In this document: positions 1 through 64,000 of the stretch, piece by piece
Position numbering within the stretch: position 1 is the first letter of the stretch
Layout of the letters: every line of letters begins with the position of its first letter
Source: an uncultured Alphaproteobacteria bacterium
GTDB lineage: Bacteria; Pseudomonadota; Alphaproteobacteria; CAAHEQ01; UBA3637
Length of the DNA: 64,000 nt
Assembly (NCBI GenBank): GCA_944391565.1
Contig: CALXUB010000004.1
Location: 46,180-110,179, forward strand
Direction: 5' to 3'
Notes under the pieces: generated by a model
What the model saw: only the letters and a program-made list of their open reading frames with translations
Told to the model about the DNA's origin: nothing
The model's database searches: none
Translations under genes and position numbers: made by a program

Positions 1-2
1 TT

Positions 3-488
3 CGGATTACGCAGATGCAGCCGGATGCAACATTGTTGGATCGCGTGGCGGAATCTTTGGTGCGTCAATACATTGTGATGCGTCATGCGATTGTGTCCGA
101 TGTTGATGAGATGTTGCAACGTTGGGGCGACCGAGGCCCGATTAAATGGATGAGCTCGGATAACGTTTTTGCTGAATTTAACAGAACAACGAGTGAGTCT
201 TTTTCACGGATCCGTCAGGAACGTTTGACACGAGATGTAAATATTTTGTCAGCATATAAGCTGCAAACCGATCGTGTGAACGGCGATATTTGGGATGCCG
301 AGGTGGAGACGATTGACATGTTGCCGGAACGATCAGAACCCGTGCGGCAAACATGGCTGGTTCGCATGCAGATACAATTTTTGAATAAACAGGAAAAGTG
401 GGCAAACCGCTTGAAAAACCCGATTGGTTTTACGGTCGTGCGGTATAGTATTACGCCCAAGGGGAATACGACAACGGTTGGAGAATAA
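3..488 (+). CDS. virB8: VirB8-like T4SS inner-membrane protein, C-terminal part (5' end lies outside window)
   Basis: The reading frame is open from the window edge and there is no in-frame stop upstream of the ATG at 15. The C-terminus ...NPIGFTVVRYSITPK matches the VirB8 C-terminal NTF2-like signature NPLGF.V..Y. The gene sits immediately upstream of virB9/virB10/virB11 homologs. Confidence 0.6.
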   Translation, partial: RITQMQPDATLLDRVAESLVRQYIVMRHAIVSDVDEMLQRWGDRGPIKWMSSDNVFAEFNRTTSESFSRIRQERLTRDVNILSAYKLQTDRVNGDIWDAEVETIDMLPERSEPVRQTWLVRMQIQFLNKQEKWANRLKNPIGFTVVRYSITPKGNTTTVGE

Positions 489-608
489 AAACACTGGAAA
501 AATAACGGTTTGTTAATTTTTATGATTTAATATCATTTTTCAGTAGACTTTTGTTCTAAGTTTGATTTATTTTAGTGTTAGGTGTTAATCAATCGAAAGA
601 GTTCGCAC

Positions 609-2258
609 ATGTCAAAGATAAAAAATACAAAAAAATGGGTGATGATGGCAACGGTGGGCGTGTTTGCGCTGACCTCGACCATTGTTTTGGCGCAACAGGT
701 TCAACCAGGGGATGTGGATGCTGCTCAGATGAGCGATGCCATGGCTCAAACGGCGGGCAGTTTTGATGCCATTAACCTCAGCTATATCACATCGCTCGGA
801 ATGCAACAAAAAGCGTGGAACGATCCGATGCAGCATTTGGGCGAAGGGCAAATTAAGCCGGGTTATTCCCGTTATGTGTGGACACCGGATGTTGTGCTGC
901 CTCTTCGTTTGCGCGAAGGGATGATGACTTTGATTAACTTGCCGACATGGGAATTGATTGAAAAAGTCCATATCGGATCACCTGAATCTTTTGGCGGTGA
1001 AATTGCGGCACCGAACTCTTTGCTGCTTTATGCCGATCCGACTTATTTGGGTGTGGACAGCAACATGATTATCTTTGGCAGATCAGGCAACAGATATGTT
1101 TTCTATCTGCGCAGCGAAACTTATAACACGGATCGGATTACAAATGCGGTTGTGGATGTCTTAGTAGGACCCAAGTATACACCGGTTGCCGATGGCGGTA
1201 CATTGAATATTCCGAATGGTGCTTCCGTGACGGCTGGATCAACGGGAACTGCTCGTGCCGGGGCTCCCGGTTGGGCCAGTGCCGGCAGTATCGGACCCGG
1301 TGTTAATCAAAATCCGACCGTTGGACTGAATACGGCGGGTAATGCACCCAAAAATTGGTTAGAAACCATTCCTGTTGATCCGGAAAAGTTCCGTTTTGAT
1401 ATTGATGTCTTTATTCCGAACCCGAGTGATATTGAGTTAGCTCCGGAACGCGTCTGGCGAGATGATATTTTCACCTACATTGACTTTGGTAAAAAAGCTT
1501 TGACAATGACACAACGGCCGGTTGTCAATTTGATCGTTCAAGGTTCCGAAGTACCGGTTGGTTCTCGGACAAAAGGCGAACACAGTCGCTTGCTGGTTGT
1601 TGAAGGTGTGGGCGATATGGTTTTGCGCAACGGTCAGCGATTGGTTTGCTTGAAAATGCGTCGAGATCCGGCGATGGGGTTGGATCAGACGGATTACTCT
1701 TGGTCGGAAGAAAATCTCTGGCGGGCGGAACAGCCTTCTCAACAGGCACAACCGACCCCGCAGGCCTCCGGGTATGCTGCCACGACGGGAGACATGCAGG
1801 GAATGCAGCTGGTGGAACAGGTGAACATTAATCCCTATGGCGGTGTCACTGAGAACTTCTACAGCAACATGGCTCCTTTGCCTGCAAATGTCAGAAATAA
1901 TCCTCAGGCTTCTCAGGGGATTATGGATGTCATGCAGGGAATGGCTCCCGGGGTATCTGCTGCAGGTGCATCTCGGGCAGCTTTTAACGTGATGCCGGCT
2001 GACAATATTGCCATTGAGTTGGCAACAGGAACGAATATTTCTGATTTGGAGAATAAATGGGAACAAATTCGTTCCAGAAATAAAGCTTTGCTGCAAGGAT
2101 ATAATCCTTACTTCTCCGTTGATACAATGGCAGAAGGCGGTGCGCCTGAATTATTCCGTCTGCGCATTGGTCCTGTGTCTTCGGTCAGTGTCGGGGATGA
2201 TATCTGTGAACAGCTTTCTAAAAAAGGATTGATGTGCTCGGTAATCAGAACACAATAG
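609..2258 (+). CDS. virB9: VirB9/CagX-like T4SS outer-membrane core protein with extended Gly-rich linker and a Q/P/M-rich C-terminal tail ending in a SPOR-like motif
   Basis: A signal peptide (MSKIKNTKKWVMMATVGVFALTSTIVLAQQ) begins at the ATG at 609; the ORF track's start at 582 is a GTG. The N-domain pattern REGMMTLINLPTWELIEKVHIGSPESFGG...NSLLLYADPTYLGVD...GNRYVFYLRS fits VirB9. The C-domain PERVWRDDIFTYIDFGKKAL...PVVNLIVQGSEVPV...LLVVEGVGDMVLRNGQRLVCL fits VirB9. The extra ~190-aa tail ends in IAIELATG...FRLRIGPVSSVSVGDDICEQLSKKGLMC, which resembles a SPOR fold. Confidence 0.7.
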   Translation: MSKIKNTKKWVMMATVGVFALTSTIVLAQQVQPGDVDAAQMSDAMAQTAGSFDAINLSYITSLGMQQKAWNDPMQHLGEGQIKPGYSRYVWTPDVVLPLRLREGMMTLINLPTWELIEKVHIGSPESFGGEIAAPNSLLLYADPTYLGVDSNMIIFGRSGNRYVFYLRSETYNTDRITNAVVDVLVGPKYTPVADGGTLNIPNGASVTAGSTGTARAGAPGWASAGSIGPGVNQNPTVGLNTAGNAPKNWLETIPVDPEKFRFDIDVFIPNPSDIELAPERVWRDDIFTYIDFGKKALTMTQRPVVNLIVQGSEVPVGSRTKGEHSRLLVVEGVGDMVLRNGQRLVCLKMRRDPAMGLDQTDYSWSEENLWRAEQPSQQAQPTPQASGYAATTGDMQGMQLVEQVNINPYGGVTENFYSNMAPLPANVRNNPQASQGIMDVMQGMAPGVSAAGASRAAFNVMPADNIAIELATGTNISDLENKWEQIRSRNKALLQGYNPYFSVDTMAEGGAPELFRLRIGPVSSVSVGDDICEQLSKKGLMCSVIRTQ

Positions 2259-2287
2259 GTTAATGATTTAACAAATGTTGGGATACG

Positions 2288-5200
2288 ATGGCGGACAATA
2301 TTTATCAAAGCTCTTTAGAGCAACATGTCAAGAAATCTAATCGAGTTTTTTTACTGGTTGGGATTCTTGCCCTTTTGGCGTTTTTGATCGCGTTATTTAT
2401 CTTTTCTAACGGAACAAAGCAGGCGCCTGATGAAACCATCATCGAATTTCCTGACAATCAGGGGCCTGATGTGACGGTTCCTAAAACAGATCCGCTGGAT
2501 TTGACACGACCCGTCGATGAAGGCTTGAATTTACGCGCAAGTCCGAGCAGCCTGATGTTAGAGGGCGTTGTTGTCGGCAGCTCGACTGAATCGGTGATTA
2601 CATTGCGTGCAGAAGGTGGTCCCATTCAGTTGGTCAGTTTAGATTTGGCTGAAACACAGCAGGACGGCTTTGTGATTGAAGGGGGTTGTAAAGCCGGAGA
2701 TATCATACCGCAAAACGGTTCTTGCAATCTTCGGGTTTTGTGGAATCCTGTGACGGTGCGACGGCTTCAGAATAACTTAGACATTCGTTGGAAACTAGAC
2801 GATCCGACAGCTTTCCCGCCTCCATCTGAAAAAACAATGATGATTACTTTATCGGGGCAGTCCGTAGATTCCGAACCTTGTGTGATTTGTGAAGACGTTA
2901 TTTCCGATAACGAAGCGAAAGAGCGTGAACGGCGATTGGGTGTTTTGGATCCTGAAACAGGCATGTATACCAAAGATGGTGAAATTGTCGGAATTATTGA
3001 GCCGGAAAAAATTGCCATCGCTTTGGACGGTACGCTGTTGGGTCAAATTTTAAAAGACACAAGCGAAGTCGTGGATGATCAAGGCAAAGTCATCGGTCGT
3101 ATTCTGCAGGATGATACGATTGTCAGCAAAGATCTGAAGGTTTTGGGTGCTGCTTTACCGCTTTTGCCGGTCTTGGACAGCACCGGTCAAGTAGTCGGTT
3201 CCTTGATTTCGGACGGGACAGTGGTTGATGCTAATCAAAAATTGGTCGGTTTGCCGATGGCTGATGGAACAATCGTCGGATTGGACGGACGGATTGTCGG
3301 GTCTGTCATGCCATGGGCCGTGGTGTTGAATTTGTCTTCTCAAGTCGTTGGTATTACGCAAAAAGACGGTTCTGTTATCAATATTGAAAAACAAAAAATC
3401 GGTCGAATCTTGCCGGGTGGTCTTGCCGTGAATGCGACAGGAAATATCATCGGCGGTGTTGTGCCTAAGGGATTGGCTATCGGTTATGGTTGTCACTCGC
3501 TGGGGAAAGTTCGTCCGAACGGAAAAATCATGAACGCCTTTGAGCAGCAGGTCGGTTATGTGACGATTGACGGGCTGGTTATGGATATGGGGGCTGTGCC
3601 AACCGGTATGGTTGTCCGCGAAGGTTTGGTGATTGATACGCAGGGCAACGTCATTGCTTTTGTCAATTCTGAAGGAAAAGCCATTACGGCCACAGCAGAT
3701 ATGCTGGGTTGTTTAAATCCTGACGGGACGGTTGCCGCCGGTAAAGACATTAAGGGAGCCGTTATGCCGCGCGGTCGTGTGGTCGGTTATGATTTGCAGG
3801 TTCAGGGTATCGTTTTACCTAACGGATCTGTGGTTAAACAAACGGGCGATGCGGTTGGTAAAGTTTTGTCAACCGGTTATGTTGTAGACATCAACAATAA
3901 AGTCTTTGGAGCGGTTGTGCCGAAAGGAACAGCAATTGCACAGGGCTGCGTTTTGTTGGGTATTATTGATTTGGATGGTCGTGTTTTGGATACTGCCGCC
4001 AAGCAAGTCGGAACAGTCAATCCCGATAAAAACGTTATGAATCAGGCGCGTGAGATTATCGGTGCTGTGACACCTGCCGGTGCGGTCGTGGGAATAGACG
4101 GTAAAATGATCGGCATTGTGCGTCCGGATGGTAAGGTCGTGGATAAAACAGGTCAGGTTATCGGCTGTGTCAACCCGGATGGCAGCGTTGTTAATGACAA
4201 GGGCGAAATAATCGGTCGAGTTGTTTCAATCGGTGGTGTTGTCTTGGACGAAAACGGTAATCCGACAGGCTGGACGGTTATCGGGACGGATGTCTATGAT
4301 GAAAACGGTCGCAAAGTCGGGACATTGATTGACGGTAAAGTCGTTAATGAACGGGGCGAGATTATCGGATTTATTCCACCGGACGGCATTATTGTTTCGC
4401 CGGAAGGACGCTTTTTGGGTCGCTTTACCAGCAAAACGGGTTATGCTGTGGATCAGGAAGGCAATCGCTTTGGCCGTGTTTTGCCTGATTTGACGGCGGT
4501 CAGTTTGGAAAAAAGCGAAATTATCGGTGCGTTGATTCCCGACGGCAGTCAGGTGATTAACATCAACGGTGAACGGATCGGTTCTATTCAGGCTGACGGC
4601 ACGGTGATTGATGTCAATTTGCAGCCGATGGGGATTATTCGTGCGGATGGATCTGTCGTGAATGCGGATGGTGTTATTTTGGGCGGTCTGATGCCGACCG
4701 GAACGGTTTTGGATTGGAACGGCACTGTCATCGGAAGTGTTCAGGGCAGCGGTAAGGTGATTTCGTCTTCTCAGACAGATATCGGGACTGTTCAGTTAAA
4801 CAGAACGGTGATTGATACGAACGGAAATGTGGTCGGTATGGTCTTTCCGGAAGCATCTATTCCTTTGGGTGAAAACGGTGAGCTGTTGGGCTTTTTGACC
4901 ATTAACGGAGACGTGAATAAAGACGGGAAAAAAATTGCTCATATGACGGCGGCCGGAACAATCTTTAATGAAGCCGGCGATGTGGCGGGCAGTTTGGTTC
5001 GTTTAGGGTCCGTAATGGGCAACAATAAAGAAATTCGCGGCTGGCTTTCTTTCCAAGGTAAATTGAACAATGTGGAAGGCAAACCAATCGGCTCTGTCAT
5101 GCCTGACGGATATGCCGTTAATGAAGAAGGCATGCAAATTGGGCACATCATTCCGCGTCAGACGGTCACGGATTTAAAAGGTGCCTTTGTCGGGACAGTC

Positions 5201-8200
5201 TCTGTCGACGGTCGTGTTTTGGGCCGGACTGGCGAAGTTTTAGGCGCATTCCCGTTTGACAATCGAATGATGAATGAAAACAACGTTTGGGTTGGTCGCG
5301 TTCTGCCTGCCGGATTGGCTTTGGACCCGGCCGGCGTATTCCTGGGCTACACACGTTATGACGGAGCTGTGGTTAACAACCGCGGTCAGTTGATTGGAAC
5401 GATTGCATCCGATAACCGTTTGTTGAATGCTGATGGAGAAGTGCTGGGACAATATATACCCTATGGTGCACTGGTCTTTGATCAAAAAGGAAAAGTGCTG
5501 GGTTCTATGGGCTTTGACGGCAAAGTTCGTAATGCCAAAGGCGGCGAGTTAGGCATCTTGATCGGGACGACGGTTGTGGATTCCAACAATAATGTCGTCG
5601 GTCAAGTGATGATCCCGGGCTATGCTTTGAACGAACAAGGTAAAGTGACTGGTCACATCTTCCCGAATGCAACTGTTTTGCGGAAGACAGATACCGAAAC
5701 GCTGCGTGATACCTATACAACCAGCCAGAGAATCGTCAATCGAGATCGACAGATCGTGGGTGGTTCAGTGCCTTTCGGAATTGCATTGGGATTAGATTTG
5801 GCTGTTCCGGGCAATGTCATGCCTGATGGTGGTGTAATGGGCGGAAATGCGCTTGCCGGTCGTGTTTTGACAGATGAGACTATGTATGATTTATTGGGTC
5901 GTGTATGGGGCGGCGTAATTGCTCCGAACGTTATTGTGTCAAAAGACGGTCATGTGGTCGGGTCTACATCAGTTTCTAATGCCATTAACGATATGCAGGG
6001 GACAAAGTTGGGAACGTTAATGCCTTTTGGTTCTGTTTTGACAACACAAAACGAATTGATCGGTTTGACGATGCCGACAGGTGTGGCTGTGAACGATTTT
6101 GCGAAAAAGCTGGGCTTTGTGGCTTCTGACGGTTCTGTTGTCAGTGCCGGCGGTGCTTTAGCCGGTCGGGCGATGCAGGACGGAACGATTGTTCAGCTGT
6201 TGACACGTGATGTTTATGGAACCATGCCGGATATCGGGGATGTTGTAGCCAGTGGTGTTGCAATCGGCTTGAAACCGGAATTATTCGGTCGAGCAATGCC
6301 TTCCGGAGATGTATTGAATAACTCTAATGAAACAATCGCTCAGATTTTGGATGATGCAACTTTGTTAGGCAAAGACGGTAATTTGGCCGGGGCACTGGTT
6401 GCTTGGCGCACGGCGATTGATCATCAAACAAACGTTATCGGAAATACAACCGGAGACGGAAATGTGACAAGCATTCAAGGCAATGTCATCGGTCATTTGG
6501 CTTCGAACGGAGCGGTGAAGGGGTCGCATGCGTTGAAGACACTGGGCGCGGTTATTCCGAATAATTTGGTGACGGATAACCAATGCCGAATTGTTGGTCA
6601 AGTTCGTTATGACGGACGTGTGATTGACGGTAATGGTCAAGTTGTCGCGGTGTTAAATCTGGATGGTTCTGCTGTTTCTCTGCAGGGAGCTAATGTCGGA
6701 GGCGTTGTTCAGAAAGGTTCTGTCATTGCACAAGATGGTACGCTTTTGGGGCGGACACTTCCGGATGCAGATGTCGTGGATTTAAGCGGTGTTTCCATCG
6801 GATGTTCTTTGTTCGACGGAACAGTGATTGACCATGATGGCAATGTCATTGGTCAAGTGTTAAAACGCGGCGTTGTCGTTGACGAAAATGGAAATGTGAT
6901 TGGTCGTGTGCTGCGTAATGGCCAGGTTGTTAACAGCAAAGGCGAAGTCATCGGTAAAGTACTGGGTGATGGCACGGTTGTCGATGAAAATGGCAATGTG
7001 CTGGGTCGTGTGATGGACTTGAAAAAAGAACAGTTGTTGTTTGATGAAAACGGCAAAATTACAGGGACGATGGACAAGGCTGGTCGTGTCTTTGATACAA
7101 AGGGCAAGCATTTGTTCACGGTCGGAGCTGATGGCACGCTGTATGATCCGAACGGCAACATTATCGGTCGAATTGATGATGACGGCAATATTTATGACAA
7201 TGCTGGCAACATCATCGGTAAAGTGGGTAAGGACGGAATTACATCCATGCCGAATTACTTGTATGACGCAGATGGCAATATCATCGGTTATATTAAGGAC
7301 GGTAAGGTCTTTAACACCAATGGCGAACAGATCGGTGAGGTATTGCCGGACGGCACGATTATGATTAACGGTAAACCATGGGGGCGCATTAACCCGGATG
7401 GCAGTATTACATTGTTCGGAGATGAAAGCTGTGAAAACAGTCAATATAACGGAAGCGTCACGGACAATGCCGGTAATCTGTTATACACAATCAAATGTGG
7501 CCGTGTTTATGATGCAAATGGTAATTTAATTGGGACCATTGATGAAAATGGCATTATTCGTGATCTGAACGGGAATATTATCGGAAGGATCGACGAATAC
7601 GGCAATTTATTAGATGCAAACGGCAATATTATCGGCAAGTGGACACCGGATGCAGTTGATTGCCTGCACGCGCAATACAATGGTTCTGTGCATGATAATA
7701 ACGGCAAGCTGCTTTATACCATTAAATGCGGTAAAGTTTATGATGCCAAAGGCAATCTGATCGGAACAATTGACGGCAATGGCGTCATTCGTGATTTGAA
7801 TGGCAATGTGATTGGTCGTATTGATGAGAATGGCAATTTGCTGGATCCGAATGGGAATATCATCGGAAAATGGACTTCAGATGATAATTGTATGAACGCC
7901 CAGTATAACGGAACGGTTCGGGATAATCAGGGACACGTTCTTTATACGATTAAGTGCGGGTATGTTTATGACGCTGAAGGCAACTTGATCGGAACGATCG
8001 ATGCAAATGGTGTTATTCGAGATCTGAACGGAAATGTGATCGGAACTTTACGTGATGGCGTTTTGTATGATCCAAATGGTAATCCGATTGGCAGATGGTC
8101 TCCTGAAAGCGGTGCAACGGGTTTTGTTTCCGGACGTAATTTGTTGGAAGGAACCGGTCTGGGGACTGGCGGATTGAACTTAAGCGGTCGCCGAATTGCC

Positions 8201-9655
8201 ATTGGGGATAAAGAGTTTATGGTTTTACCGGATAATTCCATTATTAACCCAATGACAGGTGCCGTGATTGGTCAGTTGAAAAACGGTGTGCCTTATTCCT
8301 TATCCAATAATTTGTTGGCTGATGAATTAGGAACCGGTACGGATCAAAAGTTCACGGGACAGGAGATTCTTCAATTCTCACCGGAACAGGCTGTTCAGAT
8401 GCGTAATTTGCTGGCAAAACGGCGTGAAAGCATGAAACAGGGGATTGGGTCTCAGTTGTCTAAAATTACTCCGGATGGACGTGTTTTGGCACGGGCCAAG
8501 AAAAAACAAGCCAAAGATTTTGGTTCGAAAAGTGTTTCAAGTTGGCCTGTGGACATGAGTCGCATGATTTTGAAAGACAAAGCGATACCAGCAGTGTTGC
8601 AGCGTTCGATTGACAGCCGTTATATGTCTGTTCCCGCATCTGCGATTGTGGAACGTCATGTTTATGCGGAAGATGGTCGAAACATTATTATTCCGGCCGG
8701 CAGTAAGTTGATTGGGTCTGTGACAGGAAGCCCGGGGACGAACCATGTGGCTAAGTTGGAGATTTCTTGGGAACGGCTCATTCGACCGGACGGCGGCTCC
8801 TTCACGCTTCAGGCGATCTCAGGTGACGCGCAGGGACGCGGTGGTGTGGCTGCATACCTGGATGAAATGTTCCTGGCTCGCTATGGCAAGCCGATTTTAC
8901 AGTCCACGATGGTTTCTGCAATCAGCTATTTGGTAGCTTCGGATGAGACAGTCACTCAAAATCAGAACTACGGGACATCTTCCCAATCTGATCGGGCTCA
9001 GGCTGCTCAAGAGGCGCGCGAGAACTTTATCGACGATATGGAAATGATTTTCAATCAATTGATTGAAGATTCTTCTACGACACCGCCGGTTGTCTTTGTG
9101 CCTTCGGGAACGCGAATGACGATTTTCGCTATGGAAGATTTGTGGCTGAGAACCGAAGAGGATGACGTAGATGACTATGAAGCTGAAATGGGCGCCGACA
9201 CAACGGAGGCCAGGACACCTGGTCAACAATACGGTATGGCTCAACGTCCTGTAGGCGGGTCACGGGGCGGAGCTGCTTCAACGGCGGAAATTTCTTCACC
9301 GGCTCAGCAGAATACATTTACCCCGACCGATGATATGTATTATGATCCGGGTTATACGGGAGACGGAGAAACACAAACCGCCATCGGCACAAATCAGGCA
9401 GACGGTTCGCAGACACTTTATGAACCGACGCCCGCATCAACTCAGTCATCTTCATCTCAAACAGCAAGTTCGACGAATGCAAATACCTCTGGCGGTCGTC
9501 CGATGACATTGGAAGAGCTGTATAATTCTCAACAGGGATTGAGTTCTTACTCATCCGATACAGATAACAACCGGATTGCGGCTCCGTTGCAACAGCGACA
9601 GCGAACAACGTCTCAGGGAGGAGGTTCTTCTTCCTCTTCCTTGGAACTGTTCTAG
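2288..9655 (+). CDS. virB10: Giant VirB10/TrbI-family protein (CagY-like): N-terminal TM anchor, ~1700-aa repetitive spacer, C-terminal VirB10 beta-barrel domain, disordered S/T/Q-rich tail
   Basis: N-terminus KKSNRVFLLVGILALLAFLIALFIF is a single TM helix as in VirB10. A C-terminal segment (nt ~8490-9160) reads IPAVLQRSIDSRYMSVPASAIVERHVYAEDGRNIIIPAGSKLIGSVTG...AKLEISWERLIRPDGGSFTLQAISGDAQGRGGVAAYLDEMF...PPVVFVPSGTRMTIFAMEDLWL, which matches the TrbI/VirB10 C-domain pattern. Between the TM helix and this domain lie hundreds of degenerate ~15-aa DG.V[VI]D.NG.V[IL]G.V units. It is a single uninterrupted 2455-codon ORF. Confidence 0.75.
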   Translation: MADNIYQSSLEQHVKKSNRVFLLVGILALLAFLIALFIFSNGTKQAPDETIIEFPDNQGPDVTVPKTDPLDLTRPVDEGLNLRASPSSLMLEGVVVGSSTESVITLRAEGGPIQLVSLDLAETQQDGFVIEGGCKAGDIIPQNGSCNLRVLWNPVTVRRLQNNLDIRWKLDDPTAFPPPSEKTMMITLSGQSVDSEPCVICEDVISDNEAKERERRLGVLDPETGMYTKDGEIVGIIEPEKIAIALDGTLLGQILKDTSEVVDDQGKVIGRILQDDTIVSKDLKVLGAALPLLPVLDSTGQVVGSLISDGTVVDANQKLVGLPMADGTIVGLDGRIVGSVMPWAVVLNLSSQVVGITQKDGSVINIEKQKIGRILPGGLAVNATGNIIGGVVPKGLAIGYGCHSLGKVRPNGKIMNAFEQQVGYVTIDGLVMDMGAVPTGMVVREGLVIDTQGNVIAFVNSEGKAITATADMLGCLNPDGTVAAGKDIKGAVMPRGRVVGYDLQVQGIVLPNGSVVKQTGDAVGKVLSTGYVVDINNKVFGAVVPKGTAIAQGCVLLGIIDLDGRVLDTAAKQVGTVNPDKNVMNQAREIIGAVTPAGAVVGIDGKMIGIVRPDGKVVDKTGQVIGCVNPDGSVVNDKGEIIGRVVSIGGVVLDENGNPTGWTVIGTDVYDENGRKVGTLIDGKVVNERGEIIGFIPPDGIIVSPEGRFLGRFTSKTGYAVDQEGNRFGRVLPDLTAVSLEKSEIIGALIPDGSQVININGERIGSIQADGTVIDVNLQPMGIIRADGSVVNADGVILGGLMPTGTVLDWNGTVIGSVQGSGKVISSSQTDIGTVQLNRTVIDTNGNVVGMVFPEASIPLGENGELLGFLTINGDVNKDGKKIAHMTAAGTIFNEAGDVAGSLVRLGSVMGNNKEIRGWLSFQGKLNNVEGKPIGSVMPDGYAVNEEGMQIGHIIPRQTVTDLKGAFVGTVSVDGRVLGRTGEVLGAFPFDNRMMNENNVWVGRVLPAGLALDPAGVFLGYTRYDGAVVNNRGQLIGTIASDNRLLNADGEVLGQYIPYGALVFDQKGKVLGSMGFDGKVRNAKGGELGILIGTTVVDSNNNVVGQVMIPGYALNEQGKVTGHIFPNATVLRKTDTETLRDTYTTSQRIVNRDRQIVGGSVPFGIALGLDLAVPGNVMPDGGVMGGNALAGRVLTDETMYDLLGRVWGGVIAPNVIVSKDGHVVGSTSVSNAINDMQGTKLGTLMPFGSVLTTQNELIGLTMPTGVAVNDFAKKLGFVASDGSVVSAGGALAGRAMQDGTIVQLLTRDVYGTMPDIGDVVASGVAIGLKPELFGRAMPSGDVLNNSNETIAQILDDATLLGKDGNLAGALVAWRTAIDHQTNVIGNTTGDGNVTSIQGNVIGHLASNGAVKGSHALKTLGAVIPNNLVTDNQCRIVGQVRYDGRVIDGNGQVVAVLNLDGSAVSLQGANVGGVVQKGSVIAQDGTLLGRTLPDADVVDLSGVSIGCSLFDGTVIDHDGNVIGQVLKRGVVVDENGNVIGRVLRNGQVVNSKGEVIGKVLGDGTVVDENGNVLGRVMDLKKEQLLFDENGKITGTMDKAGRVFDTKGKHLFTVGADGTLYDPNGNIIGRIDDDGNIYDNAGNIIGKVGKDGITSMPNYLYDADGNIIGYIKDGKVFNTNGEQIGEVLPDGTIMINGKPWGRINPDGSITLFGDESCENSQYNGSVTDNAGNLLYTIKCGRVYDANGNLIGTIDENGIIRDLNGNIIGRIDEYGNLLDANGNIIGKWTPDAVDCLHAQYNGSVHDNNGKLLYTIKCGKVYDAKGNLIGTIDGNGVIRDLNGNVIGRIDENGNLLDPNGNIIGKWTSDDNCMNAQYNGTVRDNQGHVLYTIKCGYVYDAEGNLIGTIDANGVIRDLNGNVIGTLRDGVLYDPNGNPIGRWSPESGATGFVSGRNLLEGTGLGTGGLNLSGRRIAIGDKEFMVLPDNSIINPMTGAVIGQLKNGVPYSLSNNLLADELGTGTDQKFTGQEILQFSPEQAVQMRNLLAKRRESMKQGIGSQLSKITPDGRVLARAKKKQAKDFGSKSVSSWPVDMSRMILKDKAIPAVLQRSIDSRYMSVPASAIVERHVYAEDGRNIIIPAGSKLIGSVTGSPGTNHVAKLEISWERLIRPDGGSFTLQAISGDAQGRGGVAAYLDEMFLARYGKPILQSTMVSAISYLVASDETVTQNQNYGTSSQSDRAQAAQEARENFIDDMEMIFNQLIEDSSTTPPVVFVPSGTRMTIFAMEDLWLRTEEDDVDDYEAEMGADTTEARTPGQQYGMAQRPVGGSRGGAASTAEISSPAQQNTFTPTDDMYYDPGYTGDGETQTAIGTNQADGSQTLYEPTPASTQSSSSQTASSTNANTSGGRPMTLEELYNSQQGLSSYSSDTDNNRIAAPLQQRQRTTSQGGGSSSSSLELF
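7430..8107 (+). repeat. Three tandem ~231/228/219-bp coding repeats inside virB10 (77-aa Cys-bracketed modules)
   Basis: Units start at 7430 (CENSQYNGSV...), 7661 (CLHAQYNGSV...) and 7889 (CMNAQYNGTV...). Each encodes C-x3-QYNG[ST]V-xDN-xG-x-[LV]LYTIKCG-xVYDA-xGNLIGTID-xNG[IV]IRDLNGN[IV]IG. The protein is highly conserved across units but many synonymous nucleotide differences are present. Confidence 0.85.
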
Positions 9656-9666
9656 AGGAGGGTGCT

Positions 9667-10656
9667 ATGCCTGAGCTTTCCATATCCGAAACTTACAAAG
9701 TTTTGGAATCGGCTCTGCGACCACTGTCATACTGGTATACACAGGATAATGTGGAAGAAGTGGCCGTAGACCATCCCGGTTCTATTTGGTTGCGTTTGCG
9801 TGGGAAAAGGGCTTTTCCTTGGGTTGAGCAAATTGATCCTAAATTAACACGAGAGTATTTGAATAATATTCTTTATATTATTGCAAACAGTTATGACTAT
9901 TCTTTTGAACCGACGGAAGGAACACCCGTCGTTTATGCGACGCTGCCCGGCGGACACCGTTTTACGGGCATCAGCGGTCGAAATGTCATGTATGATAATG
10001 ACGATTTAACGGGTGGTGTGGCGTTGGCTATTCGTGTTTACAAGGAAGATGTCGGCATTGAGTTTAAAGACTTTAATTTGGAACAGGGTGAACGATTAAG
10101 GCCTTTAAGCAAGCTGGCCAATGTGGAAGATCCGGATGATCCGTATGATCGTTTGCTGTTGTCGATTCGCAAAGGTGAACATATTTTGATCAGCGGAGGA
10201 ACGGCGACAGGTAAAACAACATTTTTAAATAATATGATTAAGCTGGTGGATGAACATAAACGCATTCTGACCATTGAAGATACGCGCGAGTTGATTGTCC
10301 CGCATAAAAACCGAGTTCACATTGTTCTGCCTCGTACAGACCAAACAAATGGATTTACTTATCCGCGCGTGATTGACTTGGTCGTGCGTTTTACGCCGGA
10401 TGCAATTATCGGCGGTGAGATTTCCACATCAAATGCCAGTGCTATTTGGGAACTGATGGGATCAGGTCACGAAAACTGTTTTGCAACCATTCATGCTGAG
10501 AATCCGGATGAGGCTTATAAAGCGTTTGTCGCACGAATTATGCGGACGACACCAACCATCGATCGTGATAAAACGTTGCGGGAAATGCGTGATAAGCTGC
10601 GGGTGGTACAAATTAACCGGAATGGCAACATTCGTGCCGTGACGGCGATTACATAG
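9667..10656 (+). CDS. virB11: VirB11-family T4SS traffic ATPase
   Basis: Walker A ILISGGTATGKTTFLN is present. IEDTRELIV and RFTPDAIIGGEI motifs are typical of VirB11/TrbB hexameric ATPases. The length (329 aa) and the position after virB10 are consistent. Confidence 0.85.
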   Translation: MPELSISETYKVLESALRPLSYWYTQDNVEEVAVDHPGSIWLRLRGKRAFPWVEQIDPKLTREYLNNILYIIANSYDYSFEPTEGTPVVYATLPGGHRFTGISGRNVMYDNDDLTGGVALAIRVYKEDVGIEFKDFNLEQGERLRPLSKLANVEDPDDPYDRLLLSIRKGEHILISGGTATGKTTFLNNMIKLVDEHKRILTIEDTRELIVPHKNRVHIVLPRTDQTNGFTYPRVIDLVVRFTPDAIIGGEISTSNASAIWELMGSGHENCFATIHAENPDEAYKAFVARIMRTTPTIDRDKTLREMRDKLRVVQINRNGNIRAVTAIT

Positions 10657-10675
10657 CTTTTAAAGGGATTAAAAA

Positions 10676-10706
10676 AGGCACATCTTCAAGATGTGCCTTT
10701 CTTTTT
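10676..10706. terminator. Bidirectional rho-independent terminator between convergent virB11 and minus-strand operon
   Basis: The hairpin GGCACATCTTCAAGATGTGCC is followed by TTTCTTTTT, with an A-run on the other side. Confidence 0.7.
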
Positions 10707-11286
10707 AACGTGCGCCGGTCGGCGGAATGTTAATTTGAGCAATCCAGCCCGGTCGAATGATGCTGGTCGCGTATTCAATGTTGCCTAACTCAATTGTATA
10801 GCTGGCCACACCGGTCATCCGAGAAGCTTCTTGGTAAAAATCGCGGGCTTCTCTATCCCGACGTGAAGGATTTTGTAAATAAAGCACACAGCCTTGTGTT
10901 CTTTCGGCAATACCACAGCGTTGTCTGTTCGCGGGTACTTCAGGATTTAAAACAACACCCGTTAAACCTTGTGTTCGTGTTTTGCCGCTGTCTCCGGACA
11001 TACTGCATCCCAGCATCATACCGAACAGTAAAACAATGACAAGAATAGCAGCCATTATTTTGGTCTGCAAAAAACTAGGAGGCAGTCCAAGTTGAGCAGC
11101 AAAGTTGTCATCATAAAGCCCTTTATCAGGAGAAACCGCTGCCGGCTGGGATAATGTTTTTTCATAAGCCGGAATGGACGGAGCCGCCGTTTTTGTCCCG
11201 TTCGGCGAGGGAGCTGCTGTCGGCGCTGCCATTCCTTTGGACGGAATATTGGGCGCTTTAAAGACAGGTTTTGGTGCTTCAGTCAT
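10705..11286 (-). CDS. Hypothetical bitopic membrane protein (Pro/Ala-rich cytoplasmic N-term, one TM, ~100-aa periplasmic domain); last gene of minus-strand T4SS-associated operon
   Basis: An AAGGAG RBS and an ATG lie 1 nt after the upstream stop (MTEAPKPVFK...). It has a single hydrophobic segment, IMAAILVIVLLFGMMLGC. I recognise no family. Confidence 0.5.
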   Translation of the reverse strand: MTEAPKPVFKAPNIPSKGMAAPTAAPSPNGTKTAAPSIPAYEKTLSQPAAVSPDKGLYDDNFAAQLGLPPSFLQTKIMAAILVIVLLFGMMLGCSMSGDSGKTRTQGLTGVVLNPEVPANRQRCGIAERTQGCVLYLQNPSRRDREARDFYQEASRMTGVASYTIELGNIEYATSIIRPGWIAQINIPPTGAR

Positions 11287-11287
11287 T

Positions 11288-12739
11288 TTATTCTCCTTCT
11301 TTGACAAGGCGCAAAATGCGCGGCTGCATCGTAATTAAATATTCCACACCTTTCCAATCCTTGTTAAAGACAGAGCCCGGTATACCGATAATGCTCAAAT
11401 TATCATCAATCGTATAGAAAGAGTAAAAAGATGTGATTTCACCGTTAATCGTATCTAAAGAAATGTTGGATTCAATCCGATCCGGTGATTGGATATTGCT
11501 TTGCAGGAGTAAAGACAAATCTCTTTCCGGCGTTTGGAAACGAGCGCATTGACCGATATCAAAACGAACTTTCCAAGCATTGGGCATAATTGCAACGCCT
11601 TCGGAAACCAAGCTGACATTCGCTTGTTTTTGCAGGCTGTCAATCAAAGAATAATGACGTTTTTGGTGACCCGTAATGACCATGCGTCCGACAATGCCAC
11701 CAACGGACATGTTAACCCGTTTGACGCCGAAGTTTTGAATAATGGTTTGCCAATCCAATGCCGGTGTATCGGGCCGTTCAGTCAATCGATAGACTTTGAT
11801 GTCCATCATCAAAAGCCGCGGATCTTCTTTTAAATAACCAATCAGACGTTCGATAACGGCTTGTTTTTCCGTATTAATGCGGAAATACAATGTGTTTGTT
11901 CCAAAATCGGGTTGAACGTTTGTAATCCCGGCGCCGCGTAAGGCATCCAAAACAGCAAATAAACCGACACGTCCGCCCGGAACAGCTAACTCAAAACGAG
12001 CCCATCTGGACAAATACAATTTCTTTTTGGTTGCATCATAACGGAAATAGGCATCCCCGGCATTGACTAATTCCTCGATCACGGCAGAGAGTTCTCCGCG
12101 AACATCTTCGGCGGATATTTCCGGATACAATCCGTCGTCAGAAAAAACATGAATACCGGCTTCCGTCACCAAGTTTTGAATAGCCAAATCCAAAGGTTGA
12201 TTGGTGAATGTATAACCGTTCACTTCATATCTTGGAAGCGGGTCATTTTTGTCAAGCCGCGTCATTTTAAAGTCATCCGGGTTCATGGGGATATTGGAAA
12301 TAATTTCCTTTGTCGGGAAAGGAATTTCGCAGCGAATCGGCGTTTCAATATTTAATCCGGCGGCTGATGAAGCATCGGCCACGGTAATATCACTGCCTTT
12401 TTGCAGTTGACGGTTCAGCTGTTGTTGTTCATTAAAGCGAGCGATCGGCGATCCCGGTTGAGGTGCAGCGTTCGGAACTTCAATAACTTGAGCCGGTTGA
12501 ATAATCACCGGCATAATGACAGGTCCCAGATTTTGCTGTGTGACGGGACAGGGATCCGGACATTGAACTTGAAAACTTGCTGCCGGTGCTTGATAGGCTG
12601 CTGCTGCCGGCATGCATGGTGCGGCCGCTTGTTCGACCTGAGCCAAACCGGGCTGCGCCCAAACCATCAGAGCAACTGCTCCGGCAAGCAAAAGACTTGT
12701 TTTTTTGATGTGATTGGTTGTATGTGTCATCAGCGTCAC
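11288..12739 (-). CDS. Secreted hypothetical protein, 483 aa, with possible degenerate secretin-like C-terminal motif
   Basis: It has a GTG start abutting the upstream stop and a signal peptide (KKTSLLLAGAVALMVWAQPGLAQ). The C-terminus IIGIPGSVFNKDWKGVEYLITMQPRIL loosely resembles the secretin motif VP.LG.LF....ELL.FITP.I. The rest is unassigned. Confidence 0.45.
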   Translation of the reverse strand: MTLMTHTTNHIKKTSLLLAGAVALMVWAQPGLAQVEQAAAPCMPAAAAYQAPAASFQVQCPDPCPVTQQNLGPVIMPVIIQPAQVIEVPNAAPQPGSPIARFNEQQQLNRQLQKGSDITVADASSAAGLNIETPIRCEIPFPTKEIISNIPMNPDDFKMTRLDKNDPLPRYEVNGYTFTNQPLDLAIQNLVTEAGIHVFSDDGLYPEISAEDVRGELSAVIEELVNAGDAYFRYDATKKKLYLSRWARFELAVPGGRVGLFAVLDALRGAGITNVQPDFGTNTLYFRINTEKQAVIERLIGYLKEDPRLLMMDIKVYRLTERPDTPALDWQTIIQNFGVKRVNMSVGGIVGRMVITGHQKRHYSLIDSLQKQANVSLVSEGVAIMPNAWKVRFDIGQCARFQTPERDLSLLLQSNIQSPDRIESNISLDTINGEITSFYSFYTIDDNLSIIGIPGSVFNKDWKGVEYLITMQPRILRLVKEGE

Positions 12740-14245
12740 CTATTCCTTTTTTGTTTTATCAGCCGAAGAAGCGACATTCAATGAGTCAAAGTCGACTTGT
12801 GCTTCTTCTTCCGTTTTTTTATAGTCTTCAATAATTTTTTCCGGCGAGACTTCATAAGGGTCTTCAATCATTTCAAAACCATCCGGTGCCGGTCCGATAA
12901 ATTCTTTTTCCTGACTGGTATCCATTTCTCCCAAAACTTGTCGAGGATCGACTTCGTTTTTTTCTTCAACAGGTTTGAGATTTTCCGGCAGGTCTTCCAA
13001 TTCCTTTTCCAACGCCTTCAGCAAGTTTTGCATTCCTTCACGACCACCCGGCACTTCGGCATCGATGACTTCTTCTAAAAGCTGATTTTCCAACAAATTT
13101 TGGATATTTTCTTTTAATTCGTTCATCAAATCAACGACAAAACCGTAATAGGGATATTCCGTTTTGTCCATGTTGCCCAAACGAACACAGCGGGCGCTGA
13201 TCCAATTCGTAGCCTCTTCGTATAGATTCTTTTGGCGCATGAAATTCGCCATTTCCCAGTTTTTGGTTTTTGGAATTTGCAAATTAGGATCATCCGCCGG
13301 AATTTCAGGTGTCACGGGAACTTCCTTGGGCGCCAGCATTTCCAAAACTTCCGTTTCGGTTGCTGTTTCTTCTTCGATCGCTTCATCAGCCGGTTGTTGT
13401 GTCGGATAAAGGGGCATGTCAGAAACAGCTTCGACCGTTTCTTCTGCAGGAACATCCGGAAGAGCAGGCATTTCAGATAAGTGAATTTCTTCTGCCGTTT
13501 CAACTTCTGTCATCGGATTTGCCGTTTCAAGCGCCTGTGTTGTCACGTCGTCTTGAATGGTCTGTTCAAGGGCTTGTGCTTGTTGGTCCGAAATCGGTTC
13601 TTCTTCCGACATTGTTTCCGGTTGGGTCGGCAAAGAAACCTCTTGCTCGGTCGAAGCAATCATTTCTTCGCTGTTTTCTTGTTCAACAACCATCGTCTCC
13701 GTTGTTGAAGGTAAATTTTCTTCATCGGTGTCAGATAAAGGTTGTTCCGGCTCAAAAACAGCTGTTTGTTGCGTTTCTTGCACAAAAGACTGATTATCTT
13801 TTTGCTCTTCGGCCATTATTTCAGAGACGGCTTCCACCGGAGTCGAAGCATCATTTTGAGTTGCGTCATTCAGCAGGTCTTTCAGTTGGTTGACAACTTT
13901 TGTTCCTTCTTCTCCAAATAATGCCAGCCAATATTCCAATGTCGGAATGCGCTCAATGAGCTGCATGTTATTAACGGACTGTGGTGCGTTAATGTATTGA
14001 TATGCTTCTTCCCAAGCGGCAAGAGCGCCGTAATAATGAATAGCGTGATCTGCCTTTTTCTTCAGCATGTCCTTTGTCGCGTCATCAATACCGGTCATGG
14101 TATCCAACGACGTTTGAATGAAATTCATCCATTCGGGACCTAAGATGTCTTCAGCCTTTTCAACCAAAGGCGTTAATGTTTCCTGATTTTCCTGATAAGC
14201 AATCAAAGCTTCTATCAGCGGCTGCAGCGTTGGATCAATGTTCAT
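12740..14245 (-). CDS. Highly acidic hypothetical cytoplasmic protein (~501 aa)
   Basis: An ATG at 14245 has an AAGGA RBS; the ORF track's upstream TTG start is less likely. The protein is E/D/Q-rich with no TM helix and no Walker motif. Confidence 0.5.
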   Translation of the reverse strand: MNIDPTLQPLIEALIAYQENQETLTPLVEKAEDILGPEWMNFIQTSLDTMTGIDDATKDMLKKKADHAIHYYGALAAWEEAYQYINAPQSVNNMQLIERIPTLEYWLALFGEEGTKVVNQLKDLLNDATQNDASTPVEAVSEIMAEEQKDNQSFVQETQQTAVFEPEQPLSDTDEENLPSTTETMVVEQENSEEMIASTEQEVSLPTQPETMSEEEPISDQQAQALEQTIQDDVTTQALETANPMTEVETAEEIHLSEMPALPDVPAEETVEAVSDMPLYPTQQPADEAIEEETATETEVLEMLAPKEVPVTPEIPADDPNLQIPKTKNWEMANFMRQKNLYEEATNWISARCVRLGNMDKTEYPYYGFVVDLMNELKENIQNLLENQLLEEVIDAEVPGGREGMQNLLKALEKELEDLPENLKPVEEKNEVDPRQVLGEMDTSQEKEFIGPAPDGFEMIEDPYEVSPEKIIEDYKKTEEEAQVDFDSLNVASSADKTKKE

Positions 14246-14305
14246 TCTTTTATCCTTATCCGTCTTTCTTTTCCTCAAGTATAAATAAAGATAGTTAATG
14301 TTTCT

Positions 14306-15148
14306 TTAAAAATCGGTTTTCTCCTCATCAATTAAATGAACAGAAAACTTTGTCGGTTGTTTTGTTCGACGGAATTTGTCCGAAAATTTGTTTTCCTTCT
14401 TGCGAGCGGCTTCTTTTGCTTCGTTTTCCGCAAGCGTTTGAGCCGTTTGTTTTTCAAAAAGTTCGGTTAATTTCTCGCGAATTTCGGCAAGCAGCGGTTC
14501 TTTTTTTAAAGCTTCGGAGACCTGCTGGACTGTTTCCGCCTGAACTTCTTTGGCTTTGGCAATGCCGTTTTTCAGATTTTCATGCATTTTATCGACATCG
14601 GAGTCAATCACAATATACTTTAGAACGTCTAAGACCCGTTCGTTTTGTGCTTCTATGACAGACAAGATATTTTGTTTTTGTGTTTCATGAACGACGGCTT
14701 CTAAAGAAACAATTTGATCTGTCATTTTTTCAGCATCCGATTTGTTGTAAATCACAGCCGGTGTCGTGGTTTCGCGAACGGTTGTTCCGTAAGTTTCCCA
14801 CAACGGCGACATTTCTTCCGCCGCCGGCAGACTGTTTTTGATTTGTAAAGCTTCATTGCCTTCATGCAAAGCTTGACTTTCTTCTTCCTCCGATAGTTCC
14901 TGATGTTTAAGGAAGTTCAAATAATCACGGATTTCTTCGCCGCCCGGTATGTTTTTCAAGGCAATTTGCACTTCCAGTGTCGCATCTTTCAACAGCATGG
15001 CATTATATTGTTGGTTGGCCTCGGGTCCCAACGCAGACAGCTGGCGGTAGATATTGATGAGGCGTTGGGCAGTTGATTCGGCTTCCTCATTTGACGATTG
15101 TTTTCGTTTCAAAAATTCTTTTTTCCAAGAAAGGACGTCCAGTGCCAT
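14306..15148 (-). CDS. Hypothetical coiled-coil protein (280 aa)
   Basis: It has a GAAGGA RBS and is charged and helical with E/K/Q-rich heptad-like composition. I recognise no family. Confidence 0.45.
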   Translation of the reverse strand: MALDVLSWKKEFLKRKQSSNEEAESTAQRLINIYRQLSALGPEANQQYNAMLLKDATLEVQIALKNIPGGEEIRDYLNFLKHQELSEEEESQALHEGNEALQIKNSLPAAEEMSPLWETYGTTVRETTTPAVIYNKSDAEKMTDQIVSLEAVVHETQKQNILSVIEAQNERVLDVLKYIVIDSDVDKMHENLKNGIAKAKEVQAETVQQVSEALKKEPLLAEIREKLTELFEKQTAQTLAENEAKEAARKKENKFSDKFRRTKQPTKFSVHLIDEEKTDF

Positions 15149-15169
15149 TTTCCCAATCCTTCTATTCCG

Positions 15170-16111
15170 TTAAAAATAAAGAGCTACGACTTTGGAAAGT
15201 TTTTTTAAGTCGTTTTCTGTTAAAACCTGCTCGGTACCGTCGGCATGTTTCAGCACACTTTTTCCCTGTCGGTCAGAAAACGTGCCGGGTAAATAAACAT
15301 TTTCTGATTTTTCCAACAATACCGGTGTTCCCTCTTCCAAAGTAGCTTCTTTTGCCAAAATATAAGTAGCCGGCCGATTGCCGAACAACAACGGTGTATT
15401 GACTTTTAATCCCGTTAATCCCTGAGCCCAGGGGAGGGCCGTTTCCAACTCGAAACTTTCGTTTTGCGCGATAAAAGAATCGTTTTCAAGCGTTGCGTTA
15501 TGAACCGTAATCTTTTTGTTTAAATTTAAAGACTTAAGCGGCAAGTCATTATAACCGCCTTTCGGATGGAAAATACCCGGTTTTCCCGTTTTTTTAAACT
15601 CTTGCAATGTTCCGGCCATATCCAGTTCGTAAATCTGAATTTGCAAAGTTTCCGCCGTAAAACCAAGTGCGTGAGCGATTTTTTTGAATTGGTCTTCCGT
15701 CACCTCACGTTGCCCCATCTCAATCCGATGATAAACGGAAAGCGTTAAACCGGCACCTTTTGCGACATCTTGCAGTGTCAGCATTTTTTCGCCGCGAATA
15801 TAGCGCAGTCCCGCCCCCAGCGTTTTTAAACCGCTTTTTTCGTTGATTTGTTTACGACGGTCTTGTTCTTTTTGCCAGGCTTGCAAAACTTCCGGCTGAG
15901 AGGTTTTCTCATAGACAAAGATGCTTTCTTTGGGACAATCCAAAAAAGATGAAATTTTATCCAATTGATTTTCATCAATGCGACGATAGCCTTTTTCGAT
16001 TTTGCTGATGGCAGACAAGCTGACACCTAAAATACCGGCGATTTCTTTCATTGTTTTACCGCGTGTCCGGCGGATCATGCGAATTTGATTCGGGAAAATA
16101 ATTTCTTCCAT
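15170..16111 (-). CDS. XRE-family transcriptional regulator with two tandem HTH domains plus ~150-aa C-terminal domain
   Basis: It has an AGAGGAG RBS. HTH 1 is KTMKEIAGILGVSLSAISKIEKGYRRI. HTH 2 is LTLQDVAKGAGLTLSVYHRIEMGQREV. It is embedded between T4SS-associated genes. Confidence 0.75.
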   Translation of the reverse strand: MEEIIFPNQIRMIRRTRGKTMKEIAGILGVSLSAISKIEKGYRRIDENQLDKISSFLDCPKESIFVYEKTSQPEVLQAWQKEQDRRKQINEKSGLKTLGAGLRYIRGEKMLTLQDVAKGAGLTLSVYHRIEMGQREVTEDQFKKIAHALGFTAETLQIQIYELDMAGTLQEFKKTGKPGIFHPKGGYNDLPLKSLNLNKKITVHNATLENDSFIAQNESFELETALPWAQGLTGLKVNTPLLFGNRPATYILAKEATLEEGTPVLLEKSENVYLPGTFSDRQGKSVLKHADGTEQVLTENDLKKLSKVVALYF

Positions 16112-16224
16112 CTGTGTTTTACTCCTCTTTTTGTCTTTTTCTTAGTTATAACAGATTTTGTTTTGAGAAAATAGACAAAAAATAAAAAAAATGCATTTTT
16201 TTATAAACTCAAGAGAAAAGCTTG

Positions 16225-18747
16225 TTAGAAAAAGCGTCCCGTTCGGCGGATAAAACGCCAATTACTCTTGACATATTCTTTTGCATGCTTGTTTTGTGCA
16301 CGCATTTTGTCATCCAGGCGAGAACGTGTTTGATGTGCATTTTCACGAATCTCATCAAAGACATCACGCCAATTATGCTGATCTTCTGGTTTGTTTTGCC
16401 GATTCGCCCGTTGTGTCGCATCTGATGCTTGCTGACGTGCGCGTGCCGCAGGATCTTGCTCCAGCATTCGGGTATAAATAGATGTCATCGGAATAGAAAC
16501 CAACGAAGCCGTAAATTGAACGGGCTTTTGAGCCAATGCCATTGTTTTTGTCATGTATTTATTATAAGCAATCGCGCGGGCTGATTTCTTGATCGCGTAT
16601 GAAGTCAATTTTCCGGTTGTGGTTATGGCTTTTTTGGTTGTTTTCCGAATCACATAATTAGCCACACTGTTTGCCACGATGACGGTTGCTCCAATAGTAT
16701 AAAGAAGGCCGGCTACTACAAAAGCAACAGTTGCCGCAAGCAATGTCAGTGGTGCCAGATACCAGGAAGAGGCTGTTGTTCCAACCATTTTCATGCCGAA
16801 TTGACCCAGGAAACGGCCACTGTTAAAGAAGACAAACTTAGCTCCATTGTTAATTCCTTTCCCGGTCAAATGAATACTTTTCTCGGTTAAGTTAGCTGTC
16901 GTATTTGCCGTTGCTTCAACACCGGTGCCGATTTTGTCTGCCGCTTTCGGAATGAAACGCCGCATGCCGCGCGAACGTGCTTCCAGCGTGTGGTACTTGC
17001 TGAGCCCGTGTCGAACACCCTCCGCATCCGTATAACCGCGTCGCTGTGCGTCTTTTCTTAATAAGGCCGCTTTATTTTTGGACGGTTCCCATGGCTCATC
17101 ATAGATTTCTTTCGTTAGCCCGATTCCGGCTCCGACAACGCCGACCGGTGCAAAGAGCGCTGCCACACCGCCGCCTTGAGACAGTCCGACTCCGGTCATC
17201 ATTTGAATCATTTTCGCAGTGGATGAAAGTAAGTAAAAACCAATCAGCAGCATTGCTATGCTGGCCAGAATCATGCGTCCTCCGCCGGCCCACCCGAAGC
17301 TTTCGCTTAGTCCTAGATAGTTCTGGGTAGCCAATAATTCAGCCAGTTTAGTCGCATTTGGTCCCATCAGTGCATAGAACATTTGAATCAGCAAAACGAG
17401 AATCAAAGAAATCATGAAAAAGTTGATTAAAGACGAAATTAGCATATCAAAAGCACGTTTTGTATACGAACGCGTCGATGGAAAAGCCGCCGTCACGATA
17501 AAGAAAGGCAATAATAACAGAACAATGCCGATTCTGAAGAACGAATCCACTAAAAAGAACGGGAAAACAGCGGATAGCAAGAAAAACGCGGCAATAATAA
17601 ACCAGGAGGCCAACCAAACGGGAATATCAGGCAATCTGATGATTGGTGTCAGACGTGTCGGGAAAGATTTAGCCCCTTGCGTTTGAGACATACACATTAA
17701 ATATTGTCCGGCAACGGTCGGTGGAACGGTAATTTGATACGTACTTTGAACAATACACAGCAAGGAATCGCGCATAGAGGTGGGAATAGCTCTGTCTTGC
17801 GCATTAGCTTGATATTGCAAAACACGAGAAACGCGTGCGTCCGTCGGTGTCGAAGATGTCGCTGTCAGATTTTGGCAATAAGTAGGTTGAGGCGGCTGTG
17901 TCCCTAAAACGGCACGATAGATTTGTACATTCACTTTCGGTGTGTTCGGATTGGGGTCTATGTTGGCCGAAATAGAACTCATGGCTTGCGTTAGACCGGC
18001 CGAAAAAGTAAAAATCGGTGTGATGAAAGTATTTAAAACATCTTTGTAAGGTGTTGCCAAAACGGCTCCTAAAAATATCAGTAATAAAATGCGTTTCAAA
18101 ACATCCGTAAAATACGAACCGATGTCACCCATGCCCCATGATAAAAACAACCGAAGTGTTCGAAAAACCAACCAAAACATGCCACCAATGGATAAAAGCA
18201 TCAAAGGCAAATGCTGTTCTTCGATCTGTTTGTAAAATGTCGTAATGACTTTATCCATGCTTTCAATGATTAAATAAACGATATCACAGGTCCAGCAGTC
18301 CTCCTGATATTCCAATAAAAGCTGACGCGGTGTCGGACAAACTTTCGAACCACGACCCAATCGTTCTTTAATCGCTTTTTGGTAATCTTCCCGAGCTTTT
18401 TCCAGGTCTTCCTGTTGTTCGCGGGTTCGGTCATTTAAGGGGATACGTTCAACTTCTTCAATAATTTGCTGCGCTTCCAAAAAGCGTTCCTGTGAGATCT
18501 GATAGCTTTGAGCCAATGCACTGCCGGCAGCCATCCATAAAAACGAAGAAAAAACAAGGCCTAATAAAAAGAGATGTCTTGTCTTTTTTAAGCTGATTGT
18601 TTTATAAAGACCAAGCCCCAGCATCAAAATGATCAAAGGCAGCGCAACAAACCAAATATAGGGTAAGTAAGACGTGCCCGGCAAAAAATAAACCAGGATC
18701 AACAGCGGAATAAGCAGAAGAGTTGTTGCAAAATGCTTTAAAGTCAT
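16225..18747 (-). CDS. Polytopic membrane protein, VirB6-like paralog 3 (840 aa) with long hydrophilic C-terminal extension
   Basis: It has many TM helices. It shares the CWTCDIVY motif and the FFLVDSFFRIGIVLLLLPFFIVTAAFP block with the two upstream paralogs. Its ~300-aa basic C-terminal tail resembles the extended VirB6 proteins of Rickettsiales rvh systems. Assignment to the VirB6 family is by architecture and context only. Confidence 0.5.
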   Translation of the reverse strand: MTLKHFATTLLLIPLLILVYFLPGTSYLPYIWFVALPLIILMLGLGLYKTISLKKTRHLFLLGLVFSSFLWMAAGSALAQSYQISQERFLEAQQIIEEVERIPLNDRTREQQEDLEKAREDYQKAIKERLGRGSKVCPTPRQLLLEYQEDCWTCDIVYLIIESMDKVITTFYKQIEEQHLPLMLLSIGGMFWLVFRTLRLFLSWGMGDIGSYFTDVLKRILLLIFLGAVLATPYKDVLNTFITPIFTFSAGLTQAMSSISANIDPNPNTPKVNVQIYRAVLGTQPPQPTYCQNLTATSSTPTDARVSRVLQYQANAQDRAIPTSMRDSLLCIVQSTYQITVPPTVAGQYLMCMSQTQGAKSFPTRLTPIIRLPDIPVWLASWFIIAAFFLLSAVFPFFLVDSFFRIGIVLLLLPFFIVTAAFPSTRSYTKRAFDMLISSLINFFMISLILVLLIQMFYALMGPNATKLAELLATQNYLGLSESFGWAGGGRMILASIAMLLIGFYLLSSTAKMIQMMTGVGLSQGGGVAALFAPVGVVGAGIGLTKEIYDEPWEPSKNKAALLRKDAQRRGYTDAEGVRHGLSKYHTLEARSRGMRRFIPKAADKIGTGVEATANTTANLTEKSIHLTGKGINNGAKFVFFNSGRFLGQFGMKMVGTTASSWYLAPLTLLAATVAFVVAGLLYTIGATVIVANSVANYVIRKTTKKAITTTGKLTSYAIKKSARAIAYNKYMTKTMALAQKPVQFTASLVSIPMTSIYTRMLEQDPAARARQQASDATQRANRQNKPEDQHNWRDVFDEIRENAHQTRSRLDDKMRAQNKHAKEYVKSNWRFIRRTGRFF

Positions 18748-18749
18748 TT

Positions 18750-27884: not shown

Positions 27885-28790
27885 ATGGATAAAATCAAGG
27901 CCGTTATTGTCGGATGGGGAAACGTCGGGCGATTCGTAAAAAGAGCGATTGAGGAGTCTTTGGATATAGAACTGGTCGGTGTGATTCGCCGGTTAAGCTC
28001 TTTAAACAAAACAGTTCCGGAGTTGGAAGGAATTGCCGTGGCTTCTGATCCGGAAGAATTACCGGCTTTTGATGTGGCGATCGTGACGGTTCCGAGCAGG
28101 GAAGCTCCTGATAAGGTCAAGGAGCTGTTGAAAAAGGGTTATGCTTGTGTTGACAGCTTTGATGTGCATGACCAAATTTATGCAACCAAGGAGGCTTTGA
28201 CAAAAATTGCTAAGGCTTCCGGTGCGGTGTCAATTTTCGGTGCGGGCTGGGATCCGGGAACGGACTCGGCTGTGCGTGTTTTAATGCGTATGACGTCTCC
28301 GCTGGGAATGACGACAACGACTTTCGGTGGCCGAAAGGGAGGTCGAAGCATGGGGCACACGGCCGCCGTGAAGGCAATTGCGGGGGTTAAAAATGCAGTC
28401 GCTCTGACATTGCCGAACGGGCGTGGAAAACAAAAACGTCAAGTTTATATTGAATTGGAGGAAGGGGCTGATTTTGAACAGATTACGGATAAAATCCGCC
28501 ATGATCCTTATTTTATAGCAGATCCGACGGATGTTGTGGCGGTCGAAGATATTTCTCCGTTTGACACGTTGAATCATGGAGGTCGGATTGAACGCACGAC
28601 AAATGATGTTGCGGCGCGGTACGAGGTTGAAGGCATCAATCCTTATATGACGGCAAATGTGCTTGTTTCGGCAGCCAGAGCCGCTTACCGCGCTCGTCAA
28701 GCCGGTGATTTCGGCGCTTATACGTTAATTGAACGGCCTTTAGTGGATTATTTGCCCGGTTCTTTGGAAGAACGTTTAAAAGGATATTAG
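27885..28790 (+). CDS. ddh: meso-Diaminopimelate D-dehydrogenase-like NAD(P) oxidoreductase
   Basis: The N-terminal Rossmann motif KAVIVGWGNVGRFVKRAIEE resembles Ddh (VAIVGYGNLGRSVEK). The length is ~300 aa. Confidence 0.6.
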   Translation: MDKIKAVIVGWGNVGRFVKRAIEESLDIELVGVIRRLSSLNKTVPELEGIAVASDPEELPAFDVAIVTVPSREAPDKVKELLKKGYACVDSFDVHDQIYATKEALTKIAKASGAVSIFGAGWDPGTDSAVRVLMRMTSPLGMTTTTFGGRKGGRSMGHTAAVKAIAGVKNAVALTLPNGRGKQKRQVYIELEEGADFEQITDKIRHDPYFIADPTDVVAVEDISPFDTLNHGGRIERTTNDVAARYEVEGINPYMTANVLVSAARAAYRARQAGDFGAYTLIERPLVDYLPGSLEERLKGY

Positions 28791-28792
28791 TT

Positions 28793-29254
28793 TTACTCTT
28801 TGTGATAAGGCTGATGTTGTGCGATGGTGTAGGCCCTGTACAATTGTTCACTTAAGACAGAACGCATCAGCATATGTGGTAATGTCATGCGACCGAAAGA
28901 AAGCAGCAAATCTGCTTTTCCTTTTACTTCTGAACTGTGCCCGTTCGCTCCACCAATTAAAAAGGCAATGTCTCGTGTTCCGTTTTCAGCCCATTTCATC
29001 AATCGTTCGGCAAAATGTTCGGAATTCGGCTCTGTTCCGTTCTCGTCCAAGACCACGATTTTTGCCCCTTTAGGAACAGCGTTCAAAAGTAAAGCTCCTT
29101 CTTTTCGCTTAAGTTCTGCTACGGGTAATTTCTTCTTTTCTTCCAGTTCAATCACCTCTATCGGCCATTGACAGCGTTGAATATAACGACGCAAAATCAG
29201 CTCTTCTTCCGATCCTTTTTTCATTTTGCCGATTGCAATAATCCATAAGTGCAT
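28793..29254 (-). CDS. rlmH: 23S rRNA (pseudouridine1915-N3)-methyltransferase RlmH (SPOUT)
   Basis: The protein MHLWIIAIGKMKKG...IVVLDENG...LIGGANG is ~155 aa and follows the RlmH family pattern. Confidence 0.75.
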   Translation of the reverse strand: MHLWIIAIGKMKKGSEEELILRRYIQRCQWPIEVIELEEKKKLPVAELKRKEGALLLNAVPKGAKIVVLDENGTEPNSEHFAERLMKWAENGTRDIAFLIGGANGHSSEVKGKADLLLSFGRMTLPHMLMRSVLSEQLYRAYTIAQHQPYHKE

Positions 29255-29370
29255 TTGTGCCTCCTGTTTTCAGGCTAAACGAAAATAGCTTAAAAAGCAA
29301 GGCGGCAGTTTTAAAACTTGCAATCCGCAATAAAGAGCGATATACTCCTTTTGCAAAGGAATACAACTCT

Positions 29371-29850
29371 ATGAAAAAAACAAAAGATTTAATCCGACCC
29401 TTGGCTTATCTGATGGCTACTTGGTTTGGCAGCGGTCATGCTCGCATCATGCCGGGAACAATCGGGTCATTGATGACGCTGCCGTTTGTAGCCCTGATGA
29501 TTGGGATGGGTGGTCTTCCGGCTTTGGTCGGTTTTATCGCTTTGACATATTTGGTCGGTTTGTGGGCCGTCCGGCATGTGTTAAAGGAGACCGAACATGA
29601 TCCCGGTTTTGTTGTTATAGATGAAGTTGTCGGTCAGGCGCTGACGTTTGTTTTTGTGAGTTATGCAATGCCGTCTTGGTGGATGTTTTTGGTCGGTTTT
29701 GCGGCGTTTCGTTTCTTTGATATTGTCAAGCTTTGGCCGGCATGTTATTTTGATACAAAAGTTCGGAATGCATCAGGTGTGATGCTGGATGATGTTGTGG
29801 CCGGCGGATATGCCGCGGTTGTTTTATTATTGCTTCAAATGATGAGCTAG
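29371..29850 (+). CDS. pgpA: Phosphatidylglycerophosphatase A
   Basis: It starts MKKTKDLIRPLAYLMATWFGSGHARIMPGTIGSL and follows the PgpA family pattern (FGSG...PGT.GS). The length is ~160 aa. The ORF track's longer upstream start is unlikely. Confidence 0.75.
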   Translation: MKKTKDLIRPLAYLMATWFGSGHARIMPGTIGSLMTLPFVALMIGMGGLPALVGFIALTYLVGLWAVRHVLKETEHDPGFVVIDEVVGQALTFVFVSYAMPSWWMFLVGFAAFRFFDIVKLWPACYFDTKVRNASGVMLDDVVAGGYAAVVLLLLQMMS

Positions 29851-29860
29851 AGAGGAAAAA

Positions 29861-30094
29861 ATGGACGAGAACGAAAATAAAGAACATTTTAAACATGCAA
29901 TCACGCTTTATGCACATGCTAAGGGCTATGCTTTGTCTCCCTTTGCCGATAAGGTGATCAATCGCTGCTTGACGGTCTGCGAAGGAAAATGTCCTTGTGA
30001 CATGTCCCGTGGTTTCTGTCCCTGTGGTGAACATGAAAAAGAAATTGCCGAAATGGGACATTGCCATTGTAATTTGTTTGTTAAAAAAGATTAA
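29861..30094 (+). CDS. Small CPC-x-CPC-x-CHC protein, ferredoxin-thioredoxin reductase catalytic-subunit-like
   Basis: The Cys motif is CEGKCPCDMSRGFCPCGEHEKEIAEMGHCHCNLF. A strong terminator follows. Confidence 0.5.
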   Translation: MDENENKEHFKHAITLYAHAKGYALSPFADKVINRCLTVCEGKCPCDMSRGFCPCGEHEKEIAEMGHCHCNLFVKKD

Positions 30095-30109
30095 AAAACT
30101 TCAGTTTTA

Positions 30110-30140
30110 AAAGCCTCCCGGTGGGAGGCTTTTTTTTTAT
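30110..30140. terminator. Bidirectional rho-independent terminator
   Basis: The hairpin AGCCTCCCGGTGGGAGGCT is followed by TTTTTTTTT. It lies between convergent genes. Confidence 0.8.
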
Positions 30141-31517
30141 TTAAAACAGTTTAAATCCTTTTTCTTGAGTTGATTTTGGAGCATTAAAGGCTTCCACCTG
30201 TTTTTTGGCTTCTTCAATTTCTTCGGCTTTCAGTTGGGGTGTGACAGCCGTTAGTGTTGTTGTCGCCAACTCTTTTAAATCTTCATCAGTTGCCTTTTGT
30301 GCCGTGATTTCAAGCCACTTATAACATTTCACGGGATCTGTGGAAACCACTTGTCCTTCGCAATACATTTTAGCGGTTAGGAAAGCTCCCTCGGCATCAC
30401 CCAGTTCAGCGCCCTGTTCATAAAAGTTCAAAGCCGTTTGCGGATCCTGCAAACGAGTCTCATGGATTTTCCCGAGCCAGGTCAAAGCTTCCGGTCGGCC
30501 GTTTTTGCCCCATTCATTGATTTTGGCTTCAATACCGGACATGTCTTTTTGTTTGATTGCCTGTTCCAATTCATTAGTTCGAATTCCCCATTCAGAACCG
30601 TCGGAAATGACCAATTCGTTTTGTTCTTTTAACTCGCGAATTGTTGCTTCGTCATTATAGCCCGGAACAATCGGCAATGGTTCAGACAATTCGGCAGCCG
30701 GAACACTGTCTTCCGGTTTTGTCGGTTGCCATTTCCGTGCAATTTGCTGACCGATTTGTAAATTTTTTGTATCAGTTATTTTCGCAGCGATTGCATCTCG
30801 TTTTTCGGCCGCCCATGTACCGACATCGTCTGTATTATAAGCCGCCAAAATGCTGTACCATGCATAAGCTTCTACAGCATTATACAAACGCTTGTCTGTT
30901 GAAAGCAAATCAGCCAAGTCTTGTTGAGCCTTGACATAGCCCTGGTTTGCGGAACGAGAGAACCATTTTAAGGCCAATGCGTAGTCTTGCGGAACGCCTC
31001 GACCATACAAGTACAGGATGGCCAACTTGTATTGAGCTTCGGGGTGTCCTTGCAAGGCCGCCATTTTGTAAAATCCGCCGGCATAAACATAGTTTTTTTC
31101 GACATTGTCACCATTCGCGTAAAGCTCACCCAACGCATATTGAGCTTCTTTATCTCCGGCTCTGCCGGCAGTTTTTAATAAAGCAAGACCATCATCAGCA
31201 TTTTTTTCGATGCCATCCCCTTTAATGAGCATGTTTCCAAGCTTGGAAGCTGCGGCTGTATTCCCGGTATTGTAAGCTTTCAGGTAATATTCTGCCGCTT
31301 TGGGGAGTGATTTTTCAATGCCCAACCCTTGTTCATACATCTGTCCCAAATAGTAGGAGGCAACATTGTCCCCTTCATCAGAAAGATAAGAGAACTCTTC
31401 AAAAGCTTGATCGTATTTTTTTTGATCGAAATACTTAATACCGTCTTCCCGACCCGCCCAGGCAGAGGTGGCGATCATTGTTGAACAAAGCAAAGAAAGC
31501 ATTATTTTTTTTAGCAT
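30141..31517 (-). CDS. Secreted Sel1-repeat (TPR-like) protein
   Basis: It has a signal peptide. Multiple Sel1 units are present (YYLGQMYEQGLGIEKSLPKAAEYYLKA; AQYALGELYANGDNVEKNYVYAGGFYKMAA; AQYKLAILYLYGRGVPQDYALALKWFSRSA). Confidence 0.8.
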   Translation of the reverse strand: MLKKIMLSLLCSTMIATSAWAGREDGIKYFDQKKYDQAFEEFSYLSDEGDNVASYYLGQMYEQGLGIEKSLPKAAEYYLKAYNTGNTAAASKLGNMLIKGDGIEKNADDGLALLKTAGRAGDKEAQYALGELYANGDNVEKNYVYAGGFYKMAALQGHPEAQYKLAILYLYGRGVPQDYALALKWFSRSANQGYVKAQQDLADLLSTDKRLYNAVEAYAWYSILAAYNTDDVGTWAAEKRDAIAAKITDTKNLQIGQQIARKWQPTKPEDSVPAAELSEPLPIVPGYNDEATIRELKEQNELVISDGSEWGIRTNELEQAIKQKDMSGIEAKINEWGKNGRPEALTWLGKIHETRLQDPQTALNFYEQGAELGDAEGAFLTAKMYCEGQVVSTDPVKCYKWLEITAQKATDEDLKELATTTLTAVTPQLKAEEIEEAKKQVEAFNAPKSTQEKGFKLF

Positions 31518-31575
31518 AGTTCAGGTCCTTTCAAATTTTTTTCTATTTTATCCTAAAATGATCAGAACGTCCACA

Positions 31576-32523
31576 TTATTTTTTACCTTTTAAATAGCTT
31601 GTCGGATTCAGTGCTTTTGTTCCTTTGCGAATTTCAAAGTGAAGCTGTGGTGTTTTTACATTTCCGGTTGAACCGACTTTCGCAATGGTTTGTCCTTTTT
31701 TAACGGTTTGTCCGCGTTTGACCAAAACCGAATCAGCGTGTGCGTAGGCCGTGATCCAACCATCGCTATGTTTAATCAGCAACAGGTTGCCAAACCCTTT
31801 TAATTCACTGCCGGCATAAGCAATGACACCGTTTTCGGCTGCTTTCACGGGTGTGCCGCGCTGAGCACTGATGTTGATGCCGTCATTATGTTTTCCGCCG
31901 CCCGAAGGACCGTATGAAGAAATGACTTTTCCGTCAACAGGCCAAATAAAATTACCGGTGCGTTTGGGGGTGGGCGGCAATTTTGTGGTGGGCGCTTTTG
32001 TTTTGGGTGACTTTGTTTGAGCTGTTTTAACCGTTGGTTTTGATATCGGTGTTTTTGCGGTATTCGGCGCTGTTTTAGTTGCTGTTTGTGTTGATTTTGT
32101 TTGAGCTGACGATTCTTGCGTTAATGTTGCCGTCGGCAAAACAAGAGTTTGTCCCACCGAAAGTGTCCAAGGTTCTTTTAAGTTGTTTTGACGGGCCAGA
32201 GAATTCAAATCCACCCGATAATGTCGTGAGATGCTGTAAAGGGTATCTCCTTTACGGACTGTGTGAATATGCGCCGGCGGAATGAATAAAAGTTGTCCGA
32301 TTGACAGTTTATAAGGCGGCCTTAAATGATTCATGTCCATAATGGATCGGACGGGAACGTTGTATTTCCGCGAGATAGCATAGACAGTTTCTTTCTTCTC
32401 GACACGATGAAACTGCCCTCTCGTTCGGGAGGAGGGCGGAATAGACACCCAATGTTGTGAACAACATCCCAAAAGAAGGCCGATCATCGCCGTTATGATG
32501 ATTTTTCGAAGCGCTTTCATCAT
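31576..32523 (-). CDS. LysM-domain M23 family metallopeptidase lipoprotein (NlpD-like)
   Basis: The lipobox is LLLGCCS. Two LysM repeats are present (ETVYAISRKYNVPVRSIMDMN; DTLYSISRHYRVDLNSLARQN). A C-terminal M23 domain is present (HNDGINISAQRGTPVKAAENGVIAYAG...GNLLLIKHSDGWITAYAH). Confidence 0.8.
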   Translation of the reverse strand: MMKALRKIIITAMIGLLLGCCSQHWVSIPPSSRTRGQFHRVEKKETVYAISRKYNVPVRSIMDMNHLRPPYKLSIGQLLFIPPAHIHTVRKGDTLYSISRHYRVDLNSLARQNNLKEPWTLSVGQTLVLPTATLTQESSAQTKSTQTATKTAPNTAKTPISKPTVKTAQTKSPKTKAPTTKLPPTPKRTGNFIWPVDGKVISSYGPSGGGKHNDGINISAQRGTPVKAAENGVIAYAGSELKGFGNLLLIKHSDGWITAYAHADSVLVKRGQTVKKGQTIAKVGSTGNVKTPQLHFEIRKGTKALNPTSYLKGKK

Positions 32524-32570
32524 ACCAGATATGATAAGTGTAAAATCTTAAAAAAGAATGAAGAACACCC

Positions 32571-34268
32571 TTAAACGCGGAATAAATGAACTTCCAGCAA
32601 AGGTTTTTTGCCATATTGCTCCGTAATGAAGTGACGAACCGTCAGGCGAACAGCCTCTTTGATTTTTTCATCTTGACGTTTATCCTGTTCATCCAGTGCT
32701 TGTAGAGCTTCATTGATTTTGGTAAATAAAAGCTCTTTGCCGTTATCTGTTTCATCCAGCAAACCAAAAGAAGAAATCTGTGGTTCTCCCAGCATATCGC
32801 CTTGCCGATTGACAACCAACGTTGCAACAACGGTTCCGCCTTCTATCATTTTACGACGTTTTTTTAAGACATCCGCCCCGAGCGATAAGATCTTCTTACC
32901 GTCCACGGCCAGACAACCGACAGGAATTTCACCCAAAATCTCGGGATCTCCGTCGTTCATTTCCAACACATCGCCTTCTTCCAAGGTCATGGCGATGCCG
33001 GCCCCCCATTCTTGAGCCAGCTTTTTATGTTCCAGTACCTGCAACGGATCGCCGTGAACCGGAATGGCAATCTGTGGTTTTAAGTATTGATAGAGCTTTT
33101 GAATGTTATCCTGAGCCGGATGGCCGGACACATGAACCAGAGCATCTTTATCCGTGATTATTTGGCAACCTGTCATCATCAAGCGGCGTTGCAGGCCGGC
33201 AATTGCCAACTCGTTGCCGGGAATGACGCGTGAAGAGAAAATAACGACATCCTGTCCGTTCAACTGCATTTGTCCCGGTATGGGTCTGGGCGAAGCTAAT
33301 TTAGACAAAGCCGAGAAAGGCTCTCCTTGGCTGCCCGTGCAAATATAGACGACTTTGTCTTCGGGCAGCTCCATCGCTTCTTCTTTGGTTAGAAATTCCG
33401 GAATATCTTTCATATAACCAGCAGCGCGGGCGGCGCTGTCGATGCGCCACAAAGAACGCCCCATCAGACAGACTTTTCGGCCGTTTGCCTGTGCTGCCCA
33501 ATAAATACTTTCCATTCGCGTCACGTTCGATGCAAAGCATGTGACAATAATACGACGGGTAAAGTGGGCAAACAAAGTTGTTAAACTGTCGCGAACGTCT
33601 TTTTCCGTTTTGTCTTCATTCGGTGTGAAAATATTGGTCGAGTCGGAAATCAAAGCCAGCACACCTTCCTTGCCGAGACGTTTCAGTTCCTCAATATCCG
33701 CCGGTTCTCCCAACAACGGCGATGATTCAAACTTCCAATCACCGGAATGAACAATGGTTCCCTCTGCCGTTCGGATTGCCAACATATTCGGTTCGGGAAT
33801 GGAATGATTGACCGTAATAAACTCGACCTCAAACGGTCCCAGTTTTAAAACAGAGCCAAGTTCGACAATATGCAAATCAACCCGGGACAGCAGACCAAAT
33901 TCGTTTAATCCGTCTTCAATTAATTCCGCCGTGAAAGGTGTGGCATAAATCGGGCACTGCAAGTCCGGCCACAGGTAAGGGATGGCACCGATATGGTCTT
34001 CATGTCCGTGTGTGACTACCAATCCTACGATATCCTTTTTATGTCGGCTGATAAACGCCGGATCCGGCAGCAAAACTTCCACACCCGGAAAGTTATCACC
34101 CGGAAAACCGATGCCGCAGTCAACAATTAACCACTTTCCTTGATAACCGTATAAAAAGAAATTTAAACCAATGCCTGTAATTCCGCCCAGTGGAACAAAA
34201 ACAAGCGAATCTTTCGGGATGACGACTTCCGTCGTTTGTTCAGTTTCTGTGTTTTGTTTTTTTGTCAT
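32571..34268 (-). CDS. rnj: Ribonuclease J (beta-CASP metallo-beta-lactamase RNase)
   Basis: The HGHEDHIGAIPYL motif is present. The beta-CASP layout and the length (565 aa) are consistent. Its position downstream of birA is conserved in alphaproteobacteria. Confidence 0.8.
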   Translation of the reverse strand: MTKKQNTETEQTTEVVIPKDSLVFVPLGGITGIGLNFFLYGYQGKWLIVDCGIGFPGDNFPGVEVLLPDPAFISRHKKDIVGLVVTHGHEDHIGAIPYLWPDLQCPIYATPFTAELIEDGLNEFGLLSRVDLHIVELGSVLKLGPFEVEFITVNHSIPEPNMLAIRTAEGTIVHSGDWKFESSPLLGEPADIEELKRLGKEGVLALISDSTNIFTPNEDKTEKDVRDSLTTLFAHFTRRIIVTCFASNVTRMESIYWAAQANGRKVCLMGRSLWRIDSAARAAGYMKDIPEFLTKEEAMELPEDKVVYICTGSQGEPFSALSKLASPRPIPGQMQLNGQDVVIFSSRVIPGNELAIAGLQRRLMMTGCQIITDKDALVHVSGHPAQDNIQKLYQYLKPQIAIPVHGDPLQVLEHKKLAQEWGAGIAMTLEEGDVLEMNDGDPEILGEIPVGCLAVDGKKILSLGADVLKKRRKMIEGGTVVATLVVNRQGDMLGEPQISSFGLLDETDNGKELLFTKINEALQALDEQDKRQDEKIKEAVRLTVRHFITEQYGKKPLLEVHLFRV

Positions 34269-34278
34269 ATTTAATCCT

Positions 34279-34953
34279 TTATATCATAAAAACATCACCA
34301 GCCGTGATGTGTCGAATAGTTTTATCTTGTTTTAAAATCAAAGCTCCCGTATCGTCTAAACCTTCAAAAATCCCGTGCAACGTTTCGCGGGGAAGGCGAA
34401 CTTCAATCGGTTTGCCAATACCTGTTGCGTATTCCAACCACTGTTGCCTGACTGTAGAAAACCCCTTTTGTTGAAATAAGTTTATCTCAAAAATCAGATT
34501 TTGTAAAATCTTATTTGCCAGTTCTTTCGCCGACAACACGGCGTTATGGTCTTTTAAACATGTTGTTTGATATAACACAGGGCCTGTCGGAGCCGTTTCA
34601 ATATTGACACCAATGCCGATAATCAATGTGGTATCCGTTGTTTCCAACAAAATACCGCAGATTTTTTTCCCATCTATTAAAATGTCATTCGGCCATTTGA
34701 TCCGGGGAGACAGAAAACCTAACGTTTCTGCAACAGTCAAAGCGGCAATAAAACTGTAAAGTGCCGCATTTGACGGCAAGGGAAGAGTCACGGATAAAAA
34801 AAGATTACCGGATAAACTTTCCCATTTTCGCCCATTGCGTCCTTTGCCGGCAGTTTGCGTTTCTGCCGTCACGGCATGATAGGGCGGCCATTTTTTTGCT
34901 TCTTCGTTTGTGCTGGCGCACTGTTTTAAATGATGAATTTCAAACTCAGGCAT
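34279..34953 (-). CDS. birA: Biotin--[acetyl-CoA-carboxylase] ligase (group I, no HTH)
   Basis: The QCASTNEEA and GKGRNGRKWESLSGNLFLSV motifs match the BirA catalytic core. The length is 224 aa. Confidence 0.8.
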   Translation of the reverse strand: MPEFEIHHLKQCASTNEEAKKWPPYHAVTAETQTAGKGRNGRKWESLSGNLFLSVTLPLPSNAALYSFIAALTVAETLGFLSPRIKWPNDILIDGKKICGILLETTDTTLIIGIGVNIETAPTGPVLYQTTCLKDHNAVLSAKELANKILQNLIFEINLFQQKGFSTVRQQWLEYATGIGKPIEVRLPRETLHGIFEGLDDTGALILKQDKTIRHITAGDVFMI

Positions 34954-35641
34954 GTTTTTTGATTTTATGAATGGACAGGAAAAATAAACGAAGTTTGATA
35001 GCGATCCCCAATCCCATTAACAGAACAGCCGACAGGAGAATCGGATCTGCTTGTGATGACTGAGCCAGCATTTTTTGAACACCCGAAAGACTTACATTGC
35101 CCGAAATAGCATATAGAATGGAAAGCCCCCATGCAAACGCCGCTAAAGACAGCATTCCTTCTTTTATTAAAATCAACAGAGCTTCCCGATCCTTAACTTT
35201 CATAAAGAAAAGAATGAAAAAGCTGAGTTGAAAACCTTCCAAAGCAACGAAAAGTGTCAGTAAATCCCGTGAAATCGCCATTAAAATAAAGGAGCCGAAA
35301 GGCAGGGCATAAAAAAGACGAGATTGTGTCGCCTTGGGTTTCCGATTCAAAAAAGCTAACTCAACCGTTATTTCACAAAAGACAGTCAGTAGAACAAAAC
35401 CGGCCAAGACCATTCCGTTTGTGTCTGAAGAAAAAAGGCTGCCGTTTGCAAAGTTCATTAAAATACCGGCCGTCAACAGGGCATGAAAAAAAAGAATGCG
35501 ACGAAGAGAGATACTGAACAGAAAGCCAAATGTGCCGACCGCGCTCAGCAAAAAGGCCATGCCTAAAGATAATACAAACGGATTATACACGCACGTATCT
35601 GTCATCAGGCAGGTCTTTAAGTGAGAGAACAGATCAAGCAT
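34946..35641 (-). pseudogene. nuoN: Truncated NADH-quinone oxidoreductase subunit N (only N-terminal ~230 of ~480 aa)
   Basis: LLTLFVALEGFQLSFFILF...LSLAAFAWGLSILYAISGNVSL...ILLSAVLLMGLGIAIKLRLFFLSIH aligns by eye with E. coli NuoN HLASLFLGIELISLPLF...[25 protein letters not shown]...[25 protein letters not shown]. The ORF stops right at the conserved GFKL..VPFH.W position and birA follows immediately. Confidence 0.55.
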
Positions 35642-36095
35642 GTTTTTTGCCTCCCTTTTTGCGTTTTATCCGTTGAAAACCAAGCCAAATCAGATTTCCC
35701 GCCGCAAGAACAAACATAGCCGCGAAGAAAAAGGCTGCTCTGGGGTACGTGTGTGTTATGCCGTACCATAAAGCCTGTAAACGTGTTTCGGCAATCGGCA
35801 GTGGTAATAAAGCTGCGCTGGTGCGAATGCTTTGCATGCAGTTAATGCATTTAATGCTTTGAAGATAAAGAACGAGCACATATCCTAAAGCCGCTAAAAA
35901 TATCAAGGTTAAAATAATTTTCGGGAAAGCAAATACAATTTTATTTAAAACCGGCTCTTTTTTGACACGATAGGCAAAAATAAAAATAATCAATTCAGCC
36001 AAAAGAAAAAAACTGCCGATAAACGGAGCTCCCATCAAAAGAAACAGTCCGCTTAAAAGAACTCCGCAAAAAGCCAAAAGAATATTTTCCGTCAT
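35634..36095 (-). CDS. Small membrane protein (4 TM), unknown; possibly another respiratory-complex remnant
   Basis: It has hydrophobic helices and ends in a basic tail (KRKKGGKKHA). I recognise no family. Confidence 0.35.
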   Translation of the reverse strand: MTENILLAFCGVLLSGLFLLMGAPFIGSFFLLAELIIFIFAYRVKKEPVLNKIVFAFPKIILTLIFLAALGYVLVLYLQSIKCINCMQSIRTSAALLPLPIAETRLQALWYGITHTYPRAAFFFAAMFVLAAGNLIWLGFQRIKRKKGGKKHA

Positions 36096-38906
36096 TTAAA
36101 AGCTTTCCTTCATTTGTCTAAACTCCAAGGGAACATGGTAGGAAGTTTTCGGAACGGTGACAAAAGAACTTAACGGACTTGCAATATTAAAACGGATGGT
36201 TGTCCGCCGGCGATTTTGAACATTTTTATTCTCGGCGATTAACAAGAAATCCGTTGTTCCGTCTGCTAATTCGTTTAACATCAATGTTGCTTTGCGGAAC
36301 GGTAAGTTTTTTAAAACTTCCAGGTTCTTGTTCGGATAAACAGCAGGCGTGTAAGCGATCATGCCTTCTCCTGGGATATCTAACTGCAAGCTTTTTAAAG
36401 AAAAATGATCGCCTTCCAGCTGTAAAGTATATTCCAACGTTCCAAAACCGGTCGCTTTTAAATTTTTGATTTTGACATTTGAAAGTAAATCTTCCACAGG
36501 CGTTGGTTTTGCTTTAAATGTAAAGGTGAAAATCGGTGCTTGGTAAATCAGCCAAGTCGGGTCAATACGCATAAAGCGACCGGCCATGGTGACGTCCAGC
36601 TGGGAAATATTGAATTGGCGTCTGGAAGAATCAAAGTAAAATTGTGCTTGAATATCCCGCATTGGCAAAACGGCTTCGACCGCTTCGGCAAAGGCTGTTT
36701 GAACACCTTGTGTTCCGAAGGGGATCAATGAGCTCATGGTAATAACAGTGTTCAGGTTTGTCACATGAGCATTACCATAGTCAAATGATACATTTTCCAA
36801 CATCATTTTTAGCGGCCCGGAAACATTACGCTCATTCTTATAATGGATTTGCCCCATAAATGTGACATTGCCGGTTAAATTAGCAAGCGATTCATCAAAT
36901 AGACCTGAGATTTCAGATAAAGACAGAAGTCCTTTTTTAAACGGAATGCTGTTTGTGCTGATGGCTGCTAAAATCTCTCCGCTATAAGGATTATAATATC
37001 CGTTGGCATTGATTGACAGTTGTTTATTCAGTGTGTCGGCCTGCAATTTAAAATATTGTTCCGTATCCATGTAGAAATCAATGGATACCGGTTGTTTTAA
37101 CAATGTCACTTTTTCCAAACTAAGCAAAGGCGATTGGATGTTCAGTGATGTGCCGATTGCTGTAGATTGAACTTGAACTGTTGCACGTTCAAACTTTAAA
37201 GCATCATCCAGGTAGGATACGTTTTCACCGTCAATCGACAAGGTTCCTTTTTTGTCGTTAAAATTATAATTCCCACGGATAACCGTATTTCCCAACACAA
37301 GCCGTAAATCGGATGATTCTTGATTCTTCGGCGTCTTACGCAGGTTGAGTGTCGTGTTTTTTAATAACGATGAGAAGGTGACATTTTGAGCCGTCAGATC
37401 AAATAAGTTTTCTTTATCCGGAGACAATGTCAAACGCATCGGGTATAGAATATCGATTTTCGTGTCACCAAATTCTTTTATCGGAGAAAACAAAATTAGG
37501 TCGGAAGGTTTGCTCAGTTTAAAAGTACACTCCTTGACTGAGCAAGATAAGTCCCCGTTCAATGTTGTTTGGATAATTTCTGCCGTCAAAAGTTTGTTTT
37601 GAATATTACTGAGTTTTAAATTGATCGGGGCATTTGTTTTAAAAGAGCGAAAGTCCTTTGCCAAATCAACGTTTTTCAATGTCAGATTCGCTTGGAAAGG
37701 TTTAGGGCTGTCCAGCAACGGAATATCCGCAGTAGCTTCGATATTGAGTTTGCCTGCTTCGGCGGGCAAAACGGAAAGCGTAAAAGTACGTTCCTTCCCT
37801 TCCGTTAAAACAGCCGTATTCAGTGTCAGGCTTTTGACGTTTAAGTTTTGAGTTTTTAACGTGGCCGTTGCATTGATGGTCAACGCAGGCTGCTCAGGTA
37901 AGGTTAAGCGTCCTTTTTCAATTTTGACGACCCATGTTGTTTCTCGAGCACCTACCTGCGTGTCCAAAGACGCCTCCGCTTGCAGGTATTGATTTTGGAT
38001 GGTAAAAGGAATTAAAAAATGCTGTGTCGTTGCCAATTCACCGATTCCCGTGAAGTTGATCGGCAGTTGGTATTCGTTGTTGCCGATAAACAACTTGGCG
38101 TTTTTCATTTGCAGCGATTGAATTTTAAAAGGCGGATTGCGATCTAATATGCCGAGTTTCCAAAAAAGGGAAGCGACCTCTTTGACGTTAAATCCGGCTT
38201 CTTTGTTATCTTCAATTTTGATTTCCAATCCGTCAACGTCAACCAAGGTAATTCGGCGTTTCAACAAATCTGCAAAAGAGTATTGCAACCGAATATTTTT
38301 GATTTTGAAGGTTCCGTTTTTGTCTGCGATGTTATTCAATGTGATTTGAGACAGATCATGAGAAACGACCGTAAAGGAAACATTTTGAAGCCCTTTTGAA
38401 TCCAAATAGCTCCTTAAAATGGGAGTGAAGGCAAAATAAATTGTCAAAAATGCAGCAAAAAAGGCGATACCACCCAAATAAATACCGGTTAAAACAAGCC
38501 CCCACGCAATCTGAAGCGTTCGCTTTAGTAAAGGATATTTATTAAGGTAGGCAATTAACTTTTTATCCCAATGAAGGAATATTTTTTTATCAAAATGAAA
38601 ATCAAAGTCAAACAGCGGTTTTTTCTCAGGTTCCGGTTTCGGTTCGGATTCCATGATTTGATCAATCAAGGATTGCTTTTCCAGCAAATCGTTTTCCGTA
38701 AAATGTTGTGACGTATGAACGGGCATGGATGGAATAGGATTGGCGGGCGAAGGAATGGGATTGGCCGGAGAGGGAGGGACATTTCCCGTAAAGCTGTGCG
38801 ATTTAGGCGGACCTGCATAGTCTCCTTTAGGCGCTGTCGGCTTGTTATTTGTTGTCTGAACCATTTGTTTCCCCGTTTTATTTGTTTTCTTTTCTATTCT
38901 AAACAA
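36096..38906 (-). CDS. AsmA/TamB-like large periplasmic beta-rich protein with N-terminal TM anchor (936 aa)
   Basis: The N-terminus is cytoplasmic and Pro-rich, followed by a TM helix (LVLTGIYLGGIAFFAAFLTIYFAF). The ~750-aa periplasmic region is rich in N/T/S/L with beta-strand-like repeats, typical of AsmA-family proteins. The assignment rests on architecture. Confidence 0.45.
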   Translation of the reverse strand: MFRIEKKTNKTGKQMVQTTNNKPTAPKGDYAGPPKSHSFTGNVPPSPANPIPSPANPIPSMPVHTSQHFTENDLLEKQSLIDQIMESEPKPEPEKKPLFDFDFHFDKKIFLHWDKKLIAYLNKYPLLKRTLQIAWGLVLTGIYLGGIAFFAAFLTIYFAFTPILRSYLDSKGLQNVSFTVVSHDLSQITLNNIADKNGTFKIKNIRLQYSFADLLKRRITLVDVDGLEIKIEDNKEAGFNVKEVASLFWKLGILDRNPPFKIQSLQMKNAKLFIGNNEYQLPINFTGIGELATTQHFLIPFTIQNQYLQAEASLDTQVGARETTWVVKIEKGRLTLPEQPALTINATATLKTQNLNVKSLTLNTAVLTEGKERTFTLSVLPAEAGKLNIEATADIPLLDSPKPFQANLTLKNVDLAKDFRSFKTNAPINLKLSNIQNKLLTAEIIQTTLNGDLSCSVKECTFKLSKPSDLILFSPIKEFGDTKIDILYPMRLTLSPDKENLFDLTAQNVTFSSLLKNTTLNLRKTPKNQESSDLRLVLGNTVIRGNYNFNDKKGTLSIDGENVSYLDDALKFERATVQVQSTAIGTSLNIQSPLLSLEKVTLLKQPVSIDFYMDTEQYFKLQADTLNKQLSINANGYYNPYSGEILAAISTNSIPFKKGLLSLSEISGLFDESLANLTGNVTFMGQIHYKNERNVSGPLKMMLENVSFDYGNAHVTNLNTVITMSSLIPFGTQGVQTAFAEAVEAVLPMRDIQAQFYFDSSRRQFNISQLDVTMAGRFMRIDPTWLIYQAPIFTFTFKAKPTPVEDLLSNVKIKNLKATGFGTLEYTLQLEGDHFSLKSLQLDIPGEGMIAYTPAVYPNKNLEVLKNLPFRKATLMLNELADGTTDFLLIAENKNVQNRRRTTIRFNIASPLSSFVTVPKTSYHVPLEFRQMKESF

Positions 38907-38909
38907 TCT

Positions 38910-42649
<3,740 letters not shown>

Positions 42650-43412
42650 CTAGGAAACTCCATTTTTCTGTAAAAGACGATAAGCTTTTCGATACCATTT
42701 CGAGGAAGGATAATTGTAGCCCAGGACGGCGGCTGATCGTTTCGCTTCTTCTTTCAAACCCAAAGCCAAATAGCCGGCTGTCAGGCGGTAAAGTGCTTCT
42801 TCAATATGCATTGTGGTTTGATAATTGCGGACAACATCGGCAAATCGGTTAATGGCGGCGCCGTATTTCTTTTGCTTTAAATAATAACGGCCGATGTCCA
42901 TTTCTTTTCCGCCCAAATGGTTGTGGGTTAAAACCAACTTGTTTTTCACATCTTTGGCATAGGGCGTGTTCGGATAAAGCACAATCAGCCGGTTAAAAGT
43001 TTCCATAGCCATTTGTGTCATATCCTGATCACGTTCCACGTCCGAAATTTGTTCATAATAAGACATGCCTTTTAAATATTGGGCATAAGGCGCATATTTA
43101 TTGCCGGGATGGAGTTGTAAAAAACGGTTAATCGCCAAAACGGCATCGGTGTATTCAGCGTTTTTATAATACATGTAAGCCGACATAATTTGTGCTTTGG
43201 CTGCCCAAGGGGAATAAGGATGTTGCCGTTCAACCTCATCAAAGTATTTAACGGCTTCTTTGTATTCATTTTCTTCGGCATAATCCATGGCTTTGTTATA
43301 AAGTTCAGCCACACTTTTATCTTCCATGACTTTATTTTTATGACCGGAGCAGCCGACGGCTAACGCCAGCAAGAAAATCAATATAAAGCCTTTTTTTATT
43401 AAACAACGCATG
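42650..43412 (-). CDS. bamD: Outer membrane protein assembly factor BamD (lipoprotein, TPR)
   Basis: The likely start is the ATG at 43412, giving MRCLIKKGFILIFLLALAVGCSG with a lipobox. TPR-like repeats are present (ELYNKAMDYAEENEYKEAVKYF; AQYLKGMSYY). The bamD-recN-ligA order is typical of alphaproteobacteria. Confidence 0.75.
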
Positions 43413-43485
43413 CGTTTATCTTCCTTTGTTTTTCTTTTTAAAGAAACTATACCACACTTCGGACAAAGAGAAAGCAAAAAATGTA

Positions 43486-44751
43486 TCAGAACATGTTTTT
43501 TCTGGGTGCGATCGCCAGACAAGGAATGGATTGATCGCTTAAGATTTTACAGGCTGCTTCGGCGTCTTCTTTTGTTTCAAAACCGGATAAGCGGGAACGA
43601 AACAGATTTTGATGCGCCGATACCTGAACGGTGTTTGTTCGGACGTGAAGAAGTGTTTGAGCCGTTGTTGCCTGTTGTAAAGCTTTATCCTTGTTTTGGA
43701 ACGCACCGACTTGAATAGACCATTCAGCCGGCGAATAGTCACCTTGTTCAATTAAAACCGTGTCATCTGCAATGGCAAACGAGGGAATGGACGCCAGCAG
43801 TGTTTGATTTCCTTCTGCCGTTAAACGGTTGACCTTTTCTTTACATTGCGCAATACTTGCCACGATAACAGGGTCGTATGTATCTCGGTGTTGCTTGGAA
43901 ATATAGGCTTTTTTGAAAAAAGGATTATCTCCGTGGCGAGCCAGTTCTGCTTGTTTTTTCTTGACTTTTGCGAATCCGTTGTCCAACAGGACACGCATTT
44001 GACTGTCTCGTTTTTGCGCGGTTTTTTGGCCGATAACAACGCCGACCAAGGTCCGATTATCCCGTTTGGCTGTTGAAATAACGTTATAACCGACGGCAGA
44101 GACAAAGCCGGTTTTAAAACCTTCGGCACCTTTATAATACAACAAAATGTTGTTATGAGAATAATACGTCTTGCCTCCGAATTTAAAAGATTTTGTTGAA
44201 AACAAGGGATAATACTGCGGGAAATGGTTAATCATGGCAATGGATAAAACAGCCATGTCTTTGGCCGTTGTCCATTGTTCGGGGTGATGCAAACCCGAAG
44301 CGTTTTTAAACTGCGTGTGCGTTAAACCTAAGTCTTTGGCAAACGCCGTCATCATTTCTGCAAATTCTTCTTCACTCGGAGCTAAAGCTTCGGCCAAAAC
44401 AACGGCAACATCATTGGCCGATTTGACAATCAGAGCTAAAACAGCTTCACGCACCGTCATGACTGAGCCTGCTTTAACGCCTAACTTAGAAGGCGGTTGG
44501 CGTGCCGCATGTTTCGACACGGGAATCAAATCATCCATTTTTAAAAGCCCTTTTTCCAACGCGTCAAAGGTAATGTAAAGCGTCATGATTTTGGTTAAAG
44601 AAGCCGGGTACTGTTTGGCATCGGCATTCTGCGCTTGAAGAATATACCCGCTTTGAACATCCGCAATCAGAGTCGATGGTGCGGCTTTTGCCGTGCCGAA
44701 ACACAGACAACTTAAAACAACAGCCACACTCAAACTTTTCCAAAAATGCAC
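43486..44751 (-). CDS. D-alanyl-D-alanine carboxypeptidase (PBP5/6 family) with C-terminal SPOR domain
   Basis: It has a signal peptide and the SxxK motif ASLTK. A C-terminal SPOR domain is present (EWSIQVGAFQNKDKALQQA...FRSRLSGFETKEDAEAACKIL). Confidence 0.8.
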   Translation of the reverse strand: MHFWKSLSVAVVLSCLCFGTAKAAPSTLIADVQSGYILQAQNADAKQYPASLTKIMTLYITFDALEKGLLKMDDLIPVSKHAARQPPSKLGVKAGSVMTVREAVLALIVKSANDVAVVLAEALAPSEEEFAEMMTAFAKDLGLTHTQFKNASGLHHPEQWTTAKDMAVLSIAMINHFPQYYPLFSTKSFKFGGKTYYSHNNILLYYKGAEGFKTGFVSAVGYNVISTAKRDNRTLVGVVIGQKTAQKRDSQMRVLLDNGFAKVKKKQAELARHGDNPFFKKAYISKQHRDTYDPVIVASIAQCKEKVNRLTAEGNQTLLASIPSFAIADDTVLIEQGDYSPAEWSIQVGAFQNKDKALQQATTAQTLLHVRTNTVQVSAHQNLFRSRLSGFETKEDAEAACKILSDQSIPCLAIAPRKNMF

Positions 44752-44842
44752 GATTGAACCTCTTTATAAAAGCTTTTTTCATTGTGTCAAATAAAGGTTA
44801 ACGATTCGTTTATGCTCTTTTATCTTCTTTTATCAAAAAAGA

Positions 44843-44872
44843 TTGACAAAAAAATTTTTTTTCTGATATAAT
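44843..44872 (+). promoter_or_regulatory. Near-consensus sigma70 promoter
   Basis: TTGACA at 44843-48, an 18-bp spacer and TATAAT at 44867-72 lie ~40 bp upstream of the ATG at 44911. Confidence 0.65.
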
Positions 44873-44910
44873 TTCCCATGCAATAATGAAATATTAATAA
44901 AGAGGGAACG

Positions 44911-46377
44911 ATGAATAACTCAGAAAAATGGACTTATCAGGCTTATAAAAAAGTCATGGAAGGTGAAGATGGATTTCAAAAGTTTTTGGCTTTAAAAGAT
45001 ATTTATTCTAAGCCGGAACTGTATGGGGATGTTGTTTTGGGGGCCATCGAAGCAAATGATACCTCTTTACTTGTTTCTTTTTTGAGCAATCAAATGATTG
45101 AAACAATTTATCAAACAACCCCCTCGCCGAAAGCCAGTTTTCTCAGTGAGATCTTGGCACAGGGGAAATTAAACATATTTCGGGATATTTTCAGCTTTAA
45201 AAGTTTTTATCCGCAAGAAATTGCTCAGTTAAAAGTATTGGATAAAGCCTTGCAAAATTCAAAGGAAAAGAGAAAATATTTCTATAAGTATTTCGAGGAT
45301 TTCTATTGGGCTGAAAGTCAAATTCACAAAGCGATCAAAGGATTGACCAATTATTCCGTTAAGATACAGACTCCCAAGCTTCTTCGCGTTTCGGAAACAG
45401 GGACCTATCCGCCGGTTGTTTTCGCATCTACCGCATCTCAGACTTATCGGTTTGAAGGCCTGGATCCGGCTTGTGTTCGTGAAAAAGGTGCCTCTGGTGT
45501 TTTGTTTGAGGCGTTTGAACGGATGGAACCCGATTTATCTTATTTAATTGACAAGGATGAAGTATTGAGTGCCGGGCGGTTGGAAACACTCAAGCGTGAA
45601 GTCAGAGAAATGGAAATTGATGATTTTTACAACACGTTTGAGGAGGATATTCCCAAGCTGGAACAGTTAATGGATTTAACGGAAAATTTCTTGCAAAAAC
45701 CGGAAGGCGTTTTGCTGCGGCATTTTATGGATAAAGGGGGCTTTTTTGTGCTTTCTCAGGATGAGGGGCAGGGGGTGCGCGGGATGAGCGCAGGGGGTGT
45801 CTTAATGATGAAAAATGTTCAGGAAAGTACTTTTTATCATGAACTCATCCATGAAATTGAAAAAGAAAAGAAACAAATTTCCGCTTCACCATTGATGAAT
45901 AAAGTTTACGATTATGTTGATTTTAACTCGGAAACACAGAAAGAGGGACCTTTTTCAAACTTTTGGAATGAAATGCTCTGTTTCAAAAAATACTATAATA
46001 GAATGGATAAAAACAAACGCTCGTTTCAATCCGAGATAGTGCCTTTTATGGCATCGCTTTTAAAAGAAAATGTCGAAATGCCTCAGTTGGCTAAGACTTT
46101 GTTGAAATATGTGACCTGTTATGCGAAAGCATGCGTCGAAAAAAATGTTGAGCGTCAAGCCTATTTGGAAAAAGCTCTCGAACGCACGGACATTGATATA
46201 ACCAAATCAGGTGACAAGATGACTTGTTATTTGGAGGACGTCATGAAAAATACCGTGCGTTCTCAGAATGCTTACCGTAATCATTCGCCTGAGAATGATT
46301 TTTCCGATGCTTTGAGAAAACTTCGTCGGGAAAAGTCGTTATTTGAGATTTTGTTTGAAAAGGAACGGAGCCGTTAA
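44911..46377 (+). CDS. Hypothetical protein with HExxH zinc-metallopeptidase-like motif (488 aa)
   Basis: The FYHELIHEIEKEK motif contains HELIH (HExxH). The protein is charged, Lys/Glu-rich and cytoplasmic-looking. I recognise no family. Confidence 0.4.
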   Translation: MNNSEKWTYQAYKKVMEGEDGFQKFLALKDIYSKPELYGDVVLGAIEANDTSLLVSFLSNQMIETIYQTTPSPKASFLSEILAQGKLNIFRDIFSFKSFYPQEIAQLKVLDKALQNSKEKRKYFYKYFEDFYWAESQIHKAIKGLTNYSVKIQTPKLLRVSETGTYPPVVFASTASQTYRFEGLDPACVREKGASGVLFEAFERMEPDLSYLIDKDEVLSAGRLETLKREVREMEIDDFYNTFEEDIPKLEQLMDLTENFLQKPEGVLLRHFMDKGGFFVLSQDEGQGVRGMSAGGVLMMKNVQESTFYHELIHEIEKEKKQISASPLMNKVYDYVDFNSETQKEGPFSNFWNEMLCFKKYYNRMDKNKRSFQSEIVPFMASLLKENVEMPQLAKTLLKYVTCYAKACVEKNVERQAYLEKALERTDIDITKSGDKMTCYLEDVMKNTVRSQNAYRNHSPENDFSDALRKLRREKSLFEILFEKERSR

Positions 46378-47435
46378 GATCGGCTCTGCCCTTCCCGTAA
46401 AAGAGCTGGCAGGGGGTCTTCTGGCTGGCCGTTTAAAAATACATCTATCCGTTTTTGGGCGTTGGCTTCAATATTGCGGTAGAAAATAGAAACATCTCCT
46501 GTATGATAAACATGGGTTCCCAAGTATTCATTTTCATACAGTTCGGGGGTAGGCGGGTTGACAATCAACGCTCCGTTTTCGGGATTTAATACAGCGCCGA
46601 TTAAATGCGGTTTTTCTTCTTTGATATTGCCGTTCTGGTCGAAATAAGCCGTTCCCAGATTTAACTCGGCTTCGGCCGGCGTTGCATCCGTTTTCCAATT
46701 CAAAGGATTGATACCCGGTGTTCCCGGCAAAGCAAACAAATCGTCGATCGCATCGGCGGCCTGCGTGTTCCAAGTGATGATAACTCCCGTGTCTGTTTCA
46801 CCTTTGGCAAATTTGAGCCACGGATATTTTTGTAAGTCACCGTTCATACCGGGACCTCCGATTAAATAAGCCGCTACCATTTTTTTTGCAAAAGGCTGAT
46901 CGAATTTTTCCTTCATCAGATTAAACAAAGCCATGGCACCTTGACTATGACCGAACAAGATAAAAGGACGACCTTGATTTAAATAATCCAGGTAGTATTG
47001 AAAAGCATCCTCCACATCGTCAAATCCGACTTTCATCGGCCCGGGAGCGTTCCCGGCCCGAAGTGCTGTTAAGGCAGTGTTTAGTTCCGTTTGTCGATAA
47101 AAAGGCGCATAAATGTTGGCAAAGTCTTTCATCGTACCGGTATTCATTTTGATGTTCAACAAAGCGGCCAGTCGTTGATCTTCCTGAGTGTGCCAATTCA
47201 TATAAGGACGGTTTTCATCGACGTATATTGTCGGATAAACATAAAAAACATCGACTTTTTTATCTGGTTTCGGTGGAAGCTGAGCCCAGTTGTCCGGCTC
47301 GGCATAATTGATTTTTTGAATTTGTAAAATAGCAGGTGTAGGAAGCGATGCAGTCGGTTGCTGAGCAGCCATGACAGCAGGAGCCAACATTAAAAAAAAC
47401 AAAAGAAGTAATTTTTTCATACGCATTCCTTTCAT
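46374..47435 (-). CDS. Secreted alpha/beta-hydrolase (lipase/esterase-like, GHSQG nucleophile elbow)
   Basis: It has a signal peptide (MKKLLLLFFLMLAPAVMAAQQ). The FILFGHSQGAMALFNLM motif is a GxSxG nucleophile elbow. Confidence 0.6.
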   Translation of the reverse strand: MKGMRMKKLLLLFFLMLAPAVMAAQQPTASLPTPAILQIQKINYAEPDNWAQLPPKPDKKVDVFYVYPTIYVDENRPYMNWHTQEDQRLAALLNIKMNTGTMKDFANIYAPFYRQTELNTALTALRAGNAPGPMKVGFDDVEDAFQYYLDYLNQGRPFILFGHSQGAMALFNLMKEKFDQPFAKKMVAAYLIGGPGMNGDLQKYPWLKFAKGETDTGVIITWNTQAADAIDDLFALPGTPGINPLNWKTDATPAEAELNLGTAYFDQNGNIKEEKPHLIGAVLNPENGALIVNPPTPELYENEYLGTHVYHTGDVSIFYRNIEANAQKRIDVFLNGQPEDPLPALLREGQSRS

Positions 47436-47520
47436 GTTATTCGATTAAAAATCAATGAGCTTGTATCTAGATAAACTTTCTTTCATCATAAAAAAGAACA
47501 CAGGAAAGTCAACTCAAAAA

Positions 47521-49422
47521 TCACCGGCACAAAGCTCTTAGGTTTGTGTAATAAAACGATTTATGTCCGACGCGTCCGCTGTCTAAGAACACATAATTTT
47601 TCGCACAAGTGTTGGAGGAAGTTGTATCCGTCCATGCCATTATACTGTCGGAGGTTGTTCCGGTTAAATGAGCACAAGCATTATCCACGCCTTCTTCGCC
47701 ATTCCAGTTCGGGCAAGCTTCGGACATGGTCACTAATCGCATGCCTTTGCTTTCACAAAAGTTTTTAGCACTCCAATAATACATGTAATCATTCTCCGAA
47801 AGCAGGTACTGGCTTCCATCGGCAGCCGTTATGAAAGTTCCTTCGGCTTTCTGACATGTGCCGGTTCCCTCGACTGTCGCGTGACAATAGGAACTCCCCG
47901 GATAGCTGGTATATTGACAATAATAACCTGACTCATCATGACAATCACTTTGAGAGGTACAGGACATATCTTTCAATGGCAAACATTGTTCGTTTTCTTC
48001 ATCCTGCCAATATCCTTCGTCGCAGATAAAGTTCACTCCGTCACACGTCGCATGTGCAGGACAAGGTGTGCAAAATTCACCGGACAAATATTCATCATTT
48101 TGACAGGCATAGCGGCCGTCGTCTAAACAAAGGGCTTGTAAATTGCTGTAAAAATAGGGTTTGTGACCAACTCTGCCACTATCCAAATAAACGTAATATT
48201 TGGCGCAGTCATTAGCGTTTGAGCTTGTCCAACCCATGACGGCTGATGAATAAGCATTCGTCAGGTTCTGACATGCTCCGTCAACGCCTTCCGTTCCTGA
48301 CCAATTCGGACAAGCCTCTTCAATACGAGCCAAAGCCAGTCCTTTGCTCGCGCAGAAATTTTTGGCAGACCAATAGAACATATAGCTGGATTGAGAGAGT
48401 AAATAACGTTGTCCGTTTTTACCAATGACAATCACTCCATTATTTTTTTTACAAATGCCATCTCCTTCTACTTCTTCATTACAATAAGTCGCACCGGGAG
48501 CATAATTTTGCATTTCACAATAAGTATCTGCTTCGCTGCAATCATTTTGTGCAGAACAATAATTTTTATCGACGCAGCCATCTTGTGCGGAGTTTATTTT
48601 GTATCCTTCTAAACAGGTGAAAGTCATCCCATTGCAAGAAGCATGTTCTGGACAAGGAGTACATATGTTATTCTGTAAATATTGTTCGTTTGAACAAATG
48701 CATAATCCATTTGAACAAATGCCAATTTCGTTTTCTTCACGAATGCACGGCTCTCCATCGGATAAGGCAACACAAACAGCACATCCCTTTGAATCTATTT
48801 TTATTTTTTCACATGGTGTGCAAAGTAAATCGATGCTTTGATTATCGCAAATGGTGCATATTCCATTAGAACAGTATCCTTCTTCACCATGTTCTGTGAA
48901 ACAAGCTGTCGCCGAAGGATTAGGAATACATTGCCCATTGCTGCAAGTTTCACAAGAAGTGCACTCTTCGCTGCATTCTTCCGATGGAATTTCATCATTG
49001 TTGAAAGAAAAAATAAAATGAAGAGTACTTTCTGTTGGACAATTTGTTTCATCGGGTTGATTGTTAATAAAAATTTCTTGGATAGGAGTATGTTTATTAT
49101 TTAATAAACGCTGACATATTCTTTTATCAATTTGTTCAACTTGAACATCAAATCCGTCTTCTAAAATTAGAGTTATAATATTTTTCCCAGATTCTGGAAG
49201 ATAAAGAGGCTTTATAATATCTCCTTGATTTAATCCTTCTCGAGTGACAAGACGTTCAGCCTGTATCATTACATCATTTAAAATTTGATTAGATTCGTGC
49301 CAAGTTAAGGCCATTCTAATGCCTGCAATACTTCCTAAGCTAAGGAGAGCTGCAATCAACAAAACAGACAACAATTCAATCATTGAGCGTCCATAATTTT
49401 GGATATCAGAAAGTCTTTTCAT
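47521..49422 (-). CDS. Type IV pilin/pseudopilin-like protein with large Cys-rich extracellular region containing two EGF-like + C-type-lectin-like repeats (633 aa)
   Basis: The N-terminus is a class III (prepilin) signal, MKRLSDIQNYG|RSMIELLSVLLIAALLSLGSIAGI, with Glu at +5. There are ~60 Cys. Two ~200-aa internal repeats each contain CTPCP[EA]HA[ST]C[ND]G..F.C.EGY and YYWSAKNFC[AE]SKG[LM].L......ACPNW.G.EGVD.AC...W.GL-like lectin elements and SGRVGHK.[FY]YY[ST]NL[QR]ALC. Confidence 0.55.
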   Translation of the reverse strand: MKRLSDIQNYGRSMIELLSVLLIAALLSLGSIAGIRMALTWHESNQILNDVMIQAERLVTREGLNQGDIIKPLYLPESGKNIITLILEDGFDVQVEQIDKRICQRLLNNKHTPIQEIFINNQPDETNCPTESTLHFIFSFNNDEIPSEECSEECTSCETCSNGQCIPNPSATACFTEHGEEGYCSNGICTICDNQSIDLLCTPCEKIKIDSKGCAVCVALSDGEPCIREENEIGICSNGLCICSNEQYLQNNICTPCPEHASCNGMTFTCLEGYKINSAQDGCVDKNYCSAQNDCSEADTYCEMQNYAPGATYCNEEVEGDGICKKNNGVIVIGKNGQRYLLSQSSYMFYWSAKNFCASKGLALARIEEACPNWSGTEGVDGACQNLTNAYSSAVMGWTSSNANDCAKYYVYLDSGRVGHKPYFYSNLQALCLDDGRYACQNDEYLSGEFCTPCPAHATCDGVNFICDEGYWQDEENEQCLPLKDMSCTSQSDCHDESGYYCQYTSYPGSSYCHATVEGTGTCQKAEGTFITAADGSQYLLSENDYMYYWSAKNFCESKGMRLVTMSEACPNWNGEEGVDNACAHLTGTTSDSIMAWTDTTSSNTCAKNYVFLDSGRVGHKSFYYTNLRALCR

Positions 49423-49605
49423 AAATACCTCCTTTTAAAAGATAAAGGAGATTAGAGTTTTGTCAATAAAGTTCATTAAGAGAAGCTATTTTAAAAAAAA
49501 TGTATCATTTAAACATTCAAGTTTGAGTTGATATATTTTATTTGTTTTTTATTAAAATGCATGCTAAAATATACACCTATTTATTTTAAAGAAAGGAATT
49601 AAAAA

Positions 49606-49737
49606 ATGAAAAAATTAGCTTTAACAGCTTGTGGTGGTAGTCGTGGGTATGTTGGAAATCAAAAAGTTTGTGAGAATGATTATTTTCTAGGAGTTATTTC
49701 AATTTCTGAATTATTCTCTCCTTGCACAAAAAAGTAA
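49606..49737 (+). CDS. Small predicted lipopeptide (43 aa)
   Basis: It has an AAAGGA RBS. It encodes MKKLALTACGGSRGYVGNQKVCENDYFLGVISISELFSPCTKK with lipobox LTAC. A hairpin terminator follows. It is below the ORF-track size cutoff. Confidence 0.35.
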   Translation: MKKLALTACGGSRGYVGNQKVCENDYFLGVISISELFSPCTKK

Positions 49738-49750
49738 ATTTGAATAATAC

Positions 49751-49788
49751 GAAAAGACCTTTGCTAAAGTGCAAAGGTCTTTTTTTAT
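49751..49788 (+). terminator. Rho-independent terminator
   Basis: The hairpin AAAGACCTTTGCtaaagtGCAAAGGTCTTT is followed by TTTTTTT. Confidence 0.7.
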
Positions 49789-49913
49789 GTTTTAAAAGTG
49801 TTAATGATATGTAAGTATGTATTTGTGATACATAAAAATAAAAAAACTTTATCTTTATGTACGTCAATGTTGTGGAATAGTATTTAAAGAGACAAAGAAA
49901 ATGAACTTTATAT

Positions 49914-49966
49914 TGGTGGGCGTAAGAGGACTCGAACCTCTGACCTTTACGATGTCAACGTAAACA
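49914..49966 (-). tRNA. 3' fragment (~53 nt: anticodon arm to CCA) of tRNA-Val(GAC); likely prophage att-site remnant, not an intact gene
   Basis: The minus-strand reading is TTTACG-TTGACAT-CGTAAA (anticodon loop with U33 and GAC) / AGGTC / AGAGG-TTCGAGT-CCTCT (T arm) / TACGCCC-A-CCA. No matching 5' acceptor or D arm lies upstream. An integrase gene lies ~550 bp away. Confidence 0.6.
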
Positions 49967-50103
49967 GTATAATGAAAATAATTTTTATTTTCAACGTGTT
50001 ATTTTTTTAAAAAATAAAATTGCCCAATTTTTGCCCAATTAAAAAATAAATTTACTTTTTCTTATAAAAAATTATAATATCGTTCTCAAAAGAAGGAGAC
50101 TTT

Positions 50104-50499
50104 ATGAAGTATTGTTTTTTATTATTATTCTTGTTTCTGATCGGTTGCTTTAATGGAGAATCTCTTGAGGAAATTAATAAAGCATCTTCTAAAATAGTTT
50201 TAAATGAGAAATGTGAAAATGTTTCTGCTTTTGAAGTTTTTCAAGTCCTTGATAAATTTGTATTAGCCCATACTTGTGATAGCAATGATTATAAATTTTG
50301 TTCGGGGTTAGTTGTTTACATTATGAAAGAGAAAAATAAAATTTATTATAATGATCAAATTATTCATGTTCCTGACGGTAAATGTCCCGAATATTATGAC
50401 ACGTTTACATATGAAAGTTCTTTAGGGTCAAGAACTGTTCCGAAAGTGAAATGGTCACATAAAGAGATTCATAATTCCGCCAAGAAACAAGAGAAGTGA
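50104..50499 (+). CDS. Small lipoprotein (131 aa), AT-rich, likely prophage cargo
   Basis: The lipobox is LFLIGCFNG. The gene has low GC content and lies between attL and int. Confidence 0.45.
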   Translation: MKYCFLLLFLFLIGCFNGESLEEINKASSKIVLNEKCENVSAFEVFQVLDKFVLAHTCDSNDYKFCSGLVVYIMKEKNKIYYNDQIIHVPDGKCPEYYDTFTYESSLGSRTVPKVKWSHKEIHNSAKKQEK

Positions 50500-50501
50500 A
50501 A

Positions 50502-51602
50502 TCAGATTTTATTAAGTGCAGTTGCTTCATGGTGCTTCGAAAAGGTGGCATAGCGTTGAACCATTTTTATTGATTTCCAACCTCCTAATTTTTGAAGAGT
50601 TAAAAGGTCCATGCCGGACATAATACATCTAGATGCCCAGTCATGTCGCCAGTCGTGAATGCGCATTTTTTTCCCATTGCTGTTTCGAGGGATAAAACCG
50701 TGTCTTTGTTCAAAACGTTTTAATGCTAATGTGTGTGCTTTATGAAGTGGTGTCCCACCTCCTCTTATTCGAGTGTCGCAATATGGAACATTTTTGATTG
50801 TTAAAAAAACTTTTCCAGATTTCGGTTTGTTTGCTCTGATCCATGTTCTTGCTAAAATCCAAAAAGTTTTCCGGTGCATTGGAACGTTTCGTGTTTCTCC
50901 GTTCTTACTTTTTACAATATCAATTGTTCGGTTCGGAAAGTAAACATCAGCCCAATCTAGTTGGAGCAATTCTTGTTCACGAAAGCCTTGAACAGCGTAA
51001 ATTTCAAACATAGGCCGAGCGTGCGTAGAGTAACAATCTAATAAAAGAGTGCGAGTTTCATTATCTAGGTGAAAAACGACATTGTCATTTCCTCTTTTCC
51101 TCGGTAATTTTTGAAATTCAAATCCAAGATCATTTGCCGCACATCTGATTATTGCCATTATCGTGTCCCTATAACGATTTGTTGTTGTTGGTGCCAAGTG
51201 TTGTTTTTCCCTTAGAAAATCTCTCCAGGCTGTTTTAATGTCTGATATGCGTATGTTTGAAAAATAAGGACGTAATATCTCGATTTTATTAATTTCACCG
51301 GCTTTTAACTGGTTATTAATAAGATATATTTCTAAACATTGATCAAATGTTATATCTTGTGGGTGGGACGTATGTCCTGTTTTAATATTGGTCCTAATTT
51401 TTTCTTCTAACTCGTGAGCATATTCCGCTGCTTCTGCTTTTGTAGTAAATCCTGTACTTTGCTCCGGGACGTTAATTGACTGTGAACCAACTTTAATCGT
51501 TCCACGTACCGAGTAGATGCCTTTCTTTCCTCTTTGTCGGATATGTAACACTTTTCTTTTTCCTTTTGTAATGTTTCGAAAATTATTTCCTTGAAGTACC
51601 AC
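50502..51602 (-). CDS. int: Tyrosine-type site-specific integrase
   Basis: The C-terminal catalytic region HDWRHDWASRCIMSGMDLLTLQKLGGWKSIKMVQRYATFS contains the H-x-x-R and terminal Y of the RHRY family. It lies adjacent to the tRNA fragment. Confidence 0.85.
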   Translation of the reverse strand: MVLQGNNFRNITKGKRKVLHIRQRGKKGIYSVRGTIKVGSQSINVPEQSTGFTTKAEAAEYAHELEEKIRTNIKTGHTSHPQDITFDQCLEIYLINNQLKAGEINKIEILRPYFSNIRISDIKTAWRDFLREKQHLAPTTTNRYRDTIMAIIRCAANDLGFEFQKLPRKRGNDNVVFHLDNETRTLLLDCYSTHARPMFEIYAVQGFREQELLQLDWADVYFPNRTIDIVKSKNGETRNVPMHRKTFWILARTWIRANKPKSGKVFLTIKNVPYCDTRIRGGGTPLHKAHTLALKRFEQRHGFIPRNSNGKKMRIHDWRHDWASRCIMSGMDLLTLQKLGGWKSIKMVQRYATFSKHHEATALNKI

Positions 51603-51736
51603 CCGCGACGCATGGGCTTTATCCCTCGTTTATTAAGCCAATTTCTTGTATTTCGAATGGGATTTAATGTCGTATCGTATTTGAGTAAAAAGGCTATCTC
51701 ATTTAAGGATATGGATTGGACTTCTTCAAATTTCAT
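51407..51736 (-). CDS. Possible excisionase/AlpA-like small DNA-binding protein (overlaps int 5' end in another frame)
   Basis: The sequence MKFEEVQSISLNEIAFLLKYDTTLNPIRNTRNWLNKRGIKP has a helix-turn-helix flavour. It overlaps the int start by ~195 nt, so either this ORF or the integrase N-terminus is overcalled. Confidence 0.25.
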   Translation of the reverse strand: MKFEEVQSISLNEIAFLLKYDTTLNPIRNTRNWLNKRGIKPMRRGWYFKEIIFETLQKEKEKCYISDKEERKASTRYVERLKLVHSQLTSRSKVQDLLQKQKQRNMLTS

Positions 51737-52062
51737 TCTTCCTCCTTTACTAGGCATATTTCTTCGATCTCTTCATCTTCAATTTCTGTATCTCCTCGAA
51801 AATCTTCTTCCCAATCCTTATCCGCCTTGTAAGCCTTTTTCTCCGCCTCATCTTCAGAAAAAGCCATAATTTCTAATTCGCATTTAACGGAAACGGATTG
51901 TATTGCATTCATTTTCACCAGATATTTCTTAGGTTTTCCTTCTCGTCTGAAGTTTTCATCGACATGTTTTCGAACAAAATCGGTAAACTTACCATATCCG
52001 GCATCTTTGAAATCATTCAAATCAATTTTTAGGCCATTTTTCGTTGTAATTATCATCTCCAA
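51733..52062 (-). CDS. Acidic hypothetical phage protein (109 aa)
   Basis: It is an ORF of E/D-rich composition lying in the early left operon. Confidence 0.35.
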   Translation of the reverse strand: MEMIITTKNGLKIDLNDFKDAGYGKFTDFVRKHVDENFRREGKPKKYLVKMNAIQSVSVKCELEIMAFSEDEAEKKAYKADKDWEEDFRGDTEIEDEEIEEICLVKEEE

Positions 52063-52283
52063 TCCCCAATTTTGTTAGGAAGGGACAGGTTTTGAGTTTT
52101 TTGTCTTTTCCCGCCGCCTTCCGATGCTTTATTGCACTTTCCCTTCTAAAAAGGCAAAAGCAGACTCTTTCGCCGCAAGAGGAAGGGATTTGTCATTTAT
52201 AACTTTTAAAGCTTCGATAATGCTTTGGGAGTTTGGACATCCGTTGATTTTGACGATTATCAAACTTTCTTTTAAAATATCAG

Positions 52284-52529
52284 TCATTTTCCCTCCGGTT
52301 CAAATTTATTAAAGACGTATTTTGTTTCAATTTTAACGGATTTACCGCATTTGCAATGAAATCCCCATCCGCCTTCTACTTTTGTGGTGATGCCATTTTT
52401 TACGTATGAGACGTCTAATTGATAAAAAAGATCTTTAGTCGACACTCGGTTAGCTCGTCCACAGTATGGGCATAGGCCGTCAAAATTAACGGAAAGCCAT
52501 AACTTTTCCTGAAGCGATAAATTATTCAT
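52284..52529 (-). CDS. Zinc-ribbon protein (81 aa)
   Basis: The CPYCGR ... CKCGKS pair forms a C4 zinc ribbon. Confidence 0.4.
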   Translation of the reverse strand: MNNLSLQEKLWLSVNFDGLCPYCGRANRVSTKDLFYQLDVSYVKNGITTKVEGGWGFHCKCGKSVKIETKYVFNKFEPEGK

Positions 52530-52532
52530 GAT

Positions 52533-52793
52533 TTATACCCTTTCACCATAAAACCATTCTTCCCAAGCTTCAACGATTTCAGGGAAAGCTATTTTCAAGC
52601 GGTGGCGATTGTTTGAATCGGCTTTGCCGATCAGGTCAATGAGTTTACACATAAAAGAGGTGCTTTCTCCTCTTTGCCATTCTTTTATCTGTTCCCGTGC
52701 TTCTTCTTTTGTCATAATGTCTCCTTGTTTCTCTCTTTTTCTTTTAAACTCGCTGGTATTCTTTGACCGATTGAAACATGATCCAACTGGCAA
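52533..52793 (-). CDS. Hypothetical phage protein (86 aa)
   Basis: It is an ORF adjacent to the zinc-ribbon gene in the same operon. Confidence 0.35.
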   Translation of the reverse strand: MPVGSCFNRSKNTSEFKRKREKQGDIMTKEEAREQIKEWQRGESTSFMCKLIDLIGKADSNNRHRLKIAFPEIVEAWEEWFYGERV

Positions 52794-53056
52794 CGGCCTT
52801 TACTCTGTGAGAGAATACCTTTCGTGTGCGAGCAACACGGTTTACTTTTGAAAAAGATAGCCAGTGGAAAGCTAATTCATCGCAACCCTTCGCCATACCG
52901 GCCGGTTTTATATTCCCAAGCATCAACGCGGGATTGGCCTTTTTCGCACGCAACTAAAAGCAACATGACGCTTAACAAAACAATGAAAATGTAAATTGCG
53001 GTGTCTTTGATCATTATTGTTTTTCCTTTTCAAAAGTTTTTTAATCACAAAAGAAT

Positions 53057-53073
53057 TATACGATAATCGTATA
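53057..53073. promoter_or_regulatory. 17-bp palindromic operator TATACGATAATCGTATA (copy 1)
   Basis: This is a perfect inverted repeat. A second copy lies 36 bp downstream and a third lies in the cI/cro intergenic region. Confidence 0.6.
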
Positions 53074-53092
53074 AAATAAGTCAATAGAAAAA

Positions 53093-53109
53093 TATACAAT
53101 AATCGTATA
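53093..53109. promoter_or_regulatory. Operator copy 2, TATACAATAATCGTATA (1 mismatch)
   Basis: It shows the same palindrome family. It is followed by the same AAAATxA flank as copy 1. Confidence 0.55.
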
Positions 53110-53289
53110 AAATGACTAAAAAGGCTCAAAAGCGTATCTTTTTCGAAACAGAATTGCGGAAAGAAGTGGGGGCGAAAAATAACTTTTCGAACTTAAAAAA
53201 ACGAATCGGAGTTAAAAAAATATGAAAAAAAGGATTGACAATACCGCAATAATGACATACAATTTAAATATACAGAAAGGAAAACGAGA

Positions 53290-53487
53290 ATGCCGATACG
53301 ATATACTTTTGAAGATTTGAGAAAAATGATTGAAAAAGACGGGTGGTTCTTAGTGCGGGTTAAAGGAAGTCATATGCAGTTTAAGCATGCATCGAAAGTT
53401 GGGATTGTGACAATCCCTGCTCATCGGGGGATTGTTCCGCCAGGCACAGCAAACAGTATATTGAGGCAGGCAGGTTTGAAAAAATAG
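53290..53487 (+). CDS. hicA: HicA mRNA interferase toxin
   Basis: It is a 65-aa protein. The KGSHMQFKH motif carries the HicA catalytic His. An RBS AAAGGAAA is present. Confidence 0.85.
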   Translation: MPIRYTFEDLRKMIEKDGWFLVRVKGSHMQFKHASKVGIVTIPAHRGIVPPGTANSILRQAGLKK

Positions 53488-53496
53488 GAGGTTGCT

Positions 53497-53925
53497 ATGT
53501 TAAAATACATTGCTTTATTTGAAACGGATAAGGAAACGGGGCAGGTTGGTGTTGTTTTTCCCGACGTGCCGGGATGTTTTTCCGGCGGTTCGAACTTTGA
53601 TGATGCTTTGCGGAATGCACATGAGGCGTTGGCTTTGCATTTGGATGCATTGGCTGATGAAGGGCAAGCTCTTCCGGTTCCTCGGAGTTTGGAGGATATC
53701 AAAAAAGAGTGGGATGAATGGTCAGATTGGCAAAATTATGATTTTCTCGTCTCGCCGGTCAGCTATATTAAGTTTCGTAAGCCTAAAAAGTATACGCTTT
53801 ATTTGGACAGCGATTTGGTCGCAGTTGTCGATTCTGTTTCCAAAAATCGGTCGGCTTTTTTTAACGAAGCGGCAAGAACGGTGTTAGGGCAGAATGTATC
53901 AAAAACGAGATCGCACACACTATAA
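53497..53925 (+). CDS. hicB: HicB antitoxin (RNase H-like N-domain + RHH-like C-term)
   Basis: It starts MLKYIALFETDKETGQVGVVFPDVPGCFSGGSNFDDALRNAHEALALHL. It has an AGGAGG RBS. It lies immediately downstream of hicA. Confidence 0.8.
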   Translation: MLKYIALFETDKETGQVGVVFPDVPGCFSGGSNFDDALRNAHEALALHLDALADEGQALPVPRSLEDIKKEWDEWSDWQNYDFLVSPVSYIKFRKPKKYTLYLDSDLVAVVDSVSKNRSAFFNEAARTVLGQNVSKTRSHTL

Positions 53926-53933
53926 TCCCAACT

Positions 53934-54569
53934 TTATGTCTTGCTTTTGGGCTTTTTCTTACGCGATGTTTTAACGGCCCGAACGTCTGACGTTCCAAAG
54001 GCATCATAACCTGTGAGAGCGTTCACAAAATCCGGCAACTCAATCAGCTCACCATTGTTGTCATATATGTCTTCAATATTTGTGCTGAGAAATGTTCGGC
54101 TGGCATGGCGCAAAAGGCAGGTTCCTTGAAAGTAGAAACGTGTTTTGCCGTCCTTATAAATTTTGTGGAGAATAACGCTTCTTTCTGTATAAACGCCGGC
54201 CGCATTTCGGTAGTTAAAATTGATTGGCAATCCTTCGGCTGATTCCCAGACAATTACGCCGAAGTCTGGAAGGTCAAAATCATCATCTTCTTCCGGTTGC
54301 TGTTTTAGTTGGGGCGTTGGCTTTGGGGTGAACGGTTCTGCTATTTGGTTGCCTTTTATAATAACCTTAACGAGACTAATAATTAAGCCGATAAACAAGG
54401 AAAGCATGAGATAGGAAAGAAGTGCCATTTTAAGATTTTCTTTAAATCCAGCGGAAGAGGAGATAAGAGAAATGATAAAACCCAGGATGCATGGAAATGA
54501 AGCTCCAATAGCTCCTTGTTTTATGCTTTTTGTCATTATCTGCAACGTGATTTCTTGTTCTTTTTTCAT
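53934..54569 (-). CDS. Membrane-anchored protein with WYL-like C-terminal domain (211 aa)
   Basis: Two N-terminal TM helices are followed by INFNYRNAAGVYTERSVILHKIYKDGKTRFYFQGTCLLRHASRTFLSTNIEDI. This fits the WYL-domain pattern (Y.d..G..t.R.v.P..l....g..Y..g.C..r...R.F....I). Confidence 0.4.
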   Translation of the reverse strand: MKKEQEITLQIMTKSIKQGAIGASFPCILGFIISLISSSAGFKENLKMALLSYLMLSLFIGLIISLVKVIIKGNQIAEPFTPKPTPQLKQQPEEDDDFDLPDFGVIVWESAEGLPINFNYRNAAGVYTERSVILHKIYKDGKTRFYFQGTCLLRHASRTFLSTNIEDIYDNNGELIELPDFVNALTGYDAFGTSDVRAVKTSRKKKPKSKT

Positions 54570-54664
54570 GTTTTCTCCTCTTAGATGTATGTTCTTGGTT
54601 TACAATAAAATGTGTGTAAAAGCAATTGGTTAGTCTAAAAATTCGTAATTAATTTTGATAAAAA

Positions 54665-55000
54665 TCAAGTTTTTTTTCGAAAATAAAGAAGCATACGTTC
54701 GTTGGGAAGTTCTTTTGGTGTTTTTAAAAAATACATAATGTGTTTGTATTTAAACCGTGTTATTCCTTTCGTCGAGCTGAAATTCCAGTGCTTCCTCAAA
54801 TATCCATCGATTTTTTGTTCGGTGACGTGAAGTTCTGCGGCTTTTAGAGATATTTCAGACCGTAAAGATTGATATTCATAATAAGTAATGGGGGTCAGAA
54901 AGTAAAGAATAACAGCCAGGCACAGCATAAAAAACACAAAAACAAGATGATAAAAAAAGGTGTTTTTTTTAAAGAAAAAGAAACGGGCGTATTTTTGCAA
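54665..55000 (-). CDS. Small membrane protein (111 aa)
   Basis: It has a hydrophobic N-terminal helix (FYHLVFVFFMLCLAVILYFL). It lies between the WYL-like gene and the repressor. Confidence 0.35.
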   Translation of the reverse strand: MQKYARFFFFKKNTFFYHLVFVFFMLCLAVILYFLTPITYYEYQSLRSEISLKAAELHVTEQKIDGYLRKHWNFSSTKGITRFKYKHIMYFLKTPKELPNERMLLYFRKKT

Positions 55001-55133
55001 TCCGAGAGATTGACGACAAAACAGGACTCGGATTTTGTAAATTGCACCGGTTGCGGTGGCGTTTCATGCGATTTTATGTCTGGAAGATCATTTACAATTT
55101 TTGCGAATTTTTCTTTATCGATCATTAAACTTC

Positions 55134-55607
55134 TCACTGGTTGACTACAGAATGGCGATATGCAAAATCGGCGATATTATAGACTTTTGCTTTTTTCTCC
55201 GCTGCCGGCGTATCTTTGACGTCATCATATATCATGTAGGCAAGCTCTAATCCTAACTGTGCCGGTAATACTTTATGGCGATCCGCTGCCCAATTGGTCA
55301 ACATCTCAATCAGTTCAAATAATTCATCCTTAGGGATATTGTTATTATTGCTGGATGCGTTGTGAGTTGTCGCATTCCAAAGTTCTTCTTCAGATATTCT
55401 TCCAGAAACAAAATCGAGAAAAGCCAATGTATCGAAATTCAAGAAAGATGCTGCTTTTCGCACATGTTCAATTTTTAAGTTCCAGCAACCTTTCTCTAAA
55501 TCTGATAAACGTGGCTGTCGAACGCCAAGCGCAGCGGCTAATTGCGTTTGCGTTTTTCCAAGCTCTTTTAAACGGCGTTTCAGCCAAAAAACTTTTGTCT
55601 CATTCAT
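55134..55607 (-). CDS. cI-like phage repressor (HTH_XRE N-term)
   Basis: The sequence LKRRLKELGKTQTQLAAALGVRQPRLSDLEKG is an XRE-type HTH. It is divergent from the cro-like gene and the operator palindrome lies in the intergenic region. Confidence 0.75.
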   Translation of the reverse strand: MNETKVFWLKRRLKELGKTQTQLAAALGVRQPRLSDLEKGCWNLKIEHVRKAASFLNFDTLAFLDFVSGRISEEELWNATTHNASSNNNNIPKDELFELIEMLTNWAADRHKVLPAQLGLELAYMIYDDVKDTPAAEKKAKVYNIADFAYRHSVVNQ

Positions 55608-55690
55608 AAATTAAATATATCCGAAAATCGAATATAGCACAAGGGGAAAAAAATATTATACGGTTTATGTAAAAAATATATTGACTCATT

Positions 55691-55707
55691 TATACGATTA
55701 TCGTATA
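55691..55707. promoter_or_regulatory. Operator copy 3 TATACGATTATCGTATA overlapping a TTGACT-17bp-TATAGAT promoter for the cro-like gene
   Basis: TTGACT at 55681-86 and TATAGAT at 55704-10 flank the palindrome. The palindrome sits between them. Confidence 0.6.
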
Positions 55708-55730
55708 GATTGGGAAGGTGGGAGGTTGTA

Positions 55731-55940
55731 ATGTCAATCAATTTTAACAAAATTAAGGAAAAAACAAGCTTTCGGAGGTTCGCATCTGAAATGGGTGTGC
55801 CTTATACGACTTTTTTCACATGGTTAAAGAATAAAAAGGTGCCTGTTTGGAGAATCCATCAATTGGAATGTGCGGCCAAACGATTGAATATTGATTTGTC
55901 CGGTTGTCATGAGGTTTCTTGTGAGGATAGAAAAGGTTGA
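55731..55940 (+). CDS. Cro/YdaS-like small HTH protein
   Basis: It has a GGGAGG RBS. The sequence SFRRFASEMGVPYTTFFTWLKNKKVP has an HTH flavour. It lies in the position of lambda cro. Confidence 0.55.
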   Translation: MSINFNKIKEKTSFRRFASEMGVPYTTFFTWLKNKKVPVWRIHQLECAAKRLNIDLSGCHEVSCEDRKG

Positions 55941-56040
55941 TCAAAGTGCTTTTTTTAATTTTATGTGTGTTCAGTTTCTGCCTTTTTTGCGTATTCGTGC
56001 GCGAAATGGCTGAAGCCTTTTTAAACATTGAGGAGGAAGA

Positions 56041-56214
56041 ATGAAAATAAAAGACAAACTACAAACGGCGGCGGCTCGTTTAATAAAAACGGATGTATTG
56101 ATGGCTGAATTATCAAATAGGGACGGGATTTCCTATCGTTGCATCGATAAACAAAACTATCGCATGCGGGTGGCAGGTCCGGCTCAAATTTTAATCAGAA
56201 AGGGAGAAAAATGA
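56041..56214 (+). CDS. Small phage protein (57 aa), sub-threshold ORF
   Basis: It has a strong GAGGAGGAAGA RBS. Its stop overlaps the next gene's start in ATGA, which indicates translational coupling. Confidence 0.4.
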   Translation: MKIKDKLQTAAARLIKTDVLMAELSNRDGISYRCIDKQNYRMRVAGPAQILIRKGEK

Positions 56215-56456
56215 CGCAAATCGATCAAACTGAATCAACTCGTTTGAACTCTTATTTTGACCGAATTGAGCGGTTGGAAGAAGAAGTAAAAGGCATTCGA
56301 GCCGATATTCGGGAAATTTATGCCGAAGCCAAAGGTGATGGATTCGATCCGAAAGTTATGCGACAAGTATTGCGCTTGCGCAAAATGACCCCGGCAGATC
56401 GGGCAGAAGCAGAGTTTTTGTTGGATGCTTACAAATCAGCACTGGGGATGGAATGA
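56211..56456 (+). CDS. DUF2312 (UPF0335) family protein
   Basis: The sequence TESTRLNSYFDRIERLEEEVKGIRADIREIYAEAKGDGFDPKVMRQVLRLRKM is characteristic of this alphaproteobacterial phage-associated family. Confidence 0.7.
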   Translation: MTQIDQTESTRLNSYFDRIERLEEEVKGIRADIREIYAEAKGDGFDPKVMRQVLRLRKMTPADRAEAEFLLDAYKSALGME

Positions 56457-56839
56457 GACTGTTTTTTAAATTTCCGGGTATTCCCGTTCCAAAAGGCAGA
56501 CCGAGGCTGATTGCACCGGGAGTTGTTTATACGCCGGCCAAAACAAAAAGTTATGAAAAATTGATCGGGACGTTGGCACATGTTGGAATGGGTGCAAAAA
56601 AAACTTTGGAAGGTCCGCTTTATGTCGAATTGACGGCCTTTTTGCCGCAGCCAAAACATGCCAAATGCTCTTTGCCCGTTGGAAAACCTGATATCGACAA
56701 TTTATTGAAAAGTGCGTTGGATGGTTTGAATCGAATTGTTTGGCGAGATGACAGTCAAATCTGTCAATTATCGCTGCAAAAACAATATGCCGCGAACCCG
56801 CGGTTGGAGATAAAAGTAGAGGAAATTACATGTATTTAA
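56453..56839 (+). CDS. rusA: RusA-family Holliday junction resolvase
   Basis: The sequence PVPKGRPR...GKPDIDNLLKSALDGLNRIVWRDDSQICQL matches the RusA catalytic core. Its start overlaps the upstream stop in ATGA. Confidence 0.75.
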   Translation: MRLFFKFPGIPVPKGRPRLIAPGVVYTPAKTKSYEKLIGTLAHVGMGAKKTLEGPLYVELTAFLPQPKHAKCSLPVGKPDIDNLLKSALDGLNRIVWRDDSQICQLSLQKQYAANPRLEIKVEEITCI

Positions 56840-56982
56840 AGAAAGAAGATCCGGATACGTATTACTTTTACCGCTACGTTGCTTGGTTGGAACGAGAAAT
56901 TCGTAAACAAGGCCATCGATGGAAAGAAAAGAAACGCCATTTGCGGTGGCTTTTGAATGCGCGCCAAAAAGGGCGTGTTTGA
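56830..56982 (+). CDS. Small basic phage ORF (50 aa), sub-threshold
   Basis: It encodes MYLKKEDPDTYYFYRYVAWLEREIRKQGHRWKEKKRHLRWLLNARQKGRV. It overlaps the end of rusA. Confidence 0.25.
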   Translation: MYLKKEDPDTYYFYRYVAWLEREIRKQGHRWKEKKRHLRWLLNARQKGRV

Positions 56983-57068
56983 CCCGTGGTCGGGAACCGT
57001 GCAGGAAACGGTTAAATAATATGGCGGGATATTCCTGTATGCCCGCCACCTAACAGGAAAGGTTAAAC

Positions 57069-57794
57069 GTGAGAGACAGTTTTATTTTTTATAAAAGTTT
57101 TGCTGAGGCCGCGCAGCTTTTAGGGGACAAAGCGCGTTTAAAACTTTATGACGCAGTTGTAGAGTTGGCTCTAAGTTGTCCCAAAGATGAAGCGGAGTTA
57201 AACCAACTTTGTGCCGAAATTGAAACAAGATTGAAACAATATCGGAACGTTTTTGCGCAATTTTTATTAATTAAGCCTCAAATTATATCTAACCTTTTTA
57301 AATACTTTAACGGTTGCAAAGGGGCAGATTTCGGACATCTCGGGGCTTCATACGGAAGACTTGGCGGACGTCCGAGGAAAAATAACGAAAACCCCCCTAA
57401 TGAAAATGTAAATGTAAATGTAAAAAAAGAAGAAATTCCCAAAGAAAAAAAATCAATAATACAAAATCCGAATTTAGCTAATTCCGAACAGGAAAAGGAA
57501 ATTTTATGTCAAAGGGCGGTCGCGTGGTGGAATACTGTCGCTGAATTTTACGGACTTCCAGGCATCGAAGAAATAACACCGCCTCGTTTTTCAAAGTTGT
57601 CGGCACGGATTAAGCAAGCCGGAACGTTGAAATCTTTCGAAAGGATTGTTGAAAATGCTTTGGCCGGATCGACATTTTTGACAGGCCGACAAGAAAAATC
57701 AACGTGGCGCGCGGATTTTGATTTTTTCCTGCAAGAAAACAGTTTTCAAAAGGCGCGTGAAGGAAGCTATACAGATGTGAAGGAGGCCAGCTAA
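57069..57794 (+). CDS. Hypothetical phage early protein (241 aa)
   Basis: It is an ORF with an RBS (GGAAAGG) and a GTG start. It contains a basic GRLGGRPRKN segment. I cannot assign it. Confidence 0.4.
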   Translation: MRDSFIFYKSFAEAAQLLGDKARLKLYDAVVELALSCPKDEAELNQLCAEIETRLKQYRNVFAQFLLIKPQIISNLFKYFNGCKGADFGHLGASYGRLGGRPRKNNENPPNENVNVNVKKEEIPKEKKSIIQNPNLANSEQEKEILCQRAVAWWNTVAEFYGLPGIEEITPPRFSKLSARIKQAGTLKSFERIVENALAGSTFLTGRQEKSTWRADFDFFLQENSFQKAREGSYTDVKEAS

Positions 57795-58276
57795 TGGGTG
57801 TTGATGATTTGTTTGAAGCACGAAAAGAACGGCAGCGTATTGCGCTTGATTTTCTGTTTAACCGTATCAAAAAAACATATAAAACCTTTGAAATTCCGGA
57901 AGAAGACGAACTGGATGAATGGCTTATCGCTTGTCAAGGGATGAGCCAAGATGAGCTTTTGACGCAATTCAAGCTATACAAAGCCAGTTTCCCATATGAT
58001 GCTCCGCCGACAGCAAAGGTCTTTTTTGAAGCTTCTTCTGCCGGAAAAACAACAATAAATGCATGTTCCAAAGCGATATCGCCCGAAAACGAACTTTATG
58101 AGCTTTTGAAAACGCGCCGCTTTGTCGTTTACGGGGACGTAAAATGGGCATTCCGGCAAATGGTTTCGGATTTTATCGGAATTTACGCTGAACTTCGGAA
58201 TAGTGATTTTGCCACAATTTGCCAAAACATGCGAACAAATGGCTGGTGGGATAAAAAATTGGAAAGATATTTGTAG
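57794..58276 (+). CDS. Hypothetical phage protein (160 aa)
   Basis: It is an ORF coupled to the upstream gene. Confidence 0.4.
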   Translation: MGVDDLFEARKERQRIALDFLFNRIKKTYKTFEIPEEDELDEWLIACQGMSQDELLTQFKLYKASFPYDAPPTAKVFFEASSAGKTTINACSKAISPENELYELLKTRRFVVYGDVKWAFRQMVSDFIGIYAELRNSDFATICQNMRTNGWWDKKLERYL

Positions 58277-58283
58277 CGCGACG

Positions 58284-58643
58284 ATGGGGAAACACAGAAA
58301 GCATAAGACGCATTTACCTGATCGGTTTCCGTTTAAAACGGCGGAAGAAAATGTAATTGCCGGCGTTATTATGCAGGCATGGTGTGATGCTTTTATGCGG
58401 TGTTCCGAACAATCTTATGTCGGCTTTCACGAGAAAAAAGAGCAGAAAACAGCTCGTCAAATGTTTGAGGGTCGTGGAGAGTGGCGGCGGTCTTTGAAGG
58501 ATTTATGCGCGGCCATTCAGATTCAAGATACGGATTTGGTGAAAGCGTATGTTGAATACAAAAAAATGCGTTTGAAAGGTGCTACGAAAATAAGTCCGGC
58601 AAAAGCTGGTATTGCTTTTTTAAAACGATTGAAGGAGGAGTAA
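58284..58643 (+). CDS. Hypothetical phage protein (~119 aa)
   Basis: It is an ORF. I chose the ATG at 58284 to avoid overlap with the previous gene. Confidence 0.35.
   Translation: MGKHRKHKTHLPDRFPFKTAEENVIAGVIMQAWCDAFMRCSEQSYVGFHEKKEQKTARQMFEGRGEWRRSLKDLCAAIQIQDTDLVKAYVEYKKMRLKGATKISPAKAGIAFLKRLKEE

Positions 58644-64000: not shown

What the first reader, a model, noticed from the sequence alone, without database searches (positions are those of the whole stretch)
609..2258. VirB9 homolog enlarged to 550 aa with Gly-rich linker and a C-terminal SPOR-like peptidoglycan-binding motif
Both VirB9 domains are recognisable. A ~70-aa G/A/S/P-rich insertion lies between them. A ~190-aa Q/P/M-rich tail ends with IAIELATG...FRLRIGPVSSVSVGDDICEQLSKKGLMC, which follows the beta-alpha-beta-beta pattern of SPOR domains; compare the clear SPOR domain on the PBP at 43486-44751. 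A SPOR-anchored VirB9 would tether the T4SS outer-membrane core to peptidoglycan, which has not been described for VirB9 proteins to my knowledge.
Basis: inference. Interest (0 to 1): 0.55.

Follow-up and report, generated by a model that had tools for sequence, protein, structure and literature searches.

The report
VirB9 secretion-channel protein carrying SPOR domain
The gene encodes the VirB9 outer-membrane core subunit of a type IV secretion system with a real C-terminal SPOR-type cell-wall-binding domain, a combination I found in no paper, but the glutamine that normally grips the cell-wall sugar chain is always glutamate here, so what the domain binds is open.

Summary
Window 609..2258 (+) encodes a 549-aa secreted VirB9 between virB8 and a giant virB10. 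It has both VirB9 domains, a 64-aa Gly/Ala-rich inter-domain linker, a 112-aa variable tail and an 84-aa C-terminal domain.

The C-terminal domain is a SPOR homologue. Pfam SPOR is just below threshold on this protein, but 64 of 70 homologues match it. A profile of the domain retrieves bona fide SPOR proteins (hhalign 99.8%, E 4e-29). The AlphaFold model (pLDDT 86) is beta-alpha-beta-beta-alpha-beta, and its best named structural matches are the RlpA and CwlC SPOR domains.

The fusion is present in all 83 related loci, from gut and rumen Alphaproteobacteria MAGs. A diverged form occurs in plasmid conjugation operons of cultured Sphingosinicella and Erythrobacter.

The canonical glycan-binding Gln is replaced by Glu in 120 of 120 sequences, and by Asp in the plasmid clade. 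The same change (Q251E) weakens FtsN binding. The SPOR identification is therefore solid, while a peptidoglycan tether or positioning role is plausible but unproven. No paper in the searchable library describes this. I rate it a new variant of a known kind, of moderate interest.

The parts
609..2258 (+). virB9-SPOR gene: 549 codons plus stop
   Evidence: ORF list. An identical 549-aa gene is called on contig ERR9661566_44289. Pfam CagX/VirB9 E 4e-12.
609..695 (+). Sec-type signal peptide, residues 1-29 (MSKIKNTKKWVMMATVGVFALTSTIVLA|Q); no lipobox cysteine
   Evidence: Read directly from the sequence. Helix 4-21 in the model. No signal-peptide predictor was available, so this is an inference.
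735..866 (+). Conserved N-terminal extension, residues 43-86, ahead of the Pfam-matched VirB9 core
   Evidence: 80% mean identity, fixed length of 44 aa and many invariant residues. Also covered by tblastn matches to plasmid VirB9s, which start at residues 40-46.
867..1178 (+). VirB9 N-terminal beta-domain, residues 87-190
   Evidence: First half of the Pfam PF03524 match. Weak alignment to Xanthomonas VirB9 6gyb residues 31-112. 91% mean identity among homologues.
1179..1370 (+). Gly/Ala/Thr/Asn/Pro-rich inter-domain linker, residues 191-254 (64 aa)
   Evidence: Composition and length range of 55-68 aa. pLDDT below 50. Accounts for the ~65 extra residues relative to the Pfam model.
1371..1667 (+). 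VirB9 C-terminal beta-domain, residues 255-353, containing invariant Cys347
   Evidence: Second half of the Pfam PF03524 match. TIGR02781 VirB9 match at residues 274-348. 6gyb residues 159-251.
1668..2003 (+). Variable, probably disordered tether, residues 354-465 (112 aa; Q/P/M/A/G-rich)
   Evidence: 12-26% identity and length variation of its three segments: 40-121, 22-26 and 15-44 aa. pLDDT below 50.
1869..1934 (+). Conserved motif inside the tether, residues 421-442 (MAPLP..V..SP.AS.GI.DVM); predicted short helices
   Evidence: Invariant or near-invariant M421, P423, P425, V428, S431, A434, I438. Helices 426-429 and 432-443 at pLDDT about 55. Function unknown.
2004..2255 (+). C-terminal SPOR-family domain, residues 466-549. 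Glu470 sits at the canonical Gln site, with R517/R519, W484 and the Cys533/Cys543 pair
1..488 (+). 3' part of virB8; the gene starts upstream of the window
   Evidence: Pfam VirB8 E 8.5e-7, matching profile positions 76-211 only. The full 254-aa VirB8 is present in L001 and L083.
2288..9655 (+). Giant virB10 (2455 aa): beta-flower repeat array plus a C-terminal TrbI/VirB10 domain. It is the partner subunit of VirB9 in the core complex
   Evidence: Pfam Bflower_2 E 3.5e-114 (21 stretches) and TrbI E 5.8e-30 at residues 2094-2287. NCBIfam VirB10. Over 2000 aa in 70 of 74 related loci.
9667..10656 (+). virB11 ATPase
   Evidence: Pfam T2SSE E 1e-20. TIGR02788 VirB11 E 6.5e-40.

Best explanation
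This is the VirB9 subunit of a chromosomal, highly diverged type IV secretion system of an uncultured gut or rumen alphaproteobacterium. After a signal peptide it has the two VirB9 beta-domains that, with VirB7 and VirB10, build the outer-membrane core complex. The VirB9 C-terminal domain is followed by a ~110-residue flexible tether and an 84-residue SPOR-family domain. These parts are shown.

Inferred: VirB9 is present in many copies per machine (about 14 in solved type IVA core complexes, from established knowledge). The complex would therefore carry a ring of SPOR domains on leashes of roughly 8 nm mean reach, long enough to reach the peptidoglycan layer under the outer membrane. The most likely role is to bind the glycan backbone of peptidoglycan. 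That would fix or position the channel in the sacculus by avidity, and possibly deliver new machines to amidase-processed wall at the septum or new pole.

The binding chemistry is probably not the textbook one. The Gln that hydrogen-bonds the MurNAc lactyl carboxylate is an invariant Glu here, and Asp in the plasmid clade. The stacking aromatic residue is lost. The Arg pair on strand beta3 is kept.
For: **VirB9 identity**
- PF03524 scores above its cut-off and spans both domains.
- The gene order is virB8-virB9-virB10-virB11. A VirB7-like lipoprotein and VirB2/VirB4 genes lie upstream in related loci.

**SPOR homology**
- Pfam SPOR is the only other family hit on the query.
- 64 of 70 homologues match it.
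- The only PDB sequence hit of the domain profile is the CwlC SPOR domain.
- A profile of the domain finds 727 proteins. Beyond the VirB9 fusions, all ten that I scanned are bona fide SPOR proteins, with Pfam SPOR scores of 52-106 bits.
- hhalign against 45 domains that all pass Pfam SPOR gives 99.8% probability and E 3.7e-29 over 88 columns.
- That independent SPOR profile scores the window's VirB9 tail higher (59 bits) than the window's own PBP SPOR domain (28 bits).

**Fold**
- The AlphaFold2 model has pLDDT 86 and topology beta-alpha-beta-beta-alpha-beta. The domain is again at pLDDT 90-97 in the full-length run.
- The top three Foldseek hits are RlpA, RlpA and CwlC, with TM 0.69-0.70.

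**Selection on the ligand face**
E470, W484, R517, R519, C533 and C543 are invariant in 120 of 120 sequences. The RLR motif matches the R309/R311 basic patch of RlpA and R285 of FtsN (PMC6895207).

**Conservation of the architecture**
All 83 related loci have it. A second clade has it on plasmids of cultured Sphingosinicella and Erythrobacter.

**Precedent for a peptidoglycan-binding part in a T4SS core**
In Legionella, DotK contacts DotD, DotH and peptidoglycan (10.1101/315721).
Against: - No binding data exist.
- The best-conserved glycan-contact residue of SPOR domains (Gln; Pfam HMM position 8) is Glu here. The engineered equivalent, FtsN Q251E, reduces septal localisation and denuded-glycan binding.
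- The aromatic residue at the RlpA F274 position is absent.
- The same genome keeps Gln and Phe in its PBP SPOR domain, so the change is specific to VirB9.
- The query itself is below Pfam's SPOR cut-off.
- In more distant VirB9-type sequences R517 is often His.
- The VirB9 domains were modelled poorly (pLDDT below 50), so the geometry of the tether relative to the core complex is inferred from canonical systems.
Confidence: 0.6

Rival explanations
1. The domain is a SPOR homologue that has been repurposed. The acidic residue at the Gln site marks a switch to another ligand. Candidates are a differently modified glycan (for example de-N-acetylated GlcN, whose amine a carboxylate could bind), a non-peptidoglycan polysaccharide, or a T4SS partner protein.
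For: - Glu is present in 120 of 120 sequences, and Asp in 34 of 34 sequences of the plasmid clade, at the site where Q251E impairs FtsN.
- The stacking aromatic residue is lost.
- Strand beta2 and its flanking loops (Y498, P500, Y501, S503, A508) are invariant in the VirB9 type, whereas the consensus of ordinary SPOR domains of the same subfamily is largely undefined there.
- Canonical SPOR domains do not tolerate N-deacetylated GlcNAc (PMC6895207).
Against: - About 16% of non-VirB9 SPOR domains of the same Cys-pair subfamily also carry Glu and still pass Pfam SPOR, so Glu is a natural variant.
- The Arg pair that binds the lactyl carboxylate is retained.
- Most glycan contacts in RlpA are made by backbone atoms of the beta-sheet.
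- No partner protein is indicated by any result here.
Confidence: 0.25
2. The domain mainly acts as a targeting signal rather than an anchor. It would bring nascent VirB9 or core complexes to amidase-processed septal wall, so that machines end up at new poles. This overlaps with the best explanation.
For: - All characterised SPOR domains target proteins to septal denuded glycans (abstracts listed).
- Polar placement matters for another T4SS, Legionella Dot/Icm (10.1101/315721).
- The organism has at least one other SPOR protein, the PBP, so denuded-glycan targeting probably operates in it.
Against: - The Gln-to-Glu change is expected to weaken exactly this recognition.
- There are no localisation data.
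- The plasmid clade belongs to conjugation-type systems, and nothing found here indicates that these need polar placement.
Confidence: 0.3
3. The C-terminal domain is not SPOR. It would be an unrelated ferredoxin-like or RRM-like fold, or a ring-building motif, that resembles SPOR by chance.
Against: - hhalign gives 99.8% probability against domains that all pass Pfam SPOR.
- 64 of 70 homologues match Pfam SPOR.
Confidence: 0.03
4. The long protein is an assembly or gene-calling artefact that fuses virB9 to a separate SPOR gene.
For: None found.
Against: There is a single uninterrupted frame. Full-length matches to residue 549 occur in 79 of the 80 listed species-level genomes and to residue 548 in the other (L045), and in all 83 loci. 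The protein is identical on an independent assembly.
Confidence: 0.01

Closest known systems
Canonical VirB9/TraO/TrbG subunits of type IVA secretion systems (Pfam PF03524; e.g. Xanthomonas VirB9, PDB 6gyb)
   Same: Signal peptide, N- and C-terminal beta-domains, position between virB8 and virB10, and a small VirB7-like lipoprotein encoded upstream in related loci.
   Different: - Very diverged: TIGR02781 scores 33.5 bits against a cut-off of 217.7, and a family profile finds nothing in the PDB.
- Has a conserved 44-aa N-terminal extension.
- The inter-domain linker is about 65 aa longer than in the Pfam model.
- Carries a 196-aa C-terminal tether plus SPOR domain.
- The Roseibium (325 aa) and Paracaedimonas (318 aa) VirB9 proteins have no such tail.
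SPOR domains of FtsN, DamX, DedD, RlpA and CwlC (Pfam PF05036)
   Same: Same beta-alpha-beta-beta-alpha-beta RNP-like fold. Same Y/F-R-x-R-x-G-P strand beta3 with its basic patch. Attached through a long disordered linker, as is typical of SPOR proteins.
   Different: - Fused to a secretion-system core subunit rather than a cell-division or cell-wall enzyme.
- The conserved Gln is replaced by Glu or Asp, and the aromatic residue at Pfam HMM position 12 is lost.
- It belongs to a subfamily with an invariant Cys-x9-Cys pair (helix alpha2 to strand beta4), which differs from the FtsN C252-C312 pair.
Legionella Dot/Icm DotK (an outer-membrane lipoprotein that contacts peptidoglycan next to DotH, whose C-terminus is VirB9-like)
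   Same: A peptidoglycan-contacting element at the periphery of a T4SS outer-membrane core, thought to stabilise the complex in the envelope (10.1101/315721).
   Different: DotK is a separate accessory protein. From my own knowledge, its wall-binding domain is OmpA-like. Here the wall-binding-type module is SPOR and is covalently part of VirB9.
Helicobacter Cag system, CagX/CagY (enlarged VirB9 and VirB10 homologues)
   Same: VirB9 and VirB10 homologues are both greatly enlarged, and VirB10 carries a long repeat array. This comparison rests on my own knowledge; the sizes here come.
   Different: From my own knowledge, CagX is extended N-terminally and has no SPOR domain. The repeats here are beta-flower units (PF21785), not CagY repeats.
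Plasmid VirB9 proteins WP_129392748.1 (Sphingosinicella sp. BN140058 p1) and WP_115418090.1 (Erythrobacter aureus YH-07 plasmid)
   Same: 38-40% identity over the VirB9 core, including the N-terminal extension. They also end in a SPOR-like domain with an acidic residue at the Gln site, VRLRVGPF and the Cys pair.
   Different: - 430-432 aa, with a much shorter tether.
- Asp instead of Glu at the Gln site.
- Pfam SPOR gives no hit.
- Normal-size VirB10 (about 530-550 aa).
- Located in conjugation-type operons with a coupling protein; the Sphingosinicella plasmid also carries a MobA/MobL relaxase.

Membership tests
VirB9/TrbG/CagX (Pfam PF03524) | Match to the family profile above the curated cut-off, covering both beta-domains | tested here: met
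   46.8 bits against a cut-off of 34.2, E 4.2e-12, residues 87-349 on profile positions 4-196 of 198. 70 of 70 homologues match.
VirB9/TrbG/CagX (Pfam PF03524) | Genomic position inside a virB-type operon, between virB8 and virB10 | tested here: met
   VirB8 at 1..488, VirB10 at 2288..9655, VirB11 at 9667..10656. The same order is found in L081, L082 and L083.
VirB9/TrbG/CagX (Pfam PF03524) | Periplasmic export (N-terminal signal peptide) | tested here: inconclusive
   A basic n-region, a hydrophobic core and a VLA|Q site are visible in the sequence. No signal-peptide predictor was available.
P-type VirB9 equivalog (NCBIfam TIGR02781) | Score above the equivalog cut-off | tested here: not met
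   33.5 bits against a cut-off of 217.7, and only residues 274-348 match. It is a family member but not an equivalog of the Agrobacterium-type protein.
SPOR domain (Pfam PF05036) | Match to the family profile above the gathering score | tested here: inconclusive
   The query scores 15.4 bits as a whole protein and 19.4 bits as the tail alone, against a cut-off of 21. 64 of 70 homologues match at E<=0.01, the best at 8.3e-7. Many homologues carry a precomputed PF05036 tag.
SPOR domain (Pfam PF05036) | Homology to accepted members shown by profile-profile comparison | tested here: met
   hhalign A2 against A3 gives 99.8% probability and E 3.7e-29 over 88 columns. All 45 sequences in A3 pass Pfam SPOR at E<=0.001. 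The A3 profile scores the window's tail at 59 bits.
SPOR domain (Pfam PF05036) | RNP-like beta-alpha-beta-beta-alpha-beta fold, with a four-stranded sheet backed by two helices | tested here: met
SPOR domain (Pfam PF05036) | Conserved Gln on strand beta1 that contacts MurNAc and GlcNAc (RlpA Q270, FtsN Q251, DamX Q351) | tested here: not met
   Glu in 120 of 120 sequences. Asp in 34 of 34 sequences of the plasmid clade. The site was aligned through the Pfam match (profile position 8) and through the FtsN alignment. This residue is a functional hallmark, not a criterion of homology.
SPOR domain (Pfam PF05036) | Basic patch on the sheet that binds the lactyl carboxylate (RlpA R302/R309/R311; FtsN R285) | tested here: met
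   R517 and R519 (FRLRIGP) are invariant in 120 of 120 sequences. In distant members R517 is sometimes His, while R519 is kept.
SPOR domain (Pfam PF05036) | Binding to peptidoglycan glycan strands that lack stem peptides | not testable with these tools
   Needs sacculus pull-down, ITC or mass spectrometry with defined glycans.

The most novel reading that the evidence does not exclude
VirB9-linked SPOR domains would be a distinct functional class in which an acidic residue (Glu or Asp) replaces the universal Gln. This would retune recognition to a different wall chemistry, for example de-N-acetylated or otherwise modified glycan, or the edges of the hole cut for the machine. A ring of about 14 such domains would then let the secretion channel sense and lock into a specific peptidoglycan site. 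This would be a wall-chemistry-based way of placing an envelope-spanning machine.
Probability: 0.2. Interest if true: 0.7.

Novelty: new variant of a known kind. Interest (0 to 1): 0.5.

Why it matters
How type IV secretion machines pass through and are held in the peptidoglycan layer is poorly understood. In type IVA systems, as far as I know, no core subunit with a wall-binding domain has been described. A VirB9 carrying a SPOR module gives a concrete, testable link between the outer-membrane core and the sacculus. It is conserved across more than 80 species-level genomes of uncultured gut and rumen Alphaproteobacteria. It is also present on plasmids of cultured Sphingomonadales, where genetics is possible.

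The invariant Gln-to-Glu/Asp change is a natural version of a known loss-of-binding mutation. It could therefore also show how much SPOR ligand specificity can vary.

Tried and rejected
- A homologue search with the tail alone returned only six short fragments and added nothing.
- A profile of the full-length family found nothing in PDB sequences. The single-sequence search gave only a marginal VirB9 hit at E 0.34.
- Full-length AlphaFold2 gave a poor model outside the SPOR domain (mean pLDDT 50). No geometry of the VirB9 domains or the tether could be derived, and it was not used for fold search.
The Cys533-Cys543 distance and a superposition on RlpA-glycan (6i09) could not be computed.
- The taxonomy look-up of 'Acetobacter sp. 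CAG:977' failed. Placing this clade in GTDB order RF32 is from memory only.
- Searches for papers linking VirB9 or T4SS with SPOR returned nothing relevant, as did a search for RF32 plus T4SS.
- I considered a generic RRM/ACT/ring-building-motif fold and an assembly artefact, and rejected both (see the rival explanations).
- The Microvirga plasmid VirB9 (550 aa) has a tail that looks SPOR-like by eye and has a Cys pair. It does not score with either profile, so it is not counted.
Full report
**1. The observation**

The window has one long ORF at 582..2258 on the + strand. The first ATG is at 609 and gives 549 aa. An identical 549-aa gene is called on an independent assembly.

Pfam gives one CagX/VirB9 match (PF03524, E 4.2e-12, 46.8 bits against a cut-off of 34.2). 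It runs from residue 87 to 349 and covers profile positions 4-196 of 198. Both VirB9 domains are therefore present, with about 65 extra residues between them.

An alignment of 70 full-length homologues and a per-region analysis give this anatomy:

| Residues | Feature | Notes |
|---|---|---|
| 1-29 | Signal peptide | No lipobox cysteine |
| 43-86 | Conserved N-terminal extension | 80% identity, fixed length |
| 87-190 | VirB9 N-terminal domain | 91% identity |
| 191-254 | Linker | G12 A10 T8 N7 P6; 55-68 aa in homologues |
| 255-353 | VirB9 C-terminal domain | |
| 354-465 | Variable tail | Segments of 40-121, 22-26 and 15-44 aa; contains a conserved motif at 421-442 |
| 466-549 | Well-conserved C-terminal domain | Fixed length of 84 aa |

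This includes the clear SPOR domain on the Peptidase_S11 PBP at 43486..44751 (E 9e-10).

**2. Is the C-terminal domain SPOR?**

On the query alone, Pfam SPOR (PF05036) is the only other family reported. It is below the gathering score of 21 bits: 15.4 bits on the whole protein and 19.4 bits (E 0.0013) on the tail alone. Four independent lines take the identification beyond that.

- **(a) Family members.** 64 of 70 homologues match SPOR at E<=0.01, the best at 8.3e-7. Many carry a precomputed PF05036 tag.
- **(b) Link through accepted SPOR proteins.**
  - A profile of the domain (alignment A2) searched against 1.84 billion representative proteins finds 727 hits.
  - After the VirB9 fusions, all ten hits that I scanned are bona fide SPOR proteins, with Pfam SPOR scores of 52-106 bits. 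They often have two or three SPOR domains, combined with TPR, ankyrin or BcsS modules.
  - I aligned 45 such domains as A3. All 45 pass Pfam SPOR at E<=0.001.
  - hhalign of A2 against A3 gives 99.8% probability and E 3.7e-29 over 88 columns.
  - A3 contains no VirB9 sequence. It scores the window's VirB9 tail at 59 bits, higher than the window's own PBP SPOR domain at 28 bits.
  - A3 was selected by similarity to A2. The independent element is therefore its Pfam membership.
- **(c) PDB sequences.** The only hit of A2 is the CwlC SPOR domain (E 0.19). A3 hits CwlC (E 5.6e-5) and FtsN.
- **(d) Fold.**
  - AlphaFold2 on A2 gives pLDDT 86 and a beta-alpha-beta-beta-alpha-beta topology. This is reproduced at pLDDT 90-97 in the full-length run.
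  - The top three Foldseek hits are RlpA, RlpA and CwlC (TM 0.69-0.70). All others have TM of 0.47 or less.

I conclude that the domain is a SPOR homologue.

**3. What kind of SPOR domain?**

All but one of the 293 domains retrieved share two cysteines, Cys533 and Cys543 in the query, in helix alpha2 and at the start of strand beta4. The window's PBP SPOR domain has them too. This defines a Cys-pair subfamily.

The key functional residues of SPOR domains are known from the RlpA-glycan structures:
- Q270 (FtsN Q251, DamX Q351; Pfam HMM position 8) hydrogen-bonds the MurNAc lactyl carboxylate and the GlcNAc N-acetyl group.
- F274 (HMM position 12) stacks on a sugar.
- A basic patch (R302, R309, R311; FtsN R285) holds the carboxylate (PMC6895207).

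In the VirB9 domain the Pfam alignment places Glu470 on HMM position 8. The FtsN alignment agrees. Among 120 homologues:
- The Gln site is Glu in 120 of 120.
- The F274 site is N, H or G in 111 of 120.
- R517, R519, W484, C533 and C543 are invariant.

The same genome's PBP SPOR domain keeps the canonical WSIQVGAF. Among non-VirB9 domains of the subfamily, Gln is found in 73% and Glu in 16%.

FtsN Q251E is reported to reduce septal localisation and denuded-glycan binding of the isolated domain (10.1101/2024.05.13.594014). The fold and half of the binding site are therefore conserved, but the textbook recognition mode is in doubt. The strict conservation of Glu argues that it is functional rather than decay.

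**4. Distribution and context**

The best 80 genome loci are all species representatives of uncultured Alphaproteobacteria from human, ruminant, rabbit and other guts. A few are mis-binned under other names. Among them are 'Acetobacter sp. CAG:977' and several UBA genomes. Every one matches through to residue 548 or 549.

All 83 loci held contain the VirB9-type SPOR domain. In 70 of 74 loci where the next gene is complete, that gene is longer than 2000 aa. In the window it is a 2455-aa VirB10 with about 21 beta-flower repeats and a C-terminal TrbI domain.

Distant members keep the virB8-virB9(SPOR)-giant virB10 order, and virB11 follows in L082. Housekeeping genes flank the system in L082 and L001, so the system is chromosomal.

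Two other features appear in related loci:
- A 58-63-aa VirB7-like lipoprotein (lipobox LVAC or LAGC) is encoded just upstream of virB8.
- An 823-aa VirB5-like protein is also present.

All components score far below the NCBIfam equivalog cut-offs.

**5. A second clade**

tblastn against plasmids found no full-length match. The nearest annotated relatives align only over residues 40-352 at 34-40% identity.

However, the Sphingosinicella sp. BN140058 p1 protein (WP_129392748.1, 430 aa) and the Erythrobacter aureus plasmid protein (WP_115418090.1, 432 aa) also have C-terminal tails. These tails score 28-29 bits with the bona fide SPOR profile A3. They read ...YMVDLGAG...VRLRVGPF...C...C..., with Asp at the Gln site. 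Pfam SPOR gives no hit on them.

Of 40 homologues of that protein, 37 have the domain, and Asp is present in 34 of 34 aligned sequences.

These genes sit in conjugation-type operons with VirB4, VirB8, a normal-size VirB10, VirB11 and a coupling protein, and the Sphingosinicella plasmid also carries a MobA/MobL relaxase. The Roseibium (325 aa) and Paracaedimonas (318 aa) VirB9 proteins have no tail.

The VirB9-SPOR architecture, with an acidic residue at the Gln site, is therefore older and wider than the gut clade. It also exists in cultured strains.

**6. Mechanism**

Shown: a secreted VirB9 with both core domains, a flexible tether and a SPOR-family domain under strong purifying selection.

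Inferred from established knowledge of type IVA core complexes: VirB9 is multimeric, with about 14 copies, and its C-terminal domain lies just under the outer membrane. A 112-residue random coil has a mean reach of roughly 8 nm and a contour length of about 40 nm. This matches the gap between the outer membrane and the peptidoglycan.

The most likely role is multivalent binding to the glycan backbone of the sacculus, to fix or place the machine (confidence about 0.6). Septal or polar targeting is a compatible sub-hypothesis. A changed ligand is the main rival (about 0.25), because of the Glu/Asp substitution.

The closest functional precedent is DotK of the Legionella Dot/Icm system, a separate lipoprotein that contacts DotH and peptidoglycan.

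**7. Novelty**

Searches for VirB9 or T4SS together with SPOR found no paper that describes this. The library is incomplete. Automated Pfam tagging already shows the domain pair on many homologues, and NCBI names them only 'TrbG/VirB9 family'.

I rate it a new variant of a known kind: a known core subunit with a known wall-binding fold in an undescribed combination, plus an unusual binding-site signature. Interest is moderate (0.5). It is not paradigm-changing, but it is directly testable and relevant to how T4SSs are set into the cell wall.

Noticed in passing
window 2288..9655 (+): Giant VirB10 of 2455 aa. It has about 21 beta-flower repeats (PF21785, PF21784, DUF3659), a few YD/RHS-like units and a C-terminal TrbI/VirB10 domain at residues 2094-2287. 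The gene after VirB9-SPOR is longer than 2000 aa in 70 of 74 related loci. This may be more unusual than the SPOR fusion itself.
   Followed up: partly
L083 3209-3385 and L082 9028-9219 (upstream of the window's start): A VirB7-like lipoprotein of 58-63 aa (lipobox LVAC or LAGC) with a conserved SPCACL.VE..PGLPEW motif lies directly upstream of virB8. VirB9 has an invariant Cys347 that could pair with it, as happens in Agrobacterium VirB7-VirB9.
   Followed up: partly
window 735..866 and 1869..1934 (+): VirB9 has two further conserved additions of unknown function. One is a 44-aa N-terminal extension (residues 43-86), which is shared with plasmid relatives. The other is a short motif in the disordered tail (residues 421-442, MAPLP..V..SP.AS.GI.DVM) that is predicted to be helical.
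   Followed up: partly
window 10705..15148 (-), 16225..22517 (-): Next to the virB genes is a block of large ORFs with no Pfam or NCBIfam match (200, 483, 512, 280, 445, 381 and 478 aa). The block also holds an 840-aa protein with only a weak TrbL/VirB6 match (E 8e-5), and a double-HTH regulator lies at 15170..16111. These may be lineage-specific T4SS parts or effectors.
   Followed up: partly
window 43486..44751 (-): D-Ala-D-Ala carboxypeptidase (Peptidase_S11) with a C-terminal SPOR domain. It keeps the canonical WSIQVGAF motif and has the same Cys-x9-Cys pair as the VirB9 domain.
   Followed up: yes
proteins P0151-P0274 (not in the window): A large SPOR subfamily with an invariant Cys pair (292 of 293 domains). 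Proteins often have two or three copies, combined with ankyrin, TPR or BcsS modules. The role of the cysteines is untested; a disulfide between helix alpha2 and strand beta4 is possible.
   Followed up: partly
L001 3331-5802: An 823-aa protein whose residues 516-657 match the VirB5-type family PF07996. It is another enlarged component of this T4SS and lies upstream of the window.
   Followed up: no
window 48001..56000: G+C falls to 0.35-0.39, against 0.42-0.49 across nearly all of the rest of the window. This may be an island or acquired segment.
   Followed up: no
L086 5746-7398 (Microvirga sp. VF16 pMVF16-3): A 550-aa plasmid VirB9. Its proline-rich tail ends in a sequence that looks SPOR-like by eye and has a Cys pair, but it scores with neither SPOR profile.
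   Followed up: partly

What the first reader, a model, noticed from the sequence alone, without database searches (positions are those of the whole stretch)
2288..9655. CagY-like giant VirB10 (2455 aa) with ~1700-residue repeat-built periplasmic spacer and an extra disordered C-terminal tail
Typical VirB10/TrbI proteins are 350-480 aa. Here a normal N-terminal TM anchor and a recognisable C-terminal VirB10 barrel domain are separated by ~5 kb encoding hundreds of degenerate DG.V[VI]D.NG.V[IL]G.V units plus three 77-aa Cys-bracketed modules. The only well-known precedent is H. pylori CagY, whose repeat regions tune T4SS function and immune recognition. The protein also has a ~165-aa S/T/Q/G-rich tail after the barrel domain, which could be surface exposed.
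Basis: partly seen in the sequence, partly recalled or inferred. Interest (0 to 1): 0.85.

Follow-up and report, generated by a model that had tools for sequence, protein, structure and literature searches.

The report
Giant VirB10 with fixed β-hairpin array
This 2455-residue gene is a real type IV secretion VirB10 protein whose periplasmic linker has been replaced by about 100 rigid β-hairpin repeats; unlike the variable repeats of H. pylori CagY, the array keeps almost the same length across a large family in uncultured Alphaproteobacteria.

Summary

The spacer is not "hundreds" of units. It holds about 100 hairpins of 17 aa, belonging to the β-flower/DUF3659 family (Pfam 375 bits). AlphaFold2 models them confidently as one rigid body (pTM 0.73). 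The array follows an ASH/PapD-type Ig domain.

The CagY analogy holds only for size. The DNA repeats are degenerate (61-78% identity). The 1476-aa core array keeps its length (median 1473 aa) in relatives down to about 30% identity. Only the three 77-aa Cys modules vary between species (0-3 copies).

At least 139 related protein clusters share this architecture, in two size classes (about 1400-1650 and 1890-2480 aa). The closest normal-sized relatives have the Ig domain, TrbI domain and tail but no hairpins.

My best reading is a fixed-geometry periplasmic scaffold built into VirB10. I found no publication describing it.

The parts
2288..2407 (+). VirB10 N-terminal cytoplasmic tail (aa 1-19) and single transmembrane helix (aa ~20-40)
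   Evidence: Kyte-Doolittle windows above 1.8 occur only at aa 16-26 start positions. The N-terminus MxxNxxLSSSEQYxKKSNR is conserved in the family consensus.
2408..2527 (+). Pro/Asp/Thr-rich linker (aa 41-80), predicted disordered
   Evidence: Composition P15 D15 T12 %. Mean pLDDT is below 50 for the first three 10-residue blocks of model 2 (model residues 1-30, aa 41-70) and 57 for the fourth.
2528..2866 (+). ASH/PapD/MSP-type Ig-like β-sandwich (aa 81-193) with conserved Cys134/Cys146
   Evidence: AF2 pLDDT ~90. Foldseek: HYDIN PapD-like 2e6j TMt 0.71, CEP192 ASH 6fvi, MSP 1m1s. Sequence hits to ASH/Cep192_D4 are sub-threshold only, E 0.009-0.05.
2867..2959 (+). CxxC (Cys198/201) and short helix (aa 204-217) joining the Ig domain to the repeats
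   Evidence: The Cys columns are at least 90% conserved.
2960..7387 (+). Core β-hairpin array, aa 225-1700 (1476 aa, about 87 units of 17 aa); three conserved Cys pairs 73 residues apart (402/475, 554/627, 1433/1506)
   Evidence: 17-aa periodicity. Self-HMM units. Pfam Bflower_2/Bflower/DUF3659. AF2 gives regular alternating 3- and 5-residue strands, pLDDT ~90, pTM 0.73. Length in 97 homologues: median 1473, 10th-90th percentile 1461-1542.
7421..8113 (+). Three tandem 77-aa Cys-bracketed modules (aa 1712-1942). Each has 8 strands (4 hairpins) with YD-like motifs and a Cys pair 22 residues apart
   Evidence: DNA family D3, 66-73% identity. Sequences. DSSP shows 8 strands per module. Best Bflower_2 stretch at aa 1798-1883, plus RHS/YD weak hits. 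Copy number is 0-3 among homologues, giving zone lengths of about 36, 92-109, 164-171 and 237-251 aa.
8114..8542 (+). Linker (aa 1943-2085) with two more hairpins and a long helix (aa ~2032-2054) leading into the barrel
   Evidence: AF2 model 1, H543-565. Length conserved at 119-150 aa.
8543..9157 (+). VirB10/TrbI β-barrel domain (aa 2086-2290), including the helix-loop-helix 'antenna' (aa 2194-2217 and 2235-2264; nt 8867-9079)
9158..9655 (+). S/T/G/Q-rich low-complexity tail (aa 2291-2455) ending in the conserved C-terminal motif ...SLELF, plus the stop codon
   Evidence: Composition. Tail length is 38-161 aa in homologues. 90 of 98 family members end in [LMIY][FY]. No Pfam hit.
15..488 (+). 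VirB8 (C-terminal part; the gene is cut by the window start; 254 aa in L001/L011)
   Evidence: Pfam VirB8.
609..2258 (+). Long VirB9/CagX-family protein (549 aa)
   Evidence: Pfam CagX 46.7 bits, TIGR02781 VirB9. Gene called at this start in 10 assemblies.
9667..10656 (+). VirB11 ATPase (329 aa)
   Evidence: TIGR02788 VirB11 E 6.5e-40, Pfam T2SSE.

Best explanation
The gene encodes the VirB10 subunit of a chromosomal type IV secretion system in an uncultured alphaproteobacterium.

Shown:
- Like every VirB10, it is anchored in the inner membrane by one N-terminal helix. It ends in the TrbI β-barrel with the helix-loop-helix antenna, which in solved systems forms the outer-membrane cap of the core complex in multiple copies (13-17 in solved systems).
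- The usual ~150-residue periplasmic linker is replaced by an Ig-like domain, about 87 β-hairpins of 17 aa of the β-flower/YD-like type, and three 4-hairpin modules stapled by Cys pairs.
- The hairpin array is predicted to be rigid and is under strong purifying selection.
- Its length is held nearly constant across the family.

Inferred:
- The array is a fixed-geometry structural element located in the periplasm. By topology it lies between the inner-membrane anchor and the barrel under the outer membrane.
- In the oligomeric core complex the copies together would build a megadalton β-structure (a ring, cage or stalk wall). This would enlarge the machine in cis, playing the role that extra subunits play in the Cag and Dot/Icm systems.
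- The conserved even number of cysteines suggests periplasmic disulfide staples.
- The low-complexity tail acts as a flexible tether that delivers a conserved C-terminal ...[LM]F peptide to a docking site.
- The family arose from an 'Ig + TrbI + tail' VirB10 by insertion and early expansion of hairpins, after which the array froze. Only the terminal Cys modules still change in copy number between species.
For: VirB10 identity.

Operon context: 58-aa lipoprotein, VirB8, VirB9, VirB10, VirB11, conserved in relatives whose VirB10 is 56% (L016) and 32% (L017) identical.

Hairpin family and periodicity.

AF2 models: pLDDT 86 and pTM 0.73 for aa 41-880; pLDDT ~90 for the hairpins of aa 1490-1940.

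Population data: 11 sequences, 56 segregating sites, 50 synonymous, no indel, pN/pS 0.036 overall and 0.021 in the array.

Length conservation of the 1476-aa array: median 1473, 10th-90th percentile 1461-1542, in homologues down to ~30% identity. Alignment occupancy is ~1.0 over nearly all of aa 250-1690 (0.7-0.9 in the far and mid groups at aa 1601-1700).

Cysteines: 16 Cys in 8 regularly spaced pairs, with the Cys columns conserved in at least 90% of sequences.

Degenerate DNA repeats.

Family size and size classes.

Precursor-like architecture (ASH Ig + TrbI + tail, no hairpins) in the next-closest TrbI relatives P0293, P0300 and P0316.

Conserved C-terminal motif.
Against: - No experimental data exist, and the organism is known only from MAGs.
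I therefore cannot distinguish closed β-flowers in series from a continuous solenoid or from a curved sheet.
- An array of ~100 hairpins could be much longer than a normal periplasm if it is extended. A periplasmic location therefore requires a compact or circumferential arrangement.
- VirB4, VirD4, VirB2 and VirB3 were not found in the 64-kb window or in the ~4.3 kb of upstream sequence recovered in L011. Completeness of the machine is unproven.
- Oligomeric state was not modelled.
- The link to the hairpin-less relatives rests on domain order plus weak N-terminal similarity (E 0.007-0.009).
Confidence: 0.5

Rival explanations
1. CagY/DotG-like tuning device. The repeat region is host- or environment-exposed and changes length by intragenic recombination, modulating secretion or evading recognition.
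For: CagY and DotG are precedents: both are repeat-expanded VirB10 homologues with variable repeat number, even within species (PMC5954226, PMC3585145, PMC6761968). The 77-aa Cys modules do differ in copy number (0-3) between species.
Against: No indel in 11 conspecific sequences from independent samples. pN/pS is 0.021 in the array. DNA repeats are only 61-78% identical, and TRF reports no repeat array. The core array length is conserved to within about 10 aa at 30% identity. By topology the region lies between the inner-membrane anchor and the barrel under the outer membrane.
Confidence: 0.07
2. Ligand-binding array. The hairpins act like cell-wall- or carbohydrate-binding β-hairpin repeats (choline-binding, CROP, cell-wall-binding repeats). 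They would anchor the machine to peptidoglycan or bind a glycan or lipid.
For: There are local Foldseek similarities to TcdA CROPs (7u1z), the choline-binding proteins CbpE and LytC (2bib, 2ww5) and YD shells. [quoted passage not shown] The adjacent VirB9 has a sub-threshold SPOR-like C-terminus.
Against: TM-scores are 0.06-0.10, so only the hairpin motif is shared. The array is poor in the aromatic residues typical of choline or sugar sites (G16 V13 I8 L8 D8 %). An avidity binder does not need a strictly conserved number of units.
Confidence: 0.2
3. Extracellular fibre or conduit. The array is threaded outside the cell and acts as an adhesin or as a pilus substitute carried by VirB10 itself.
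For: No VirB2 or VirB5 pilin genes were recognised near the locus. The rod-like rigidity of the model and its size exceed what a periplasm needs. There are reports that CagY repeats are surface exposed (cited in PMC6761968).
Against: The chain would have to cross the outer membrane twice. Conserved Cys pairs and purifying selection fit a protected periplasmic structure. Absence of pilin genes within a 64-kb window is weak evidence, because the T4SS genes are scattered.
Confidence: 0.1
4. Artefact: a misassembled repeat region or a decaying pseudogene.
For: One related contig (L018) has the gene split into three ORFs of 1266 + 932 + 448 aa.
Against: The length is identical in 10 independent assemblies. 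More than 100 homologous clusters have intact 1400-2480-aa ORFs. Purifying selection is strong. The repeats are too divergent to collapse.
Confidence: 0.01

Closest known systems
Canonical VirB10/TrbI (A. tumefaciens VirB10, pKM101 TraF, R388 TrwE, Xanthomonas VirB10, H. pylori ComB10)
   Different: Five to seven times longer. The linker is replaced by an Ig domain plus about 100 β-hairpins. There is a 165-aa tail with a conserved C-terminal motif. It scores below the NCBIfam equivalog cutoffs (103.5 against 220 bits).
H. pylori CagY (VirB10 homologue, ~1900 aa)
   Different: The repeats are unrelated: β-hairpins of the β-flower family here. The DNA repeats are degenerate, and there is no length variation within the species. 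The array length is conserved across the family. No cag-specific partners were detected. This protein is larger than CagY.
Legionella/Coxiella DotG (IcmE), type IVB
   Same: A VirB10-like C-terminal domain preceded by a long repeat region thought to line the periplasmic channel.
   Different: DotG repeats are pentapeptide repeats that vary in number between and within species through recombination (PMC6761968). NF033900 scores 20.7 against a cutoff of 750. The genomic context here is type IVA (VirB8/9/11).
β-flower / DUF3659 hairpin repeat proteins (Pfam PF21784, PF21785, PF12396; clan CL0395)
   Same: Strong sequence membership (375, 155 and 108 bits). A [DN]xxG hairpin-tip motif. The 77-aa modules have 8 strands, as in the 4-fold β-flower.
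   Different: The β-flowers described so far are small single domains of 8-12 strands, known from prediction only (PMC10584680). Here about 100 hairpins are concatenated inside a secretion-system subunit, and AF2 treats at least 40 of them as one rigid body.
Rickettsiales vir homologue (rvh) T4SS
   Same: Chromosomal and scattered T4SS genes. A duplicated VirB8. The order VirB8 paralogue, VirB7-like lipoprotein, VirB8, VirB9, VirB10, VirB11, as in R. typhi (PMC4676284). Several tandem VirB6-like paralogues.
   Different: No virD4 follows virB11. No second VirB9 was detectable. The nearest named relatives of the TrbI domain are Microvirga VirB10s, not Rickettsiales. No hairpin-expanded RvhB10 came up in my literature searches. 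No phylogeny was done.

Membership tests
VirB10/TrbI family | C-terminal TrbI domain scoring above Pfam's gathering cutoff | tested here: met
   PF03743, 105 bits against a cutoff of 35, aa 2094-2287, covering profile positions 2-188 of 188.
VirB10/TrbI family | β-barrel fold with inserted helix-loop-helix antenna, as in solved core complexes | tested here: met
VirB10/TrbI family | Bitopic topology: short cytoplasmic N-terminus and a single TM helix | tested here: met
   The only strongly hydrophobic segment is at aa ~20-40.
VirB10/TrbI family | Encoded with VirB8, VirB9 and VirB11 | tested here: met
VirB10/TrbI family | NCBIfam equivalog-level score (T4SS_VirB10 NF038091, cutoff 220) | tested here: not met
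   103.5 bits. This makes it a family member rather than an equivalog of characterised VirB10s.
VirB10/TrbI family | Assembles in multiple copies into an envelope-spanning core complex with VirB7 and VirB9 | not testable with these tools
   No multimer modelling or experiment was available.
CagY | Repeat regions made of near-identical DNA direct repeats that recombine in frame | tested here: not met
   Repeats are 61-78% identical and TRF reports no repeat array. No indel in 11 sequences.
CagY | Part of the cag island with Cag-specific partners (CagT, CagM, Cag3) | tested here: not met
   Pfam and NCBIfam detect no Cag-specific proteins among the neighbours, only the general CagX/VirB9 family.
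DotG/IcmE | Pentapeptide-repeat middle region and a type IVB context; NF033900 cutoff 750 | tested here: not met
   20.7 bits, restricted to the TrbI part. No Pentapeptide Pfam hit.
β-flower clan (PF21784/PF21785) | Sequence match above the gathering cutoff, with the [DNEQ]xxG hairpin-tip motif | tested here: met
   Bflower_2 375 bits against 38 (18 stretches). Bflower 155 bits against 25. Units read DGxVVDxxGxxIG. The motif is defined in PMC10584680.
β-flower clan (PF21784/PF21785) | Hairpins close into a shallow 4-, 5- or 6-fold symmetric barrel | tested here: inconclusive
   Each 77-aa module has 8 strands, and Cys pairs 73 residues apart would fit 4-hairpin closures. A pTM of 0.73 over 840 residues indicates a rigid continuous body.
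Rhs/YD-repeat shell proteins | YD repeats forming a closed spiral β-shell | tested here: not met
   There are weak sequence hits: RHS_repeat 30.5 bits with no single stretch significant, and TIGR01643 26.8 bits. Foldseek finds Rhs and teneurin, but with TM 0.06-0.09.
rvh-type T4SS (Rickettsiales) | Duplicated VirB8 and multiple VirB6 paralogues, with scattered gene islets | tested here: met
   The 204-aa VirB8 paralogue has BLASTP E 7e-17 to VirB8. Three VirB6-like paralogues match each other at 1e-35, 7e-19 and 1e-9. The T4SS genes lie in at least two divergent operons.
rvh-type T4SS (Rickettsiales) | virD4 following virB11; duplicated VirB9 and VirB4; phylogenetic affiliation with Rickettsiales components | tested here: inconclusive
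   No VirD4 lies downstream. The 546-aa upstream protein shows no similarity to VirB9. VirB4 was not seen. The nearest named TrbI relatives are Microvirga. No tree was built.

The most novel reading that the evidence does not exclude
The oligomerised, length-locked array of about 87 hairpins (plus 0-3 terminal β-flower modules) forms a self-contained megadalton β-structure, either a tube or a cage. It would substitute in cis for the accessory core-complex proteins of expanded T4SSs, or even for a pilus. That would define a new architectural class of type IV secretion machine in a widespread, uncultured alphaproteobacterial lineage, with the array acting as a molecular ruler for the machine's dimensions. 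It would also be the first biological context and role for the β-flower hairpin fold.
Probability: 0.2. Interest if true: 0.85.

Novelty: new variant of a known kind. Interest (0 to 1): 0.62.

Why it matters
VirB10 is the only T4SS subunit that spans both membranes, and it is thought to transmit energy and gate the outer-membrane pore. Until now, two independent repeat expansions were known (CagY and DotG). Both are variable and are interpreted as host-interaction or tuning devices.

This family is a third, larger expansion, and it behaves in the opposite way. It is about 100 rigid β-hairpins whose number has been frozen across deep divergence. That makes it a natural experiment on how far the envelope-spanning scaffold of a secretion machine can be elaborated in cis.

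It also gives a concrete structural context to the β-flower/DUF3659 repeat, a fold so far known only from prediction. And it flags an abundant, uncultured alphaproteobacterial lineage that invests about 7.4 kb of a small genome in one secretion-system subunit.

If the array turns out to be an ordinary flexible spacer, the finding reduces to a curiosity of domain accretion.

Tried and rejected
- Foldseek against AFDB50, to test whether the hairpins close into β-flowers: the library was not available. Model coordinates are not exposed in the sandbox, so the hairpin geometry stays unresolved.
- Search for normal-length close relatives. P0145 (448 aa, 44% identity) looked like one, but it is the last piece of a giant gene split into three ORFs.
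- Test of whether the 546-aa protein upstream of the VirB8 paralogue is a second VirB9, as in rvh. There is no detectable similarity.
- Test of whether the window's minus-strand genes of 280, 512, 483 and 200 aa correspond to the similarly sized genes upstream of the L017 operon. There were no BLASTP hits, so the size resemblance was a coincidence.
- Taxonomic placement through LigA. Only 'MAG: Alphaproteobacteria bacterium' names were returned. The genome-contig scan gave the same label.
- Literature searches for VirB10 + DUF3659, for β-flower in a T4SS context, and for RF32 + T4SS. No paper turned up.
- NCBIfam and Pfam on nine neighbouring ORFs, to find VirB4, VirD4, VirB2 or VirB3. None were found.
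- The exact-sequence lookup of the 2455-aa protein reported 'not in the collection', although L010 encodes an identical protein. I treated this as an index gap, not as evidence.
Full report
OBSERVATION

The window contains one uninterrupted ORF at 2288-9655 (+) of 2455 codons with an ATG start. It is preceded by a VirB8 gene (15-488, cut by the window edge) and a 549-aa VirB9/CagX-family gene (609-2258). It is followed by VirB11 (9667-10656). The rest of the window carries housekeeping genes (LigA, RecN, RNase J, PBP5, glycogen synthase), so the locus is chromosomal.

IS IT REAL?

VirB11 occurs verbatim on more than 20 contigs from independent samples. In the ten loci fetched (L001-L010) the neighbouring gene is always 7368 nt. 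These copies have no indel, 14-23 nucleotide differences and 0-3 amino-acid differences from the window.

Across the 11 sequences there are 56 segregating sites, 50 of them synonymous. pN/pS is 0.036 for the gene and 0.021 for the repeat array. The DNA repeats are only 61-78% identical and always in frame, with a base period of 51 nt. Tandem Repeats Finder reports no repeat array, only a two-copy 10-nt match at 8820-8840. Collapse or expansion during assembly is therefore not a concern, and the gene is clearly functional.

ANATOMY

1. aa 1-40: a short cytoplasmic tail and the only strongly hydrophobic helix.
2. aa 41-80: a Pro/Asp/Thr-rich segment, disordered in the model.
AF2 models it at pLDDT ~90. 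Foldseek matches ASH/PapD/MSP-type Ig domains (HYDIN 2e6j TMt 0.71, CEP192 6fvi). Sequence hits to ASH/Cep192_D4 are sub-threshold.
4. aa 194-224: a CxxC motif and a helix.
5. aa 225-1700: the core repeat array.
   - The unit is 17 aa, with consensus DGxVVDxxGxxIGxVxP. Autocorrelation peaks fall at 17, 34 and 51.
- A self-trained HMM finds 52 clear units between aa 242 and 1939. The region has room for about 87 units, and about 100 counting the modules.
   - Pfam assigns the repeats to Bflower_2 (375 bits), Bflower (155) and DUF3659 (108). These are the β-hairpin 'β-flower' clan defined from AlphaFold models by Durairaj et al. 2023 (PMC10584680).
6. aa 1712-1942: three 77-aa modules, each with a Cys pair 22 residues apart and YD-like motifs. 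In the model each has 8 strands, as in a 4-fold β-flower.
7. aa 1943-2085: a linker with a long helix.
9. aa 2291-2455: an S/T/G/Q-rich tail.

The 16 cysteines form eight regularly spaced pairs, and their alignment columns are at least 90% conserved. This fits periplasmic disulfides.

STRUCTURE OF THE ARRAY

With a 59-sequence alignment, AF2 models aa 41-880 at mean pLDDT 86.4 and pTM 0.73. Such a pTM for 840 residues means the roughly 38 hairpins covered by this model are predicted as one rigid body, not as beads on a string.

The C-terminal tile (aa 1490-2300) has pLDDT ~90 in the hairpins but pTM 0.35. That is consistent with flexible joints around the modules, the linker and the barrel.

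No solved structure resembles the array globally:
- Foldseek finds only local hairpin similarity to Rhs/teneurin YD shells, TcdA CROPs and choline-binding repeats, at TM 0.06-0.10.

I could not inspect coordinates, and AFDB was unavailable. Whether the hairpins form serial closed flowers or a continuous solenoid remains open.

THE FAMILY

A full-length search returned 139 clusters, all with Bflower + TrbI architecture, at 1376-2484 aa and 24-63% identity. Where named, they are MAG proteins of 'Alphaproteobacteria bacterium' labelled hypothetical, DUF3659 or TrbI/VirB10.

An exhaustive HMMER scan with the TrbI domain gave the following:
- 4519 hits in total, 102 of them at E up to 1e-30.
- The closest tier consists only of giants or fragments of giants.
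- The giants fall into two size classes: about 1890-2410 aa and about 1407-1650 aa.
- The next tier is 500-690-aa VirB10s.

Named examples in that next tier are from Microvirga. Three members of that tier (P0293, P0300, P0316) have an ASH/HYDIN Ig domain, a TrbI domain and a tail, and no hairpins. They show weak collinear similarity to the query's N-terminus. This is the giant's architecture minus the array, and it suggests origin by insertion and expansion of hairpins into the linker.

THE KEY RESULT

In a MAFFT alignment of the query with 97 homologues, almost the whole of aa 250-1690 has occupancy near 1.0 in all identity bands; it dips to 0.7-0.9 in the more distant groups at aa 1601-1700.

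The 1476-aa core array measures 1473 aa at the median of the homologues, with a 10th-90th percentile range of 1461-1542. This holds even at about 30% identity.

Variation is confined to two places:
- The module zone, which is about 36, 92-109, 164-171 or 237-251 aa long, corresponding to 0, 1, 2 or 3 modules.
- The tail, which is 38-161 aa long.

The tail nevertheless ends in a conserved aromatic C-terminus: 90 of 98 sequences end in [LMIY][FY], preceded by a P[VL]xPK-like motif.

COMPARISON WITH KNOWN EXPANDED VirB10s

cagY carries extensive near-identical repeats that recombine in frame during infection and alter T4SS function (PMC5954226, PMC3585145). DotG has a variable number of pentapeptide repeats, recombines frequently and differs in length even within species (PMC6761968).

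The present protein shares with both only the principle of a repeat-expanded linker before a TrbI barrel. Its repeats are of a different fold family, its DNA offers no recombination substrate, and its array is length-locked. The CagY-like functional reading is not supported, and CagY is not the only precedent.

CONTEXT

Upstream of the window (L011) lie a 204-aa divergent VirB8 paralogue (BLASTP 7e-17 to VirB8) and a 58-aa lipoprotein with an LVAC lipobox in the VirB7 position. That lipoprotein is 64% identical in a relative whose VirB10 is only 32% identical.

The core gene order (lipoprotein, VirB8, long VirB9, giant VirB10, VirB11) recurs between housekeeping genes in distant relatives (L016, L017).

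On the opposite strand of the window lie three mutually related polytopic VirB6-like proteins of 478, 445 and 840 aa.

The duplicated VirB8, the multiple VirB6 paralogues and the gene order recall the Rickettsiales rvh system (PMC4676284). However, no virD4 follows virB11, no second VirB9 was detectable, and the TrbI domain's nearest named relatives are not rickettsial. I leave rvh membership open. VirB4 and VirD4 were not found in the sequence available.

MECHANISM

Shown: VirB10 topology, domain identities, rigidity in the prediction, purifying selection and length conservation.

Inferred: the array lies in the periplasm, and in the oligomeric core complex it builds a fixed-geometry β-scaffold (a ring, cage or stalk wall). 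This enlarges the machine in cis, analogous to what accessory subunits do in the Cag and Dot/Icm systems. I also infer disulfide staples, and a flexible tail that delivers a conserved C-terminal peptide to a docking site. I put this at about 0.5.

Rivals:
- A ligand- or cell-wall-binding array (0.2).
- An extracellular fibre (0.1).
- A CagY-like variable tuning region (0.07).
- An artefact (0.01).

NOVELTY

The proteins are present in public MAG annotations, but I found no paper linking VirB10 to β-flower/DUF3659 repeats or describing this family. I rate it a new variant of a known kind. It is the largest of the three repeat-expanded VirB10 homologues compared here (CagY, DotG, this family) and the only length-locked one.

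Noticed in passing
window 16225-18747 (-), 18750-20087 (-), 21081-22517 (-): Three polytopic (8-10 TM-like segments) proteins of 840, 445 and 478 aa are paralogues of each other (BLASTP 1e-35, 7e-19, 1e-9). Two of them hit TrbL/VirB6 weakly. Tandem VirB6 proliferation is a hallmark of the Rickettsiales rvh system.
   Followed up: partly
L011 2502-3116 and 3209-3385 (upstream of the window start): A 204-aa divergent VirB8 paralogue, followed by a 58-aa lipoprotein (MKNILIFAGIAVTALLVAC...) in the VirB7 position. The lipoprotein is 64% identical in a relative whose VirB10 is only 32% identical.
   Followed up: partly
window 609-2258 (+): VirB9 is also oversized (549 aa against about 290 typically). 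Its last ~80 residues give a sub-threshold SPOR (peptidoglycan-binding) hit: E 0.0037, 18 bits against a cutoff of 21.
   Followed up: partly
window ~48000-64000: Probable prophage or integrated element. GC drops to 0.35 at 48-52 kb. It carries a tyrosine integrase (50502-51602, -), an HTH repressor-like gene (55134-55607, -), a DNA methylase (59380-60774) and a gpA-type large terminase (61582-63486).
   Followed up: no
L018 1310-9347: In one related contig the giant VirB10 is split into three consecutive ORFs: 1266 aa (Bflower), 932 aa, and 448 aa (TrbI). This could be a pseudogene, sequencing frameshifts, or a genuinely split variant.
   Followed up: no
proteins P0293, P0300, P0316: The closest hairpin-less VirB10 relatives (514-627 aa) carry an ASH/HYDIN-type Ig domain before the TrbI domain. 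They appear to start with lipoprotein signal peptides (e.g. ...LLTACGK...MLAACGK) rather than a TM anchor.
   Followed up: partly
window 15170-16111 (-): A 313-aa protein with two Cro/C1-type HTH domains sits between the VirB6-like genes and four unannotated genes (280, 512, 483 and 200 aa) that face the virB11 end. It may be a regulator of the T4SS genes.
   Followed up: no
window 2288-9652 versus L010 2622-9986: The exact-sequence lookup said the 2455-aa protein is not in the collection, yet L010 encodes an identical protein. This is probably an indexing gap for very long products.
   Followed up: no
window aa 388-417 versus 539-568 of the VirB10 (nt ~3449-3991): Within the array there is a higher-order ~151-153-aa (9-hairpin) resemblance: '...GGVVPKGLAIGYGC...' against '...GAVVPKGTAIAQGC...'. 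In aa 230-900 there is also a 51-aa (3-hairpin) autocorrelation peak stronger than the 34-aa one. Both hint at a supra-hairpin structural period.
   Followed up: partly

Follow-up and report, generated by a model that had tools for sequence, protein, structure and literature searches.

The locus and its neighbouring genes

The 64-kb stretch of DNA analysed here (the window) carries, at positions 47521..49422 of the minus strand, a single, real ATG-initiated open reading frame of 633 aa. The same strain is also represented in the Logan runs ERR10101459 and ERR13284035. The ORF is preceded on the same strand by a Shine-Dalgarno sequence, AAGGAGG (49428..49434), read directly from the sequence with the ATG 5 nt further on, and by a promoter-like site, TTGACA-16-TATCTT (49439..49466), which scored 10 of 12 matches in a consensus scan and is a consensus match only.

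Downstream of the ORF and on the same strand lies a gene for a DUF3089 hydrolase (46374-47435, minus strand), and convergent with the latter is an HExxH ORF (44911-46377, plus strand). The initial annotation had placed these genes immediately upstream and had noted a consensus promoter at the HExxH ORF. The promoter was borne out, as the site at 44843-44872, a perfect 12/12 match with a TG extension, is that of this ORF; the upstream position was not, since the DUF3089 gene is located downstream. It had also been proposed that these neighbours form a host-interaction module together with the 633-aa protein. At the orthologous locus L001, the corresponding gene adjoins DacC-BamD-RecN and both the DUF3089 and the HExxH genes are missing, so synteny speaks against a conserved module of this kind. 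The window also has T4SS and prophage features of the kind seen in an organism associated with a host or a partner, and extension past its left edge gave nothing more than a 7.4-kb contig carrying T4SS genes.

Cysteine-rich stalk and CTLD-like heads

The protein contains 50 Cys residues, 48 of which fall within aa 150-632, the last being one residue before the protein end. A Cys-rich region of 580 residues had been described at first; the region is present, but the Cys positions give it a length of about 490 residues. The stalk proper (aa 146-242; 48697..48987, minus strand) has 17 Cys and two sub-repeats of about 45 aa with the pattern C..C..C.NG.C...C....G.C.NG.C.C, on which Pfam is silent, and its Cys residues are kept without exception in the orthologues. 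It is followed by a tandem duplication of about 196 aa. Self-comparison of aa 243-437 with aa 438-633 gave 50% identity over 194 aa (E 3e-72), in agreement with the two repeats of about 200 aa reported initially. Repeat 1 (48112..48696, minus strand) runs from a CxxCP-type Cys-rich segment through a disulfide-rich beta-stalk to a CTLD-like core (aa 331-437; 48112-48432, minus strand), and the same three parts are found in repeat 2 (47524..48111, minus strand), with its core at aa 529-633 (47524-47838, minus strand). No EGF or related Pfam profile matched the window protein at E<=1, and the other family members gave only sporadic weak Cys-rich matches (Dickkopf_N, EB, EGF_2); the EGF-like identity once assigned to the repeats is therefore not retained.

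The core W.A..FC..G..L......AC, recognised already in the initial annotation, was confirmed: each of the four orthologues has it unchanged in both of its repeats (YWSAKNFC.S.G..L....EACP.W). The AF2 model of the head (pLDDT 82, pTM 0.81) shows the CTLD fold, namely a beta1-alpha1-alpha2-beta sheet arrangement with a disulfide from alpha1 to the last strand. By sequence, relatives of the module gave only weak matches to Xlink (0.06) and Lcl_C (0.0087). The module HMM reached the canonical 4xCTLD protein P0192 with an E value of 1.8e-5, over the beta1-alpha1 segment only, and it also matched a DUF1566-like protein; the best PDB sequence match of the module was the CTLD 1wk1 (E 0.32). On inspection, none of the motifs EPN, QPD and WND was found in either repeat or in any orthologue. 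Because these Ca2+/carbohydrate motifs are absent, sugar binding is not implied by the CTLD fold; what stands of the lectin-like modules first proposed is the modelled fold and not the lectin activity.

The N-terminal pilin module

The N-terminus reads MKRLSDIQNYG/RSMIELLSVLLIAALLSLGSIAGI, where the slash marks the predicted prepilin peptidase cleavage site. It comprises a basic leader peptide of 11 aa (aa 1-11; 49390..49422, minus strand) with Gly-1 as its last residue, a Glu at +5 and a hydrophobic stretch of about 20 residues. After cleavage the sequence would begin with RSMIE(+5)LLSVLLIAALLSLGSIAGI; for the Arg at +1, we know of no characterised precedent. A basic short leader, Gly-1, Glu+5 and a hydrophobic alpha-1N of about 20 residues are the marks of the class III signal of type IV pilins, as the initial annotation had read them, and the leader/helix junction aligns in register with G/FTLIE of solved pilins. 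When the 64-kb window is translated in six frames, the motif G[RKQ][ST][MFL][IVL]E[MLI][LI] turns up a single time, at this very N-terminus. The alpha-1N of the window protein (RSMIELLSVLLIAALLS) is a divergent form of the family motif and does not fit the pattern [VI]EMLG[VT]LA[IV], while the motif G-R-S-M-[IV]-E is invariant across the pilin family.

The pilin module spans aa 12-145 (48988..49389, minus strand) and consists of the alpha-1 helix (residues 10-60 of the model, Glu+5 being E16), a 4-stranded sheet and a conserved Cys103/Cys128 pair. In the AF2 model (pLDDT 89.9), a long N-terminal helix of 50 residues lies on an antiparallel beta-sheet, as in the pilin fold, and the closest fold matches of the module are type IVb pilins.

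Curated profiles were of little help. The initial annotation had made its reading depend on PF00059 (Lectin_C) and PF07963 (N_methyl); neither matches the window protein even at E<=1, and Pfam (down to E<=1) and NCBIfam gave zero matches on the 633 aa. Among the 102 family members scanned, PF07963 touches 77, all below threshold (best E 0.0018), and PilS_N touches 4; one operon-encoded pilin scores 16 bits against the N_methyl cut-off of 21.2 bits. In view of these sub-threshold hits, we attribute the missing PF07963 and PF00059 matches to insensitivity of the profiles. A PDB sequence search with the single window protein likewise returned noise only. With a family profile of which the window protein is the first row, six of the seven best matches among PDB sequences are type IV pilins, G/RSMVE being aligned with G/FTLIE, and hhalign matched this profile to a pilin of the L081 pilus operon with 99.7% probability (E 5.6e-27). 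A GRSM-type pilin N-terminus is joined to one or two CTLD-like modules in at least 13 further representative clusters; one such protein, P0140 (736 aa), has two of them.

The silence of the N_methyl and other pilin Pfam profiles, the lack of pilus genes in the window and the occurrence, among relatives of the CTLD-like module, of many small proteins (about 125-135 aa) with an ordinary signal peptide and no pilin part would fit a membrane-anchored or Sec-secreted Cys-rich surface protein. Its N-terminal hydrophobic stretch would then serve as a normal signal anchor or signal peptide, and it would enter no filament. We consider this improbable. The homology of the N-terminal 145 aa to operon-encoded PilS/bundlin pilins spans their whole length, beyond the hydrophobic segment; the region folds as a pilin in models; and more than 7,600 otherwise divergent proteins (clusters in public data) share Gly-1, Glu+5 and the helix sequence without variation, the mark that packing into a filament and recognition by a peptidase leave. 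Moreover, in a diderm cell an inner-membrane anchor would leave the heads in the periplasm.

Pilus machinery in related genomes

No pilus assembly gene or prepilin peptidase was found in the 64-kb window, and tblastn of the L081 machine proteins against the window ORFs detected only the VirB11 ATPase, weakly. The L081 operon encodes TcpQ, a secretin, PAP_PilO, a T2SSE ATPase, T2SSF, pilins and a PilT-like protein; the pilins, members of the same family, pass the Pfam thresholds (PilS_N 59 and 65 bits, Bundlin 35 and 54 bits). Through the hhalign match given above, the window protein is homologous to pilins encoded beside a type IV pilus machine. Among 80 loci from gut metagenomes, 56-80 show a collinear operon, and 45 have GRSM-type pilins some 1.9 kb downstream from the ATPase. 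In relatives the machine is chromosomal, on contigs of 400-570 kb, and at least 8-10 pilin paralogues were counted per MAG.

A Peptidase_A24 (54.7 bits) is present in the family-bearing MAG L052, where, flanked by housekeeping genes, it may or may not be of Tad/Flp origin; in L166 the A24 peptidase adjoins the pilus operon. Pilus genes are scattered in related genomes, PilT and the A24 peptidase standing alone among housekeeping genes, and for this reason their absence from 64 kb says little.

The system has type IVb character in the non-Phe residue at +1 (Arg), the type IVb fold matches, and TcpQ and PAP_PilO in the related machine, features that go with pili of the TCP, CFA-III, Bfp and R64 type. 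Its dimensions are not those of the class: classical type IVb pilins have a long leader of about 15-30 aa and a large pilin domain of about 180-200 aa, against a leader of 11 aa and a pilin module of about 134 aa here. Counted against the pilin reading were the silent curated profiles, the divergent alpha-1N, the Arg at +1, the short leader, the small pilin module and the lack of pilus genes in the window.

Allelic cassette and selection

Comparison with one strain (L089) revealed an allelic mosaic cassette at gene nt 291-1026 (aa 97-342; 48397..49132, minus strand), which runs from the D-region of the pilin through the stalk into repeat 1, of which it includes the first half. All 243 differences lie inside the cassette and none in gene nt 1-290 and 1027-1902; the swapped segment is 33% divergent and has clean edges. 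A DGR or silent-cassette origin of the variable segment was rejected, as the differences show no adenine-specific pattern and include saturated synonymous change and the 64-kb window has no donor copy.

Within the cassette dN is 0.24, dS is saturated and every Cys is retained. All 50 Cys are invariant among four alleles/orthologues, in which the ORF is intact down to 54% identity. Against the orthologue of about 55% identity, the CTLD cores are the best-conserved parts (65-71% identity, versus 39% for the globular part of the pilin). Taken together, the intact ORFs, the invariant Cys, the dN relative to saturated dS and the conserved cores indicate that purifying selection acts on an expressed, folded, disulfide-bonded extracytoplasmic protein.

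These data bear on the possibility that the protein is a pilin relic or orphan, its type IVb machine having been lost from the genome and the gene being repurposed or decaying. Such a history could be read from the machinery, found in relatives and not in the window, from the T4SS and prophage features noted above, and from the nearest characterised gut lineages of such kind, whose genomes are described as strongly reduced (PMC12306168). The selection just described and the scattering of pilus genes in related genomes argue against it, and we hold it to be no more probable than the surface-protein alternative.

Proposed role of the protein

We consider it likely that the window protein is a modular type IVb-like pilin with a small base, a Cys-rich stalk and two CTLD-like heads, and that it probably serves as an adhesive tip. 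A modular pilin carries, behind an N-terminal pilin module, at least one further module that is not particular to pilus biology (PMC8179133), and a pilin module at aa 12-145 followed by a stalk and two CTLD-like modules is modular in this sense of Raynaud et al. 2021. We infer cleavage, assembly, tip location, adhesin function and ligand as follows. The protein would be inserted in the inner membrane, where a prepilin peptidase would remove the 11-residue leader after Gly11, leaving a mature protein with Arg first and Glu at +5. The pilin module would then be polymerised by a type IVb pilus machine. The subunit, a minor pilin of low abundance comparable to CofB, TcpB and PilV, would most likely be located at the tip of the pilus, and the two heads on their rigid Cys-knotted stalk may bind a glycan or protein of a host or partner-cell surface. 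Tip location and adhesion are plausible by analogy with these pilins.

Least probable of all is a shaft-decorating or major subunit whose flexible stalk projects the heads sideways in a "bottle-brush" pilus: a site in the filament body is not excluded for modular pilins with a long enough linker (PMC8179133) and the Glu+5 for subunit-subunit packing is retained, but the pilins of 175-198 aa with a PilS/bundlin domain that adjoin the assembly genes are the obvious major subunits, the gene studied here is a single scattered one with a minimal pilin module, and 490 extra residues per copy would be hard to pass through the secretin repeatedly.

Comparison with known systems

The type IVb minor pilins CofB (ETEC CFA/III) and TcpB (V. 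cholerae TCP) are analogues of the proposed tip pilin without detectable sequence similarity. The window protein differs from them in its tandem CTLD-like C-terminal domains, its Cys-knotted stalk in a protein of 50 Cys, its 11-aa leader and +1 Arg, and the location of its gene outside any pilus operon. PilV of the IncI plasmids R64 and TP114, an adhesin of the type IVb thin pilus whose C-termini vary through a shufflon, joins a constant pilin N-terminus to alternative binding parts at the C-terminus, and these decide which target is recognised (PMC9045228). PilV works in a PilS-type type IVb system, and the related machine has TcpQ/PilL-like, secretin, PAP_PilO, ATPase, T2SSF and PilS-type pilin components. 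Neither a Shufflon_N nor a PilV profile matches the window protein; in contrast to the plasmid-borne PilV and its shufflon, the related systems are chromosomal and diversity arises from many separate paralogues and allelic cassette exchange.

Modular type IV pilins are a recognised route for placing adhesins on retractile filaments. PilB (vWA) and PilC (ConA-like lectin) of S. sanguinis are such analogues, monoderm type IVa-like pilins with the canonical IPR012902 motif and database-recognisable modules, whereas here Pfam recognises neither pilin motif nor module. Because both parts are invisible to such profiles, the protein and its family would be missed by the published census of modular pilins, which is InterPro-based (PMC8179133). 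CTLD-like adhesin tips are known in intimin D3, invasin D5, the Bdellovibrio Bd2740 fibre tip and the C-terminal domain (DUF1566) of Legionella Lcl. They have no significant sequence similarity to the present heads and are borne on autotransporter/Ig-repeat, phage-like fibre or collagen-like stalks, not on a pilin.

Uncultured gut Alphaproteobacteria have a very large family of unannotated pilins, of which the window protein is a member. It thus points to pilins not yet counted in this class in the mammalian gut, to a type IVb machine dedicated to them and widespread in metagenomes of the human gut, and to a new compact CTLD-like module family as pilus cargo. More tentatively, and with somewhat less than even confidence, we suggest an unrecognised system of gut Alphaproteobacteria in which one chromosomal type IVb machine serves a large pilin arsenal that Pfam overlooks throughout, with an invariant shared G/RSMVEML helix and interchangeable Cys-rich heads, the new CTLD-like module family among them. 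If so, the heads would be swappable pilus tips that choose the host or partner surface bound, and exchange of allelic cassettes, as in the swap of aa 97-342, would add to their diversity. Should their targets be host glycans or the surfaces of partner cells, the heads would determine the attachment of an uncultured and little-understood gut lineage and give a practical handle on what it attaches to. The gut Alphaproteobacteria of the suggested system may have small genomes.

Gene and protein anatomy

The ORF at 47521..49422 on the minus strand is a single frame of 633 codons with an ATG start, preceded 5 nt 5' of the ATG by the Shine-Dalgarno sequence AAGGAGG (by direct reading) and further upstream, on the same strand, by a promoter-like site (TTGACA-16-TATCTT, 49466-49439). 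The encoded 633-aa protein is probably a modular type IVb-like minor pilin, most likely a tip adhesin with two heads of the C-type lectin-like domain (CTLD) fold. This reading starts from direct observations, namely the anatomy of the protein, the folds of its models, the homology of its family to operon pilins, and a pilus machine and peptidase in relatives. The N-terminus reads MKRLSDIQNYG followed by RSMIELLSVLLIAALLSLGSIAGI, that is, a basic leader of 11 residues with Gly at -1 and Glu at +5, and then a hydrophobic stretch of about 20 residues. When the six-frame translation of the window was scanned with a regular expression built on this motif, the only match was this N-terminus.

The two repeats of about 200 aa described in the initial annotation were recovered as a tandem duplication of aa 243-437 and 438-633 (50% identity over 194 aa, E 3e-72). 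Only C103 and C128 of the 50 cysteines belong to the N-terminal domain; the other 48 are spread over residues 150-632, which shortens the Cys-rich extension from the 580 residues first estimated to about 490. In all other respects the initial observation was confirmed. Neither Pfam (E<=1) nor NCBIfam gave a meaningful match to the protein, the EGF identity once suggested by the cysteine spacing found no Pfam profile at E<=1, and the protein used as single query against PDB sequences returned noise. By the criterion set in the initial annotation, the missing Pfam and NCBIfam matches would refute a CTLD or pilin assignment, but the more sensitive tests below point the opposite way.

The pilin module and its family

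Only four full-length homologues were found in the database search (100, 87, 55 and 54% identity), and two longer proteins have just the first ~130 residues in common with the 633-aa protein. By contrast in scale, the matches at E<=1e-3 to a profile of the N-terminal region number more than 7,613, itself a lower bound; most are 120-270 aa in size, none of those retrieved carries a Pfam annotation, and the named ones are entered as "hypothetical protein [Alphaproteobacteria bacterium]". Near-invariant in this family is a short basic leader followed by G-R-S-M-[IV]-E-M-L-G-V-L-A-I-I-G-V-L-S, and Arg at +1 is a hallmark of these GRSM-type pilins.

When the family profile was compared with PDB sequences, type IV pilins took six of the top seven places (geopilin, PilA, TcpA and FimA), each non-significant alone (E 0.24-3.8) and all in register with G/FTLIE. 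Pfam N_methyl made sub-threshold contact with 77 of 102 family members, and PilS_N with four. The AF2 model of residues 1-145 (102-sequence alignment, pLDDT 89.9) shows a four-stranded sheet under a 50-residue N-terminal helix. Its best Foldseek match was the ETEC type IVb pilus (probability 0.99); in a separate fold comparison, which the same pilus led, the pilins that followed were TcpA (7.6), C. difficile PilA1 (7.3) and S. Typhi PilS (5.4), with CofB (5.2) and TcpB (4.6) scoring lower. By profile and model, the N-terminal 145 residues are predicted to be a type IV pilin module; the fold, the Foldseek match and an hhalign alignment to an operon pilin bear out the initial reading of this N-terminus. 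Set beside these matches, an ordinary secreted or anchored protein appears improbable. The pilin module would be cut at Gly11 and then join a pilus, where the tip is its most likely position; that it decorates the shaft seems very doubtful.

Distribution and the pilus machine in relatives

Pattern matching across GTDB, with each species represented by a single genome, gave at least 511 confirmed family members among the 600 matches listed, and the best 80 of these loci lie nearly all in MAGs of uncultured gut Alphaproteobacteria (ruminants, rabbits and humans). Paralogues are many in each MAG (lower bounds about 8-10), and most of the genes stand singly amid housekeeping genes. The GRSM-type pilins of loci L004-L086 have highly diverse C-terminal extensions, Cys-rich or Thr-rich; five pilin genes occur together at L069 and four at L080.

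A type IVb pilus operon was found at locus L081 (770-11635), in the order TcpQ-like protein, secretin, PAP_PilO, a 479-aa unknown, T2SSE ATPase, T2SSF, a 207-aa unknown, two GRSMIE pilins and a PilT-like ATPase; the conserved 479-aa and 207-aa components belong to no Pfam family. Both pilins exceed the Pfam thresholds (PilS_N 59 and 65 bits; Bundlin 35 and 54 bits), and one of them was aligned by hhalign to the family profile, whose first row is the window protein, at 99.7% (E 5.6e-27, 122 columns). Searching metagenome contigs with the operon ATPase yielded 80 loci (L091-L170; 64-89% identity), mostly from human gut, across which the operon is collinear (TcpQ in 56, secretin in 61, PilO in 63, T2SSF in 77 and PilT in 80); in 45 of them, the ATPase is followed at a distance of about 1.9 kb by one to three GRSM-type pilins. 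Since some of these loci are on contigs of 400-570 kb, the operon is chromosomal. A Peptidase_A24 gene (54.7 bits) is located amid housekeeping genes in the family-bearing MAG L052, a homologue lies 2.5 kb past PilT in L166, and a PilT-like gene stands alone in L066. From the operon linkage, and from the peptidase and PilT in relatives, we therefore infer that the family provides the pilins for an R64/Bfp/TCP-like type IVb pilus.

No pilus gene was found within the 64-kb window. The housekeeping proteins encoded there share 70-76% identity with those of the L001 organism, which carries an orthologous pilin (55% identity) in the same DacC-BamD-RecN neighbourhood, and 50-58% with those of two family-carrying MAGs. 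The machine is presumably present in the window's own genome, and an orphan pilin without one is unlikely.

The C-terminal repeats

Each repeat of about 196 aa consists of a CxxCP-type Cys-rich segment, a disulfide-rich beta-stalk and a core of about 105 aa, in which the string YWSAKNFC.S.G..L....EACP.W...EG...AC...M.WT....N.CAK.YV.L.SG.VGHK..YY.NL.ALC is invariant. The AF2 model of stalk and core (7-sequence alignment) reached pLDDT 82 and pTM 0.81, and all 60 of its listed structure matches belong to the C-type-lectin-like superfamily, including Ly49, PLA2R, CD72, the LYVE-1 and TSG-6 Link modules, selectins and collectins; the bacterial ones were invasin, intimin and the Bdellovibrio Bd2740 fibre tip.

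An exhaustive search of 1.84 billion representatives with a module HMM found 132 relatives at E<=1e-3, among them many secreted proteins that consist of a single module (125-135 aa) and one DUF1566-like protein. At least 13 combine a GRSM-type pilin N-terminus and linker with one or two modules, as does the 736-aa P0140 with two. P0192, a canonical eukaryote-type 4xCTLD protein, matched the HMM over its beta1-alpha1 segment (E 1.8e-5). In Pfam the relatives had weak Xlink, Lcl_C and DUF7495 matches only, and the best PDB sequence match of the module was the CTLD 1wk1 (E 0.32). Thus named, C-type-lectin-like modules are supported by the models at the level of fold and weakly by sequence. The EPN/QPD and WND motifs were absent by inspection, and Ca2+-dependent sugar binding is therefore not implied. 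As an adhesin, the protein would present its two CTLD-fold heads to a presumed ligand on a rigid, disulfide-knotted stalk. Up to 13 module-profile stretches also occur in the giant proteins P0128 (4,172 aa), P0130 (3,034 aa), P0132 (2,070 aa) and P0137 (6,919 aa); a Pfam scan of P0130 and P0132 gave no match.

Conservation and an allelic mosaic

In a comparison with the orthologue at 55% identity, conservation peaks in the CTLD cores (65-71%) and is lower in the stalk (45%) and the pilin globular part (39%); every Cys is invariant among orthologues. The allele at L089, which encodes P0002, is a mosaic of the window allele: the two do not differ at all over gene nt 1-290 and 1027-1902, they agree at 99.8% in the downstream flank, and nt 291-1026 (aa 97-342; window 48397-49132) differ at 243 positions (33%), with dN 0.24, dS saturated and no Cys altered. 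Judged by these differences, the segment, which takes in the pilin D-region, stalk and first half-repeat, is an old divergent allele imported by recombination; DGR-type mutagenesis was rejected in its favour. No donor copy was present in the window.

Comparison with known modular pilins

Modular pilins have been described as a class (PMC8179133), and the working mode proposed here resembles that of CofB/TcpB (PMC5207764 for TcpB), R64/TP114 PilV (PMC9045228) and S. sanguinis PilB/PilC. The 633-aa protein is, however, not a sequence member of these families, and is set apart by its CTLD-like cargo, tandem duplication and Cys-rich stalk, and by a pilin family that, unlike theirs, is missed by curated profiles. 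A description of gut lineages with reduced genomes, the alphaproteobacterial order Rs-D84 among them, reports type IV pili for another lineage and not for these Alphaproteobacteria (PMC12306168).

Neighbouring genes, prophage and type IV secretion

A DUF3089 alpha/beta-hydrolase gene (Pfam E 2.8e-45; GHSQG motif and signal peptide) lies 85 bp 3' of the pilin gene on the same strand, so the lipase-like hydrolase initially placed upstream is downstream. It overlaps tail to tail by 4 bp with the gene of a 488-aa HExxH protein (44843-46377 including the promoter, plus strand, convergent with the pilin gene; HELIH motif), for which Pfam and NCBIfam showed no detectable homologue. The consensus promoter noted for the latter was confirmed at 44843-44872, with a 12/12 sigma-70 match and a TG extension. 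Neither gene occurs at the orthologous locus L001, and a conserved functional module, proposed earlier as serving host interaction, is therefore not supported.

Between the pilin gene and a prophage lie a 53-aa lipoprotein-like ORF (MKKLALTACGG..., 49606-49767, plus strand; weak DUF4223) and, after it, a strong bidirectional hairpin (49751-49784). The prophage or integrative element (~49915-64000, prophage start ~49963) carries a tyrosine integrase (50502-51602), a DNA methylase (59380-60774) and terminase gpA (61582-63486). At ~49915-49960 there is a tRNA 3'-end fragment, where ARAGORN found no intact tRNA, and the same-strain contigs L087 and L088 (99.6% identical) diverge from the window at precisely position 49963.

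A type IV secretion cluster occupies 15-10656 (plus strand) and 16225-18747 (minus strand), with VirB8, VirB9/CagX, VirB10/TrbI and VirB11; several adjoining ORFs of 200-600 aa had no Pfam match. A VirB6/TrbL-like protein of 840 aa is encoded nearby, and the VirB10-like protein, 2,455 aa long, contains about 14 beta-flower repeats together with DUF3659 and RHS-like segments.

Follow-up and report, generated by a model that had tools for sequence, protein, structure and literature searches.

The question raised by this locus is whether a partial tRNA gene in an AT-rich junction marks the point at which a prophage entered the chromosome of its host, an uncultured gut alphaproteobacterium, and whether the short reading frame beside it is a genuine gene. 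The window, that is the whole 64,000-nt stretch of DNA analysed, has a G+C content of 43.2%, compared with 25.0% in the junction region examined here (49423-50103), and the AT-rich character reported for the junction in the initial annotation was therefore borne out. That annotation had placed a prophage attachment site in this region, marked by a piece of a tRNA-Val(GAC) gene, with a 43-aa lipopeptide gene just outside it. The features concerned are the following, loci used for comparison being given as L numbers.

47521-49422, minus strand: host ORF for a 633-aa Cys-rich protein, which adjoins the intact tRNA in three other genomes (L008, L009 and L033).
49423-49605, no strand assigned: AT-rich host intergenic region separating the divergent 633-aa gene from the lipoprotein gene.
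49606-49737, plus strand: 43-aa deletion allele of a 53-aa small lipoprotein gene (DUF4223-like), in host DNA.
49751-49784, no strand assigned: intrinsic terminator hairpin, 14 pairs (5 G-C) with a T run.
49914-49963, minus strand: displaced 3' fragment of tRNA-Val(GAC), very probably the attL core, corresponding to tRNA positions 27-76 with 50/50 identity.
49964-50103, no strand assigned: phage-side att arm, very AT-rich, with two exact copies of TTGCCCAATT.
49964-64000, no strand assigned: left 14 kb of the prophage, which continues past the window.
50104-50499, plus strand: prophage lipoprotein of 131 aa, with a signal peptide ending in the lipobox LIGC, between the att site and the integrase gene.
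50502-51551, minus strand: tyrosine integrase, 349 aa in other assemblies, with the open frame running on to 51602.

On the minus strand, 49914-49963 agrees at 50 of 50 bases with the intact 77-nt tRNA-Val(GAC) of L007-L012 and L033. Read in order, it consists of the anticodon stem and loop (TTACG-TTGACAT-CGTAA, with the anticodon GAC in the loop TTGACAT), the variable loop (AGGTC), the T arm (AGAGG-TTCGAGT-CCTCT), the 3' acceptor strand (TACGCCC), A73 and CCA. Folding of this sequence gives two hairpins, the anticodon hairpin and the T hairpin. The 52-nt fragment string occurs a single time in the window and is absent from 100 shuffles. No tRNA was called by ARAGORN in the entire 64-kb window, so that no complete tRNA is present at the position of the fragment, and the match to the Rfam tRNA model is both partial and below threshold (49923-49971, minus strand, 24.2 bits vs a gathering score of 29). 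These results agree with the earlier claim that only the piece from the anticodon arm to the CCA end is present, on the minus strand. The tRNA 3' piece is thus real, but its length is 50 nt and not the 53 nt first given, because base 49964 is A in the window and C in the tRNA. An exact-match scan with 46 nt of the fragment against 185,579 species genomes returned six matches, all in MAGs of uncultured Alphaproteobacteria, one in each, and each lying in an intact 77-nt tRNA-Val(GAC); the single match in JGI metagenomes (L017) is also a native tRNA-Val. One match of the block per species-representative MAG implies that the cell probably needs the gene restored and that its loss is probably costly.

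Comparison of the left flank with unoccupied sites allowed the junction to be located exactly. In L033, a near-identical strain of the same species found by look-up of the window's DUF3089 protein, identity to window positions 41492-49628 is 99.2%. It is 100% over 49614-49963, after which the 5' half of the tRNA follows, and an intact tRNA-Val is called by ARAGORN at the position of the window junction. Identity ends at 49963, after which the tRNA continues with C and the window with A. Since the flank of the window runs into an intact tRNA-Val there, L033 represents the attB of this species in its unoccupied state. The left flank of the window is also found, at 77-82% identity, in two sister species (L008 and L009), with the 488-aa, DUF3089 and 633-aa genes and the small lipoprotein gene in common, followed by an intact tRNA-Val at the same position. 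Here also, similarity to the window breaks at 49963, the 5' edge of the fragment. The prophage-side junction is therefore 49963/49964. The host-side junction lies at the CCA end; it appears at 49912 in comparison with L001, where 2 nt past the CCA are common by chance, and at 49919 in comparison with L006. The window junction was found again in independent assemblies, at 100% in L003 and 99.7% in L004, which makes an assembly error unlikely.

These empty sites, the exact break at 49963, the integrase and phage genes adjoining it and the junction in a second host, described below, support the attachment site that had been proposed. We put at roughly 90% the probability that window 49914-49963 is the attL of a temperate myovirus-type prophage in a chromosomal tRNA-Val(GAC) gene, beside a host lipoprotein allele that is probably non-functional.

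The second host is represented by L001 (GCA_964308455.1), in which the same prophage is present at 99.0% identity from window position 49912 onward (49912-60498), behind another left flank. This flank consists of an aminoacyl-tRNA synthetase gene and a radical-SAM/PqqD cluster, then homologues of the Peptidase_S11 and 633-aa genes, which have only ~70-76% DNA identity to those of the window. The species representative L012 holds the L001 flank at 95-96% identity together with an intact tRNA-Val there, that is, an empty site. Because L001 has the identical junction and L012 its empty site, the same phage used the same tRNA in two host species, each of which has its own downstream flank joined to the 50-nt block. 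The high identity of the phage, compared with that of the shared flank genes, implies recent spread across species. It has also to be considered whether the fragment could have nothing to do with the present prophage, being instead a long-standing tRNA pseudogene or a scar left by an earlier element; the true att of the prophage would then lie elsewhere. The tRNA is indeed a hot spot, at which other insertions abut the 3' end in L006 and L012. However, the 5' edge of the fragment is exactly where similarity to the empty site is lost and where, in two host species, phage-specific DNA begins, while 50 nt with 0 mismatches is unlike a decaying relic, so that this origin is highly improbable.

A different explanation was prompted by L006, which belongs to the same species (97.8% identity) and shares the left flank only up to TGGTGG (49919), after which the sequences diverge. 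The fragment might be the attP copy of a phage inserted at a secondary, non-tRNA site where no tRNA gene ever stood, a view with which the travelling of the fragment with the phage into two flanks (those of the window and L001) would also agree. This candidate was rejected and is hardly credible, since L033, L008 and L009 hold an intact tRNA-Val at the exact position, as L012 does for the L001 flank. Moreover, L006 keeps the terminal CCACCA of the tRNA, as would be expected had a different element inserted at its very 3' end. On this ground, a second kind of element appears to occupy the extreme 3' end of tRNA-Val in L006, and the window fragment is accordingly best read as the attL of a phage that entered the tRNA gene itself.

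Other insertions were observed at the same tRNA. The junction in L006 (15034-16167) corresponds to window 49919/49920, and beyond it the DNA is different and encodes a DuOB-domain protein and a DUF488 protein. In L012, CCACCA and a ~48-nt terminator region are duplicated (6044-6100 and 7213-7266), ~1.16 kb apart, around a 216-aa gene. No integrase was found between the two CCACCA-terminator copies of L012, and the duplication could be a cassette or an island remnant. Two proposals may be taken jointly here. One temperate phage, in 98-99% identical copies, would lysogenise at least two well-separated species of uncultured gut Alphaproteobacteria through a 50-bp tRNA-Val(GAC) block identical in six species-representative MAGs, and the tRNA-Val 3' end would in addition be a stacking site for other, integrase-less-looking cassettes (L006, L012). 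For the two together, we judge the balance to be even.

The recombination module is located directly beside the junction, with the integrase gene 540 nt from the att core. The integrase matches PF00589 (8.4e-23) and phrog_1 'integrase' (5e-43), and the motifs GFR, SKNGETR, HDWRH, GGWKS and QRYA provide the full catalytic set (R, K, HxxR, W, Y). Scores against the Xer and integron NCBIfam models are far below the cut-offs. The nearest integrases among sequenced phages have at most 30% identity, and in IMG/VR there was no exact match to the 52-nt fragment and no relative of the integrase or the phage. Target specificity is therefore not transferable from a characterised relative, and no free-phage attP is readable from IMG/VR. 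The nearest solved structure is the catalytic domain of the HP1 integrase (1AIH), a marginal match with E ~1e-3 over 50 residues in the HxxR...H/W...Y region. Haemophilus phage HP1 and Salmonella phage P22 integrate into tRNA genes, and their attP contains a tRNA 3' segment starting at the anticodon arm. The present phage differs from both in its target tRNA and in its type, with a lambda-like head and a Mu-like contractile tail. No excisionase was recognised.

The phage-side att arm accompanies the phage in L001, L002, L003 and L024, regardless of the host flank. Its two exact copies of TTGCCCAATT lie 11 nt apart (50020-50040) and may be arm-type integrase sites. Across the window TTGCCCAATT is not enriched (12 matches vs 11.9 expected), so that what suggests this role is the tandem arrangement of the pair beside the core. 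In L026 (2075-4779), the early region is 99.6% identical to the window and diverges at window 51720, where a different integrase of 390 aa is encoded. The end of L026 adjoins a tRNA that reads as tRNA-Lys (anticodon TTT), its CCA end toward int. With another integrase and another tRNA in L026, the integrase/att module has been swapped between near-identical phages.

The process of integration can be proposed as follows. The attP would hold a 50-bp copy of tRNA positions 27-76, which the tyrosine integrase would recombine with the tRNA gene. As in the tDNA integrations classed as anticodon-centred, strand exchange would probably occur in the anticodon loop, between the inverted repeats of the anticodon stem. 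The original 3' part of the tRNA would then stay on the downstream host flank, giving the fragment beside int, and the phage-borne copy would complete the tRNA at attR, so that the cell would keep a working gene. At attR, the regenerated tRNA-Val(GAC) is predicted to read, in the same orientation, 5'-GGGCGTGTAGCTCAGGTGGTTAGAGCG and then the 50-nt block. The block extends from position 27, which is precisely the first base of the anticodon stem, to the CCA; because of this start, the element is tentatively placed in the anticodon-centred class. Since the phage and host copies are identical, the crossover is not mappable within the block.

According to the Islander study (Hudson, Lau and Williams 2015, PMC4383910), the target gene is interrupted by integration and made whole again by island sequence, the regenerated gene and the displaced fragment marking the ends of the island. 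Three crossover locations are described there, namely the anticodon loop, the T loop and the T/acceptor junction; of the 3919 islands, 2083 are anticodon-centred (PMC4383910). The tDNA islands of that study share with the present element a tyrosine integrase near one end and a displaced 3' tDNA fragment. The identity block from the anticodon stem to the tRNA 3' end, read here at the left end only, is shared with the Islander 'A' attP class. The element differs from those of Islander in the low identity of its integrase to those of sequenced phages and in its host. It is a very well-known kind of integration, and the assignment, though correct, is ordinary.

The far end of the prophage would lie beyond the window, with attR ~36.7 kb to the right, past 64000. 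In contig CAYBFI010000042.1 (GCA_964308455.1), the modules from int to lysozyme extend across 35.15 kb from attL; the contig was read to position 8479, in the lysozyme gene, ~1.5 kb before the predicted prophage end. A search with the tape-measure protein led to P0001 and to locus L018, which ends ~1.5 kb before the predicted end. No match was obtained in a protein search with the 122-aa N-terminal fragment of the DNA_circ_N protein. The search with the 309-aa tail protein returned representatives of other phages only (P0031 in L019, P0033 in L020-L022 and P0032 in L023), with no end at tRNA-Val. Other contigs bear on attR indirectly. The related phage contig L019 runs past its lysis genes and terminates within the 3' end of a different tRNA, arranged as attR is expected to be. 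The Logan contig L002 (36,740 bp) starts exactly 30 nt inside the block, and L024 ends likewise. Stops of this kind are expected of a k=31 assembly graph wherever the block leads into two different sequences within a sample; lysogens mixed with non-lysogens would produce the same k=31 stops.

Sister contigs carry, downstream, lambda-type portal and capsid genes, sheath, tube, tape measure, Mu-like baseplate, tail fibre and lysozyme, and on its gene content the prophage is of myovirus type and complete-looking. Only its left 14 kb lies in the window and attR is outside the DNA read, which leaves room for the view that the prophage is a defective remnant, its far end deleted or rearranged, with no matching attR or regenerated tRNA beside it. 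Against this stand the full set of head, tail, baseplate, fibre and lysis genes in the sister contigs, the 98-99% phage identity in several samples and two host species, which points to recent spread, and the single copy of the block in each of the six species-representative MAGs, with its probable cost of loss. A remnant is thus improbable, and the phage integrated at tRNA-Val is presumably active.

Within the window, the prophage contains int, HicA/HicB, cI-like and cro-like repressors, GapR, RusA, a ParB-methyltransferase, and a terminase with small subunit and GpA-type large subunit. The HicA/HicB toxin-antitoxin pair is in the prophage early region (window 53290-53925), and related phages (L019-L023) have RelB/YafQ pairs near the lysis genes. 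The 131-aa lipoprotein is encoded as an identical protein in six contigs and has no match in Pfam, PHROG or NCBIfam. L024 (12019-12020) has the same att arm and an integrase with 99.1% aa identity, and is without window 50089-50425. Because the lipoprotein gene is absent there despite the same integrase and att arm, it is regarded as an optional moron. Variant insertions were seen at window 51720-51741 in L013 (1-154), L024 (10321-10719), L026 (2071-2457) and L028 (1621-2416). They consist of one or two genes of ~130 aa between a 107-aa gene and int, are absent from the window, and give only faint or weak Pfam matches to Tad2-like. At 63497-64000, just after the large terminase gene, the window shares with L014 and L015 (11991-13827) an insertion of ~1.9 kb that L013 and L016 do not have. 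Its products are a 349-aa protein (HATPase_c_2, weak), a DUF4325 protein and one of 148 aa.

On the host side, the genes left of the junction encode a Peptidase_S11 protein, a 488-aa protein, a DUF3089 protein and the 633-aa Cys-rich protein. The last has no Pfam or NCBIfam match, and its look-up gave no record. By eye, its hydrophobic N-terminus resembles that of type IV pilins. The protein has two Cys-rich halves that repeat one another, and Cys-rich genes resembling it are found on the other side of the tRNA in L009, L012 and L033. Similarity over the 5' part of this gene (window 48900-49400) is a mosaic. Over 48900-49250, L006 of the same species falls to ~65-70% identity and the more distant L009 is at 100%, and over 49250-49400 the pattern is the opposite. 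This reversal suggests recombination within the gene for this Cys-rich surface protein. The intergenic region at 49423-49605 retains at least 98% identity in L006, L009 and L033. Promoter-like hexamers are present at 49508-49537, with further ones just upstream of the fragment on the minus strand. Their number in the junction is not above chance (8 found vs 5.3 expected from shuffles), and no promoter is therefore claimed, the minus-strand hexamers included.

The reading frame at 49606-49737 has the elements ascribed to it earlier, namely a ribosome-binding site (AGGA 8 nt upstream of the ATG), a lipobox (LTAC at residues 6-9) and its own terminator at 49751-49784. Two terminator-like sites were found vs 0.1 expected. 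The hairpin scores on both strands, with a weak tail on the minus strand, and before integration it lay between the lipoprotein gene and the then convergent tRNA-Val gene. In L006, L008, L009 and L033, a full-length 53-aa allele is present, reading MKKLALIAVFASTLALTAC followed by GGSRGYVGNQKVCENDYFLGVISISELFSPCTKK, with LTAC at residues 16-19 and 18 residues before the Cys. It can be observed that the window, L003 and L004 have lost 30 nt in frame, and with them IAVFASTLAL, the hydrophobic core of the signal peptide. On either side of the deleted stretch are 11-nt direct repeats ATTAGCTTTAA, and slippage between these repeats would leave MKKLALTA before the Cys. The lipobox Cys of the 43-aa frame is therefore residue 9, preceded by 8 residues compared with 16-20 in most other family members, and inspection reveals no hydrophobic core of normal length. 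Because MKKLALTA, by the rules for signal peptides, is too short for a lipoprotein signal, the 43-aa allele is probably non-functional, with export and lipidation lost. Processing of the 53-aa prolipoprotein should, as far as can be judged from its sequence, yield a lipopeptide of ~35 aa that has two additional conserved Cys.

The gene itself is conserved. Exhaustive phmmer with the 43-aa product gave 10 representatives at E <=1e-3, 7 of which are 50-67 aa long. In the family alignment, the lipobox Cys is nearly invariant, and the GxRGxxG motif, VCxN, LG, S and PC are conserved. The signal peptide is of full length in 7 of the 8 aligned relatives; P0036 has a shorter N-terminus and P0041 is without the lipobox Cys. 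Between L008 and L009, the gene differs at 8 synonymous and 1 non-synonymous positions, indicating purifying selection. The 53-aa allele resembles DUF4223 (PF13978) in length, lipobox and conserved Cys, and matches profile positions 1-50 of 54, but with 23.1 bits (E 6.7e-5) it remains below the 27-bit gathering threshold of Pfam. For the 43-aa allele there is no Pfam match at E <=0.01, and DUF4223 has no mention in the literature searched. The suggestion of a genuine unannotated micro-protein therefore holds in that a real, conserved small lipoprotein gene is present, but it is already called in other assemblies. Likewise, the '43-aa lipopeptide' belongs to a lipoprotein family, but the window allele has lost 10 residues of the signal peptide. 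That the 43-aa frame is nevertheless a working micro-protein, either cytoplasmic or exported by another route, is unlikely. Its frame, ribosome-binding site and terminator are undamaged, no conserved residue of the mature part is missing, and the same deletion occurs in three independent assemblies (window, L003 and L004). These three, however, are near-identical and probably one lineage, only 8 residues are left where nearly all relatives have a full-length signal peptide, and simple slippage between 11-nt repeats accounts for the deletion. A crippled allele of the conserved lipoprotein gene is the preferred interpretation.

The understanding of tRNA-targeted integration is unchanged by this locus, and the main value of the analysis lies in precise annotation. 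The left end of the prophage can be placed exactly (49963/49964), with tRNA-Val(GAC) as its attB. The intergenic 'gene' is accounted for as a small, conserved lipoprotein gene in which a deletion has occurred, and swapping of the integrase/att module is shown among near-identical phages. For studies of the gut microbiome, one phage is linked to uncultured alphaproteobacterial hosts of at least two species. If the sharing of this phage and its tRNA-Val block between species is true, it would offer a first phage-host handle for a clade without cultured members, along with an integration site ready for use.

Follow-up and report, generated by a model that had tools for sequence, protein, structure and literature searches.

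The prophage described here, from an uncultured gut alphaproteobacterium, carries palindromes in two of its spacers that are very likely the operators of its lysogeny switch, which would be an ordinary switch of the lambda-like kind. This assignment is drawn from sequence comparison, in which the palindromes behave as operators of the divergent XRE-type repressor and/or of the cro-like protein, in line with the initial annotation, where they had been taken as an operator set for the repressor. The prophage extends from an integrase at 50.5 kb to beyond a terminase at 63.5 kb of the window (the whole 64-kb stretch of DNA that was analysed) and its gene order is lambda-like. The features of its immunity region are listed below, with reference to L022, a heteroimmune relative.

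52877-53014, minus strand: 45-aa gene with which the PL operon begins; its product contains a lipobox-like LLLVAC motif; conserved in L022
53029-53211, no strand: immunity-specific segment 1, containing OL and PL; L022 has no homologous sequence here
53055-53084, minus strand: PL, TTGACT-18-TATAAT, 11/12 consensus matches
53057-53073, no strand: OL1, perfect palindrome TATACGATAATCGTATA within the spacer and -10 box of the leftward PL
53093-53109, no strand: OL2, one-mismatch copy TATACAATAATCGTATA immediately upstream of the PL -35 box
53235-53925, plus strand: hicAB cassette (hicA 53290-53487, hicB 53497-53925), between OL and the repressor operon
53235-53263, plus strand: hicAB promoter, TTGACA-17-TACAAT, 11/12 matches, containing no palindrome
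53934-55137, minus strand: three ORFs (80, 111 and 211 aa) downstream of the repressor, membrane-like and of no known family
55134-55607, minus strand: repressor gene, 157 aa, with an XRE/HTH_3 N-terminal domain, a poly-Asn linker and a three-helix C-terminal domain
55344-55961, no strand: immunity-specific segment 2 (repressor residues 1-88, OR and the cro-like gene), not homologous to L022
55614-55642, minus strand: PRM-like candidate for the repressor promoter, TTGTGC-17-TATATT, whose end is 6 nt from the ATG
55618-55634, no strand: OR3, TATCCGAAAATCGAATA, 11 nt upstream of the repressor ATG and overlapping the candidate repressor promoter
55657-55673, no strand: putative OR2, degenerate, TATACGGTTTATGTAAA, with a good left half-site; the weakest of the five sites
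55684-55655, minus strand: alternative repressor promoter, TCAATA-18-TATAAT
55681-55709, plus strand: PR, TTGACT-17-TATAGA, reading rightward into the cro-like gene; near-identical to the PL module
55691-55707, no strand: OR1, perfect palindrome TATACGATTATCGTATA within the spacer and -10 box of PR
55731-55940, plus strand: 69-aa cro-like gene with which the PR operon begins, preceded by a GGGAGG ribosome-binding site

Palindromic sites and early promoters

The pattern TATACGATWATCGTATA has two exact matches in the 64-kb window, OL1 and OR1, whereas none was obtained in 100 shuffles of the window and none is expected by chance. Three perfect 17-bp palindromes had been reported earlier; two of them are indeed perfect but the third, OL2, carries one mismatch, and the set therefore comprises two perfect copies and one near-perfect copy. 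The distances given for them are correct, the left pair being spaced by 36 bp from start to start and OL1 lying 2634 bp from OR1 (53057 to 55691). Two additional sites, absent from the initial annotation, were identified at the right. OR3 departs from the palindrome at 3 of 17 positions, or 2 of the 14 specified ones, and 0.09 sites as good or better are expected per whole window, while OR2 differs at 4 of the 14 specified positions. A scan of the pattern had been proposed as a check, and the distribution that it reveals is non-random: the sites are confined to two regulatory spacers, and no further site with three or fewer mismatches is present in the window. Enrichment in the window is seen for complete dyads but not for half-sites taken by themselves. 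The consensus of the dyad is TATACGA-N3-TCGTATA (7-3-7 class). The operator dyad can also be written as the pattern TATACGANNNTCGTATA.

PL points leftward, where the gene for the lipoprotein-like 45-aa product, several small ORFs and the integrase are read from it. At the right, TTGACT (55681-55686) and TATAGA(T) (55704-55710) flank the palindrome, and OR1 is thus seated between both boxes of the promoter that separates the repressor and cro-like genes, as had been proposed. PR was missed by our promoter scan because the rule of the scan demands T as the last base of the -10 box and TATAGA lacks the final T. The PL and PR modules can be aligned over ~60 nt, the second site included, and in this alignment OR2 pairs with OL2.

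OR3, which is kept in L019 and L020, falls in the region where the repressor promoter is expected. The candidate TTGTGC-17-TATATT, whose spacer is filled by OR3, was read from the sequence and is not a scan match; because it ends so close to the ATG it would give a leaderless repressor mRNA. Both of the candidate repressor promoters have weak -35 boxes. Spacings between neighbouring sites range from 34 to 39 bp, corresponding to ~3.4 helical turns, and unlike in lambda, where the operators lie on the same face, cooperativity may therefore work otherwise or be absent.

Related prophages and the repressor

L022 is 90-94% identical to the window over ~10 kb (52128-53028, 53212-55343 and 55962-61601), and its repressor is common to that of the window only over the C-terminal ~70 residues. 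Both L022 and L021 carry another palindrome, TATAGKA-N4-TMCTATA, with three copies in OR and a single copy in OL, and at two or fewer mismatches this palindrome is found nowhere else in either 12.4-kb locus. Comparison with related prophages had also been suggested, and the one with L022 provides the chief evidence for the operator reading: there the operators prove to be swapped together with the N-terminal domain of the repressor, so that co-variation of the operators with the predicted DNA-binding domain is supported in this heteroimmune relative.

The initial annotation had likened the set to the OR/OL arrangement of lambdoid phages. This likeness is borne out by a two-part set in lambda-like layout and by the repetition of the design in distant relatives. 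The loci L153, L157 and L158 encode repressors of 26% identity and contain three OR sites spaced by 32-39 bp and one to three OL sites located 1-2 kb from OR; three OR sites only are present in L156, which is too short for OL. The repressors of these four loci belong to the same family and their dyads to the same 7-3-7 class, and wherever a relative is long enough to contain both OL and OR, these again lie 1.1-2.6 kb apart. In L153 a 68-nt inverted repeat links the OL and OR regions, and its best sites lie outside the PL and PR spacers, which indicates that the affinity hierarchy differs among relatives. Three other loci were set aside: L023, with a repressor N-terminal domain that is 62% identical but with no matching dyad and a different gene context; L119, in which two copies are spaced by 36 bp but the surroundings are unrelated; and L155, which is too short on the OL side.

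No relatives of the repressor were found in IMG/VR, in GTDB species genomes or in JGI metagenome contigs, and the INPHARED collection of GenBank phages contained neither a relative nor any phage with sequence similarity. Scans of viral and metagenome contigs for the exact pattern returned single matches or repeat families of other kinds, none of them near a homologue of the repressor, and would indicate only that the dyad is not widely distributed.

The HTH_3 domain of the repressor (PF01381, residues 9-59) scores 36.4 bits against a cut-off of 23, and the family profile matches the N-terminal domains of the lambda and 434 repressors in the PDB (E 3e-5 to 1e-3). In the structure model, helices spanning residues 5-79 are followed by a disordered, low-confidence linker (80-92) and by three helices (93-109, 116-130 and 135-155). 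A first model, built from a 4-sequence alignment that mixed two types of N-terminal domain, was poor and was replaced. Foldseek neighbours of the model are 434 Cro, 434 cI and SinR. The C-terminal domain, which is conserved across the heteroimmune repressors, has no significant neighbour in the fold search. The protein had earlier been described as cI-like, which holds for its gene position and HTH class but not for an S24 peptidase domain, which in self-cleaving CI and LexA-like repressors contains a Ser-Lys dyad and is accompanied by an Ala-Gly cleavage site. PF00717 has no match in the repressor, and the modelled C-terminal domain consists of three helices rather than a beta fold. RecA-stimulated self-cleavage is therefore not expected. 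A similar N-terminal domain is joined to S24 only in a distant relative, P0005. The three ORFs downstream are probably co-transcribed with the repressor, in a position like that of lambda rexAB.

Proposed switch and alternative readings

We propose that a dimer of the 157-aa repressor would bind the 7-3-7 dyad. Bound at OL1 and OR1, in the spacer and -10 box of PL (towards int) and of PR (into cro, replication and late genes), it would exclude RNA polymerase and thereby silence the prophage. OL2 and the degenerate OR2, placed just upstream of the -35 boxes, probably add cooperative binding, whereas the weak OR3, overlapping the repressor's own promoter region, probably serves negative autoregulation. 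The cro-like protein probably competes for the same sites, and hicAB would be an independently expressed insert between OL and the repressor operon. By analogy, a loop that joins OL to OR by way of the C-terminal domain is plausible, with indirect support from the conservation of this domain and from the recurring OL-OR distance.

A different role for the left pair had been suggested earlier, namely that it acts as an operator of hicAB, alone or with the early-left operon, and that the repressor, helped by looping between OL and OR, controls this toxin-antitoxin pair. The two adjacent genes are readily assigned (hicA, PF07927, E 1e-19; hicB, PF15919, E 1.9e-19), and the pair does lie upstream of them, 181-233 bp before the hicA ATG and on the same side as the hicA promoter. 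A weak rightward promoter-like sequence, TAGAAA-17-TAAAAT (53085-53113), overlaps OL2, and L153 has, at 7781-7797, a site resembling an operator (2 mismatches) that adjoins a TTGACA box just upstream of opposite-strand genes in the hicAB slot. However, the pair overlaps PL on the opposite strand, with OL1 exactly in its spacer and -10 box, and PL faces away from hicAB, which has a separate promoter without any operator located 126 bp beyond OL2. Homology with L022 resumes at 53212, and this promoter has thus been kept while the operators were replaced. Moreover, L021 has an OL of the same kind beside a leftward operon without hicAB. Control of hicAB by the repressor is therefore not supported, and we consider it unlikely; the left-hand pair would serve the leftward early promoter, with hicAB as context rather than as a target of the repressor.

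Alternatively, the small cro-like protein might be the principal or the sole reader of the dyads. Its gene lies inside the swapped segment 2 and co-varies just as the N-terminal domain of the repressor does, so the swap fits either protein as the reader. The cro-like protein, which could be assigned to no family, matches phrog_4583 (E 5e-4) and gives weak HTH signals, all of them below the curated thresholds, whereas the repressor has a clear HTH of the lambda/434 class. In every characterised switch of this layout (lambda, 434) the two proteins share their operators (PMC11149083), and the distant relatives with same-family repressors use the same class of dyad. The cro-like protein is thus quite unlikely to be the main or sole reader, and the repressor remains the preferred one.

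It is highly improbable that no regulator is involved and that the dyads reflect a duplicated promoter module, chance, or a structural hairpin in DNA or RNA. PL and PR are nearly copies of each other and the dyads can fold as weak hairpins (-3 to -10 kcal/mol), but OL2, OR2 and OR3 retain the dyad outside the core hexamers, promoters need no perfect twofold symmetry, and the dyads are located upstream of the predicted transcription starts. With no Rfam family matching the dyads and with hairpins this weak, we discarded a role at the RNA level, and a protein reader is favoured by the heteroimmune relatives, where another dyad takes these positions.

It is usual for type II antitoxins to control their own operon by way of palindromes that precede it (PMC8138530), but HicB is hardly credible as the reader despite the two copies upstream of hicA, because hicAB is 91% conserved in L022 although its palindromes are replaced by ones matching the OR of L022 itself, one perfect copy is located 2.6 kb away at PR, L153 and L157 have the same dyad class with no HicA or HicB family recorded among their called genes, and a ribbon-helix-helix or other DNA-binding domain could not be confirmed in the HicB C-terminus.

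Likeness to known switches and meaning

A multi-site OR between divergent repressor and cro-like genes, together with a separate OL at PL, is the arrangement of lambdoid phages. The immunity regions of lambda, 434 and P22 consist of cI, OR1-3 with PRM and PR, and cro, with OL and PL about 2.3-2.4 kb away. The region described here is like them in its divergent repressor and cro genes, its 17-bp dyad operators, the placement of the strongest sites on both outward early promoters and of a weak site at the repressor promoter, and an HTH of the same superfamily; the repressor mRNA may also be leaderless here. Accessory genes of the kind expressed in lysogeny lie between the repressor and OL, PL is directed towards int, the OL-OR distance is similar (2.6 kb), and heteroimmune relatives differ exactly in the operators and the DNA-binding domain. 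The differences are that lambda CI has an S24/LexA-like C-terminal domain, that the lambda sites are spaced by 23-24 bp from centre to centre compared with 34-39 bp here, that OL has two sites rather than three, and that the host is an alphaproteobacterium.

The repressor itself agrees in plan with the CI protein of the Lactococcus phage TP901-1 and that of staphylococcal phi13, in which an N-terminal HTH is connected by a flexible linker to an all-helical C-terminal domain and no self-cleavage takes place (PMC11149083). As judged from our model, this likeness to TP901-1 CI (XRE HTH, flexible linker and helical oligomerisation-type C-terminal domain without protease) would be one of architecture only. 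TP901-1 likewise uses several related palindromes, the three operators OR, OL and OD (PMC11149083), but in a compact switch of ~1 kb, and its divergent partner, the antirepressor MOR, does not bind DNA alone. No chain of TP901-1 CI or of its C-terminal domain was retrieved in sequence or fold searches with the repressor, and MOR (6to6) matched the repressor profile with an E value of 0.12 only. SinR, DdrO, SaPI Stl and the phi106 repressor, the best structural neighbours (all E > 0.01), share the plan of an HTH with a helical domain; the matches are carried by the HTH, and their biological settings differ from the present one.

It is possible, though doubtful, that these loci represent an undescribed alphaproteobacterial switch family, with a constant three-helix domain and swapped, mutually unrelated DNA-binding domains, a 7-3-7 dyad maintained at 26% repressor identity, and an induction that does without S24 self-cleavage. 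Each swapped DNA-binding domain would then be accompanied, at OL as well as at OR, by operators that fit it, and the C-terminal domain might also receive a new induction signal. If this conserved domain bridges OL and OR, lambda-style long-range looping would have had an independent origin.

The general understanding of temperate phage switches is unchanged by the ordinary lambda-like switch that we favour, and repressor control of hicAB, an attractive idea, is corrected here as unsupported. What is gained is a map of the lysogeny switch that is clear and open to testing, for a prophage of an uncultured gut alphaproteobacterium, in which a natural swap of domain and operators ties the DNA to a protein module and may aid prophage annotation and the prediction of mutual immunity.

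Dyads and promoters in the prophage immunity region

The palindromes are located in the immunity region of a prophage, the features of which are listed below.

Features of the immunity region (window coordinates)
50502-51602, minus strand: tyrosine integrase
51407-53014, minus strand: run of small leftward ORFs
53084..53055, minus strand: PL, leftward early promoter, TTGACT-18-TATAAT (11/12 consensus matches)
53057-53073: OL1, TATACGATWATCGTATA
53093-53109: OL2, TATACAATAATCGTATA, one mismatch
53235-53263: hicAB promoter, TTGACA-17-TACAAT (11/12 consensus matches), without palindrome
53290-53925, plus strand: hicA and hicB
53934-55137, minus strand: three ORFs of unknown kind
55134-55607, minus strand: repressor, 157-aa HTH protein
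55618-55634: OR3, TATCCGAAAATCGAATA, three mismatches, weaker fourth site
55642..55614 region, minus strand: candidate repressor promoter, TTGTGC-17-TATATT
55657-55673: OR2, degenerate fifth site
55684..55655: alternative candidate repressor promoter, TCAATA-18-TATAAT
55681-55709: PR, rightward promoter, TTGACT (55681-55686), 17-nt spacer, TATAGA (55704-55709)
55691-55707: OR1, exact copy
55731-55940, plus strand: cro-like gene (69 aa), divergent from the repressor
56211 onward, plus strand: GapR-like, RusA, O-like replication protein, methyltransferase, small and large terminase

The pattern scan found the exact palindrome at OL1 and OR1 and nowhere else in the window, where none is expected by chance, and allowing up to three mismatches added two further sites (0.09 expected). 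The initial annotation had described three perfect copies; two are perfect, whereas the third (OL2) carries one mismatch and the weaker OR3 had been overlooked. Its distances, 36 bp inside the left pair and ~2.6 kb between the clusters, are correct. Half-sites by themselves are not enriched across the window, so the signal resides in the full dyad.

OL1 fills the spacer and the -10 element of PL, and OR1 is enclosed by PR in the same register. Read along transcription, the two promoter modules can be aligned over ~60 nt including a second site upstream of each -35, which pairs OL2 with OR2, a site that becomes visible upon this alignment. OR3 fills the spacer of the candidate repressor promoter, whose TATATT ends exactly 6 nt upstream of the repressor ATG, with transcription predicted to begin at the A of this codon. 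Since no Shine-Dalgarno sequence is visible upstream of the ATG (55607-55642, minus strand), the repressor mRNA may be leaderless, resembling the lambda cI transcript from PRM, which is leaderless. The repressor promoter of the related prophage L022 differs, being TTGACT-17-TACAAT with a leader of ~35 nt and GGAG. A search of the region for RNA families gave no match, and hairpins formable by the dyads are weak.

The prophage resides in an uncultured gut alphaproteobacterium. Two MAGs labelled 'uncultured Alphaproteobacteria' encode RNase J with 90-91% identity to that of the host. The INPHARED GenBank phage collection contains no related phage. A 45-aa peptide bearing a lipobox-like motif, LLLVAC, is the product of the first PL-operon gene (52877-53014, minus strand) and is also conserved in L022. 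An ORF at 51407-51757 (minus strand) overlaps the integrase gene start, the position expected for an excisionase, and reaches a borderline score of 25.2 bits (cut-off 25) against the Pfam family of MvaI/BcnI restriction endonucleases. Just outside the prophage, a 633-aa protein (47521-49422, minus strand) combines a prepilin-like helix at its N-terminus with two Cys-rich repeat halves. GC content falls to 35% at 48000-52000, whereas the host portion of the window has ~45%. On the plus strand at 582-9655, a weakly VirB9-like ORF precedes one of 2455 aa, and the two may belong to a type IV secretion or conjugation locus.

Exchange of operators together with the DNA-binding module

Close homologues are rare. 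Two loci with 98% identical repressors (L019, L020) keep OR1 and OR3 and are too alike to be informative. The heteroimmune relatives L021 and L022 share with the window's repressor the C-terminal ~70 residues (66-79% identical), while their N-terminal domain is unrelated and without Pfam match. L022, from an NCBI MAG, was compared with the window by blastn.

Window segments compared with L022
52128-53028, early-left ORFs: 90% identical
53029-53211, OL and PL: not homologous
53212-55343, hicAB promoter, hicAB, three ORFs, repressor C-terminal codons: 91% identical
55344-55961, repressor residues 1-88, OR, cro-like gene: not homologous
55962-61601, early-right genes: 94% identical

The joint in the repressor gene (55344) falls at the poly-Asn linker. 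The longest inverted repeat in the L022 and L021 region connects the repressor-cro spacer with the spacer beside the leftward operon, and its repeated element is a different dyad, TATAGKA-N4-TMCTATA, present in three copies in OR and one in OL, the latter again between a TTGACA box and a -10. Neither 12.4-kb locus has any further copy at up to two mismatches. The operators at both places therefore changed jointly with the DNA-binding module while intervening and flanking parts stayed unchanged. This is the pattern expected of operators, and of classic heteroimmune phages.

The palindromes are therefore very probably a real operator set, and the OR/OL-like arrangement of the initial annotation is upheld by the promoter positions and the related prophages. 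Its suggestion that the repressor also controls hicAB finds no support: the hicAB promoter is separate and conserved in L022, L021 has OL yet lacks hicAB, and OL1 and OL2 lie at least 126 bp upstream of the hicAB -35. Since hicAB has its own palindrome-free promoter and OL1 fills PL, we assign the left pair to PL, which faces the integrase and points away from hicAB. HicB as reader of the dyads is ruled out by L022, where hicAB is kept and the dyads are replaced; the called genes of the relatives L153 and L157 likewise include no recorded HicA or HicB family.

The repressor and its wider family

The repressor has an HTH_3 domain over the Pfam threshold and no other Pfam domain. Among 1.8 billion representative proteins, ~20 match it over their full length; these relatives, each about 150 aa long and 23-40% identical, define a two-domain family. 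In the PDB the family profile matches the DNA-binding domains of the lambda and 434 repressors. The structural model (mean pLDDT 73) shows a helical HTH domain joined by a disordered poly-Asn linker (80-92) to a three-helix C-terminal domain; a fold search with it gave HTH proteins as the only neighbours, none significant. No S24 peptidase domain is present. The description as cI-like fits the position of the gene and the class of its HTH, whereas induction would differ from that of lambda CI. P0005 (224 aa) joins an N-terminal domain 45% identical to that of the window's repressor to an S24 peptidase, and therefore one type of DNA-binding module is joined to different C-terminal domains.

The gene layout is the same in L153, where the repressor (P0057) is just 26% identical and a 68-nt inverted repeat (82% complementary) joins OR and OL, 2.0 kb apart. 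Its dyads (5880-6000, 7770-8005) include TATACGATGTTCGTATA and TATACGAAATTCGTGTA, besides weaker copies. L157 (1938-2024, 3136-3228) and L158 have three OR and three OL sites, and these include TATTCGAATATCGTATA within the promoter TTGACT-17-TATATG; L156, whose 2.7-kb contig ends short of OL, has three OR sites (1433-1520). The 7-3-7 dyad class TATACGA-N3-TCGTATA is thus shared by the window with L153, L157 and L156, although their repressors are just 26% identical to its own. OR sites are spaced 32-39 bp throughout these four loci. In L153, an operator-like site, CATACGATATTCGTTTA (7768-7810), adjoins a TTGACA box just upstream of opposite-strand genes in the slot equivalent to that of hicAB. 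Repressor control of genes in this slot is therefore conceivable in the family, and may operate in some relatives.

The palindrome also recurs within a 23-bp tandem unit on nine contigs (L009, L010, L011, L016, L034, L054, L067, L096, L114), several of which come from marine samples. In L010, the one contig inspected of the nine, the repeat of ATATACGATAATCGTATATATGGGTGT (2941-2986) is intergenic and the contig is unrelated to this prophage. L119, an unrelated metagenome contig, has two copies 36 bp apart and extra ATACGAT motifs (10433-10485), with no repressor homologue near the pair.

A probable lambda-like switch in a new lineage

Binding of the repressor to OL1 and OR1 would occlude PL and PR, and repression of both promoters in this way is the well-supported core of the mechanism. 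OR3 may mediate autoregulation of the repressor gene. Looping between OL and OR may occur, judging by analogy with lambda (summarised in PMC11149083), by the C-terminal domain conserved across immunity types and by the recurring separation of 1-2.6 kb. The layout resembles lambda OL/OR, with a repressor that lacks a protease domain. The prophage represents a new, uncultured lineage; the layout of its switch is itself already known from lambda.

Follow-up and report, generated by a model that had tools for sequence, protein, structure and literature searches.

A gut alphaproteobacterium carries a lambda-style prophage whose immunity region spans positions 53057 to 55707 of the window (the whole stretch of 64,000 nucleotides that was analysed), with the repressor's 17-bp palindromic operators on both flanks. 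A sequence-only reading had placed an accessory island beside the repressor of a prophage, and this was borne out: the island lies between an integrase gene (50502-51602; Phage_integrase in Pfam, E 8e-23) and an HTH_3 repressor gene (55134-55607), and all four open reading frames (ORFs) named in that reading are present in the ORF list where it had drawn them. The features of the region are as follows.

53055..53109, minus strand: left operator/promoter region, from the palindrome search, repeats and promoter scan
53057-53073 (TATACGATAATCGTATA) and 53093-53109: left operators, 17-bp palindromes
53084->53055, minus strand: leftward sigma-70-like promoter TTGACT-18-TATAAT, score 11/12, overlapping the first operator
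53235..53263, plus strand: hicAB promoter TTGACA-17-TACAAT, score 11/12
53290..53487, plus strand: hicA, type II toxin, 65 aa, Pfam PF07927 HicA_toxin, E 1e-19
53497..53925, plus strand: hicB, antitoxin, 142 aa, Pfam PF15919 HicB_lk_antitox, E 1.9e-19
53934..54569, minus strand: wyl211, 211 aa, two N-terminal hydrophobic helices and a WYL domain
54570..54664, minus strand: spacer 5' of wyl211 with a strong Shine-Dalgarno sequence, AGGAG
54665..54928, minus strand: orf87, predicted basic (pI 9.7), all-helical small protein
54895..55125, minus strand: orf76, predicted small tail-anchored membrane protein, C-terminal transmembrane (TM) segment at residues ~55-76
55134..55607, minus strand: cI-like repressor, 157 aa, N-terminal HTH_3 (Pfam E 5.4e-9), matches to PHROG repressor families
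55618..55709, plus strand: right operator region, from repeats and the palindrome search
55618-55634 (3 mismatches) and 55691-55707: right operators
55681 to 55709, plus strand: rightward promoter-like site TTGACT(55681)-17-TATAGA(55709), overlapping an operator, read by eye from the sequence
55710..55940, plus strand: cro-like small HTH protein, an ORF with weak HTH and repressor matches

The palindrome search recovered four operator sites in the window (seven strand matches) against 0.09 expected by chance. The rightward promoter-like site is absent from the list of the promoter scanner because position 6 of its -10 hexamer is A, and the likely start of the cro-like gene is the ATG at 55731, which has GGGAGG in front of it. 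In the cI-like repressor no peptidase domain was found and, HTH_3 aside, no Pfam domain at E <= 1. Leftward, the genes run in the order cI, orf76, orf87 and wyl211; they overlap or are closely spaced, with orf76 starting 8 nt past the cI stop codon, and no terminator-like site was found in the string, and therefore the accessory trio occupies the position of rexA-rexB in lambda, with wyl211 downstream of cI in one apparent operon. From this arrangement, orf76, orf87 and wyl211 should be produced together with the repressor in the lysogen. The spacer in front of wyl211 differs by only ~3 nt in 95 from its counterpart in a second prophage (L001), where the flanking coding DNA is ~89-92% identical; it gave no Rfam match (Rfam was empty across 52500-56000), and the promoter scan found no sigma-70-like site on its minus strand.

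On the opposite strand, the HicAB pair proved as canonical as it had been taken to be, since both genes lie far above the curated Pfam cut-offs. HicA scored 70.8 bits (cut-off 27) with 57 of the 58 model positions covered, and also matched phrog_353 ("toxin", 1.6e-20); HicB scored 70.5 bits against a cut-off of 27 and matched phrog_497 (1.3e-22), with a weak MazE/RHH-like match at residues 99-124 (E 0.0059; 16.9 bits against a cut-off of 65). Compared with L001, dN/dS was 0.05 for hicA and 0.21 for hicB. The toxin gene ends at 53487 and the antitoxin gene starts at 53497, so that the two form one operon with a common promoter, which is unchanged in the L001 copy while the sequence immediately 5' of it diverges. 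Gene order, spacing and the possession of a promoter of its own are as in the HicAB family of type II toxin-antitoxin systems, and nothing notable differs. The pair is linked to wyl211 only in the DNA block described below, and in locus L011 hicAB lies ~5.4 kb from the WYL gene. Overall, hicAB is an ordinary, self-contained toxin-antitoxin operon and probably an independent neighbour of wyl211.

The product of wyl211 had been read as a two-TM protein with a WYL domain, and hydropathy, sequence profiles, PDB profile matches and an AlphaFold2 (AF2) model all agreed with this. The protein begins with an N-terminal tail, followed by TM1 (~20-40), an 8-residue loop, TM2 (~49-71) and a linker that is first rich in Pro, Lys and Gln, then acidic, and ends in an invariant DFDL.G.G motif (97-104); the WYL beta-barrel (~105-176), a helix, an invariant GY.AFG motif (187-192) and a basic tail complete it. 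The two hydrophobic segments peak at 1.93 and 2.49 (Kyte-Doolittle, windows of 19) and coincide with two long helices that make up residues 1-73 in the AF2 model. With a short periplasmic loop and Lys-rich flanks, both termini and the WYL domain probably face the cytoplasm, as judged from hydropathy and charge. A dN/dS of 0.23 against the L001 copy indicated purifying selection. The linker motif varies among family members (DFDLAGLG, DFDLQGFG, DFDLKGFG), and only D-F-D-L-x-G-x-G is invariant; mimicry of an SSB tail or an FtsZ C-terminal peptide by the "DDDFDLPGFG" stretch was considered and dropped, since the Pro and the second Phe are not conserved.

Against the Pfam WYL model (PF13280), WYL211 alone scored 14.5 bits, under the cut-off of 21.8 (E 0.037), and it matched two PADLOC WYL profiles at 6.3e-6 and 3.2e-4. 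The family member P0029 reached 23.3 bits, 44 of 51 remote relatives matched Pfam WYL at E <= 0.01 (best 1.9e-14), and homologues of WYL211 carry precomputed Pfam WYL annotations. PDB profile matches were to PafBC (2.5e-9) and also to PafC, PafB and CapW, with the signature motifs aligned. In the AF2 model, strands run from 105 to 169, with a pLDDT of ~90 across the WYL region, and the best 19 Foldseek matches in the PDB were all WYL proteins (BrxR, PafBC, CapW, DriD; probability 0.97-1.00). Thus, PADLOC, homologues, PDB profiles and AlphaFold/Foldseek agreed on the WYL or SH3-like fold that had been suspected, and the C-terminal half of WYL211 is a genuine WYL domain, an Sm/SH3-like barrel with the family signature residues. 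The signature is kept as Y120, R130, R144-F-Y-F, C151 and R158-T-F; across 26 sequences, Y120, R130, R144, F145, Y146, C151, R154, R158, T159 and F160 are invariant. Two departures were noted: the final Arg ("dRI") of the WYL signature is Asn164 in WYL211, and the second Arg of the CapW RWHVR motif is Gln148, which we counted against a role in trapping single-stranded DNA (ssDNA).

The best structural and profile matches of WYL211 are thus the wHTH-WYL-WCX transcription factors CapW, BrxR, PafBC and DriD, with which it shares the barrel fold and the motifs (Y...TER...RWYL-like...C..R..RTF). Several of these factors control phage defence and bind ssDNA (PMC11662680). Unlike them, WYL211 gave no HTH match in Pfam at E <= 1 and has no WCX dimerisation domain, since in the AF2 model nothing but a single short helix (178-186) and a basic, disordered tail follows the barrel; a two-TM hairpin and an acidic linker stand in place of the DNA-binding half, and thus WYL211 cannot act as a transcription factor. 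The DFDL.G.G and GY.AFG motifs are confined to the WYL211 family and have no counterpart in these factors. The closest solved sequence to the family profile is the C-terminal WYL domain of 8bns/8bnv ("AAA ATPase", the depositors' name), which matched at E 1.5e-3 (A3) and 6.6e-8 (A4) and whose motifs align with those of the family as "Y..s...k.R.ii...i....GfC..R..eRvF"; there, however, a ~510-aa ATPase carries the WYL domain as an appendage, whereas in WYL211 it is the sole globular domain and is tethered to the membrane.

The sequence-only reading could name no system for this protein paired with a small membrane protein, and PADLOC, Pfam, NCBIfam and PHROGs likewise gave no match of WYL211 to a named system or to a known exclusion or defence effector. 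The PADLOC match to RTasWYL-YodC covers the terminal WYL part only (model positions 285-347 of 354), and no reverse transcriptase was found among the neighbours of wyl211 in the ORFs or by Pfam, as a DRT-associated WYL protein would require. Among the fusions that the founding WYL paper reportedly records (HTH, Cas3, nucleases, helicases, BRCT and TerB), none is to TM segments, and no TM-anchored WYL protein was described in the literature that we searched. The combination of a WYL domain with a membrane hairpin is therefore an undescribed architecture.

A "small membrane partner" of 111 aa had been drawn at 54665-55000, and this ORF was not borne out, its database homologues being 82-87 aa long. 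Substitution patterns pointed instead to two small genes between cI and wyl211, orf76 and orf87. From 55000 to 54898, most of the differences between the window and L001 are synonymous substitutions in the orf76 frame (dN/dS 0.16, compared with 0.5-0.7 in the 111-aa frame), from which it follows that the apparent N-terminal TM helix of the 111-aa ORF is the C-terminal TM segment of orf76. For orf76, dN/dS is 0.20 over the whole gene and 0.16 within the overlap, with control frames at 0.9-1.3; its hydropathy peaks at 2.76 (Kyte-Doolittle), gene calling in L001 and L018 yielded it as a gene of 76 aa, and it matched no family. The start codon of orf87 is uncertain: here it is an ATG at 54928, and L001 offers either a GTG at that position or an ATG 10 codons further on. 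No 19-residue window of orf87 reached a Kyte-Doolittle value of 1.6, and hence no clear TM segment is present. A single frameshifted gene was rejected as an explanation, since in every copy each of the two frames is open and under a constraint of its own; homopolymer lengths across the two genes are equal in the window and L001. The substitution patterns thus mark both orf76 and orf87 as genuine genes that, like the other genes, evolve under purifying selection.

The pairing of the WYL gene with small ORFs, which had been expected to be conserved in other genomes, failed to hold, as the genes occur together only in copies of one block that are 89-100% identical (L001, L018, L019, L021 and L022). 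In tblastn searches of the fetched loci with orf76, orf87 (as the 111-aa ORF), hicA, hicB and cI, orf76 and orf87 were found in L001 only; blastn with the cI-to-wyl211 segment located them also in L018/L019 and L022, together with the 3' part of orf87 in L021. The L001 prophage carries the block from the hicA promoter to the C-terminus of cI at 89-98% identity, and differs in the N-terminus of its repressor, in its operators and in having a serine integrase. The presence of a shared block in otherwise different prophages is mosaic, accessory behaviour.

These observations bear on the proposal that WYL211 works only with the small protein or proteins encoded upstream, as an obligate two- or three-gene membrane system. 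Both small genes are real and selected, they belong to the same apparent operon as wyl211, and they travel with it and hicAB as one block between two different prophages. However, their co-occurrence is confined to copies of that one block, and neither has a homologue adjoining the WYL gene at any of ~20 loci with other family members, where the gene lies directly after the large terminase gene. Moreover, orf87 is present in just two database clusters and is not a clear membrane protein, and in a phage GenBank collection tblastn gave no match for orf76, orf87 or wyl211. We consider an obligate system improbable and propose that orf76 and orf87 are probably local additions to the island. A 63-aa protein with an N-terminal TM segment that recurs 3' of the WYL gene in many terminase-adjacent loci, at varying distance, was likewise rejected as a partner; it is absent from L011/L012 and has no detectable similarity to orf87.

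In most relatives, the WYL gene lies on the late-gene strand, 93-425 nt past the terminase gene, in a variable accessory gap between terminase and portal that also holds a Rha-like gene, small ORFs and tRNAs on the opposite strand; promoter-like sites lie 5' of the WYL gene in these relatives. Exactly one copy is apparently present in every sampled phage of the lineage, which would be unusual for an optional moron; the WYL protein was itself the route to most of these loci, so that the sample is biased. One family member (L017) lies in a context that is not phage-like. Presence and absence were also surveyed by way of the large terminase (TerL) in IMG/VR and JGI metagenomes. The only close relatives recovered were L027 and L028 (IMG/VR) and L107 (JGI; the same contig as L028), and ~160 further phages whose TerL is 47-53% identical all lack the WYL gene.

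This distribution could reflect a function in the phage's own life cycle, with WYL211 tethering phage DNA (cohesive ends, or replication and packaging intermediates bearing ssDNA) to the membrane and so protecting ends, organising replication or packaging, or timing late events. Nearly all sampled relatives keep the WYL gene immediately 3' of, and on one strand with, a GpA-type (cos-cutting) large terminase, and this holds even for the very divergent L027, which has an insertion inside the WYL domain; each sampled genome has a single copy, and the window phage, which has no WYL gene after TerL, has one in the cI operon instead. On the other hand, the move to the repressor operon implies expression in the lysogen, where processing of phage DNA does not occur. 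The gap after TerL otherwise holds variable cargo, the ~160 more distant phages do without the gene, and a chromosomal, non-phage-like copy exists. We regard a life-cycle function as unlikely.

A different possibility arises from the repressor, which carries only an HTH_3 domain and shares its operon with wyl211: WYL211 could sense the ssDNA of DNA damage and relay this signal to a repressor that has no self-cleaving peptidase domain. The SOS-independent ssDNA sensors of Alphaproteobacteria and Actinobacteria are WYL proteins, as the DriD and PafBC papers are said to show. We regard such an induction sensor as very improbable. Most family members lie ~6 kb from the repressor gene, beside the terminase; the L001 repressor has a different N-terminus with the same wyl gene; and WYL211 has no DNA-binding or protease domain.

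Conservation within the family is uneven, with a mean identity of 66% in the WYL half and 29% in the membrane half, where at least five unrelated types of hairpin occur. Of the 145 nearest cluster representatives, 85 have hydrophobic segments on the N-terminal side of the WYL domain. Since the WYL half is conserved and the anchor has been swapped, membrane location, and not a particular channel, looks like the selected property. The ligand of CapW is ssDNA, which DriD binds likewise (PMC11662680), and by analogy with CapW, DriD and PafBC the WYL domain of WYL211 would bind nucleic acid, most likely short ssDNA.

Such binding could also serve anti-defence, if the WYL domain were a decoy that soaks up the ssDNA signal by which host repressors of the CapW/BrxR type switch on CBASS, BREX and similar systems; this would shield the prophage during induction or, late in infection, the phage. 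WYL211 shares its fold and signature residues with CapW, BrxR, PafBC and DriD, and CapW-controlled CBASS blocks prophage induction via ssDNA sensing (PMC11662680). In addition, TM segments are missing from 45 of the 145 nearest relatives, and many phages encode small stand-alone WYL proteins of unassigned role. The latter have the same fold (BFVD matches, probability 1.0) and are uncharacterised; most are 60-120 aa long, whereas the two-TM hairpin, linker motif and tail are specific to the WYL211 family. A decoy would leave unexplained the membrane anchor kept in every family member, and the micromolar affinity of CapW for ssDNA would demand a high copy number, so that we hold this idea to be distinctly unlikely.

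The sequence-only reading had raised the possibility of a novel abortive-infection or exclusion module. We tentatively favour the proposal, while giving it less than even weight, that WYL211 is a membrane-tethered trap or sensor of ssDNA or other nucleic acid that confers superinfection exclusion. On the inner side of the membrane, WYL211 would trap or sense the nucleic acid of a phage that is entering or replicating, such as ssDNA in a cohesive end or elsewhere, and the superinfecting phage would fail to establish. Alternatively, ligand-driven clustering of the hairpins might harm the membrane and lead to abortive infection. The position on the late-gene strand after the terminase suggests that the WYL gene may be expressed late in the lytic cycle with a role in the phage's own cycle, which counts against exclusion. 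The single copy per sampled phage, the non-phage-like context of the L017 copy and the failure to match any known exclusion or defence effector were also counted against exclusion.

The genomic logic of this proposal resembles that of lambda RexA/RexB, in which accessory genes lie directly 3' of cI inside the immunity region and are made in the lysogen. The likeness is conceptual, a DNA-binding sensor with a membrane component; RexA has reportedly been found to bind DNA. No homology to RexA/RexB was detected, with no Pfam match at E <= 1 and no PHROG or PADLOC match for wyl211, orf76 or orf87, and WYL211 differs in combining sensor and membrane part in one polypeptide, with a poorly conserved hairpin in place of the four-TM channel of Rex. 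Cam1 and other TM-CARF effectors likewise join TM helices to a sensor domain for a small ligand or nucleic acid, as do 2TM-SAVED Cap14 and Pycsar PycTM with their cytoplasmic ligand sensors, and the output of Cam1 is reportedly membrane depolarisation. The sensor of WYL211, however, is a WYL domain and not a CARF, SAVED or cNMP-binding domain, its TM part is not conserved, and no cyclase, Cas10 or other signal-producing enzyme was found at 50-58 kb of the window or in related loci. Two TM helices and a basic tail also recall a Class II holin, which does not have the ~140-aa folded domain inserted in WYL211. No endolysin was found beside the WYL gene, its neighbours being the Rha-like protein, small ORFs and tRNAs. 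The idea of a lysis cassette, with a two-TM "holin" bearing a WYL domain, was rejected, since the 259-aa neighbour is Rha/antirepressor-like and not a lysin.

The WYL domains known so far either form the ligand-sensing half of a transcription factor or are appended to nucleases, helicases and Cas proteins; the ligand best documented for them is ssDNA. Where the sole partner of the WYL domain is a membrane anchor, transcription regulation is not an option, and the protein would have to act at the membrane. More broadly, and with slightly greater doubt, membrane-tethered WYL proteins may be widespread, unrecognised single-polypeptide nucleic-acid sensors of the inner membrane, of which the prophage family would be the first one-gene, Rex-like exclusion factor, capturing or sensing phage ssDNA such as cohesive ends at genome entry. 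If the family does exclude phages, it would represent a new and very compact sensor-effector design in prophage-encoded immunity and would offer a direct handle on the nucleic-acid species exposed at the membrane during phage entry. Should its members instead act as decoys of host WYL repressors, they would constitute a new type of anti-defence and suggest what the many small phage WYL proteins might do. Either way, the WYL211 family is small, cheap to synthesise and readily testable.

The accessory island that the sequence-only reading had placed at 53290-55000 does lie beside the repressor, between an integrase gene and a cI-like HTH_3 gene, in the following arrangement:

50502-51602, minus strand: tyrosine integrase (Pfam Phage_integrase)
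51733-52793, leftward: small ORFs (ORF table)
53290-53487, plus strand: hicA (HicA_toxin, E 1e-19)
53497-53925, plus strand: hicB (HicB_lk_antitox, E 1.9e-19)
53934-54569, minus strand: wyl211, a 211-aa ORF (hydropathy, WYL profile and fold evidence)
54665-55137, minus strand: small ORFs, resolved by dN/dS as orf76 and orf87
55134-55607, minus strand: cI-like repressor (HTH_3, 5.4e-9; no other domain)
55710-55940, plus strand: cro-like ORF (weak HTH matches)

Chromosomal genes (NAD-ligase, RecN-like SMC ATPase and D-Ala-D-Ala carboxypeptidase) lie left of the integrase, and phage genes (RusA, DNA methylase and a GpA-type large terminase, TerL, 61582-63483) lie right of the island; thus, an integrated prophage has its left end in this region. 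No tRNA gene was found anywhere in the 64-kb window, which rules out a tRNA as the attachment site. The 49000-50500 stretch is very AT-rich (26-30% GC), and a 131-aa lipoprotein-like ORF (50104-50499) abuts the integrase gene. The HicAB pair was correctly recognized and is an ordinary member: both family matches are far over threshold, gene order, spacing and promoter are canonical, and dN/dS between the window and the sister prophage L001 was 0.05 for hicA and 0.21 for hicB.

The 17-bp palindrome TATACGATAATCGTATA was observed at 53057-53073, 53093-53109, 55618-55634 (3 mismatches) and 55691-55707, with no further sites elsewhere in the 64 kb (chance expectation, 0.09 matches). Overlapping the left pair is a promoter that points leftward (53084->53055, score 11/12); overlapping the right site, immediately 5' of cro, is a rightward-pointing TTGACT-17-TATAGA, read by eye from the sequence. 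Operators and early promoters on both sides therefore place hicAB and the cI-orf76-orf87-wyl211 string between two early promoters, exactly as cI-rexA-rexB is held in lambda. Within the string, orf76 starts 8 nt past the cI stop codon, orf87 and orf76 overlap, and wyl211 begins 95 nt after orf87 behind an AGGAG ribosome site. Because of this tight spacing, and because no terminator-like site was found on the minus strand, the three genes would most naturally be co-transcribed with cI in the lysogen. The hicAB operon, which has its own promoter (53235-53263, score 11/12), converges on wyl211. Just 8 nt separate the opposed stop codons of hicB and wyl211 (53923-53936), and neither strand shows a terminator-like structure, so this strong promoter should drive antisense read-through across wyl211. 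The 95-nt spacer upstream of wyl211 (54570-54664) differs between the window and L001 at only about 3 positions, compared with 89-92% identity in flanking coding DNA, and may be a regulatory element; it matched nothing in Rfam and showed no site of sigma-70 type. Prophage induction by RecA-stimulated self-cleavage of the repressor is unlikely because the S24 peptidase domain is missing, and an alternative reading of WYL211 is as an induction sensor for this repressor.

The small membrane partner, drawn earlier as a 111-aa ORF (54665-55000), did not survive analysis: it is too long, its database homologues having 82 and 87 aa, and its 5' end overlaps a gene that had been missed, orf76. In comparisons of gene and control frames between the window and L001, dN/dS was 0.20 for orf76 (54895-55125, minus strand; control frames, 0.9-1.3) and 0.17 for the downstream ORF (54895-54680, minus strand; control frames, 0.8-1.3), and within the overlap (55000-54898, minus strand) 0.16 in the orf76 frame against 0.5-0.7 in the 111-aa frame. 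Two genuine small genes are thus present. The previously unannotated orf76, under purifying selection, encodes a 76-aa tail-anchored membrane protein (KD peak 2.76) without homologues outside the hicA-to-cI block; orf87 encodes a basic protein (pI 9.7; five predicted helices, pLDDT 82) with no TM-grade hydropathy window. A further possibility is that WYL211 is part of an obligate multi-gene system, but neither small gene was ever found beside other WYL family members at loci outside the shared block, so the pairing is not conserved.

The two-TM WYL protein itself was well founded. Hydropathy places hydrophobic segments at residues ~20-40 and ~49-71, with 8 residues between them and Lys-rich flanks. 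WYL211 alone scored 14.5 bits against Pfam WYL, below the 21.8 cut-off; four independent lines nevertheless agree on a WYL identity. PADLOC WYL-containing profiles match residues 109-170 (6.3e-6 and 3.2e-4); Pfam WYL matches are precomputed for homologues, and 44/51 remote relatives match at E <= 0.01 (best 1.9e-14); family profiles match the solved WYL proteins 8bns/8bnv, PafBC (2.5e-9), PafB, PafC and CapW with signature motifs in register; and the AlphaFold model (pLDDT 71 overall, ~90 at residues 105-190) contains five strands, its 19 best Foldseek matches in the PDB all being WYL proteins (BrxR, PafBC, CapW, DriD). Unlike these best fold matches, WYL211 has no HTH and no WCX domain; it carries family-specific invariant motifs beside the barrel (D97-F-D-L-x-G-x-G104 and G187-Y-x-A-F-G192). 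By sequence and model, WYL211 is thus a membrane-tethered WYL protein.

Word-indexed searches yielded 26 clusters of this family, and when 1.84 billion proteins were searched exhaustively with an HMM, 9 representatives reached E < 1e-30 and 280 reached E < 1e-3; recorded hosts are uncultured gut Alphaproteobacteria and one bin labelled Bacteroidaceae. The DNA block that extends from the promoter of hicA into cI, whose C-terminal third it includes, is 89-100% identical in five other loci (L001, L018, L019, L021, L022). The hicAB-wyl-orf87-orf76 block is a mosaic module: in the sister prophage (L001 7332-7766 and 13411-14919) the repressor N-terminus and the operators differ, and a serine recombinase replaces the tyrosine integrase. 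Nearby lies a gene with weak Tad2 likeness (L001 12855-13283).

Except for the block copies and L017, the other family members lie directly 3' of TerL, on the same strand and 5' of the portal gene, in relatives with TerL 72-93% identical to that of the window; phages whose TerL is just 47-53% identical lack this WYL gene. Also in this gap are a Rha-like gene, tRNAs on the opposite strand and a variable set of small genes, and in the window phage the site holds a different ORF (from 63572, plus strand, to 64000 and past the window end; weak phrog_3364 match only), which makes the gap a second hotspot of accessory genes, its cargo having been exchanged. The opposite-strand genes of related phages (L002 8027-8581, L003 7814-8123, L008 9145-9456, L011 8042-8639, L023 7413-7699 and L027 3687-3972) include one for tRNA-Met; beside it, conserved across the phage lineage, is an 85-89-nt tRNA-like gene whose two-base 'anticodon' (ARAGORN) reflects an unusual anticodon loop. 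The persistent linkage to TerL, together with one copy per sampled genome, supports a rival reading in which WYL211 would serve the phage's own DNA handling. The L017 member (5524-6306; 260 aa, 2 TM, long linker) shares the DFDL.G.G-WYL-GY.AYG core; its neighbours are ankyrin-repeat and outer-membrane-like genes, and no phage genes were found within 6 kb, a context that does not look phage-like.

Within the family, the C-terminal half is conserved (mean pairwise identity 66%, minimum 49%), compared with a mean of 29% and median of 23% for the N-terminal half, where hairpins of at least five types occur, some duplicated to four TM helices. We infer that membrane retention is the property under selection, and that the WYL domain is cytoplasmic and binds a nucleic-acid ligand. 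CapW binds short ssDNA via conserved Ser and Arg residues in the WYL barrel, and DriD is described in the same paper as binding ssDNA in essentially the same way (PMC11662680); in other papers, too, DriD and PafBC are reported to bind ssDNA. Architecture, cI-operon position, conserved WYL signature and a swappable anchor are directly established for WYL211. From this architecture, the ssDNA binding of other WYL proteins and a cytoplasmic, membrane-held domain, we tentatively favour, at clearly less than even odds, a predicted function in which WYL211, tethered to the membrane, would trap or sense phage ssDNA and so prevent a superinfecting genome from becoming established. Phage ssDNA would be captured or sensed at the membrane by the tethered domain, and the incoming genome would then be kept from establishing; the cohesive ends of phage DNA are an attractive candidate ligand because the terminase of the lineage is of the GpA type. 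The alternative output would be membrane damage accompanying ligand-induced clustering. The same ssDNA binding could instead make WYL211 a decoy against host WYL-controlled defences.

Hydrophobic segments precede the WYL domain in 85/145 of the nearest representatives (50%-identity representatives matching a WYL-only profile). The founding WYL paper lists many domain fusions, none with TM segments, and our literature searches found no account of a TM-anchored WYL architecture. As judged from sequence, WYL211 belongs to a broader set of TM-linked WYL proteins without published description, and represents a previously undescribed architecture, with a predicted function, within the known WYL domain family.
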